DNA of 36,504 nucleotides, taken from the NCBI GenBank assembly GCA_016928395.1, contig JAFGKV010000050.1, forward strand, positions 1 through 36,504, in the 5' to 3' direction. Every line of letters begins with the position of its first letter. Positions within the stretch are counted from its first letter, which is position 1. The notes below the pieces were generated by a model. The model ran no database searches and had not been told where the DNA came from. It saw nothing but the letters and a program-made list of their open reading frames with translations. Shown here piece by piece: positions 1-36,504 of this stretch. Source of the stretch: Candidatus Fermentibacterota bacterium (GTDB lineage: Bacteria > JAFGKV01). Position numbers and translations under genes: made by a program.

Positions 1-1707
1 CACAGGCCATCCGTCTACGGCCGTGCCATCGCCCCTCACGGCCCAGAGAAGTCCATCGATGGTGCCCGCAACCATTTCAGGGATGGAATCATCGTCGAAA
101 TCCGCAAGCATCACGGTACCCACAATGCCCGCATCCACATCATGCAGCAAGAGTGGCTCCCCGCTCAACCGATAGGCGGCCAGAGTGTTGTTGCGGGAGC
201 CTACAATGATCTCGGGGAGACCGTCGCCGTCTACATCGCCCACTGCCGGGGCGGACCTAATGGCGTCTCCCACCTGAGCCGGCCACCCGGGGAGGGTGAC
301 CCCGTCGGGCCCCAGCAGATAGAGACCTCCCCACCGATCTGCAACGGCAATGTGCATCGAATTGTCCCAGGTAAAGCACGCGGGGCCGGCGTAGAATTGC
401 CCGGAGGTTAGCACGGGCCAGCCTGCCTGATCCAGCGAAGGTTCAACAACAATGGGCACAATCTTCTGGTAGGGAGAAGGGGACGCTTCAGCGGAAAGCA
501 CCGTAAGGTCAAGGGGTATCTGCCCCACCGGACAGGCCTCGTCCAAAGCTACCGTAAGCATATCAGAACACAGCAGGCTGTCGCCCGGAAGCAGGGTCTG
601 AGCAAAGGACGCCATTCCCTGGGTGACAGTGATCGGGGTGCCGGACCCATTCTCCGCCAACGTGAGAGTGACGCCCTCAGCGGCGTTCCAGAACGGGCTG
701 TTCACCACCCAGAATGAAAGGCTGGCGATCTCCCCGGGGTTGGCCACACCGTCGCCGTCGCCTTCCATCTCCACCAGAGAAACCGGCGAGACAGAGAGGT
801 TTGGATACTCGGGAATCTTGACGGAGAGCCAGATGCTCCAGTCCTCCATCATGCATTGCCCATACTTGATCCGGAAATATCCGTCCTCGCCCCAATTGCC
901 CCAGGAGTTCTTGCAGATCCAACACTCCAGGTCGTCGTCCCAGCCCACGATGGCCACGGCGTGCCCGCCTTCTTCTTCGCCCCATACATGCTCGTAGACC
1001 CCGCCATTGTAAGCCTGGAAGTCGCTGTATACGGTGAATGCTACATAGACGGGGCCATCCAGAACGCGGGTCTTGATCGCATCACGGTTGGGGCCGATCC
1101 AGCCCCAGTTTTGCACATAAACCAGTTCCAATGCGCCGTGAGGGCAGTGACTGCTGCACGGGACGTAGTCGGTTGCCTGATATCCCATGCAGCCTTCGGT
1201 AAGGGTTCCCTGCGTTCTGAGGAACTCGCAGGTTCCTGAAATGCTGTAGCCATTGCACGAGCCGGGACTACAGGACACAAGGTACTGCTCTGAGAGATCC
1301 ACCGTGGGATCCGGCACGAAGGCATCGATGGCCATGCGGGACTCCATGCATGCCAGGGCGCCAAAAGCCCAACATGATCCACATTGGGCCTGGTCACGGA
1401 TGGGTGTAACGTAGTTGTCACCTTCGGCGCTGCGCCAATCCCAGGCCGGAGGAAGCCCATCCATTGAGCCCCGCTCGTGGATCGTTCCCGGCTGCCGGGT
1501 CTCCATGGAACGGTCCCACCCTAGTAGCGCCCGACGATCCTCGGGAGCGCGGTCCCATATATGGTTGGGGCCGGCGGACCATTGCGCGCCCTTGGCCTCG
1601 ATGGCCTGGCGAATCAGGTCGAGGTTGTCGGCGCCGGCGGAACGGGGAACAGCAACGACCAGCAGAGCGCCGGCCAGCAACAGCCCATGGAATCGACATG
1701 TCTTCAC
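1..1707 (-). CDS. Secreted papain-family (C1A) cysteine protease with Ig-like and FG-GAP-like repeat region; 3' end runs off the window
   Basis: Translated by hand because it is absent from the ORF track (no stop in the window). GTG at 1707 follows a GGAGG RBS. Signal peptide MKTCRFHGLLLAGALLVVAVPRSAGA. Catalytic motifs WDWR..VTPIRDQAQCGSCWAF, GGHAVAIVGW and CKNSWG.WGEDGYFRI. Then DGDGVANPGE, and GWP../GDVDGDGLPEIIVG/ADFDDDSIPEMVAG repeats. Confidence 0.92.
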   Translation of the reverse strand, partial: MKTCRFHGLLLAGALLVVAVPRSAGADNLDLIRQAIEAKGAQWSAGPNHIWDRAPEDRRALLGWDRSMETRQPGTIHERGSMDGLPPAWDWRSAEGDNYVTPIRDQAQCGSCWAFGALACMESRMAIDAFVPDPTVDLSEQYLVSCSPGSCNGYSISGTCEFLRTQGTLTEGCMGYQATDYVPCSSHCPHGALELVYVQNWGWIGPNRDAIKTRVLDGPVYVAFTVYSDFQAYNGGVYEHVWGEEEGGHAVAIVGWDDDLECWICKNSWGNWGEDGYFRIKYGQCMMEDWSIWLSVKIPEYPNLSVSPVSLVEMEGDGDGVANPGEIASLSFWVVNSPFWNAAEGVTLTLAENGSGTPITVTQGMASFAQTLLPGDSLLCSDMLTVALDEACPVGQIPLDLTVLSAEASPSPYQKIVPIVVEPSLDQAGWPVLTSGQFYAGPACFTWDNSMHIAVADRWGGLYLLGPDGVTLPGWPAQVGDAIRSAPAVGDVDGDGLPEIIVGSRNNTLAAYRLSGEPLLLHDVDAGIVGTVMLADFDDDSIPEMVAGTIDGLLWAVRGDGTAVDGWPV

Positions 1708-1759
1708 GAATGCCTCCGGATGATCAACTCAGGAATTCCTACTATCTACATGCGGAGTA

Positions 1760-1786
1760 ACTATAGATCCTGGTCGTGCAAGTCAA
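1760..1786 (-). promoter_or_regulatory. Possible sigma70 promoter for the C1A protease
   Basis: Minus strand TTGACT-15 nt-TATAGT, about 50 nt upstream of the GTG start. The spacer is shorter than optimal. Confidence 0.35.
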
Positions 1787-2231
1787 GGCGGGTCGATCGT
1801 CTGTCGTGATTTCATCAGATCCGCACGGTTGTGCTCGCCGAGAAGACGGCTCTAGACCTGCCTATGCTGCGGCCTCATCCTCGAAATGCTGATGCCTGCC
1901 ATTCTGCGAGAGTGGTCGCAGGGAAGATCGAGATCTGTATTCCGGATGGCCATCCGCCTGATCCGGGTCGCTGGCAGCGAATTGACTCGGTGCATTGCAG
2001 CGGGAAGACGGCGAGTCGACGGGTTCTCGCCCTGATGACACACCGACACGAGGAAGCCCCTGCATTTCTTTCGCACACTCCATAGGCAAGGACCCCTGCC
2101 GAGGCGCGGATACGGCGGGCGAATCTGCCATGGCAAGGCTGCGTGAATGCCGATGTGGGTCATCCATCACACTGGGCCGGGTCTGCCGCCTGGTGCTCAG
2201 GGAGATGTGGGTCTTGCCGAGAGTGTCTTCA

Positions 2232-2306
2232 TGGAGGCGGCACCCGGATTCGAACCGGGGGATAAAGGATTTGCAGTCCTCTGCCTTACCACTTGGCTAT
2301 GCCGCC
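2232..2306 (-). tRNA. tRNA-Cys (GCA)
   Basis: Reverse complement GGCGGCATAGCCAAGTGGTAAGGCAGAGGACTGCAAATCCTT...GGTTCGAATCCGGGTGCCGCCTCCA folds as a cloverleaf with GCA anticodon and encoded CCA. Confidence 0.97.
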
Positions 2307-2310
2307 GGAT

Positions 2311-2386
2311 TGGAGCGGGAGACGGGACTTGAACCCGCGACAGTCACGTTGGCAACGTGAAGCTCTACCAACTGAGCTACTCCCGC
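2311..2386 (-). tRNA. tRNA-Gly (GCC)
   Basis: Reverse complement GCGGGAGTAGCTCAGTTGGTAGAGCTTCACGTTGCCAACGTGACTGTCGCGGGTTCAAGTCCCGTCTCCCGCTCCA, with GCC anticodon and encoded CCA. Confidence 0.97.
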
Positions 2387-2407
2387 TTGGTGAACAGACA
2401 GCGCAAT

Positions 2408-2436
2408 AGTATAGAGCCCTGAGCGTGCCCGGTCAA
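2408..2436 (-). promoter_or_regulatory. Sigma70 promoter of the tRNA-Gly/tRNA-Cys pair
   Basis: TTGACC-17 nt-TATACT, ending about 21 nt upstream of tRNA-Gly. The -35 box overlaps the comEC TGA stop. Confidence 0.8.
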
Positions 2437-4652
2437 GACCGCCCATTTTGCCTCCACCATATCGTGCCTCCACTGCGTTCCACGGTGACTGCTCCTCGGC
2501 TTGTCGCGACCGCATGGAACCCAGCATGGGAGATGTCGCGAAGGAGGTCGCGCTCTCCTGCGGTTCCGCCGCCGATTACCACCAGCCGGGGTTTCGCACG
2601 ACGAAGCAGCAAGTGAGAGGGCGCCAGATCCCGCCATGGTCCCATGTAGAGTACATCCGTCGACTCCACGGCCGCGTGCGTCGCGCACTGGGCATCCGCT
2701 TGCCACCCGCCGTCTCCCGCGATCAGGACCCGGAGTCCGCCGGCGGAGTTGATGAGTAGCCCATCCAACCTGTCAGCGCCGCCGCCCAGCGGCGTCAGCC
2801 TGAATCCCCGCGCGAGTTCAACAGGTCGATCGCCGAACCAGCTCTCCACGTGGTCCGTCCAGTTCCGATCCATACCTGCCGCAGGCAGCACGACCCGGGC
2901 TGCACTATGATCATGAACCAAGGTATCAACCGATCCGTGTCGGGCAGGCCTTCCGCTGGTGGCAGCCACCAGATCGACGTGGTCAATGCAGCGGAAACGG
3001 AGATGGTCGTTGACAACTCGGGCAGCCCATTCGGGCTGGCCGACCGCACCGGGATCGATCACTCCGAAGGCCCCCGCTGCCTCGATGGCGACGCAATTGC
3101 CGAGTGGCACATGGAGAAAAGAGATCCTCTCCACCTTTGCCTGCCACGGATCAAGGGTTCCCCACACAAGCCACGCCGCGACCATGCAGGACGCTCCGAC
3201 CATTGCCGAAGCTGCAGGCCGGCCCCACTGCCAGCCCACACGCGCACCAACTGCCGCACCCCAGGCAACGGTCAGGGCCCAAAGCCGCACGTCTCCGAAG
3301 TTCAGAACGGAGAAAGGCAGCTTCGAAACGAATGCCGCCAGCCACAGCAAGATCCGCGCGGTGCATTCGGTGAGACGCCCGCTCCACGCCGCAAGATCCG
3401 CCCAGACTAGCTGGGCGAGCGAGGTCACCGCAGATGCGGCGATGAGCACCGTGGCGAGAATCACTGCCGGTATGTTGGCCAGGAGACTGTAGGTTGGCCA
3501 TTGCCGAAACCACGCCAGCAGAAGGGGAAGAACACCAAGCTGAGCCGACAGCGACGTGAGAACCGAGCCTATGCACCATCGGGCTACCCGTCTCCATCGA
3601 CAAAACGGTGCCAGCAAAGGCGGCGTGAACACCAGAATCCCCAGTGTCGCGCCGAAAGACAGCTGGAATCCCGGCTCCCAGATCCATCGTGGCTGTGCGA
3701 TCAGCAGAACAAGCCCGGCCAATCCGAGGCTGTTGATGCCCTCGGCTCGACGCCCCAGCATCAACCCCAGCAACACCACCACACTCATGACACCGGCCCG
3801 CATGACGGGTGCGAACAAGCCGACAAGTCCTACGTAGCCGGCAACGCCGATGAGCGCGACTAGCGCAGGGTACCGGAAACCGGGAAGCAGCACCCTGCCT
3901 ACGGCCCAGATCAGAGCGGCTACGATACCCACGTGGAAGCCGGAGATGGAGAGAATATGTACGATGCCGGAGTTCCTGAAGCGCGCCATGGTCTCTTGGT
4001 CAAGGAGATCACGTATGCCGATGAGCATGGCCAGGGCCAAAGCCCCCTCCTCTCCAGCTGCTCGAGTGGAGAGTGTCGCCTCGACATGAGAGCGGGCCGC
4101 ATCCCGCGCCGAAGGCGATTTTGCATTGGGGAGTACATCACCCAGTTGGCGTACCCTGAGTCGCCCGATGATACCTCGTTGTCGAAGGAGTCGACTCCAG
4201 TCAGTCTCGCCGGGATTCGCCGGGGGCTCCAACGGGCGGACTGAGCCCGACGCCGAAAGCGTATCTCCCCGGCCCAGCCGCAGGGTGGTGTCCGGGATGG
4301 AAACCCGGAGGCGGAGACGGCTGTTCTGGCCACGGGAGTCCAGGAGCGACAGATCCGCGGTAACGGAACGGTCGGATCGGCGGGGAAGTGACGCGACAAC
4401 GCCCCTCACCGAGCCATCGGTCTGCAAAAGCGACCGTGCAACGCGCTCAGTGCCCCTGGTCGAGAGTTGCATCATGATGCCGGCCGCCGACAGCGCCACC
4501 GCGAGCATCTTGTCCTTCCGCTGCCAGGGGAGCAGCGGAAGGATGAGCACGGCCCCGGCTGCCAGCAGGAGCCACCAAGGAAAGGGCACGCGGGTCGCCA
4601 CCATGGCGCCCGCGACCAGGAGGAAGGCGGAAAATGCAGGCCGCCGTACCAT
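2433..4652 (-). CDS. comEC: ComEC/Rec2 DNA-uptake channel (OB domain + competence domain + degenerate metallo-beta-lactamase domain)
   Basis: P.NPGETDW...RGI in the OB domain. FRNSGIVHILSISGFHVG, PVMRAG and PGFQLSF are competence-domain motifs, with many TM helices. Start set at MVRRPAF (4652); GTG 4694 is an alternative. The track start at 4853 overlaps the upstream gene. Confidence 0.92.
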   Translation of the reverse strand: MVRRPAFSAFLLVAGAMVATRVPFPWWLLLAAGAVLILPLLPWQRKDKMLAVALSAAGIMMQLSTRGTERVARSLLQTDGSVRGVVASLPRRSDRSVTADLSLLDSRGQNSRLRLRVSIPDTTLRLGRGDTLSASGSVRPLEPPANPGETDWSRLLRQRGIIGRLRVRQLGDVLPNAKSPSARDAARSHVEATLSTRAAGEEGALALAMLIGIRDLLDQETMARFRNSGIVHILSISGFHVGIVAALIWAVGRVLLPGFRYPALVALIGVAGYVGLVGLFAPVMRAGVMSVVVLLGLMLGRRAEGINSLGLAGLVLLIAQPRWIWEPGFQLSFGATLGILVFTPPLLAPFCRWRRVARWCIGSVLTSLSAQLGVLPLLLAWFRQWPTYSLLANIPAVILATVLIAASAVTSLAQLVWADLAAWSGRLTECTARILLWLAAFVSKLPFSVLNFGDVRLWALTVAWGAAVGARVGWQWGRPAASAMVGASCMVAAWLVWGTLDPWQAKVERISFLHVPLGNCVAIEAAGAFGVIDPGAVGQPEWAARVVNDHLRFRCIDHVDLVAATSGRPARHGSVDTLVHDHSAARVVLPAAGMDRNWTDHVESWFGDRPVELARGFRLTPLGGGADRLDGLLINSAGGLRVLIAGDGGWQADAQCATHAAVESTDVLYMGPWRDLAPSHLLLRRAKPRLVVIGGGTAGERDLLRDISHAGFHAVATSRGAVTVERSGGTIWWRQNGRS

Positions 4653-4683
4653 TTTGCGGGTACGGTTAGGCGCTAGAACCGGC

Positions 4684-4920
4684 CTATCGCTCACTCTCCA
4701 TGCGGCCGGCTCGGGGATCGAACGGCCGCCGGCATCGCGTCCGTGGGATGCCCAAAGACACAAGGATACCTGCGACAAGGAGGACGGCCGCACCGCGGAG
4801 CAGACTGACTCCCAGGTCCGGTCTTTGGAGGCGTAGCGTGACCAAGGCCGCAATCAACGCAGCGGCAAAAGCCGTCAGCGTCAAGAGGCGGCGCAACTTG
4901 CGAAGCATGGATGCCGTCAC
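4684..4920 (-). CDS. Small two-TM membrane protein of unknown function
   Basis: 78 aa with two hydrophobic segments (LLTLTAFAAALIAALVTL; LLRGAAVLLVAGILVSLGI). GAGG upstream, and it fills the gap between slipin and comEC. Confidence 0.55.
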   Translation of the reverse strand: MTASMLRKLRRLLTLTAFAAALIAALVTLRLQRPDLGVSLLRGAAVLLVAGILVSLGIPRTRCRRPFDPRAGRMESER

Positions 4921-4944
4921 GCCCGCAGTCCTCAGGGGTGGGTA

Positions 4945-5712
4945 TCAGGCCTCTTCGGAGGTCTTCCGTCCCGCCATCGACTTCACAAAGGGCGCGAACA
5001 GATCGATGGGGATCGGGAACAATGTCGTCGAGTTGTTTTCCGCTGCCACTTCACGCAAGGTCTGGAGATACCGAAGCTGAAGAGCTTCAGGATGGGCGCT
5101 GATGATGCCTGCGGCCTGCGCCAGTTTTTCTGATGCCTGGAACTCGCCTTCAGCATTGATAATCTTAGCTCTCCGGTCTCTCTCCGCCTCAGCCTGCCTG
5201 GCCATGGCGCGCTGCATCTCAGTCGGCAGATCCACGTGCTTCACTTCCACCGTGGACACCTTGATCCCCCAGGTGTCGGTGTGACGATCGAGGATGTCTT
5301 GCAGGTCGCTGTTGATCTTATCCCGCTCGGAGAGGAGGTCGTCCAATTCCGCCTGGCCCAGCACGCTTCGAAGCGTTGTTTGCGCAAGCTGGCTGGTGGC
5401 GTAGAGGTAGTCTTCCACGGCAATGATGGCCTTATCGGGTTCCATGACCCGGAAGTAGATCACCGCATTGACTTTGACCGAGACATTGTCGCGGGTGATC
5501 ACGTCCTGCGGTGGCACATCCATCGCCACGGTCCGAAGGCTGACCTTCACCATTTTGTCGACGATGGGAATCAGAAGTATGAGCCCGGGGCCCTTTGCGC
5601 CGACGTATCTACCGAGGCGGAACACGACGCCGCGTTCATACTCCCTGAGGATGCGGACAGCGTTCCCGAGGATAAAGAAGACCAGGAGAATGAGGATGGT
5701 CAAGGGATACAT
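4945..5712 (-). CDS. SPFH/stomatin-like (slipin) protein
   Basis: N-terminal TM helix, [75 protein letters not shown]. Confidence 0.96.
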
Positions 5713-5736
5713 GAGCTACACTCCTTGGTGAGTAGC

Positions 5737-7011
5737 CTACGCTTCAAGGCTCCGTGGCGTGACCGCCACCGTGAGCCGCATACCGTCAACACCAGTCACC
5801 ACTACATCGGCGCCCTCTTCTATCTGCTCCTGTGCGGTGGCAAACCATATCTCACCGTTGACAAACACCTTGCCGCTGGGTGCCAATGTCCCGACCACGG
5901 TGCCACGGGCGCCCAGCAGGCCCGATGCACCGGTGACGGGGCGCCGCCGTTGTGCCCTGACCCCCATGCCCACCGCGAAGAGGAAAAACGCCACCGTCAC
6001 CGCCACGACGGGGATGATCACAGATAATGACACGCGGTACACCTCCTCTGTAGTATCGAACAGCATGAGACTTCCCAAGACGAGCGCTACGATTCCGCCT
6101 AAGGTCAAAAGCCCGTAGCTGGTGATCTTGATCTCAGCCAGGAACAACAGCATGGCAAAGGCGATCAGCAGTACGCCCACGTAATTCACCGGCATCATTT
6201 GCATGGCGAAGATTCCCAGCAGAAGGAGGATTCCCCCCACCACGCCCGGGAAGATGCTGCCTGGATTCGACAGTTCGAAGTAGAGACCGTAGAACCCGAG
6301 AATCAGGAAGATATATGCGAGATTCGGGTTGGCGATCTGATGCAGCAGACGGAAGCGGAGGCTCATCCGGAAGTCTTTCACTACCGCATCCTTGGTAGAG
6401 AGCACCCTTTGGGTATCATTGATGGTGACGGTACGGCCATCCAGCAGCTGGAGCAACTCCGTGCGGTCGCGGGCCAGCAGATCGATGACGCCCAAGTCCA
6501 AAGCTTCCTTGGCGGTGGCGGAGAGACTCTCACGGACCGAGTTTTCATACCACGAGGCGTTCCTCCCTCGCTGCGTCGCCAGCGAACGTATCTGTGCAGC
6601 GGCGTCACTCTCGGCCTTACCGGACATGATACTATCCATGGCACCGCCCATGCCCACGGGATGGGCAGCCCCCAGATGAGTCCCTGGCGACATGGCGGCG
6701 ATGTGGGAGGCGGCACAGATGAATGCGCCCGCGCTGGCGGCCCTTGCTCCCGCGGGCGCGACGTGAACCACGACAGGTATCGACGCGTTTAGCATCGCGC
6801 CCGTGATGCTCCGCATGGATTCCATGAGGCCACCCGGCGTGTCGATCTCGAGTATGAGAACATGGGCATTGCTTTGTTGCGCTTCCTCAATGGCGCGCAC
6901 CGCATACCCCGCCGTAGCGGGGTTGATTGCGCCGTCGATCCGGGCGACCATGACAACGCCTGCTGAGGCATACGAGCACAAGATGGACAGGATGGTCGCA
7001 AGTCGGTACAT
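5737..7011 (-). CDS. nfeD: Long-form NfeD: membrane-bound ClpP-class serine protease
   Basis: IDTPGGL, GARAASAGAFI (catalytic Ser), GAAHPV, TM bundle and C-terminal OB domain (G.V.VNGEIW.A). Lies directly upstream of the slipin gene, the known pairing. Confidence 0.94.
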   Translation of the reverse strand: MYRLATILSILCSYASAGVVMVARIDGAINPATAGYAVRAIEEAQQSNAHVLILEIDTPGGLMESMRSITGAMLNASIPVVVHVAPAGARAASAGAFICAASHIAAMSPGTHLGAAHPVGMGGAMDSIMSGKAESDAAAQIRSLATQRGRNASWYENSVRESLSATAKEALDLGVIDLLARDRTELLQLLDGRTVTINDTQRVLSTKDAVVKDFRMSLRFRLLHQIANPNLAYIFLILGFYGLYFELSNPGSIFPGVVGGILLLLGIFAMQMMPVNYVGVLLIAFAMLLFLAEIKITSYGLLTLGGIVALVLGSLMLFDTTEEVYRVSLSVIIPVVAVTVAFFLFAVGMGVRAQRRRPVTGASGLLGARGTVVGTLAPSGKVFVNGEIWFATAQEQIEEGADVVVTGVDGMRLTVAVTPRSLEA

Positions 7012-7013
7012 AC

Positions 7014-7265
7014 CTAGAATACCTTTCGCCCCCCGGCCACAATCTCGTTCATTGCTTCCTTGAAGTAGTCGGTTTCGCTCAGGATGTCTTCAGGAAGAGA
7101 CTCGCGGTATCTGTTGTACGCTTCCAGTACCTGGACTCCTATCCGTGCCGGTAGGTTTCCCTCCGCAAGACCAACCGCGATTCGGTCTTCGTGAGCGCTG
7201 ACCAGCTCAAGAGCCAACCAGCGAGCCAGGAGCCTCGCTCCCTGATCTATGAGTTTGTCAGCCAT
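7014..7265 (-). CDS. Small cytoplasmic hypothetical protein (83 aa)
   Basis: ATG at 7265 follows a strong AAGGAG RBS. Stop is 2 nt from the nfeD start. Helical composition (ARLLARWLALEL...YFKEAMNEIVAGG). Confidence 0.75.
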   Translation of the reverse strand: MADKLIDQGARLLARWLALELVSAHEDRIAVGLAEGNLPARIGVQVLEAYNRYRESLPEDILSETDYFKEAMNEIVAGGRKVF

Positions 7266-7478
7266 GGCAGGACTCCTTGGTGTCGTGCTGTGGGTACGCC
7301 GTCTCCGGGGGCACGCGCATGAGTACCACACGAGGGAACCAGCCAATGACCTTGCCATCGGACGCGCTTCGGCCCCGAGAAGGGATGTGAGGGGTGTTAA
7401 AACTCATGGAATGCATCGTCCTCCCCGACACATGCCGTCGTACGACTCCACGCTTCTCGTTTGGACCTTTGTCATGCC

Positions 7479-8816
7479 TCACACGACCATTCCGTCGATG
7501 AACCCCGTATGCAGCGAGCCGCTTCGGAAACGCTCGTCCGCAAGGACTCTAAGATGGAAGGGGATGGTAGTTTTCACTCCCTCGATGACCATCTCTTCCA
7601 GGGTGCGCACCATCCGAACCCTGGCTTCTTCCCGGTCGGTACCGTAGGCGATCACCTTGGCCAAAAGGCTGTCGTAGTTCGGTGACACGGTGTATCCCGC
7701 ATAGAGATGGGTGTCGATCCTGATGCCGGGCCCACCCGGCTGGTGGAATGCGCCGATGACGCCCGGGCACGGAGCGAAACTATTGTCAGGATCTTCGGCA
7801 TTGATGCGACATTCCAGGGCATGCCCGCGTAGGTGAACATCGTTCTTCGACAGGGGGAGCCGATCCCCCGCGGCCAGCCGGATCTGCAGTTTCACCAGGT
7901 CGATGTCGCAGACCAACTCTGTGACCGGATGCTCAACCTGGATGCGGGTATTCATCTCAATGAAGAAGTAGGAGCCCGCGGAATCGAGCAAAAACTCCAT
8001 GGTGCCAAGACCCAAGTAGTCGACCGCAAGGGCGCCCCTGACCGCCACCGCGCCCATTTCATCCCTCAGGCCCGGAGTTACCGCGGTGGATGGTGACTCT
8101 TCAATGAGTTTCTGATGCCGACGCTGGATGGAGCATTCTCGTTCGCCGAAGTGCACGCACTGAACGCCATCCCCAGCCACCTGGAACTCGATGTGGCGAG
8201 GGTGATCAATGTAGTGCTCCAGGTAGAGCCTCCCATCCCCGAAAGCCGATTCGGCCTCACGGTGCGCCGCACTGAACGCGCGTTCCATGTCGGCCTCGCC
8301 GTGAACCACCCGCATCCCCCGCCCTCCGCCTCCGGCCACGGCCTTGATCAGGACCGGATAGCCGATCTCGTCAGCCACCGAACAGGCGATCCGTACTTCG
8401 GACACAGGTCCCGGGCTCCCCGGGATCACCGGCACACCCGCGGCTCGCATTGTCTCCCGGGCCAGCGCTTTGTCTCCCATGATCCTCATCGTTTCGGCCG
8501 TAGGGCCTATGAGCGTGAGATTACATGACGCCAGCACCTCGGCAAACGCGGGGCTTTCAGCCAGAAACCCATAGCCCGGGTGCACGGCATCGACGTTGGC
8601 GATTTCCGCGGCGCTTACGATTCGAGGTATGTTGAGATAGCTTTCAGCACTGGATGCGGCACCGATGCAGACTGCTTCGTCAGCGAACTTGACCGCCAGA
8701 CTGTCAGCGTCTGCCTGAGAGTACACCACTACCGTCTCGATGCCCAACTCGCGGCAAGCCCTAAGCACCCGGAGAGCGATTTCTCCTCTGTTGGCGATCA
8801 GAATCTTTTTGAACAC
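7479..8816 (-). CDS. accC: Acetyl-CoA carboxylase, biotin carboxylase subunit
   Basis: KKILIANRGEIALR, HPGYGFLAE, GGGGRGMR, RECSIQRRHQK, EMNTRIQVEHPVTE, YDSLLAK. Confidence 0.98.
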   Translation of the reverse strand: MFKKILIANRGEIALRVLRACRELGIETVVVYSQADADSLAVKFADEAVCIGAASSAESYLNIPRIVSAAEIANVDAVHPGYGFLAESPAFAEVLASCNLTLIGPTAETMRIMGDKALARETMRAAGVPVIPGSPGPVSEVRIACSVADEIGYPVLIKAVAGGGGRGMRVVHGEADMERAFSAAHREAESAFGDGRLYLEHYIDHPRHIEFQVAGDGVQCVHFGERECSIQRRHQKLIEESPSTAVTPGLRDEMGAVAVRGALAVDYLGLGTMEFLLDSAGSYFFIEMNTRIQVEHPVTELVCDIDLVKLQIRLAAGDRLPLSKNDVHLRGHALECRINAEDPDNSFAPCPGVIGAFHQPGGPGIRIDTHLYAGYTVSPNYDSLLAKVIAYGTDREEARVRMVRTLEEMVIEGVKTTIPFHLRVLADERFRSGSLHTGFIDGMVV

Positions 8817-8824
8817 AGCGGGCT

Positions 8825-9304
8825 TCAGACGTGAGTGTCGAGTTCGATGAGCGTCTGGCCGAATTCGACCGGCTGGGCATTCCCCACCGGTATCGACACA
8901 ACGCGACCCCGGACATCCGAGTGAATCTCATTCATGATCTTCATGGCCTCAATGATGCACACGGTCTGACCGATTTCCACAATTCGTCCTATTTCAGCAT
9001 ACGGTGGGGCGTCGGGAGAAGGCGCCCGGTAGAAGGTTCCCACCAGTGGCGCCTTTATGGTCGCCAGATTCTCCACGGGCGAGGGTTGTTCATACGACGA
9101 TATCTCTTCCTTCGGAGGAGGTATGGCTGGTTCCGGTGGCGCCGCGACGAAGGGAAATGAGGGTGTCAGTACGGTGGGATGATCCGGTGATGAGCGCCGC
9201 ACGATCCGCACTCGTTCACCGAGCCGCCTTACCTCGATCTCAGAGAGGTCAAGTTCAGCAACCAGTCTCGCCAGTCGTTCCAATGCACGAAGGTCCATCG
9301 CCAC
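8825..9304 (-). CDS. accB: Acetyl-CoA carboxylase, biotin carboxyl carrier protein
   Basis: APLVGTFYRAPSP, IIEAMKIMNEI (biotinylated Lys), VEFGQ.L. The start may be the ATG at 9298. Confidence 0.97.
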   Translation of the reverse strand: MAMDLRALERLARLVAELDLSEIEVRRLGERVRIVRRSSPDHPTVLTPSFPFVAAPPEPAIPPPKEEISSYEQPSPVENLATIKAPLVGTFYRAPSPDAPPYAEIGRIVEIGQTVCIIEAMKIMNEIHSDVRGRVVSIPVGNAQPVEFGQTLIELDTHV

Positions 9305-9327
9305 CTCACTCTCTCTGCGATATCGGG

Positions 9328-9897
9328 CTAGGTTTTCCTTGACACGCGCTCCACGTAGCGCCCGTCTCGAGTGTCGATCTTCAGGATATCCCCCTTCTCC
9401 AAGAAGAGTGGAACCTGCACGACGAGACCTGTTTCCATGGTCGCATTCTTCGTCGCGCCCGTCGCGGTGTCGCCTCGCACTCCAGGCTCCGTTTCCGCAA
9501 TGGCCAGCTCTACGAACATGGGTGGTTCGACGATGTAGACTCGATCCCCTGACATGGCGACATAGATCTCCTCGTTTTCGCGCAAGTACCGGGCCGCGTC
9601 ACCTATAACCTCTGCGCCAACAGTGATCTGATCATACGTTCCCATGTCCATCATGTGAAAGATATCACCGGCCCGGTAAAGGAACTGCATCTTACGTCGT
9701 TCGACTCGGATCTCTTCTATCTTCTCGCCCGAACGGAACGTCACGTCCTGAACCCGGCCGCTGGTGAGGTTTTTGATCCGTGTCCGAACGAAGGCATTAC
9801 CCTTTCCCGGCTTCACGTGCTGGAACTCGACCACGAGCCAGGGCTCGCCGCTGAACACCATGACCATTCCGTTGCGTATGTCGGATGTCGTTGCCAC
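9328..9897 (-). CDS. efp: Elongation factor P
   Basis: FQHVKPGKGNAFVRTR, EPGVRGDTA, VQVPLF, DTRDGRY; conserved efp-accB-accC order. Confidence 0.98.
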   Translation of the reverse strand: MATTSDIRNGMVMVFSGEPWLVVEFQHVKPGKGNAFVRTRIKNLTSGRVQDVTFRSGEKIEEIRVERRKMQFLYRAGDIFHMMDMGTYDQITVGAEVIGDAARYLRENEEIYVAMSGDRVYIVEPPMFVELAIAETEPGVRGDTATGATKNATMETGLVVQVPLFLEKGDILKIDTRDGRYVERVSRKT

Positions 9898-9921
9898 CGC
9901 GTACTCCGTCTTCCTCTGAGA

Positions 9922-10950
9922 TTAGTGCATGCCGTAGTTCGCCCCAGGCGCGTTGGCGCCTGGCGGGGAGACTACGAATGTTTCCGCAACCATGTCAAGC
10001 TGTGTCATAACATAGAACTTCGGTCGGTCCGGCGCAAAGGTTACCAAGTCGATGAGGTAGAAACGCTGTTGTTCCTCAACCACGAAACAGATCGTACGAA
10101 AAGGGCCGCCGGCGGTGTACTTCTGGTTCGTCCATGCACCGCGTATCTCGATGGCGGGGTACCCCAGGAACTCAACCGGGGAGTAGTGGGTTCGGGAATC
10201 GTCGATCTCATCTTCGTCATAGTGGCGCCAGGCCAGGTCTCGCCTGGTGCGCACGCAGAATTCGGGGCTCACCGAATCCTCGGCCCAGTCCTCCCAGTAA
10301 ACCGACACGTGACGGTCGGGATCAGTCTTCACGAAATGGACCCAGCGCTCCTCAGGTTTCTCCTCCATGCCCCACGGGCGAGGAACTCGGATGGACCATC
10401 CATACCGAGATGTCAGCTCGCGAACGAGGCGGTTGTCCTCTCCTCGAACATAGAGCCGTTCACGCACAACTGTTCGGTACCGATCAAAGAAGTCATCGTA
10501 CAGCATTCCGACCACCGTGGAGGCCAGACTATCCAGCTCGCTTGCGGTGTGTGCCACCAGCACGTAGGCGACTTGATGGGAGGCCCATGGTTCGAGAAGA
10601 CGGGTGAACGGAGCCTCCTCTGCGAGAACCGAAAGGTCCTTGCCGGTGAGGGCCGATACCATGTCTGTCACCGGACCCCTGCCATCCAAGGTGGCAAGGA
10701 ACACAAGGAGAGGCCTGCGTCGGATTGTCTCAATGGCATCCACAGAGAGATGGTGGACCCAGAACACTGATTCCTCGTCCAGGAGCAGCACCTTTCGCTC
10801 CAACCCCTCCACCAAAGCAGACTCGGCGGCGACCCAGGCCCGTTCATCGGCCATGACCGTCACCTCGCGGAAATCGCCACCGGCTCGCGGCTTGCTGCAC
10901 CCTGTAAGGGACAGTGCCACGAAGAGGATGCACAGCACGAAATCACGCAT
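9922..10950 (-). CDS. DUF4837-like lipoprotein
   Basis: Lipobox LTGC after a hydrophobic leader, PWASHQ, and C-terminal RGAW...AGGPF...FAP..PK motifs. Start is at 10950 or 10956. Confidence 0.75.
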   Translation of the reverse strand: MRDFVLCILFVALSLTGCSKPRAGGDFREVTVMADERAWVAAESALVEGLERKVLLLDEESVFWVHHLSVDAIETIRRRPLLVFLATLDGRGPVTDMVSALTGKDLSVLAEEAPFTRLLEPWASHQVAYVLVAHTASELDSLASTVVGMLYDDFFDRYRTVVRERLYVRGEDNRLVRELTSRYGWSIRVPRPWGMEEKPEERWVHFVKTDPDRHVSVYWEDWAEDSVSPEFCVRTRRDLAWRHYDEDEIDDSRTHYSPVEFLGYPAIEIRGAWTNQKYTAGGPFRTICFVVEEQQRFYLIDLVTFAPDRPKFYVMTQLDMVAETFVVSPPGANAPGANYGMH

Positions 10951-11764
10951 CGCCATTTTCCCTTCGTTCCAGCACCTTGCTGGCCTGCTCGAGGATAGAC
11001 CGCTCTCGGTCAGTGAGTGACGATATGCCTATATCGGATATCTTGTCCAGAATACGATCCACTTCACCGGGTTCCGCACCAACTCCACCGCGCGCACCTG
11101 GGTCCCGTGGAGACGGTACCACCGATAGCCGTGGTCGAACAGGCCATTTGCGATGTCGCGGGCCGGCGAAAAGCACCCTCCGATAGGCCACGGCAAGCCA
11201 GATTGCTCCTGTGAACAGCCCCGCAAGGTGCGCCACGTAGGCGACACCTCCCTGGCCCTCCGCGAACAGCACCAGTTGCAGTCCCGCCAGCACGATCATG
11301 AAGTACTTGGCCTTCATGGGAAAGATGAGCATGAACGCAACCCTTCGTTCCGGGAAGAGCACGGCAAAGGCGAGTAGAATACCGAAGATTGCGCCCGACG
11401 CCCCGACGGTGACCGTCTGGCTGCTCGGGGACATAAGCACCGTGCCGACCGCAGCACCGAAGGCGCAGGTCACGTAGTACGCCACAAGCCTTCCTGAGCC
11501 CCACATGATCTCGATCTCGGTGCCGAACATCCATAGTACGAGCATGTTCCACAACAGATGCATGGGTCCCGCGTGCTGCAGCGCATAGGTGACCAGTTGC
11601 CAGAGTGCGCCGCCGGATACCACCATAGCCGGCACGAGGCCGAAGACCCCATCCCACCTATGTCCCGTAAGCACTTGGAACAGGTACACCGTCGCGGTGG
11701 CCAGGATAAGGCGCCGGACCATAGGCGGAAAGGATACGGCCAATCTGATTTGGTATCTCTTCAT
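10943..11764 (-). CDS. Rhomboid intramembrane serine protease with C-terminal DUF6576-like tail
   Basis: WQLVTY.LQH, HLLWNML.LW.FG, GASGAIFG (catalytic Ser), AHLAG (catalytic His), tail EVDRILDKIS..G..SLT..ER..L. Start reassigned to MKRYQIR (11764). Confidence 0.93.
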   Translation of the reverse strand: MKRYQIRLAVSFPPMVRRLILATATVYLFQVLTGHRWDGVFGLVPAMVVSGGALWQLVTYALQHAGPMHLLWNMLVLWMFGTEIEIMWGSGRLVAYYVTCAFGAAVGTVLMSPSSQTVTVGASGAIFGILLAFAVLFPERRVAFMLIFPMKAKYFMIVLAGLQLVLFAEGQGGVAYVAHLAGLFTGAIWLAVAYRRVLFAGPRHRKWPVRPRLSVVPSPRDPGARGGVGAEPGEVDRILDKISDIGISSLTDRERSILEQASKVLERRENGDA

Positions 11765-11769
11765 CGCCG

Positions 11770-12762
11770 TCACGATGCGCCTCCCTCCTCGGCGGCAATC
11801 GAAGCGGATCGTTTCATTGCATGACGAAGTGGGAAGAGAAACACCCCACCGACCGCCACGGCGTACCACAGAGTAGCCGCCCGAACCACCAGGGTTGCCG
11901 CCACCGCTTCGCTTCGGGGCACACCCGATGCACTCAGCAGGCCGGCCACCGTGAGCTCGGTCGCACCAAGGCCGCCAGGAAGCATGCTCACTGCCCCAAT
12001 GACCGCGGCCAGTGCGTAGATGCCCGTGAGTTTGCCCAGGCCCAACGCACCGTAGCCCAGACCCGCCACTATGAGCCAGAAACCAACGCACTCACAGAAC
12101 CATGCAGGCACGGAAAGGAGGCTGGTGAGCAGCAGTGGTCTCGGTTTCACCAGTGCTCGAGCCGCCTTCAGACTCTGGTCGAGCTTGAGCGCCCCGGGAG
12201 CGAGCCGTTTGAACCTGGTAATCTGGCGAACGAGCAAGCTGCTCAAACGATCGATGCTCAGAATGCTCACGATTCCGGCCACCAACCCCACGCCGATTGC
12301 CAATGCAGCGGTGGCGCCCGTAAGCGCGTAGCCACCTGCGGCGGCCAATACCATGAGCGCCACCAGATCTGTAAGACGCTCGACCACAACGGCAGGCGCC
12401 GTCATGCTGACGGGAGCACCGTAGAGCCGCTTGAGCAAGAACGATTTGAGCACTTCTCCCATCTTACCTGGCGTGATCGACATCACCAAGCCTGCCATGA
12501 AGACGAGCAGGCTGCCCTTTCGTGGTACCCGAAACCCGAGATGCCTTAAGAAGTAGTGCCACTTCTCGAAGCGGATGAGATAGTTGAGAGATGCCAGACC
12601 CAATACCGCCGGCACAATGTGCCATGAAAGGCCGTAGAGTGCACCCCGAAGCCTGCCGTAGTCTGCCACGAAGGCAAGGGCCGCGTATACCAGCGCACCG
12701 AACACGACCCCCACAACCGCGCGCCCTAGGAAGTTGGGTGGGTGACGGATCGCGTCAGCCAT
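11770..12762 (-). CDS. Lysylphosphatidylglycerol-synthase-TM / flippase-like membrane protein (UPF0104)
   Basis: LIRFEKWHY.L, ITPGKMGEVLK, VERLTDL, PGGLGATE, VRAATLW, multiple TM helices. Start reassigned to 12762. Confidence 0.9.
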   Translation of the reverse strand: MADAIRHPPNFLGRAVVGVVFGALVYAALAFVADYGRLRGALYGLSWHIVPAVLGLASLNYLIRFEKWHYFLRHLGFRVPRKGSLLVFMAGLVMSITPGKMGEVLKSFLLKRLYGAPVSMTAPAVVVERLTDLVALMVLAAAGGYALTGATAALAIGVGLVAGIVSILSIDRLSSLLVRQITRFKRLAPGALKLDQSLKAARALVKPRPLLLTSLLSVPAWFCECVGFWLIVAGLGYGALGLGKLTGIYALAAVIGAVSMLPGGLGATELTVAGLLSASGVPRSEAVAATLVVRAATLWYAVAVGGVFLFPLRHAMKRSASIAAEEGGAS

Positions 12763-13219
12763 GCGAGGGGACAAGGCCTCGTTTTTCGATAAACTCGAGC
12801 TCTTCCAGGGCCAATACCTTGCAGTTGGATCGTTTGGCGTCATCACCGAACGCCGTCATGACACGCCTGAACCCCTCGCGAGCTTCCAGGATATCCCCCT
12901 TACGGTACCGGACCCGAGCCAGGTAGTACTCGGCGTCATCGGCCCACTCACCCCCCGGCACGGCCTCTCGCGCAGCCTCCAAGGTTCGTTCCGCATCCTC
13001 GAGGCGGTTCTGTTTGAATTCGACACAACCCCTGAGCATGAGGGCCTTCTGGCACCACGGGGAGCGAGCATGCGACTGGGCGATGCCATGAAGCAGGCTC
13101 TCGGCTTCCGCCCACTTGCCTTTCGACATAAGCTTCTCTGCTCTGTAGAGACCCACACGGGGAGCGCATCCTGCAATCATGGACACTCCGATGACGCACA
13201 CGATAGTCTTTCGTACCAT
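12755..13219 (-). CDS. TPR-repeat lipoprotein (BamD/CpoB-like fold)
   Basis: MVRKTIVCVIGVSMIAGC lipobox; TPR motifs SPW.QKAL..RG...F and WADDAEYYLARVRY..GD...A...F. Start reassigned to 13219. Confidence 0.8.
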   Translation of the reverse strand: MVRKTIVCVIGVSMIAGCAPRVGLYRAEKLMSKGKWAEAESLLHGIAQSHARSPWCQKALMLRGCVEFKQNRLEDAERTLEAAREAVPGGEWADDAEYYLARVRYRKGDILEAREGFRRVMTAFGDDAKRSNCKVLALEELEFIEKRGLVPSHG

Positions 13220-13220
13220 T

Positions 13221-13997
13221 TCATGCCTCGCTTGGTGGTAGGCTACAACTAATGGTTGGCTCCTTTCGGCGCAAGGTTCCCCGCCGGCGCATGTGTACCG
13301 ATTCCATCGGACGAAGAGAGCCCTTCGCAAGATCCATGGTCAGCACCAGCCAGAAGGCCTGATTGCGCTTAGGGTCTGGACGAGCGGCCCCATGGGATGA
13401 GTCAACCTTGAAGCCCAATCGCTCGTACTTTTCGAGCATCCGCGCTCGCGAGGTCATTACCACCCCGTGGATTCGAAAGACCCCATGCGAAGCGAAATGG
13501 TCAAAGGCCCTGTGCATCAGTGCACGAGAGAGGGTGGTGCGACCTCGACAGGCCGGGGCAGTGTTGATGTGTACGTGGCCTGGATATCGGCGCCACGGCA
13601 CCTTGAGGCAACCGCTTCGGACATAGGAGATGCCAAGGTTCATAAGGCGTGGGAGGCCTTTCCACGGCAGGGCATACCTTCCCGTCACGATTCCCCCCAG
13701 AGCCGGCAGCACGACGTGCCGACGCCACACTCGTCGATAGCGCGCGGTATTGAGACACGCGAAGACATAGCCGAGCACCTCGTCTTTGTCGCGCGCGACG
13801 AACACCGATGAGGGCTCGAAGTCGGTGTAGTAACGGGTGAATAGATCGGCGAACAGCTCACGATCCAGATCGATCCACCTCTCCAGCGGTTGTCCGGCAT
13901 AGGCGACATCGCAGCAGAGTCGACGGATCTGCTCACGGTCGCCGGATCGATAGGGTGATACGTCTATGGCTCGCATACCGAGAACCTGGCCATCCAC
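13221..13997 (-). CDS. GNAT-family N-acetyltransferase
   Basis: YYTDFEPSSVFVA...VLGYV, YPGHVHINTAP.CRGR, YERLGF. Confidence 0.85.
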   Translation of the reverse strand: MDGQVLGMRAIDVSPYRSGDREQIRRLCCDVAYAGQPLERWIDLDRELFADLFTRYYTDFEPSSVFVARDKDEVLGYVFACLNTARYRRVWRRHVVLPALGGIVTGRYALPWKGLPRLMNLGISYVRSGCLKVPWRRYPGHVHINTAPACRGRTTLSRALMHRAFDHFASHGVFRIHGVVMTSRARMLEKYERLGFKVDSSHGAARPDPKRNQAFWLVLTMDLAKGSLRPMESVHMRRRGTLRRKEPTISCSLPPSEA

Positions 13998-15121
13998 ATT
14001 CCCTCGAGAATATCCGCCACATCGCGTGCTGCCTGAGGCCTGCCGTGACGTCGGATTCGCCGACCCATGCGTCTCACGAGTCGAGGCCTTTTCGCCAGTT
14101 CCGCAACAATATCAGCGACGTGTGCGGCATCGGAAACCCGGAAGGCCGAGCCCTCACGAACCAGCACTTCCTGATTTGCCTCTTCGTGTCCTGGAAGGGG
14201 ATCGACCAGAAGCGTCGGAAGGCCCACGCTGGCCGTCTCCGCCAGAGTCAGACCCCCGGGTTTGGTTATGCATATGTCGCTGGCGGTCATCAGATCGTGG
14301 ATCCTTTCGGTGAATCCAAACACCGCAATCCGCTCGTCCAGGGATGACAGGCGAGACAAGAGCCTGCGGTTCGAGCCCGCGACTACCACCGTGTGAATGG
14401 CGGCATCCACGCCGCGCAAGCCAGCTACGACCTCTTCGATGGGACCGATACCCAAACCGCCACCCATGAGCAGAGCCCGAAACGGCGCCGCCGGAAGACC
14501 AAGGCGGTGCTCTGCATCCTCCCGGCTCGCCGTTTCGCCGAACCGGGGATCGATGGGTATGCCAGTGAGATCCACGGCACTCCGCGATACACCCCTGGCG
14601 ATCAGAGCTTTACGCATCTCCGGGCGTCCCACGAAATACCGGTCGGTACCCGGCATGCACCAGAATGGATGGAAGTGATGGTCGGTCACAAGAATGGAAA
14701 GCAGGGCGTCCGACATCCCCGCGGCCCGACACAGGACGCTGGTGAGCGGATGCGTCGAGACCCAGACACCGGCGGTCTCCCCAAGGAATCGTGCGAGTCG
14801 TTGGCCGCCCAGCTTGGCGCAGGTGACGGCAACTGCCAACCCGCGATCGCTGACGCCTGGCCTCTTCCCCCTTGCGTAAGCGAAACGAAAGGCCCATGGC
14901 GCCTTGGTGATGAGCGCGAGGTAGCCGTTCACGAGGGTTGTGACGAGGCGAGGAGGCAGATAGTCACCCAATCCTACCACGCGCAAGGGGGCGGCCCTGG
15001 CACGAGTGCTCCACGCATGGGTGATGGCTTCAGCGGTGCGGGTGTGTGCCGCCCCGAAGGGCACGGTCAACACCACGACTGGACGTGACTGCGGCATCGT
15101 GCTCACGGTGGAGACGAACAC
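13964..15121 (-). CDS. GT28 MGDG-synthase/UgtP-like diacylglycerol glycosyltransferase
   Basis: FGAAH..TA, VSTHP, VTDHHFHPFW, TGIPIDPRF, MGGGLGIG, ITKPGGLTLAE, PLPGHEEAN. The start may be slightly downstream (MPQSRP). Confidence 0.9.
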   Translation of the reverse strand: MFVSTVSTMPQSRPVVVLTVPFGAAHTRTAEAITHAWSTRARAAPLRVVGLGDYLPPRLVTTLVNGYLALITKAPWAFRFAYARGKRPGVSDRGLAVAVTCAKLGGQRLARFLGETAGVWVSTHPLTSVLCRAAGMSDALLSILVTDHHFHPFWCMPGTDRYFVGRPEMRKALIARGVSRSAVDLTGIPIDPRFGETASREDAEHRLGLPAAPFRALLMGGGLGIGPIEEVVAGLRGVDAAIHTVVVAGSNRRLLSRLSSLDERIAVFGFTERIHDLMTASDICITKPGGLTLAETASVGLPTLLVDPLPGHEEANQEVLVREGSAFRVSDAAHVADIVAELAKRPRLVRRMGRRIRRHGRPQAARDVADILEGMWMARFSVCEP

Positions 15122-15221
15122 GCGCCTGCCGTGTCGAGCCGAGGCGCGAAGTTCCCTGCGGCGGCCGCTCTAACCTGGAATGACTCTCCCCATCGACTCA
15201 CGACGGGGTTCGCTGCCCGCC

Positions 15222-16370
15222 TCACCCGCGGGATGACTCGGGTTTGTTCCAGATGGGATGCACCTTCCCCGTGAGGGACTTGACCCATCCGACCAGTGCC
15301 GCCGCATTGACGAGGAGGAAGTAGAAGGGAAGGCTGAAGACGCGGCTTCGTTTGCCTGCCCGCTGGAGCAGCCCCCCTAGCAGGCCCGCGGCGAGGAATG
15401 CCGCCACGACAATACCCAGGCCCACGTATCGACCTCGCATGACCAACACCGTCAGCGAGAAGCCGAATGTCAGAAGGAAGAAAGGCACCATCCACCGTAT
15501 GACCTTGTGACTCATGATGCGCCATGCCATGAGTCCGGAACGGAACGGGTTGAGCAGGTGGAGGTGGCGGGTCAGAGTTCTCAGTGCGGTAGCCACGATT
15601 CTGTTTTTCCGACGGAACTCCTCGGACGCCACCGTCGTTGTGCTCTCGAATGCCAGCGCGTGCGGCTCCGAGACGATTCTGTACCCTTGGGAATGGACGT
15701 TCAAGCTGATGAGAAAATCGTCACTCAGTTCATCTTGGACGGGAACGAAGAGCCGTGTCCGAATCGCATAGATGGCCCCGTCTGCTCCCGCCACCGAGCC
15801 CGAGAGGCTCTCACATCGCTTCAGATACTCCTCCAGCGTCCAGTAGAGGCGTTCGCCCCGGGCGGTGGCGGCGGGACAGCTGTTTCGGTAGATCTTCCTC
15901 CCACACACACACCCGACCTCGGGGTCAGCGAAGTTGCTGACCAGCTCGCTGATGGCATTGGGCGCGAACATCACGTTGGCATCGCAGAGGACCACAACCT
16001 CCGTGGCAACATGGGGCACCACCGAATTCAGTGCGCGGGTCTTACCTCCCCGCCGGGAAAGTCGCTCAAGAACGACGCCGCGGGACGCATAGTCTCCCAC
16101 GATGGTGTCGGTTGCATCGGTGCTGGCATCGGAGACGACCATCACGTGGAGTCTTTCGTGGGGATAGGTCAGGGAGAGGGAGTTCTCGATCTTCTCGCGA
16201 ATCACCTTTTCTTCATTGTGCGCAGGGATGACAAGAGTGACCTCCGGTTCAAAGCCAGTGTCCTTGTGAACCCGTCTATTGCGAAGCAATCCCAGGGCGG
16301 TAATACAGAGGGGATAGCCCGCATATGCATACACCGTAAGCAGTAGACTCGCGAGCAGAAGCGTTTCCAT
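15222..16370 (-). CDS. GT2 glycosyltransferase with N- and C-terminal TM helices
   Basis: YAYAGYP, IPAHNEE, SDASTD, GKTRALN, DAN (DxD-like), GAIYAIR, DDF, EFRRKNRI, SHKVIRW. Confidence 0.93.
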   Translation of the reverse strand: METLLLASLLLTVYAYAGYPLCITALGLLRNRRVHKDTGFEPEVTLVIPAHNEEKVIREKIENSLSLTYPHERLHVMVVSDASTDATDTIVGDYASRGVVLERLSRRGGKTRALNSVVPHVATEVVVLCDANVMFAPNAISELVSNFADPEVGCVCGRKIYRNSCPAATARGERLYWTLEEYLKRCESLSGSVAGADGAIYAIRTRLFVPVQDELSDDFLISLNVHSQGYRIVSEPHALAFESTTTVASEEFRRKNRIVATALRTLTRHLHLLNPFRSGLMAWRIMSHKVIRWMVPFFLLTFGFSLTVLVMRGRYVGLGIVVAAFLAAGLLGGLLQRAGKRSRVFSLPFYFLLVNAAALVGWVKSLTGKVHPIWNKPESSRG

Positions 16371-16459
16371 GCGGCGTGTGTTTCCTGATCAGTAGCGATT
16401 CTGAATGTATTCGCGTGGGACGAAGGAGTGTACACCGGTTGGCGAGGCGGGTTTCCCCA

Positions 16460-17533
16460 CTACCGAGGCGGTACGGCACACTCATCACTCTGCAGAGAGG
16501 CCAGCCCCGGCGGTCGTATCGGCCTACAGGTGATGAAAGGCTCCAGACGCTCCACGATCTCGTCTACCTCGATGCCCATGAGGCAGTGTCGTTCAGGGCA
16601 TCCCCGCGGGAGTCTCCTGTCGCACGGCGAGCAGGAAAGGCTCCTTTTCACCACGATGCTGTGGGGTCCAACGGGCGCGTACAGCTCGGGATCCGAAGGT
16701 CCAAAGATGGCGATCGTCGGGGTCCCCACCGCTGCAGCAAGATGCAGCAGCATCCCGTCGTTTCCCACTGCGATCCGGCATCGGGAGAGCACTGCCGCCG
16801 CAGTTCCAACATCCGTAGCACCGATCAAGTCAGTAATGCCGTCATCCCCAGTTTGTGTGGTGAGCTGTCTGCCCATGTCCCCCTCGTCCGGACCACCCAG
16901 CAACACGATCTGTGCGCCTCGCCCTCGCAACCGGAGGACAAGCTCGGCAAACCTGTTCAGGGGCCAGCGTTTGTGGGCGATGTGCCTGTTGCTGCCCGGA
17001 CTGAGAGCGATCCAGCATCCGTCGGAGCCCAGCAAGTCACGGGCGTGTTCCAGTTCCATCTCGTAGGGCACAATGCGTGGAGTGACTCCTGAATTGACCC
17101 CTGCGGCCCGGCCCAGTGCCTGATTTCGTTTCACCGCGTGAGTCCGCGGGGTCACCGCGATCATGTCGGTCCATGCCCATCTCATCCAGCCGCGCCCTTC
17201 ACCTATCCGTAGAGGGGCGCGGCTGGCCATGGCCATGAGTGCCGAGTAGTAGGGGTTCATGCCGGTGGTGGTGAGCACCAGGCTGAATCGCTGGCGCATG
17301 ATCCATGGGGCAAGAGCGGCTCCCCGCGTAAGCCTGTGTGGCCATCGGGGCACATAGTCAACCACCGTGTCGGCAAGACGAAACCGGCGCGCCAAATCCG
17401 CCGGGGATCCGGCCCGCGCCAGCACCACCAGGCGGTCACTGCGGGCCCGCCGAAGCGCCTCGAGCAACGGCTGGGCCAGGAGGATGTCTCCCACACCCAA
17501 CGTGCTCATGACCAAGACCCCCGACCGCGTCAC
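16460..17533 (-). CDS. GT9 (heptosyltransferase-like) glycosyltransferase
   Basis: LGVGDILLA.P, PGS....KRWP, LLGGPDE, GND...HLAAAVGTPTIAIFGPS, CSPC...C...CL. GTG start at 17533 overlaps the upstream TGA (GTGA). Confidence 0.9.
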   Translation of the reverse strand: MTRSGVLVMSTLGVGDILLAQPLLEALRRARSDRLVVLARAGSPADLARRFRLADTVVDYVPRWPHRLTRGAALAPWIMRQRFSLVLTTTGMNPYYSALMAMASRAPLRIGEGRGWMRWAWTDMIAVTPRTHAVKRNQALGRAAGVNSGVTPRIVPYEMELEHARDLLGSDGCWIALSPGSNRHIAHKRWPLNRFAELVLRLRGRGAQIVLLGGPDEGDMGRQLTTQTGDDGITDLIGATDVGTAAAVLSRCRIAVGNDGMLLHLAAAVGTPTIAIFGPSDPELYAPVGPHSIVVKRSLSCSPCDRRLPRGCPERHCLMGIEVDEIVERLEPFITCRPIRPPGLASLQSDECAVPPR

Positions 17534-18876
17534 GGCCTGTACTCGCTTCGATCCACCAGGACCGCTTTGCCACCGGGGCCTGCGTGAAGGCGGTCGACCC
17601 GCACCAGGCGGTAGTCGATGGCATCGCCAGTTCTGATGCGCAGCGAATCCAGCAGGTTTGATGGCGCAGCCGCGCCAGCGCGGCATACGTATCGGATCTC
17701 CGCCACGCCGGGCGCGCGCGGGAAGAAGCGTAGCTCCTCAATTCCCCCTAGCTCAGCCGACCCCAGCCCGAAGCGGAGAGCAACGCGCGTACCGTCATGG
17801 GCGATGAGGTACTCGGGAGGCCTACCCTCCAGGATACTCAGGACCCGGAACGCCCGTCCGCATGCACAGCCATCGGGAGAGAATGCGGCGTGGTCTCCGG
17901 TGCGGTATCGTATGAAGGGCATGGCCCGGTTGTGAAAACCGGTGGCTACGATTTCCCCCACAGCACCCGGAAGCACCGGCTCCCCCGCCGCATCCAGAAT
18001 CTCCGCATACCCGTAGTCTTCGAAAACGTGGTAGCTCCCGTGCTCACACTGCGCCGCGGCCACTGCACGTTCGGCGTGACCGTAGAAATCCGTCGCTGTT
18101 GCTCCCAGAGTCTCCTCGATGATGGCACGGTCCTCGGGCAAGAGACTCTCGGAGCTGGTCACGATCGCGCGGAGGGGGGGAAGACTCAGTCCCCGTTCCC
18201 GCACCAAGCGCGCGAACTTGGCGGCGGCAGATGGATATGCCAATAGCGCGTGGGGTTGGAATCGAGCCATGGCGCGGACATAGGGTTCGATCGTGGCATG
18301 GGAGAGTTGAAACACCGAGAGCACCAAGGCGCGATGCTGGGGCACGACCTGCCACCATCGCGACTCAGGACCACGGGGACCATGCACGAGGCCGCCACGG
18401 AGGATGACCCTGCGGAACCCCTTCGGTAGGCCAGCCCAACGGAATAGTCGCCGGTGGAAGGCGTGTTCCCACCAGAGCGCACCCGGCCAGTCCCAGCGCA
18501 CCCCCAGCGGCACCCCCGAACGACCGGTGGTGGCGCCCCCCCGTGTTCTCCACTTCGGGAGACAATCCGACCGAAACTCATCGATTCGTTCCGAAATGGT
18601 GGACCTGTCTACGACGGGCCAGTGTTGAAGGTCTTCGACTGTGCGAAGGGGGAGCCCCCCCGGCGCATGCTCCCGATAGAACGCGACATGACGGACAGCC
18701 CGGGATAGCACGCGGTTGAGACGCTGCACCCTCTCGGCGCGAATACGCTCCCGTGTCCAGGTCTCGGCCTGCAGGACCGCGCGGCTCCGCCGCCAGAGCC
18801 CCATGGGCTCCCGCAGTGCTGAAGGAACCAGGGCGAGGGTATGCTTGGCTCCCTGCGTGACGTACCACTCTAGCAC
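17530..18876 (-). CDS. Phenylacetate-CoA-ligase-like (PaaK/CapK family) adenylate-forming enzyme
   Basis: A.RHV.FYR, variant P-loop TTGRSGVP, AYPS, YGHAE, GEIVATGFHNRAMPFIRYRTGD, CACGR, EGR. Confidence 0.9.
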   Translation of the reverse strand: MLEWYVTQGAKHTLALVPSALREPMGLWRRSRAVLQAETWTRERIRAERVQRLNRVLSRAVRHVAFYREHAPGGLPLRTVEDLQHWPVVDRSTISERIDEFRSDCLPKWRTRGGATTGRSGVPLGVRWDWPGALWWEHAFHRRLFRWAGLPKGFRRVILRGGLVHGPRGPESRWWQVVPQHRALVLSVFQLSHATIEPYVRAMARFQPHALLAYPSAAAKFARLVRERGLSLPPLRAIVTSSESLLPEDRAIIEETLGATATDFYGHAERAVAAAQCEHGSYHVFEDYGYAEILDAAGEPVLPGAVGEIVATGFHNRAMPFIRYRTGDHAAFSPDGCACGRAFRVLSILEGRPPEYLIAHDGTRVALRFGLGSAELGGIEELRFFPRAPGVAEIRYVCRAGAAAPSNLLDSLRIRTGDAIDYRLVRVDRLHAGPGGKAVLVDRSEYRP

Positions 18877-20003
18877 GTCCGTGCTCCCAGCACAGCCTCA
18901 TAGCAGGCAAGAATCCGGTCGACAACGGTCTCACCGGCGTCACCCAAGGGTTCGCGGTGCAGCGAGCGCGCGGTACGGATGGCCTCCGCGAGGGACTCGG
19001 GGTCTTCGTTTCGGCACATCACGACGCCATCCGGCCGCGGCACCACGTCGCTGGCGACCGCAGGCGTGCCCAAAGCCAGGGCTTCGTGAATGCTCAGACT
19101 GTCGCCATCGGCTCTGGTGGGGCGGGCCAGAACATCTGCCGCTTGAATGGCGCCCAACACAATGGCCCGGGGAAGGTCATGGCATGTCCGCATTTCGACA
19201 CGGTCTCCCGCAGCACCAAGTGCTCTCTCCAGTGCGGCCTCCGCATCGGGATCAGCCCTGCCGGATACGATGGCGAGAATCCTTGGGGTACAGCCGCTGC
19301 CACCAAGAAGGGTGCAGGCCTGTATCAGCAGATCGAACCCATACACCGTGCGCAGAGATCCGACGGCGACGATGGATGGATCGCCACCGTGCAAGAACTG
19401 CGCAAGATCGGGATCCGTCTGTGGCGGCACGCCCAAGGGCAGCCTGCATCCCACGACTCTCACCATGACCTGCGACAGCAGGGGCAGTCCCCGCACGTGT
19501 TCGGCCATGGCCTGATTGGACACTAAGATCACAGCTGCCCGGCGTAGCGCGAAACACAAGAGAAGTCGATGGGCGGGGGCGTAGCCGGCCACCCTGTCAC
19601 CGAACCGGCCGGCCAGAATATTGTAGATGAAGGGCGTGTGCCGGATGGCAGAGGCCAGGGCCACGATGACCTCGAAACCGAGGACTCGCGAGTCGCTCGC
19701 TGTGAGATGGAACGCTGAAAAGCGTCGTGTCAGCAGCACACGCATCAGAGTCGTTCGTGTGAGGGCCGCACCTGCGGACCCTCGTGGCCGCGCCGCCACG
19801 TCAACGGCTACAACTCCTACGCCACGAGAGGCCAGTTCATCACTAAGCCGTCTATTGTAGATCGCTTGTCCTCCCGAAGGCGGAGGGAACGCCCCAATCA
19901 ACGCGATCGGAATCACGGTCTTTGCTGAACTCGGCGCATTGCTGGACCGGAGTATTGAGGTGTGGGCACGCCGAGATTCACCAGGGGCGCTCGTGCGACC
20001 CAT
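18870..20003 (-). CDS. GT4 glycosyltransferase
   Basis: GAFPPPSGG, VYGFDLLI, RPTRADGDSLSIHEALALGTPAVASD. The start may be the GTG at 19916. Confidence 0.88.
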   Translation of the reverse strand: MGRTSAPGESRRAHTSILRSSNAPSSAKTVIPIALIGAFPPPSGGQAIYNRRLSDELASRGVGVVAVDVAARPRGSAGAALTRTTLMRVLLTRRFSAFHLTASDSRVLGFEVIVALASAIRHTPFIYNILAGRFGDRVAGYAPAHRLLLCFALRRAAVILVSNQAMAEHVRGLPLLSQVMVRVVGCRLPLGVPPQTDPDLAQFLHGGDPSIVAVGSLRTVYGFDLLIQACTLLGGSGCTPRILAIVSGRADPDAEAALERALGAAGDRVEMRTCHDLPRAIVLGAIQAADVLARPTRADGDSLSIHEALALGTPAVASDVVPRPDGVVMCRNEDPESLAEAIRTARSLHREPLGDAGETVVDRILACYEAVLGARTC

Positions 20004-20006
20004 GGA

Positions 20007-21002
20007 TCAGCCGTAGTACTGGCGGTGGCAGCAGCGCAGGCATCCCGGCAGCATCGAGCCGCGTCGTCTGGCAGCCCGGAACTTTCGCCAGCGCGGCGAG
20101 TTCCAGATCTGCGGCAGAGGCTGCTCACGCAGAGTCCCCATGTACAGATCGAGACATGGCGCAACCTCCGCACCGGGGTACACCCGGGCCACGACCCACG
20201 GCACCACGCAGAGGGTGCCAAACGGATAGTCGAGATCGCGGTAGTACGGATTGATGTCTCCCTCCCTAATAGGCGGAAACACGTTCAGTCGCATGCCGAA
20301 GCTTCGACCGCGAATACTCTGAAGCTGCCTGCCTATCTCCTCTGGGTTCATGGCCCGGGCGAGGTCGATTGTGGAGCGATCGAAGACCAGATGCTGCAAA
20401 GTGAGGGAATCGGCGCCCCACGCTGCCAGGTCGGTAACGGTCTCCTGGAGCCGGGCCTGATTGTCGGGACTGATCGTGCAGTTCAGCGCGATGCTCGGGG
20501 TCTTCTTCCGGGCCTGGAGCACACGGCTCACCCCCTCCCGTGCGGCCTGATAGCTGCCAGTGACCCCTCGAATGTGGTCATGGAGACCCTCGGGGCCGTC
20601 GACACTCACCGTGATATGGTTGACGCCCCAGGCCGCCAGGTCCTTGGCGTAGCGGGGAAGGAAATACCCGTTCGTGGTGATACTGGTGGCGAATCCCTGG
20701 CGACACGCCTGGCGGACCAGTTCCGCGAAGGCGACATGCACCATGGGTTCTCCCCCGATGAAGTGCACTACAGGCTTGCGCCACCACCATCGCCGGGCGA
20801 GGTCATCGAGGGTTCGCGAGACAAGATCGGCATCCAGATGAATCCCCGACGTGCTTCTGGTAGAACACATGGCACAGCGGAGATTGCACGCCCCGGTGAG
20901 CGTAAAGCTGACCATAAACGGCTGATATGACCAGCCACCCTGAAGACGTACCATCCCGCTTACACGATGGTGCTGCCAGGAGAGAATTCGTTTTAGGTTC
21001 AC
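20007..21002 (-). CDS. Radical SAM protein with SPASM/Twitch domain
   Basis: CNLRCAMC, GGEP, ITTNG, VSVDG....HD.IRG, and C-terminal C..PW......G...PC...G......IWNS...C.RCC. Confidence 0.93.
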   Translation of the reverse strand: MNLKRILSWQHHRVSGMVRLQGGWSYQPFMVSFTLTGACNLRCAMCSTRSTSGIHLDADLVSRTLDDLARRWWWRKPVVHFIGGEPMVHVAFAELVRQACRQGFATSITTNGYFLPRYAKDLAAWGVNHITVSVDGPEGLHDHIRGVTGSYQAAREGVSRVLQARKKTPSIALNCTISPDNQARLQETVTDLAAWGADSLTLQHLVFDRSTIDLARAMNPEEIGRQLQSIRGRSFGMRLNVFPPIREGDINPYYRDLDYPFGTLCVVPWVVARVYPGAEVAPCLDLYMGTLREQPLPQIWNSPRWRKFRAARRRGSMLPGCLRCCHRQYYG

Positions 21003-22144
21003 GATGTGATTCCCTCGCGTCGTATGGGACTTCGCACATTGAGGGCCGCGTCATAGACTTCGCGGGTCTGCACTGCCATGCGATGGGGTGTAAACTGGGC
21101 CACGGTCTGCGCCGCCGCATCAACCATGTGTTGTCGGAGCTCATCATCTGTCAGCAATTCGTTCAGCCGCCCTCGGAGAAGCTCATCGTCCTCGTAGGGC
21201 ACAAGAAAGCCGTCTTTCCCGTCGTGGATCAACTCGCCTGCGCCACCATCGGATGGGCCTACCACCGCACACCCCGCGGCCATAGCCTCCATAAAGACCA
21301 GGCCGAAGGCCTCGGTCACTCCCGGCAAGGCCACAACCTTGGCCTTGCGGTAGAGAGATGCCAGGGCATCACCGTGAACCAGGCCGAAGCGCTTGATTCG
21401 CGGCCAGAGGCCGTTTTTGATGGCCAGCGATGCCATGGGGGAAGGTATCCTGGTGCCTGCAACCCACAGTTCGGCATCGGGTACGGCGAGGTAGGGCAGA
21501 CAGGCCACAAGGCGGTCAAGCCCCTTGCGGTAAGGGTTCCCGCCCACAAAGAGGATGCTGTCGTTCCGGCCGGCGGCGTCTCCCTTATCGATAGCAAGAT
21601 CCAGCCCGATGTGAATCGTCGTCATGCATCCGCCTGGGTGGTACGCGTGGAGGACCCTGGTCTTGGTCGCATCGGAATTGGCGATGAGCGCGTGAACCTT
21701 CCCGTAGGCGACTCGTTCCAGGGCTCGGGCAATGGTCGCATAGGCGAGGCGGGTGGGCCAGTCCGGATACCGGGAGCGATGCCGCCAGTAGTACCCTGGA
21801 TCGACGAAGTAGTAGTCATGCACCGTGCCCACCGAGGCGATGTCCCGCGTCCTGAACCACAAGGCCTCACGGGCGTCGATGAAGTGTACGAGGTCAACAT
21901 CGCGCAACGGGCGCAGACGTCGCGAGAATGCCCATGCATGGCCCATCCATCGGGCATGATTGGGCAGTCGGCGAAATGGGACCGGGAGGAAATCCAGGCC
22001 CGGCACGGAAGCGCATTGGCTCGGCGGACACGCCACGACTACCTGGATCCCCAAGCGGAGCAAGCCCGCTGCCAGGGCCCGCGCATAGGTTCCGACACCG
22101 CTATACGGCAAGGCATACTGCCCGGTGGCAAGGCAGACCCTCAC
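20999..22144 (-). CDS. GT4 glycosyltransferase
   Basis: SGVGTY, TVHD, RKGLD, EAFGLVFMEAMAAG (E-x7-E). GTG start at 22144 is coupled to the upstream TGA. Confidence 0.9.
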   Translation of the reverse strand: MRVCLATGQYALPYSGVGTYARALAAGLLRLGIQVVVACPPSQCASVPGLDFLPVPFRRLPNHARWMGHAWAFSRRLRPLRDVDLVHFIDAREALWFRTRDIASVGTVHDYYFVDPGYYWRHRSRYPDWPTRLAYATIARALERVAYGKVHALIANSDATKTRVLHAYHPGGCMTTIHIGLDLAIDKGDAAGRNDSILFVGGNPYRKGLDRLVACLPYLAVPDAELWVAGTRIPSPMASLAIKNGLWPRIKRFGLVHGDALASLYRKAKVVALPGVTEAFGLVFMEAMAAGCAVVGPSDGGAGELIHDGKDGFLVPYEDDELLRGRLNELLTDDELRQHMVDAAAQTVAQFTPHRMAVQTREVYDAALNVRSPIRREGITS

Positions 22145-23301
22145 GCCATCTCCGCCAGAGTCGCCCTCACCCACCGCGCGAAGCGAGGGCCGATGACGTT
22201 CCAGTCATACTGAGCCGCGGTCTCCCTCCCTCTGAGAGACATTCCCGTTCTTCGATCCGCAGCATCGAGCAGTTCCGTCAGGCACGCAGCCACTGCCGAG
22301 GGTTCGGGCCGCGTCACTACACCCGCACCGCTCTCTCTGGCTATCCGGGCGCCGTCGCCTACCGGTGTCGTGACAAAAGGAAGCCCCGCCGCCATATACT
22401 CCAGGATCTTCAAATGGAAGGCATACCGGTTCCAACGGGTCGGCGGGAGGATTGCCAGGCCGACCCACGCTGCGGCCATCAGAGGAGGCGTAGCGTTACT
22501 CGATATGCTGCCGTGCCATGTAACAAACGACGCCAGACCAAGGCGTTGGGCAAGGGAGGCAAGCGGTCTTCGAGCCGGGCCGTCTCCTGCTACCACAATG
22601 CGTATTTCGCGCTTCATCAATGGAAACGCCCTGAGCACGACATCGAGGCCGCAATCGCGCTCCAGGCCACCCACGTAGAGAATGGTTGGCTCCGGAGATT
22701 CTGCGCGGGGAAGCCCAAAAAGGCGCGTGTGCACGCCATTTGGGTAGAGGTGGGTTGACTTTGCGCCGGTCTCAGCAGCGTGACGCTGCAGGGAGAACCC
22801 AGCACATGAGACGGATGTCGCACCGCGCAGGGCACATTCCTGCCACCTGTTGAGGATCCAGCGATGGGGTCCATCAACTCGGCCTCCGCCATAGTCATCC
22901 GCATGATCATAGATGAAGCGGATCCCTCTATCACGGCAGGCCATGGCGGGTACAGGGCCCTGAACCAACGCTACCTTCTCCACGGGCGCCACCGCACGCA
23001 GAGCCGTGCGCAGCATCACGCGATTGATTACCGGTCCCAGCAAGCTGGGCAAAGGGCTGCGTCTCACCGCGGTGGTAGTCCCCGCCAGCCAGATGAGCGG
23101 GCATCCCTCGCCGACAACCCGGCGGGGCCACCCGCGCAAGGGGGATCCGGGCGGCGCCTGGTCACCGCTGATGCCGATCCCCGGAGGGACGAGACTCACC
23201 TTGCGCAAAGGAGCCAGGGACTCGAGGAATGCGGCAAGGTGCCGTATGCGGTGCTCGTGATGGTGGAACAAGTCATTGGCAACCAGGAGCAGGGAATCCA
23301 T
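22141..23301 (-). CDS. GT4 glycosyltransferase
   Basis: YDHAD, PNGV, YVGGL, VAGDGP, LKILEYMAAGLPFVTT, YDW. Confidence 0.88.
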   Translation of the reverse strand: MDSLLLVANDLFHHHEHRIRHLAAFLESLAPLRKVSLVPPGIGISGDQAPPGSPLRGWPRRVVGEGCPLIWLAGTTTAVRRSPLPSLLGPVINRVMLRTALRAVAPVEKVALVQGPVPAMACRDRGIRFIYDHADDYGGGRVDGPHRWILNRWQECALRGATSVSCAGFSLQRHAAETGAKSTHLYPNGVHTRLFGLPRAESPEPTILYVGGLERDCGLDVVLRAFPLMKREIRIVVAGDGPARRPLASLAQRLGLASFVTWHGSISSNATPPLMAAAWVGLAILPPTRWNRYAFHLKILEYMAAGLPFVTTPVGDGARIARESGAGVVTRPEPSAVAACLTELLDAADRRTGMSLRGRETAAQYDWNVIGPRFARWVRATLAEMA

Positions 23302-23430
23302 GTCGTTACCGCCTCAGCCGAACCGCGGCCCGGGGCCCGGCGGGTCGACAGGGCTCGATGGCTATGGTACGATGCGAGCCGGCCGCCGTCAGCGGCGGAG
23401 GGTCTTGGTGTGCGATATAGAAACGAGGTG

Positions 23431-23559
23431 TCAGCCTGTCTGCGGGGCTCGAACCTCTTTCGTTCGGTTCTCGCGCTGGGCCTTGCGTTGGGCGCGTTTG
23501 CGCTTCAGTTGGCGGACTCGCCTGCGGTGAATCTCCGTACGCCTCACTATTCTGCTCAT
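23431..23559 (-). CDS. Very small Arg/Lys-rich protein (42 aa), DUF6800-like
   Basis: ATG at 23559 follows a perfect AAGGAGG RBS. Sequence MSRIVRRTEIHRRRVRQLKRKRAQRKAQRENRTKEVRAPQTG. The family label is from recall. Confidence 0.72.
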   Translation of the reverse strand: MSRIVRRTEIHRRRVRQLKRKRAQRKAQRENRTKEVRAPQTG

Positions 23560-23615
23560 GGAACCTCCTTGTCTGCATGTCAAGAGCTCATTGTCGCGAA
23601 CTGCTGCAATCGAGC

Positions 23616-23644
23616 ATTCTAAGGTCTGGGCGGGCTGGGAGCAA
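23616..23644 (-). promoter_or_regulatory. Probable internal sigma70 promoter upstream of the small basic protein
   Basis: TTGCTC-17 nt-TAGAAT, overlapping the TAG stop of the upstream GT4. Confidence 0.55.
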
Positions 23645-24920
23645 GCCCATGGCCCGATAGCTCGCCCAGCCGGCGGGAAAGATCCCTGCACCGGGCCTGT
23701 ACACTCCAGGCCCTCTCCACCCTCCGCCGCCCCCGGGCGCTGAGCCTCAGGCGAAGCTCGGGCTCATCCATGAGCCGCGCCATGGCCGCGGCCATGGCCT
23801 GCGGGTCGCCGGGCGGCACCAGCAGGCCGGCACCGGCGCCGACAAGTTCGGGAATACCGCTCACCGTGGTGGACACGGTGGGAATTCCCGTGGCCAATGC
23901 CTCAGTGAGCACCGACGGAAGACCATCCATGTTTCCCGCGTCATCCCTCCGTGCGGCGAGCACGAAGAGATCTGTCTTCGCCAGCAGATCCCTCACCGCT
24001 TCCTGCACCAGCGGGCCTTCGAAGCGCACACGATGGGAGATCCCCAGCTCCGTGGCGAGCCCCTTCAGAGAGTGCTCCAGAGGACCGGCGCCGACGATGG
24101 AAAGAAACCACGGCCTCGCGCTGAGCAGAGCCACGGCCTTGAGGAGCACATCAAAGCCTTTGATTGCGACCAGCCGGCCCACCGAGGCGATCCTGCACAC
24201 GGCCGGCTGGGGATCCGGAGGCCGGTACGCATAGGAGGACAGGTCGATGCCGACTCGAATGACCTGTACTCTGCGCGGAGAGATGCCTAAGGCCATGCCG
24301 CGGAGGAGACGGCGGTTGAACCGGCTGATAGTCCTTACCCAGGCGGCTTGGGTGATGCGACGGCCCAGCTCATCGGGATCGGAGAGGTAGATGTCGTGTG
24401 CGTGAGCCGTGGCGCTGAAGGTGGTCCCGTGAAGAATGGCCATAGTACGCGCGGCTGCTGCTGGAGACGAAAGGTAGTGCGCATGGAAGTGCTCGGGTGC
24501 GTGGGGGATCGCCTCCCGTGCGAGATAGAGTGCGCCCAGAGACGCGTGGAATGCTTCGGGGCCTCCGGCCCCGCGCAGGGCCCTCGTCAAGGTGCGGGGT
24601 GCGTGAGTTCCCCAGAACAAGAATGCCCGGGCGATATGCGCCCTGCGCCGCTCTTCGGGCAGGATGACCACAGGGGCATCCAGGGCCTGCACCATGGGAT
24701 GGGCCAGATTGTCAGGATTGGATCCGAAGGCGAAGATGGACACCTGGATGCCGAGTCTGTGCATCTCGTAGAGCTCGCGGAGGATGAATGTCTCGGAGAG
24801 CACGGGATATCGTGCCAAGACGAAACCGACGCGGGGCGCAGTGGCCGTGTAACCCGGGGATTCCCTGTCAATGCTGACTGCCCGTCTGGCCAGAATGGCA
24901 GAACCGCATGGCCCGTTCAT
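23619..24920 (-). CDS. GT4 glycosyltransferase (WcaL-like)
   Basis: YPVLSETFILRE, HFHAHY, S.TAHAHDIY, VGRLVAIKGF, DGLPSVLTEALA.G.P.VST.VSGIPELV. Confidence 0.92.
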   Translation of the reverse strand: MNGPCGSAILARRAVSIDRESPGYTATAPRVGFVLARYPVLSETFILRELYEMHRLGIQVSIFAFGSNPDNLAHPMVQALDAPVVILPEERRRAHIARAFLFWGTHAPRTLTRALRGAGGPEAFHASLGALYLAREAIPHAPEHFHAHYLSSPAAAARTMAILHGTTFSATAHAHDIYLSDPDELGRRITQAAWVRTISRFNRRLLRGMALGISPRRVQVIRVGIDLSSYAYRPPDPQPAVCRIASVGRLVAIKGFDVLLKAVALLSARPWFLSIVGAGPLEHSLKGLATELGISHRVRFEGPLVQEAVRDLLAKTDLFVLAARRDDAGNMDGLPSVLTEALATGIPTVSTTVSGIPELVGAGAGLLVPPGDPQAMAAAMARLMDEPELRLRLSARGRRRVERAWSVQARCRDLSRRLGELSGHGLAPSPPRP

Positions 24921-27004
24921 GGCGAGCGGCCCCGGACAGGATGTGATGCCAGCAGCGAATCGGCTTCGGCATGTCGGCCCAAGCGGCGGAGGCAGAGAGC
25001 CATGTTGGCTGCCACGAGAGGGCGCATCGAAGGGTCACCTCGCGTCATGGCTTGGGCGAATCTGGTGAGAGCCTGGTCAAAGGCGCCTGTCAACATGAGG
25101 GAAACTCCTCGAAGGTTCAGGATTTCGGTGCTGGACTGGCCCTTGTGAGACGCAAGTATACGCAGAGCTCGGCCGGGGTCACCATCGGCGAGGGCGCGCC
25201 GGGTCGCATGAGCTGTCAGCGAGACACTGGAGGGGAACGAGGTGGCCAACGACTCCGATAGCGCAGTGACGGTAGGGCAGGGGCCTCGGAGGCTCTCCAC
25301 GGCTGAGGCCAACAGCTCAGCACTCACCACCGGCAAGGGGCCGCAACGGATGAACGATCGAGCGCCCCGGCCCAGATCCTCGCAACGGCCCATCTTCGCC
25401 AAGGAGACAACCAGCGAGTACCAGATGGCCCGATTGCCCGAATCGGTCTGGAGTGCCCACGCGAAGCGCTGCACGGCACTCTGGTGCTGTGAGACTGCCG
25501 CCAAGAGCTGAGCGCCTTGCGCCATGCGGAGTGCTCGATGACGGCCTCCCTGGGAGCCCGGACGCCCGTGGTCGGCCCACCGCGCCAGAGCGGCTCGATC
25601 CTCGTCGTGGTCATACGAGCCCTGAAAGGACAGCCACCCTTCAGGAATCAGGAGGCCTCGCGTTTCATCCGGCAGCTGCGAGAAGGTGAATACGGGCTGC
25701 AGGCCGGCGGCCTCCGCGGCGCGGGAGATCGAAGCATAGGGAGGATCCGGCTGGGCCGGTAGAGCCGCAGAAAGCCTCGGATCCAAGGTTGAACGGTACC
25801 ATGCTAATCCCAGATACGGCGTGTATACCACGCGAGGTCGGGTGTGCTGAGACCACGCATGGTGCAGCATGAGGAAGAGGTCGGTGCTGCTGTCGGTGAA
25901 CAAGACCCGACCCTCCAACTGAGAGGCCAACGCATCCCTGTAGTCACACGCCGACAGGTCGGTGGAACGGTCAAGCCGAGGGAGAAGCGGAGCCACGAGC
26001 AGCGCAGTCCCCGAACAGATGGCGATGGCGGCAGCCATCCTGGGGAACCTTAGCACACCGACCGCTAGGATTGCCGAGCCTATTATCAAGGGGCACAGGG
26101 GCAGCAGATAGCCGATGACATCGGGCCCCCCGCCTGTGGTTACCGCCACGGCAGCCAGAAGACCACCCGATAGCACCACCAACGGCATGCGGCGAATCAG
26201 TACCGGCAGTGCCAGGGCGGAAAGTCCCAGCGTGACCGGTGGCAGGGATGCGTTGAGGAAACCCTTGAGGGTGCCGAACGTCCCGGCCAGGGACCCACCG
26301 GCCAGCAGGCGCCCCGAAAGCGCGTCGGAGCGGAATTCCTGGAGCGTCACGATCCACAGGAATCCTCGGATCGTCCGGCTGCTGCCCCAGTCAATGCAGG
26401 GAGCGTCGAGAGATCTCAGTGGCAGTATCGCAAAGATCGATAGTGCCAGCGCGGTACCCGCCGCCAGAGGCTTGAGACGCGCACGCACAAGAGGGAACAG
26501 CACCGGGGCGAATGCGACGGCGGATGGGTGATTCCCCAGCGCAAGCCCGAACACATAGCCTGCCCCAAGCGCTGCCCTGGGTGAGGACATCGCGGTGGCA
26601 AGCGCGATGAGAATCATGGTCAGCAGGACCTGTAGCGTATAGACCTCGCCGTGGGTTCCCTGCATCCATACCACCGGCGAGGCGCCGAGTGCGAATCCTC
26701 CGGCCAGACCCAGTGCTACGCCTGCTCGGGCGGCCAGGATCCCCGCTAGCACTGCCGCGGCACTCGCGCCGCTCACTGCGGCGACCCACGAAGCCGCCCG
26801 TGCCCCCGAGACACCGGAGAGGACCTTCACCGCGCGACTCAGCAGGACGAAGAGCGGGAAGCCGGGTGAGTGAGGAATTCCGTGGCACTCCGCCGCCAGG
26901 GCCAACTCGGGCGTGTCATCCCACCCCACATCAGGGAGCATCGTGGCCGCGTAGGCCGTCAGGACCAGGATGCCTGCTGCCAGCGCGGTCAGGATCGGTT
27001 TCAC
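24917..27004 (-). CDS. DUF2723/TMEM260-like GT-C membrane glycosyltransferase with C-terminal TPR repeats
   Basis: P.VGWDDTPEL, GIPHSPGFPLFVLL, W.QG..GEVYTL, GLALGNH, P.IDWG, many TM helices, TPR-like C-terminus (ILNLRGVSLM..G.FDQA). GTG start at 27004 is coupled to the upstream TGA. Confidence 0.85.
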   Translation of the reverse strand: MKPILTALAAGILVLTAYAATMLPDVGWDDTPELALAAECHGIPHSPGFPLFVLLSRAVKVLSGVSGARAASWVAAVSGASAAAVLAGILAARAGVALGLAGGFALGASPVVWMQGTHGEVYTLQVLLTMILIALATAMSSPRAALGAGYVFGLALGNHPSAVAFAPVLFPLVRARLKPLAAGTALALSIFAILPLRSLDAPCIDWGSSRTIRGFLWIVTLQEFRSDALSGRLLAGGSLAGTFGTLKGFLNASLPPVTLGLSALALPVLIRRMPLVVLSGGLLAAVAVTTGGGPDVIGYLLPLCPLIIGSAILAVGVLRFPRMAAAIAICSGTALLVAPLLPRLDRSTDLSACDYRDALASQLEGRVLFTDSSTDLFLMLHHAWSQHTRPRVVYTPYLGLAWYRSTLDPRLSAALPAQPDPPYASISRAAEAAGLQPVFTFSQLPDETRGLLIPEGWLSFQGSYDHDEDRAALARWADHGRPGSQGGRHRALRMAQGAQLLAAVSQHQSAVQRFAWALQTDSGNRAIWYSLVVSLAKMGRCEDLGRGARSFIRCGPLPVVSAELLASAVESLRGPCPTVTALSESLATSFPSSVSLTAHATRRALADGDPGRALRILASHKGQSSTEILNLRGVSLMLTGAFDQALTRFAQAMTRGDPSMRPLVAANMALCLRRLGRHAEADSLLASHPVRGRSP

Positions 27005-28395
27005 GGCATTCTCAAGAGAGTCTTGAGCAGAAACCATGCGGCATTGGCATTGAGTGCCCGCTGGGTGAAGGTCTTGTGCCGGGTGAGAGAGCTCAGGGCC
27101 TTCGGTCTCCGGTAGAACGCCAGGACCGCGGATCGTCGTGCGCGCCACACATCGCGGGGCGGCAGTCCCTCACTACGGTGAACCGGGGGTGTGTGAATGC
27201 CCCAGTCCGACCATCGGGGGGAGAGAATCGCCTTGCGTGCGATCAGCTCATCGTAGAGCCTCGTGCCCGGATAGGGCTTGAATATTTCAAACTTGGCGAC
27301 ATCGAGACCCAAGGATCTGGAGAAGTGAGCCGTCTGTACCAGAGTGTTAGCCGATTCGCCCGGTAGACCAAGCATGAAGAACCCCCACACGGTCATGCCC
27401 AAGCGATGGGCGGCATCAATTACCGGGGTCGCGCGGTCGAGGCTCTGATGCTTGCCCGCCCGAACCGCGACGGCATCGTTGGAGGTTTCAATGCCCATGC
27501 CGAAGCTATGGACCCCCATGGTCCGCATCGCGGACAGCAGGCCATCATCCAGCATGTCGCACCGGAGACCATTACCGAAGGCATAGGGTATGCGGGGGCC
27601 TCGACTTGCGAAGGCTTCCATGATTGCCATGGCGCGGTCTCGATCCGCGGTGAAGCAATCATCCATGATATGGATCTCCCGGGCCCCGATGGTTTGACGA
27701 ACATGCCAGGCATGCTCCACCGCCCGTTCCGGCGTCAGATATCGTACCTTTGCACCGAAGAGGCTGGTTGACTGACAGAAGCCGCAGCGCCCCGGGCATC
27801 CTCGGCTAAGCATGATCGTACCGACAGGAAGTGCCCGGGCATCCGGGGGGCGATAGCCGGACGGCCTTCTGACCAGGTGCCATGCCGGTAAGGGGAGATC
27901 ATTCAACTCCCCCTCAGTGAGCAGGGTGCGGGGCACGGCTGGTTCGTCAGGCCGCACCACGCCCGATACTGAAAGGTCTGGCTCTTGCCTCACCAGGAGA
28001 GCGCAGTACTCGGTGATCGCGTTCTCAGCTTCACCCTGGAACACGGCATCGAAGCAGCCAGTAGCCAGCACCTCACCCGGGAGGGCACTGGCGTGGGGTC
28101 CGCCGATGAGCACCGGGCACCCAACAGCGGATCTCATCCGCGCAGCCCATCTCCGCGCAGCAGGAAATGCCGGCGTCGTAGCGGTGAATCCCACGATGTC
28201 GGGCTGCCACCGGCGGGCCCACACCCTCACGCCATGACTATCTGCCCCCTCCCCATCAGCATCCACCACCCGGACACTGTGGCCCTCGGACTCCAGGCAC
28301 GCCGCGATCTGAAGCAACCCCATCGGCGGGTACACCGGTCTCATCGGGCTGCCATAGGCCGCCCATTGCGGAGGCGCGATAAGCAGGACCTTCAT
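27001..28395 (-). CDS. Cobalamin(B12)-binding radical SAM protein (probable class B methyltransferase)
   Basis: N-terminal B12-binding domain (PPMGLLQIAA.L, PDIVG, GGPHAS), SRGCPGRCGFC, DDCFT, GIET, FMLGLPGE, PYPGT. Confidence 0.94.
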   Translation of the reverse strand: MKVLLIAPPQWAAYGSPMRPVYPPMGLLQIAACLESEGHSVRVVDADGEGADSHGVRVWARRWQPDIVGFTATTPAFPAARRWAARMRSAVGCPVLIGGPHASALPGEVLATGCFDAVFQGEAENAITEYCALLVRQEPDLSVSGVVRPDEPAVPRTLLTEGELNDLPLPAWHLVRRPSGYRPPDARALPVGTIMLSRGCPGRCGFCQSTSLFGAKVRYLTPERAVEHAWHVRQTIGAREIHIMDDCFTADRDRAMAIMEAFASRGPRIPYAFGNGLRCDMLDDGLLSAMRTMGVHSFGMGIETSNDAVAVRAGKHQSLDRATPVIDAAHRLGMTVWGFFMLGLPGESANTLVQTAHFSRSLGLDVAKFEIFKPYPGTRLYDELIARKAILSPRWSDWGIHTPPVHRSEGLPPRDVWRARRSAVLAFYRRPKALSSLTRHKTFTQRALNANAAWFLLKTLLRMP

Positions 28396-29264
28396 GCGAC
28401 ACCTTGTGATGCGACCGTGTCGAAGCGGCCGGCGAGAGGGATCTGCACGACTGGGCAGACCGGGAGGCTCGCCTGAAGAGCCATGGCATCGCTCAGGGTT
28501 CCAACCCTGGCGACGGCTTGTACGATGTCAAGAAGCCGGGACAGAAGATCGGGGAAACGCAGGCCCTCGACCTCTGCGTGGGCACAGTAGCACGAGTACT
28601 CCCGGCAGGTCACCTCGCGTGCCACTCGGTTGGTGAGGATCTTCAACGATTGACCGGCGCGCACCGTCTCTTCGGCGGTGGGCAAGGTGACGGGCAGTTG
28701 AGGAGTGTGCATGCCGTCTGGCAGAAAGGGCGTGGAGCCTCGACAATCTGATGCATAGAGAAACCCCGCCTTGTCCACGGCTGCAAGGGTCTCTGGGGTC
28801 ACGATCCATCCGGGTGCGGCGAATGCCTTGGCCCGCTCTCCCAAAGCGGCGGCGAACGCGGCTTGGCCTCGGCGCACTTCCAGGTCTACTCGTTCCAGAG
28901 GCCATGCCCGGCAGCGGTGAATCCACAGCCAGTGATCATGCCCGTGCAGTGCCAGCTCATGCCCGAAGACCATGGGCCGCGCCACCCGCGCCGCAGCCGC
29001 CATGGAGCGGACGGGCACCGCGATACCCGCCATGAACGCGCTGACAATGCTGGCGCCGGCGGGTCGAAGCCGGAGCATCTGGCGTAGCCGATGGGGCTTT
29101 CCGATGATGCGTGCCAAAGCTAAGCCGGATCGATCCGGACCCATGGGCATCATCACCGTTGCCCGCACACCCCGCGATGCAAGAATGCGAAGCATGCTCG
29201 GGAGTCCAAGCATGAGACCGGTTGCCGTTTCCACGTCGATGCGCAGGGCGAAGTATGGTATCAC
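28392..29264 (-). CDS. ArnD-like polysaccharide deacetylase/deformylase
   Basis: ALRIDVET..G...G.P, MGPDRSG, GHELALHGHDH..W, AAPGW, YASDCRG..PF.P, Q.P.TLPT, HAEVEG, matching ArnD motifs. GTG start at 29264 is coupled. Confidence 0.85.
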   Translation of the reverse strand: MIPYFALRIDVETATGLMLGLPSMLRILASRGVRATVMMPMGPDRSGLALARIIGKPHRLRQMLRLRPAGASIVSAFMAGIAVPVRSMAAAARVARPMVFGHELALHGHDHWLWIHRCRAWPLERVDLEVRRGQAAFAAALGERAKAFAAPGWIVTPETLAAVDKAGFLYASDCRGSTPFLPDGMHTPQLPVTLPTAEETVRAGQSLKILTNRVAREVTCREYSCYCAHAEVEGLRFPDLLSRLLDIVQAVARVGTLSDAMALQASLPVCPVVQIPLAGRFDTVASQGVA

Positions 29265-29974
29265 TTCTGGAACCACCCGGCAGCGTACCATGCCCGGTGC
29301 CGGAGTGCAGGCACAGTGCCCATCAGTCTGGCGTCAAGATTCTGCAGCCATCGAACGGCAGGCGTCATCCGCCGCGAGAGGAGCACGACAAGAGGTGAGA
29401 GTAGGAAGAACCACGCCATCTCTTTTCGCATGAAGCCGCTTCCCAACGAATCCAGCTCTCGCGCGCTCAGGAAGCGAGGCCGCACATGCCGCCCCGGAAG
29501 CGCCCGCCTGGCCAAGGAGACCAGCGGGTGCCCGGCCAGTGGTTCCACCACGGCGAACACGCCTCCGGGCATGAGGACCCGATACACCTCCTCAACCACC
29601 GTGCGGGGCTCCACATGCATCAGCATTGTCTGTTCCCAGACTGCGGCCATCATACCGGTGCGGAGCGGAAGAACCTGCGCATCGGCCAGGACAAGCTGCA
29701 GGGTAGCCGGCCGACAGTTCACGATGTCCATGGCGTACGCCGCCGGATTCTGTTCGTCGGCACAGGTCGATTCCATGCCGCTGCCAAGCTCCAGAATCGA
29801 ACCCGGCGGTGCGCGACGGAGCCCGTCAAAGGCCCAGGACCTACATGGCCGAAGAAACCACTGATACCCGTAGGCCCTTCGTCCCGCCGCAGAATCGCCC
29901 CAGTACTCCCGAAAGAACTGGCGCTCCAGGGGTCTGACCCCTGACGATGTTGCCTCTGACAGTCCGCTGCTCAT
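29261..29974 (-). CDS. Class I SAM-dependent methyltransferase
   Basis: ILELGSG (motif I), ADAQVLPL, LMHV, EVYRVLMPGG.F...EP. ATG at 29974 forms an ATGA overlap with the upstream stop. Confidence 0.82.
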   Translation of the reverse strand: MSSGLSEATSSGVRPLERQFFREYWGDSAAGRRAYGYQWFLRPCRSWAFDGLRRAPPGSILELGSGMESTCADEQNPAAYAMDIVNCRPATLQLVLADAQVLPLRTGMMAAVWEQTMLMHVEPRTVVEEVYRVLMPGGVFAVVEPLAGHPLVSLARRALPGRHVRPRFLSARELDSLGSGFMRKEMAWFFLLSPLVVLLSRRMTPAVRWLQNLDARLMGTVPALRHRAWYAAGWFQK

Positions 29975-30717
29975 CGCCGGTCCTGCTGCGCCAAGAGAGG
30001 CGTAGAACGAAGCCTGACCCGGGCGCACAGGGTCAGCATGTCCAGCCCGACCCGCCCTATCCTGCCGGGTGAATAGCGCGATGCCCGACATGAGCCACCG
30101 CCGCATACGGGCACCTCCACAGGGTTCCTCGCCGACAGAAGACCGAGCCCTGGCAGACACGGGCCGAGTTCGCTCAAGTGGACACAGCGAGCGGCTGTTT
30201 CGTGGGCATAGAGTCTGAACATAGAGCCATGGTCTCGGATTGGGCTCGGGCGCAGCAGGTTGCAGCACATCCGCAAGACCAGCGACACCGCTAACCGGGT
30301 CACGGAGCGTCGGCGTCCCATGCGGTATCCCACGACAAGGTCAGCATGTCCAATCAGGGGAATCAGGAGGGCCAGTTGGTCGGGCGGGGGATCCATGTCG
30401 GCATCCATGGTGGCTACCATCGCAATGTCCGGCATCCGCAACGCGTGGGCCATTCCCCGCAGCACGGCGCGGTGTTGCCCTGATGGTAAGGGGCATCTGA
30501 CATGCGCAAACAGTCTCGTATCCAGCCCAGACAGGAGTATCGGAGTGGCATCGGAGGAGGCGTCGTCCGCGAACACGATACGAACCGGCCGGTCAGAGGC
30601 AGCGGTGAAGGCGCGCAGACTCGCCGCCAGGTCCGGCAACACGGCCTCCTCATTGCGAACGGGTATCACGACGGCAAGGGCACCACGCCCGCGTGCTTCG
30701 TCAGGAAGAGCAGTCAA
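29971..30717 (-). CDS. ArnC-like GT2 polyprenyl-phosphate glycosyltransferase
   Basis: VVIPVRNEE, DDASSD, GQHRAVLRG, TMDAD.DPP, D.VVGYR, DHGSMFRLY, SRYS. Probable TTG start at 30717 after GAAGG; the track start at 30798 lies inside a hairpin. Confidence 0.85.
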   Translation of the reverse strand: MTALPDEARGRGALAVVIPVRNEEAVLPDLAASLRAFTAASDRPVRIVFADDASSDATPILLSGLDTRLFAHVRCPLPSGQHRAVLRGMAHALRMPDIAMVATMDADMDPPPDQLALLIPLIGHADLVVGYRMGRRRSVTRLAVSLVLRMCCNLLRPSPIRDHGSMFRLYAHETAARCVHLSELGPCLPGLGLLSARNPVEVPVCGGGSCRASRYSPGRIGRVGLDMLTLCARVRLRSTPLLAQQDRR

Positions 30718-30785
30718 GGAACGTGACCTTCGCCCAGCGACCGGGTGAAAACAGGGCTTCCTGGCGGATCTGCGATGCCACAATG

Positions 30786-30818
30786 CCGCCCGCCCCACCT
30801 GAGACGGGGGGCGGGCGG
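30786..30818 (-). terminator. Strong GC hairpin after the PorV-family gene (terminator-like, no U-tract)
   Basis: 11-bp perfect stem CCGCCCGCCCC / GGGGCGGGCGG, 21 nt after the stop; followed by CATTGT rather than poly-U. Confidence 0.55.
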
Positions 30819-30839
30819 AGGAGGGGCCGGGACGCGTCG

Positions 30840-31760
30840 CTAAAAGCCTATGCCTAAGGAGAGGCGGTGCGTGTCCTGAAGCTTTGCGTACGGTACGTAG
30901 GCGTAGTCAATGGCCGCTGCCATCGAACCCAGAGAGGTCCTTAGCCCACCACCAAAGCTCAGGTCCTCGTCATCGTAGCGGATCTTATAGCCCGTGCGCA
31001 ATGCCACCATTTCCGAGTACCAGTACTCCATGCCCATGGTGTACCTTTCCTGGTTGTCGCTGGGATGGCTACCGGCAAAGGCGACAGTCAGACGGTGAGG
31101 CCCGCTATGCAGCGGGTCTATGGCGAACCCCAGATTGAAGTTGATGGGGAGGGGAAAACTCTCAGTGATGAAGGTCAGGTCCGGCCCGAAGTTCGTGACC
31201 GCCATCGCGATTCTCAGCGACTTGAAGCCTGTCTCATAGTTCGTACCGACATCCGCGGACCATCCGGTGGCATCCACATCGTGGGCATACAGCTGAATGT
31301 ATTTCGCCGTGATGCCAAAACTGAATTTGTCCGTGAGAAAGCGCGAATAGGAAAGGCCCACGGCCATATTGTGGGTGCTGAAGGTTTGCCCCGTTCCATT
31401 GGGGTAGAACGGCGTGGTGACCTCCATGTCGTCCATGTGAAGCAGGGTCGCCGACACCCCAACTACTCCGGCGTCTCCGGGCACAGGCATGGCGAATGCG
31501 AGGAATTCACACTTGATGTCCGCAGGCCACTCCGTATGGCTCAACAGGAGTTGCCGTTGGTCCACCAGGCTCAAAGCGCCCGGATTGTAGTAGATGGCCG
31601 CCGCATCGTCCGCCACGGCCAGGAATGCCTCCCCCATACCCACGGCCCGAGGCGAGACACCGATCTGAAGGAAATTGGCCCCAGTAGTTCCAACCTTTAC
31701 CTGGGCGCTGAGAGTCCCCGGTATGACGAGCAGGGCGGCCAGGATGGCGATCTTCTTCAT
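30840..31760 (-). CDS. PorV/PorQ-family outer-membrane beta-barrel
   Basis: Signal peptide, KVGTTGANFLQIGVSPRAVGMGEA, AIYYNPGAL, D.G..Y.TGF, N.GP, LP, ALRTGY, DYAY, terminal Phe beta-signal. GGGAGG RBS. Confidence 0.9.
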   Translation of the reverse strand: MKKIAILAALLVIPGTLSAQVKVGTTGANFLQIGVSPRAVGMGEAFLAVADDAAAIYYNPGALSLVDQRQLLLSHTEWPADIKCEFLAFAMPVPGDAGVVGVSATLLHMDDMEVTTPFYPNGTGQTFSTHNMAVGLSYSRFLTDKFSFGITAKYIQLYAHDVDATGWSADVGTNYETGFKSLRIAMAVTNFGPDLTFITESFPLPINFNLGFAIDPLHSGPHRLTVAFAGSHPSDNQERYTMGMEYWYSEMVALRTGYKIRYDDEDLSFGGGLRTSLGSMAAAIDYAYVPYAKLQDTHRLSLGIGF

Positions 31761-31774
31761 TGCAGTCCTCCCGG

Positions 31775-33886
31775 CTACTTCAGCACCACGAACTTGCCCA
31801 CCTCGATGGATCCCTTCTTGGGGCCTGAGGTGTATTCCACGCTGAAGAGGTAGATGTCACTCACGATGCTTTGATTGTTCCGGTTAATCATGTCCCAGGG
31901 TTCTCGGGGGCTTGACTCGTCAGCATGATAGACGGTGTCAACCAAGTCTCCGTCCAATGTGTAGATCCTGATGGTCGCGGTTCCCGGCGCCAGATTGATG
32001 AAGTCTATTCTGCGAGTATGCTCGCTCCACCGGACCTTCGGATCGTAGGCCTCCCACTGGAGACCTTCGTAGTCAGCGTCGATTCGGTATGGGTTGGGCA
32101 CGACCCGTACCGCAAGGTCAGAGTCCGTACCGAATTCATTGGCACCAGGAAAGATAGGGCCCAGTTCCAGGTAGTGCTTGAGAACCGAGCTCTCCAGGGG
32201 GCCGAGCCCCGAGCGTTCATCCCCCATGTCGAAGGCCACCACGGAGTAGTAGTACGGGTAGAGCGCAGTCAATCCTTCGTCTACATAGGTATAGGCGTAG
32301 GCGTCACCCGGAGAGCCCTGGTAGGGGGGAGGGGGCCATTCCGGCTCATAGTCTACCACATCGGGGTTCTGCGCCCACTCGTACAGGAGGGTGGAGCTTT
32401 CCAAGGTGCCGTAGCGGCTCCGGTAGATACGGTACCCTGCGAAGTCCTCCAACTGGGTGAACGGATCGATGCTTAGCTCCGAGTCACTGGACCAGTGGAG
32501 GGTGACTCTATTCTTGCCGGGAACGGCCATGACCTTGGGCGCAGACGGTGGAGGCGGGCCTCGGAAATCCGGTATGCCGTCACCTTCGACCCAGATAGTG
32601 TCTTCATTCACTATGCGGAACTCGCCGCGATACCCGTCGCCGTCTGTATCGATGCCCGGGATATCGTATACCCGGGCCGCCCACACGGCATTGGCGGCAA
32701 CGTCCAGGAAGTTGAAGACGCCCGGTGAGCGTACGAAGTTGGCGCCGCAGACATAGGCCAAGGTCACCGGGAGCGTGTCACCCGGATCGATATCGAACGG
32801 CCCGAATGACAACAGGTATCTCGTGTCTTCATAGGGCGTTCCCGCGGGGATCTGATCCGCAACTTCGACCTGATTCGGATCGAAATACCCGTTGGACATG
32901 ATGCGGTACTTGGCGGCATCGCCGTCGGGGGTGCCACCCACATCGGTCGGATCAGTCACAACCCTGGGGCCCCAGTCGCGCTGGGTATTGGTGTCGGAGA
33001 GCCACCAGTTGTAGCTCACGCGAAGGTCTGGATTCGGGGTGCGCACAATGCGCACGCCACTGACGCCGCTCGTGTTGTCGGAACCGTAGTAGTCGGAGAT
33101 CCAGGCGAGGTTGATGGTGATGGAGTCGCCGAAGACATCCACCGTCTTCTCGGCGAAGCCCGTGACGTCGTCCTGGGCCCCGTCGTGGATATCGGTGTTG
33201 GGACCGACGCAGTCGGCGTCGATATAGACGCCCAAATAGACATCGCGGATAGTCTTGTTATCATTCCGGATGTTCTTCACACTGAAGTCGAACAGGACGA
33301 AGTCCTCCGCGTAGGAATAACTCCATGAGTAGCTCCGCTGGGTCACCTCGATACCCATAGGCATGTGAGACGTCGGCACCTTGTCATACGTTTCCGAGGT
33401 AAAGGTGTCGGCGTACACCGCGACGTAGTCCTGCTCAGAGACGGCCCGGACGGCGATGAGCGAATCACTGCTGGAGATTGAGAGCGAATCGATGAGGCAG
33501 GGAATCGCCTTGTAGGTACAGGGAAACATCTCATTCTCATGCTGCCACCCATCGGCGCCAACGGACACCAGCGTATCATTGTCGACCACGCCGCCGATCC
33601 ACATGGCGCCCTGGAACAGATAGTCGATCCCTGAGCCCCCGGGGAACTCGCACTTGGGCAGCCATTGCTCCGTGCCCCGAACATCGGTCTGCTCGTCATT
33701 TCCGAAGAATCCAAAGTTGGAAATGGTGAGCCAGATATTGCCCACCATGTGGGTCTTCTGTTCTCGGGCCGGGTCATCGGCGCTGGGCGCCCGCTGGCCT
33801 GCTCCGCCGGGTACGGTGGCAGCCATGCGGGCCACGGCCGGCGTCGAAAGGAGCGCCAGGATCGCGGCAACTGTGCGCGGCTTCAT
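31775..33886 (-). CDS. Secreted 703-aa protein with FN3-like domain and T9SS-like C-terminal domain
   Basis: Sec signal (AVA), N-terminal GNIWLTISNFG..CEFPGGSG..YLF.G.MWIGG domain, PPPP linker, FN3-like V.L.W...DF.GYRIYRS...YYYSV.AFD, and C-terminal VVPNPY...IRIYTLDGDLV...WD.....SDIYLF.V...GKFVVLK. Confidence 0.85.
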   Translation of the reverse strand: MKPRTVAAILALLSTPAVARMAATVPGGAGQRAPSADDPAREQKTHMVGNIWLTISNFGFFGNDEQTDVRGTEQWLPKCEFPGGSGIDYLFQGAMWIGGVVDNDTLVSVGADGWQHENEMFPCTYKAIPCLIDSLSISSSDSLIAVRAVSEQDYVAVYADTFTSETYDKVPTSHMPMGIEVTQRSYSWSYSYAEDFVLFDFSVKNIRNDNKTIRDVYLGVYIDADCVGPNTDIHDGAQDDVTGFAEKTVDVFGDSITINLAWISDYYGSDNTSGVSGVRIVRTPNPDLRVSYNWWLSDTNTQRDWGPRVVTDPTDVGGTPDGDAAKYRIMSNGYFDPNQVEVADQIPAGTPYEDTRYLLSFGPFDIDPGDTLPVTLAYVCGANFVRSPGVFNFLDVAANAVWAARVYDIPGIDTDGDGYRGEFRIVNEDTIWVEGDGIPDFRGPPPPSAPKVMAVPGKNRVTLHWSSDSELSIDPFTQLEDFAGYRIYRSRYGTLESSTLLYEWAQNPDVVDYEPEWPPPPYQGSPGDAYAYTYVDEGLTALYPYYYSVVAFDMGDERSGLGPLESSVLKHYLELGPIFPGANEFGTDSDLAVRVVPNPYRIDADYEGLQWEAYDPKVRWSEHTRRIDFINLAPGTATIRIYTLDGDLVDTVYHADESSPREPWDMINRNNQSIVSDIYLFSVEYTSGPKKGSIEVGKFVVLK

Positions 33887-33899
33887 CGGTCACGCCTCC

Positions 33900-36504
33900 C
33901 TAGAAGGTGGTTCTGATGCCGACCCGGATATTGCGGCCGGCCAGGTAGTTATAGGGGTCGCGCAGATAGAGCCTGCCGTCGCCCCAGGGCGTACCCCAGC
34001 GTGCGTAGACCTCTCGGACATTGGAACGGTCAAACACATTGCGGACATCGAGAACCAGATCGAGCCCGATCCCGGCAACCTGGAATCCCTTGTTCATTTT
34101 GATGTCCAGTTCGCTGGTATAAGGCTTTCGCACATTGTTTGCCACATTGTCCCCTTCGACTTTTCTGCCACTGGATTCATCCTCGAGTGTGTAGGGCAGC
34201 CCGCTCCCATACTTCCAGAGCACATTAACGCCCCAGTTGGAGGGAAGTCTCTGGCCGAAGAGCCGGACTTCGTCACCGGGGAAGAATCGGAAGTCCACGC
34301 TGGTCGTGAGGGAGTTGCGTTCATCCCAGTCAAGATAGTTGTCGGTCAGCGGCAGGTTCTCACCGGCGAAGCCCGAGTCGTACACGCTGCGGTCCGAGGA
34401 GCTCTTACCCGTGGCGATCATGTATGCGTATGACGCATTCCCGCTGATATGGTTGGAGTAGCGCTTCTCGAAGTTCAGCTCGAAGCCTCTGATGCGCCCA
34501 TAGTCTACATTGCCGTACACGTAGAACCGGTCAAACCGGTCCCCGAGAACCCATTGATTCACCAAATCAAACACATCCTTGAAGAACCCTGTGACATCAA
34601 CCTTGAAGTTCTCGTTGAACGCATGATTGATGCCGAACTCGTAGGCCACGGTGCGCTCGGGCAGTAAGTTGGGATTTCCAAACAGGTTATAGGCCGAAGG
34701 GCCCTGCGTATCCCTGGCATATACCTTGTCGAACTCGGGCCACTGGACGAAGTGGCCGTAATTGAAATAGAGCACGTCATGGTCGGTGATGGGATGGCTG
34801 ATGCCAAGGCGCGGGCTCATGTAGAACTTCCACATGTCCAGCGGGATGAGCGCGCCGCTTTGATCATACACTTCACGGCCTTCGAGGTTCGTGCCGAGGT
34901 AGCGGAAGTCCAGCCGGAGCCCGGCGTTCACGATGAGCCCCTCGAACTCCATCTTGTCTTGCGCGTACACCGCGCCGTCTACCGGTTGGCGGGAGTAGAA
35001 ATCACGGAAGGTCCCGCGGTCTGGATACCCGCCCAGGCTGTCCGCCTCAACGTCTTCGTAGGGATACTCATGCTGCGGGTACTGCACCTCTTTGTGGGTG
35101 AAATCATTGAAGCTGAGCGAGAAGCCGGTCTTGGCCTGGTGGTGCTTGCCGAGTTGGGTCGTCAGGTCGAACTTGACGGTGCCGATGGTCTCCTTGCGCT
35201 CGTGATACTGTGCCCACTGATCGTAGGTGCCTTCACGGCCCCGGTTCCATGAGCCGCTCCAGTTGGCGTCTTCATACGGCTCGCCGAAGAGATCGCACAC
35301 CCCGTTGTTGTTGTAGTCGACCCACTCACTGTCTTGGTCATCGGCCCGACCGGAGCCATCGGCCACGCCATTGCCGTTCCAGTCATCCCAACGGCTGCGC
35401 CACTCAGGCGGGTCATACTTGCTATTGCCTTCGCTTCCATAGGGGTTGAGGGTGGCGTGGTAGTTGTCGCCGTTGGGATCGGGGTTGGTGACCGGGTCAA
35501 AGCCGGGCTCCTGCGCATCGGGCACGCCGTCTATGCCCACGTCATAGAACGGTTCAGCGTCGAATCCGGGGTCGGCAAAGCCGTCGTAGGGATCCCACAG
35601 GCCATTACCGTTCCAGTCGGTGAAGCGTTCGCCGGGATCGTACACGCCGTTGGGCTCAACGTAGGCAAACGAGCGGATCCCATTGGCGGTGACGACCCAG
35701 AGGTCGTCGACCCGCATATCGCCTTCACCAGGCTGCCACACTCCATCGCCGTTCAGGTCGTTCCACGGGTCATACACGCCGTTGAACTGATAATCAATAT
35801 AGGCGACTTCGCCTGAGTCCCAGAGACCGTTGCCGTTGCGGTCTACGAAGCTCCATCCATCCTGGAAGGGCTCGCCCTCGTCCCATCGGCCGTTGACGTT
35901 CAGATCCCCGAATGCCTCCGCGTAGTCAAACTGGCTGTTGGGAAGATCGTATACGCCGTTGCCGTTGAGGTCTTCATACGGTTCGCCGGGGTCCCACGCG
36001 CCGTTTCCCTCTCCGGCCGAGCGATCGCCGGTGAGCGGCAATCCATCGGCGCCGCAGTCCAGGAACGGTTCGCCATCGCACCAGGGTTCGTGGTAGTCGG
36101 GCACGGACCTTCGATAGCTGCCCCAGAAGTAGCTCCACGGCAAGATTACAAGGTTGTCGAGATCCGCCAGTAAGTCGTAGAAGGAGCGATAATCGCCCCA
36201 GGATCCCCAGGTCGAGACCGGCACGATCTTGGGGAACCAGTCGGGACGGTTCCCCCCGGGAAGCAACTCGTAGTGGGTCGTAAACAGACCGGCGTTCACG
36301 GTATAAAACGTGTTGTTGCTGAGCGTATGCGTCAAATTGAGATTGTAGTGATTCGAGGTTCGCAATGTCTGATGGTTTGTCGAAGGCGTAAAGATCTTGG
36401 CCCAGTCAGATCCCTCATTGCGGTCATAGGACCCTCGATAGCTCAGCGTCATCTTCATCTGAGGCTTGAAGCGATAGCTCAGCTTTGCGGAGGCAGAGTA
36501 GCTG
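33900..36504 (-). CDS. TonB-dependent receptor (C-terminal barrel part; 5' end outside the window)
   Basis: Frame is open to the window edge (..SYSASAKLSYRFKPQMKM). YAQDKMEFEGLIVNAGLRLD, SPRLGISHPIT, YFNYGHF.Q.P, GNPNLLPERTVAYEFG, NVFDR.N, terminal R.IRVGIRTTF. Confidence 0.93.
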   Translation of the reverse strand, partial: SYSASAKLSYRFKPQMKMTLSYRGSYDRNEGSDWAKIFTPSTNHQTLRTSNHYNLNLTHTLSNNTFYTVNAGLFTTHYELLPGGNRPDWFPKIVPVSTWGSWGDYRSFYDLLADLDNLVILPWSYFWGSYRRSVPDYHEPWCDGEPFLDCGADGLPLTGDRSAGEGNGAWDPGEPYEDLNGNGVYDLPNSQFDYAEAFGDLNVNGRWDEGEPFQDGWSFVDRNGNGLWDSGEVAYIDYQFNGVYDPWNDLNGDGVWQPGEGDMRVDDLWVVTANGIRSFAYVEPNGVYDPGERFTDWNGNGLWDPYDGFADPGFDAEPFYDVGIDGVPDAQEPGFDPVTNPDPNGDNYHATLNPYGSEGNSKYDPPEWRSRWDDWNGNGVADGSGRADDQDSEWVDYNNNGVCDLFGEPYEDANWSGSWNRGREGTYDQWAQYHERKETIGTVKFDLTTQLGKHHQAKTGFSLSFNDFTHKEVQYPQHEYPYEDVEADSLGGYPDRGTFRDFYSRQPVDGAVYAQDKMEFEGLIVNAGLRLDFRYLGTNLEGREVYDQSGALIPLDMWKFYMSPRLGISHPITDHDVLYFNYGHFVQWPEFDKVYARDTQGPSAYNLFGNPNLLPERTVAYEFGINHAFNENFKVDVTGFFKDVFDLVNQWVLGDRFDRFYVYGNVDYGRIRGFELNFEKRYSNHISGNASYAYMIATGKSSSDRSVYDSGFAGENLPLTDNYLDWDERNSLTTSVDFRFFPGDEVRLFGQRLPSNWGVNVLWKYGSGLPYTLEDESSGRKVEGDNVANNVRKPYTSELDIKMNKGFQVAGIGLDLVLDVRNVFDRSNVREVYARWGTPWGDGRLYLRDPYNYLAGRNIRVGIRTTF
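35240..36090 (-). repeat. About 14 degenerate acidic peptide repeats, D-x-N-G-N-G-x-(W/Y)-D-x-G-E-(P)-(F/Y), inside the TonB-dependent receptor
   Basis: Examples: GNGAWDPGEPYED, LNGNGVYD, DLNVNGRWDEGEPFQD, DRNGNGLWDSGE, DLNGDGVWQPGE, PNGVYDPGERFTD, WNGNGLWDP, DWNGNGVAD, DYNNNGVCD, GEPYEDANWSGSWN. Confidence 0.88.

Follow-up and report, generated by a model that had tools for sequence, protein, structure and literature searches.

A co-inherited receptor, cargo and barrel gene cassette as a putative surface nutrient-capture unit in a Candidatus Fermentibacterota bacterium

Examination of a 36,504-nucleotide stretch of DNA from a Candidatus Fermentibacterota bacterium (the window) revealed a cassette of three genes coding for a TonB-dependent receptor, a 703-amino acid secreted protein (hereafter the cargo) and a small outer-membrane barrel of the PorV/PorQ family. 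Its recurrence and gene trees show that this set is a real cassette, inherited as a unit. In the reading that we favour, computational only and held with slightly better than even confidence, a single operon of the three genes encodes a unit for nutrient capture at the surface, in which a cargo tethered to the barrel by its C-terminal domain (CTD) feeds the receptor. The cargo would be exported by Sec and would then cross the outer membrane via the SprA-based type IX secretion (T9SS) pathway using its CTD. The CTD would stay on, attached to the cassette barrel at its extracellular face as PorZ is to PorQ and PorU to PorV, and would tether the supersandwich head of the cargo to the cell surface with no need of a lipid anchor. 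The head may bind, and possibly process, a polymeric substrate, most likely a glycan, which could then be handed to the co-encoded Oar-type receptor for import. Gene order, family memberships, folds, CTD homology, recurrence and co-inheritance are direct observations. From these we infer that the CTD is retained, that the cargo sits at the surface and binds a glycan, and that it cooperates with the receptor; the basis of this presumed cooperation is gene linkage only.

Organization of the cassette and its products

An earlier note on this DNA had described three tightly spaced, co-oriented genes closed by a strong hairpin. The gene layout was confirmed: all three are minus-strand open reading frames with gaps of 13 and 14 nt, each gap holding GGAGG or GGGAGG before the ATG. 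The receptor gene (33900..36504, minus strand; 5'-truncated, 33900..>36504, 867 codons visible) is followed by a 13-nt spacer with a GGAGG ribosome-binding site (33887..33899), the cargo gene (31775..33886), a 14-nt spacer with a GGGAGG site (31761..31774) and the gene of the 306-amino acid barrel (30840..31760). A GC-rich hairpin lies 21 nt past the barrel stop codon (30786..30818, minus strand); it is indeed stable (81-nt fold, -40.3 kcal/mol, z -2.49), though it lacks a T-tail and a terminator scan passed it over. Glycosyltransferase and radical-SAM genes, and no degradative enzymes, are found downstream. In RNA library X2, a 157-nt contig is identical to the window over 31783-31928, and two further RNA-library pieces of 33-34 nt match the locus with 3 mismatches; since RNA libraries can carry DNA, these matches are no proof of transcription of the cassette.

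As the window is a whole contig, the receptor is cut short by about 345 N-terminal residues comprising the NTE and plug, which are present in an 84% identical ortholog, P0242. A search for the missing part across the assembly returned only paralogs at 40% identity or less; a DNA contig of sequencing run X1 extends 1568 nt past the window end. The ortholog (1196 aa) carries a CarboxypepD_reg-like NTE (PF13715/PF13620), a PF07715 Plug (31.5 bits) and then the barrel. The 22-strand barrel domain is indicated by the PF00593 match of the window receptor in the Pfam scan (82.5 bits), this family not being listed for P0242 at E<=0.01, and by the P0242 model, which resembles BtuB (Z 37.6, rmsd 2.5, 526 residues aligned) and FecA (Z 36.7). 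Solved SusC-type chains score lower against this model (Z 27.8-30.4, below the Z 36-38 of BtuB and FecA), and the P0242 NTE matches the SusC NTE (9hfj, Z 12.7). The SusC/RagA model TIGR04056 (cut-off 368) is absent from the hits of the truncated window receptor and gives 61.9 bits with the receptor of a C293-type cassette from another genome. A long receptor loop carries an Asp/Asn/Gly-rich insert of about 335-360 aa, delimited by composition and model (approximately 35230..36236, minus strand; D+N+G fraction 0.35), whose counterpart in P0242, residues 421-756, has a pLDDT below 50. The strands flanking the insert end on the other side in periplasmic-like turns of 2-4 residues, so the modelled loop is probably extracellular.

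The cargo belongs to an unnamed family. Pfam and NCBIfam scans gave no family match, an ESM Atlas search returned unnamed clusters only, and its homologs, at least 1293 in number, are all annotated as hypothetical. Its hydrophobic N-terminus, the lack of any Cys before residue 79 and the rarity of lipobox-like motifs among family members (2/59) bear out the claim of a signal without a lipobox. The AF2 model (pLDDT 83.5, pTM 0.80) contains a galactose-mutarotase-like beta-supersandwich domain at residues ~40-445 (32552..33769), recognized by VIA-align and Foldseek. The best VIA-align row is 9ju0 (Z 19.7, rmsd 3.5, 265 residues aligned), followed by 1lf6 (Z 18.4), 1ulv (Z 18.4) and GH116 (Z 18.3); these four rows align 242-275 residues and identify the supersandwich fold, with a Foldseek E of ~1e-6 and aldose epimerases at Z ~12-13. 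This all-beta head, together with the lack of a lipobox and of a Pfam match, sets the cargo apart from the SusD lipoproteins with their helical SusD/RagB fold, as the earlier note had proposed. Model strands and conserved columns delineate an FN3-like beta domain at residues ~450-575 (32162..32539), after a conserved poly-Pro linker, with a conserved GPPPP..P motif and W465/E470/Y485 columns. The Foldseek rows include FN3 arrays, the whole-model query having barely probed the FN3-like and CTD parts.

Recurrence, co-inheritance and gene neighbours

Five tight copies of the cassette, with gaps of at most 14 nt or overlaps, are present in the same genome (C55, C159, C135, C240 and C151), together with a sixth, split copy (C293). 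Among 77 loci of other genomes, the exact order receptor, cargo, barrel is found in 23, and 6 of the 77 show the order receptor, cargo, barrel, cargo, barrel. The synteny survey thus established co-occurrence of the triad elsewhere, and chance adjacency is excluded because the triad recurs both within and between genomes. When the trees of the three genes were compared for 32 triads, 24, 21 and 24 of 29 splits were shared; permuting the labels left no more than 2. The proposed co-evolution is therefore borne out as near-congruence of the trees, but not as an excess between CTD and barrel beyond shared history: in a partial Mantel test of CTD against barrel given the receptor, r was 0.07, a value reached by 506 of 2000 permutations.

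Not every cargo gene is organized in this way. When the 93 cargo genes that are not at a locus edge are considered, the next gene is a barrel gene in 40, another cargo gene in 28 and neither in 25, and arrays of cargo genes alone, with no receptor nearby, exist. Of 101 genomes sampled from one large phylum, that of genome G006, 67 carry the cargo family. Among the observations that weigh against our favoured explanation are the many cargo family members without an adjacent barrel gene, the missing excess of co-evolution between CTD and barrel, and the position of the window's CTD below every HMM threshold.

Directly after two of the five paralogous cassettes comes a GH31 enzyme gene (C135) or a gene for a CBM20 protein with a CTD (C151). 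These neighbours, as a hint, and a head fold common to the N-domains of glucoamylase, GH116 and GH94 and to aldose epimerases are the reasons for proposing a glycan as substrate. The supersandwich is also seen in the non-sugar YidC P1 domain, which the head resembles at Z 13.1, and the window's own cassette is devoid of degradative neighbours; both speak against the glycan hint.

The C-terminal domain, the barrel and the secretion route

Profile comparison, HMM matches of homologs and model strands support a T9SS type-A-like CTD at residues 588-703 of the cargo (31778..32125, minus strand). An hhalign comparison of 31 cargo-family tails with 20 canonical T9SS type-A CTDs of the same genome gave 96.6% (E 5.4e-10, 66 columns), so the type-A-like tail read from the sequence is upheld by profile homology to the genome's own CTDs, though it lies below single-sequence HMM thresholds. 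In this domain the PNPY motif is followed by an insert of some 35 aa, and the window cargo's own tail has no match to the CTD HMMs (TIGR04183/PF18962) at E<=0.1. The paralogous cargo of C159 reaches 24.5 bits on the CTD model (cut-off 23). Among 59 cargo homologs, 22 match the PorZ C-terminus, 15 match TIGR04183 and 10 match PF18962 (the latter two at E<=0.01), with weak scores throughout; in the PorZ and PorU models, it is the C-terminal end that the tails weakly hit. Within the whole-protein AF2 model, seven strands are seen in 594-701 (pLDDT ~56-91). When the CTD profile was searched against PDB sequences, the best row was the PorU CTD (6za2), at a non-significant E of 0.1.

The barrel scores 224.2 bits on the PorV/PorQ family model NF033709 (cut-off 90) and falls short of both the PorQ equivalog NF033711 (108.4 bits, cut-off 220) and the PorV equivalog NF033710 (81.3 bits, cut-off 250). 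The earlier assignment to a PorV family is accurate at the level of PorV/PorQ; the protein is neither a PorV nor a PorQ equivalog and was placed in a cassette-type subfamily. Nine loci of the genome pass the NF033709 cut-off, the most PorV-like being a paralog on C97 (164.9 bits on the PorV equivalog), and five other cassette barrels score 54-90 bits on the PorQ equivalog. Complex prediction placed the CTD (588-703) on the barrel (20-306) with a score of 0.93 in three runs, against 0.04 for the best of 3 controls. Of 80 solved complexes, 58 attain the 0.93 mark, as do 2 of 110 mismatched pairs; the tool itself warns that resemblance to PorV-type complexes already solved may account for the pass. 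At least 97% of contacts are common to the runs, with a partner pLDDT of at least 83 and a barrel pLDDT of 91-92 inside the complex. Invariant CTD columns are concentrated in the modelled interface (10/16, p 0.04), and invariant barrel residues show no enrichment there (7/42, p 0.72).

These data also bear on an alternative without any protein-protein anchoring, in which the middle protein is a secreted enzyme and a hydrophobic or amphiphilic product passes through the small barrel as a FadL-type channel. Some sources do name homologs 'long-subunit fatty acid transport protein', and the barrel matches Toluene_X/FadL weakly (25.5 bits, under the cut-off of 29.7), but it scores far higher on the PorV/PorQ family (224 bits), a CTD is always present on the cargo and the CTD-barrel model passes its controls. 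We regard such a channel as highly improbable.

The earlier note had further suggested that the barrel is a private partner of its cargo, and a strictly private pairing is not supported: the partial correlation is not significant, many cargo genes have no adjacent barrel gene, and in tandem arrays near-identical barrels (98-100% in DNA) stand beside cargos that are only 52-69% identical. Such sharing would suit a dedicated shuttle, the cassette barrel only escorting the cargo from the SprA translocon, as would the homology of the CTD to ordinary type-A CTDs and the PorU-like C25 proteins of the genome (best 218 bits, below the 420 cut-off). We consider this unlikely. A general, more PorV-like barrel is already available on C97, and the homolog tails match the retained CTD of PorZ (22/59) more often than the generic model (15/59), scores being weak. 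In duplicated arrays, moreover, each cargo gene keeps its own barrel gene, a 1:1 dosage that a recycling carrier would not need and that fits a stoichiometric anchor better.

As for the secretion route, the SprA translocon is present, as a 1892-aa frame on C299 with an SprA_N score of 62.5 bits, and the genome holds 74 CTD matches. The other type IX genes sought are less clear. GldL, GldM and GldN (PorL/M/N) gave no match in this genome (94% complete) in searches that had no positive control genome, the GldK/PorK model gave only a domain-level match to the FGE-sulfatase domain (87 bits, cut-off 350; again no positive control), and the PorU-like proteins stay below cut-off. GldL, GldM and GldN also escaped detection in 5 other cassette genomes, by searches without a positive control that do not imply absence, and across the 101 genomes of the G006 phylum the GldL model, likewise without a positive control, found 1 weak match; on this ground the phylum may not belong to classical Bacteroidota. 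SprA was detected in all five of the other cassette genomes tested. In the 101-genome sample, SprA (99/101) and cargo (67/101) co-occur in a way that does not discriminate, and two cargo-positive genomes (G076 and G078) have no SprA match.

The failure to detect GldL/M/N here and in the 5 other genomes leaves some room for a receptor that acts outward, exporting or surface-exposing the cargo, which the PorV-like barrel would then hold, with no classical T9SS motor. Passages of PMC6434023 describe Oar-dependent secretion of PopC in Myxococcus xanthus, and P0242 has the Oar-class architecture (CarboxypepD_reg NTE, plug, barrel). SprA and the 74 CTD matches, however, indicate that a CTD-dependent route exists in the genome, the GldLMN searches had no positive control, and cargo genes also form arrays with no receptor nearby. 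PopC is not known to carry a CTD. An outward-acting receptor is thus quite improbable, and we retain an importer fed by a tethered cargo as the preferred reading.

Wider significance and comparison with known systems

More tentatively, and with clearly less than even confidence, these cassettes may represent lipoprotein-free capture units spread across candidate phyla near Bacteroidota (records labelled Eisenbacteria, Fermentibacteria, Zixibacteria, KSB1, WOR-3, LCP-89 and others). Interchangeable substrate-binding heads would be delivered by the T9SS, and a PorQ-like tether, gripping the uncleaved CTD, would keep each of them permanently next to an Oar-type transporter. The problem that SusC/SusD solves would then have been solved a second time, independently, possibly with a T9SS that has no recognisable GldLMN motor. 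If true, PorV/PorQ barrels would have a general role as membrane anchors of surface proteins, beyond the secretion machinery, and the surface partners of TonB-dependent importers would be explained in large uncultured polymer-degrading lineages that lack SusD. The cargo head represents a large unnamed protein family (at least 1293 homologs; 67/101 genomes of one phylum). The modelled CTD-barrel interface residues offer testable pairs for T9SS structural work, and cassette neighbours such as GH31 and CBM20 provide a handle for substrate prediction in uncultured bacteria.

The earlier note knew of no characterised system with this layout. Nor did a full-text literature search, whose reach excluded supplementary files and about 1.7 million PMC articles, turn up any account of the cassette; the idea of a barrel that holds a CTD, however, has been published for PorZ/PorQ and PorU/PorV. 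Passages of PMC10202324 describe both a cognate PorV-like barrel that retains the CTD of its partner and the grouping of a cargo gene with that of its barrel. In the Porphyromonas gingivalis T9SS attachment complex, the PorU and PorZ CTDs are uncleaved and retained on PorV and PorQ. Like these pairs, the cassette has a family barrel gripping a T9SS protein by its CTD, here in a model. Unlike them, its barrel is below both equivalog cut-offs (108 vs 220, 81 vs 250), the protein held is a supersandwich protein and not PorZ or PorU, and the pair, which has several paralogous copies per genome, shares its operon with a TonB-dependent receptor.

The same source, in the part cited, describes the SprB gene as clustered with that of its cognate barrel SprF, which is proposed as the cargo anchor (PMC10202324). 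The cassette shares this clustering of cargo and own barrel genes; it differs from SprB-SprF, with its type-B CTD and PorP/SprF barrels, by a type-A-like tail, a PorV/PorQ-family barrel, a receptor gene and the lack of a gliding context. With SusC/SusD (RagA/RagB), BtuB-BtuG and XusA-XusB it has in common an NTE-bearing TonB-dependent transporter co-encoded with a partner, whose surface exposure is predicted in our case. Closeness to SusC/SusD is also seen in the GH31 and CBM20 genes beside two paralogous cassettes and in the match of the P0242 NTE to the SusC NTE; the cassette partner is neither a lipoprotein nor of the helical SusD fold, and the window receptor has no TIGR04056 match.

Oar belongs to the same receptor subclass (CarboxypepD_reg NTE, plug, barrel) and is functionally tied to a secreted protein, as passages of PMC6434023 indicate, whereas the T9SS-type CTD and PorV-like barrel of the cassette are absent from the Oar system. 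Finally, according to a portion of PMC12578637, BamG of the BamG-BamH pair in the Bacteroidota BAM complex is a 14-stranded FadL-like barrel that binds a surface protein via extracellular loops. Unlike the cassette, that pair is part of BAM and involves no CTD.

Organisation and recurrence of the cassette

The window is the complete contig C55 (36,504 nt) of the source genome (4.79 Mb in 343 contigs, 62% G+C, 94% complete), and its minus strand carries three ORFs in tandem. According to the ORF map, they code for a TonB-dependent receptor (33900..>36504, open at the contig end), a cargo protein of 703 amino acids (P0002; 31775..33886) and a barrel of 306 amino acids (P0003; 30840..31760). Spacers of 13 and 14 nt separate the genes, both with GGAGG or GGGAGG ahead of the ATG. 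The earlier note had described three tightly spaced, co-oriented genes, a description confirmed by the ORFs, the spacers, the ribosome-binding sites and the recurrence of the arrangement as a cassette. A GC-rich hairpin (30786-30818, minus strand) follows the last stop codon; its 81-nt fold reaches -40.3 kcal/mol (z -2.49), and it has no T-tail and was unflagged by the terminator scan. In a metatranscriptome library from the same study, one 157-nt contig shows full identity with the CTD-coding end of the cargo gene (window 31783-31928), which is no proof of expression since RNA libraries can carry DNA.

A search with tblastn combined with ORF maps revealed receptor, cargo and barrel genes on one strand and in the same order on five contigs of the genome (C55, which is the window, C159, C135, C240 and C151), with gaps of at most 14 nt or overlapping genes. 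C293 has the receptor gene next to the barrel gene, with the cargo homolog located 3 kb upstream; the cargo homologs on C172 and C22 have no adjacent barrel gene. The cargo heads of this genome vary in size (687-1279 aa) and share an FN3-CTD tail, CTD standing for a C-terminal domain of the type IX secretion (T9SS) type.

The closest cargo homolog (84% identity) is labelled Candidatus Eisenbacteria, and another (77% identity) comes from a contig with the label Candidatus Fermentibacteria. All three species genomes of the source phylum-level group contain 8-9 matches to the cargo profile each. When the surroundings of cargo homologs were scanned at 77 loci of other genomes, with HMMs derived from the paralogs of the source genome, 23 loci showed exactly receptor, cargo and barrel and six showed receptor, cargo, barrel, cargo and barrel; several others were cargo-only arrays. 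The downstream neighbour of 108 cargo genes was a barrel in 40 cases, a cargo in 28, a receptor in 0, none of these in 25 and the locus edge in 15; upstream, the corresponding counts were 7, 24, 37, 27 and 13. The cargo family also occurs in 67 of 101 sampled genomes of a large phylum reached via locus L015 (a tally that includes G098), and 15 of 16 loci from this phylum have the split order seen on C293, with about 4 kb of other genes separating the cargo from the receptor and barrel that follow. At L108 (10684-14878), the genes between cargo and receptor code for a second CTD protein of 875 aa, which aligns at its N-terminus with positions 1-117 of the ExeM/NucH model, and for a 504-aa protein of no family.

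Trees were built from 32 triads, comprising six from the source genome and those 26 of the 77 loci in which three complete genes are consecutive, the other 51 loci being excluded. Out of 29 splits, receptor and cargo shared 24, cargo and barrel 21, and receptor and barrel 24 (at most 2 with permuted labels), and Mantel r was 0.84-0.94 among the three genes. These congruent trees and correlations indicate that the cassettes duplicate and descend as units; congruence of this kind points to shared history and is not proof of contact. Overall, the cassette is well supported in silico.

The cargo protein and its barrel

Pfam and NCBIfam scans gave no match for P0002, which has at least 1293 homologs, all of them unnamed. 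It begins with a signal peptide that lacks cysteine, and a lipobox-like motif was found in just 2 of 59 homologs. The AF2 model (pLDDT 83.5, pTM 0.80) has three parts. Residues ~40-445 form a galactose-mutarotase-like beta-supersandwich, for which the structure search returned dextran dextrinase 9ju0 (Z 19.7), glucoamylase 1lf6 and glucodextranase 1ulv (both Z 18.4), GH116 (Z 18.3), aldose epimerases (Z ~12-13) and also YidC P1 (Z 13.1). A conserved poly-proline linker, an FN3-like domain and a seven-stranded C-terminal domain follow. Since the supersandwich is followed in the model by neither an (alpha/alpha)6 nor a TIM catalytic domain, binding by the cargo head seems more likely than hydrolysis.

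The tail of the window cargo falls below every HMM threshold for CTDs, and it is at the level of the family that the evidence is consistent with a T9SS CTD. Among 59 cargo homologs, matches at E<=0.01 were obtained with PorZ (22), TIGR04183 (15), PorU (11) and PF18962 (10); in ten homologs inspected singly, all such matches were confined to the final 70-110 residues of the protein and to the C-terminal end of the HMM. The paralog on C159 scores 24.5 bits with TIGR04183, enough to pass the cut-off of 23. A profile of 31 tails aligned with a profile of 20 canonical CTDs from the same genome over 66 columns (96.6% probability, E 5.4e-10), the cargo tail differing from canonical CTDs by an insert of ~35 residues after the PNPY motif.

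P0003 belongs to the PorV/PorQ family NF033709 (224 bits, cut-off 90) and lies under both equivalog cut-offs (PorQ, 108 vs 220; PorV, 81 vs 250). Nine loci of the source genome exceed the family cut-off, and the most PorV-like barrel, on C97 (NF033710, 164.9 bits), is likely the general PorV of this genome. The protein encoded next to it is homologous to the 'T9SS-dependent M6-like inactivated metalloprotease' (236.7 bits, cut-off 600; G000:C97:809-4968). In P0003, signal-peptide cleavage is predicted just before Gln20 (codon at window 31700-31703). This residue does not vary among 60 homologs, a feature reminiscent of the 'Q-rule' of Bacteroidetes.

Predicted pairing of the C-terminal domain with the barrel

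The earlier note had read the barrel as a private shuttle or anchor for a non-lipoprotein cargo, replacing the lipid anchor of SusD, an interpretation that is supported in part. The pairing itself held up in modelling of barrel residues 20-306 with CTD residues 588-703, each with a separate alignment: three runs gave a score of 0.93, against 0.04 for the best of 3 controls. Among solved complexes, 58 of 80 reach this mark, as do 2 of 110 mismatched pairs; a pair that is similar to a solved complex can pass through memorisation. Solved structures may include PorV-family complexes with CTD proteins. The runs agreed in at least 97% of contacts, with a partner pLDDT of at least 83. Of the 16 invariant CTD columns, 10 belong to the interface (p 0.04), where invariant residues of the barrel show no enrichment (7 of 42, p 0.72). 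Taken as a prediction, the CTD-barrel pairing is well supported in silico.

Private specificity was not borne out. Given the receptor, CTD and barrel distances showed a partial correlation of 0.07, a value reached by 506 of 2000 permutations. Moreover, in eight tandem arrays from other genomes (L003, L016, L039, L055, L057, L058, L061 and L067), the paired barrel genes have a DNA identity of 97.9-100%, and the cargo pairs, compared in seven of the eight (L055 left out), share 52-69% protein identity. Near-identical barrels beside diverged cargos suggest gene conversion limited to the barrel gene, and mean that one barrel sequence can serve diverged cargos. Each cargo in these arrays nevertheless retains its own barrel gene. 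We read this as stoichiometric use of the barrel as an anchor whose docking site is generic, as opposed to a private lock-and-key fit.

Receptor, secretion context and known systems

The receptor matches PF00593 (82.5 bits). About 345 of its residues are missing because the gene leaves the contig: the full-length ortholog P0242 from locus L001 (1196 aa, 84% identical) possesses in addition a signal peptide, an N-terminal extension of the CarboxypepD_reg-like kind and a Plug domain. The missing part was not found elsewhere in the assembly; in the probable source run X1, a DNA contig extends 1568 nt beyond the window end. Modelled with AF2, P0242 reaches an overall pLDDT of 64.4, the barrel being confident, and resembles BtuB (Z 37.6, rmsd 2.5 over 526 aligned residues) and FecA (Z 36.7) more than SusC-type chains (Z 27.8-30.4). 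An Asp/Asn/Gly-rich insert of ~335-360 aa (approximately 35230-36236, minus strand; D+N+G 0.35) is unfolded in this model, with pLDDT below 50. Since it is flanked by two long strands whose opposite ends are 2-4-residue turns, we infer that it forms an extracellular loop. Its repeats resemble DxNGNGxxD and are reminiscent of thrombospondin type-3 repeats, and the insert is probably calcium-binding. Among 32 cassette receptors, the segment at this site measures at least 249 aa in 24, 161-176 aa in three and 44-56 aa in five.

The source genome contains SprA (62.5 bits, a 1892-aa frame), 74 TIGR04183 matches and PorU-like proteins, all of the latter below cut-off. HMM searches run without a positive-control genome gave no match for GldL, GldM or GldN in the source genome or in five other cassette genomes, and the GldK model gave just sulfatase-domain-level matches in the source genome. 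In the phylum of G006, reached via L015, 99 of 101 genomes have SprA_N and one has GldL, weakly, again without positive control; either the motor proteins of this phylum may have diverged past models trained on Bacteroidota, or SprA may run without them.

Downstream of the cassette (window 18870-30798, minus strand) lie GT2, methyltransferase, polysaccharide deacetylase, B12/radical-SAM, TMEM260-like/TPR and GT4 genes, the first five of which follow the cassette in the same order at L002 (10222-16523; cargo 77% identical). These genes may be connected with surface glycan or protein glycosylation; they are biosynthetic and say little on substrate. Directly downstream of other cassettes are a GH31 glycosidase (G000:C135:10412-13393) and a CBM20 protein with a CTD (G000:C151:8338-10155). 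Together with the head fold, these neighbours point to glycans as the putative substrate, perhaps alpha-glucans for the C135 and C151 copies.

We infer permanent anchoring of the cargo, glycan capture and cooperation with the receptor. Alternatively, the receptor might work outward, as Oar does in PopC secretion, for which Oar dependence is published (PMC6434023). For anchored capture, searches of full-text literature, supplements aside, turned up no description of CTD-barrel anchoring coupled to an Oar-type receptor in a conserved operon, of the supersandwich cargo family, or of CTD-barrel anchoring outside classical Bacteroidota. The anchoring principle is already known, since PMC10202324 describes the CTD of PorU staying on PorV and that of PorZ on PorQ, as well as type-B cargo genes clustered with their own PorP/SprF barrels; according to the same review, cognate PorV-like barrels may protect against CTD cleavage. 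In BamG-BamH (PMC12578637), a FadL-like barrel likewise holds a surface protein.
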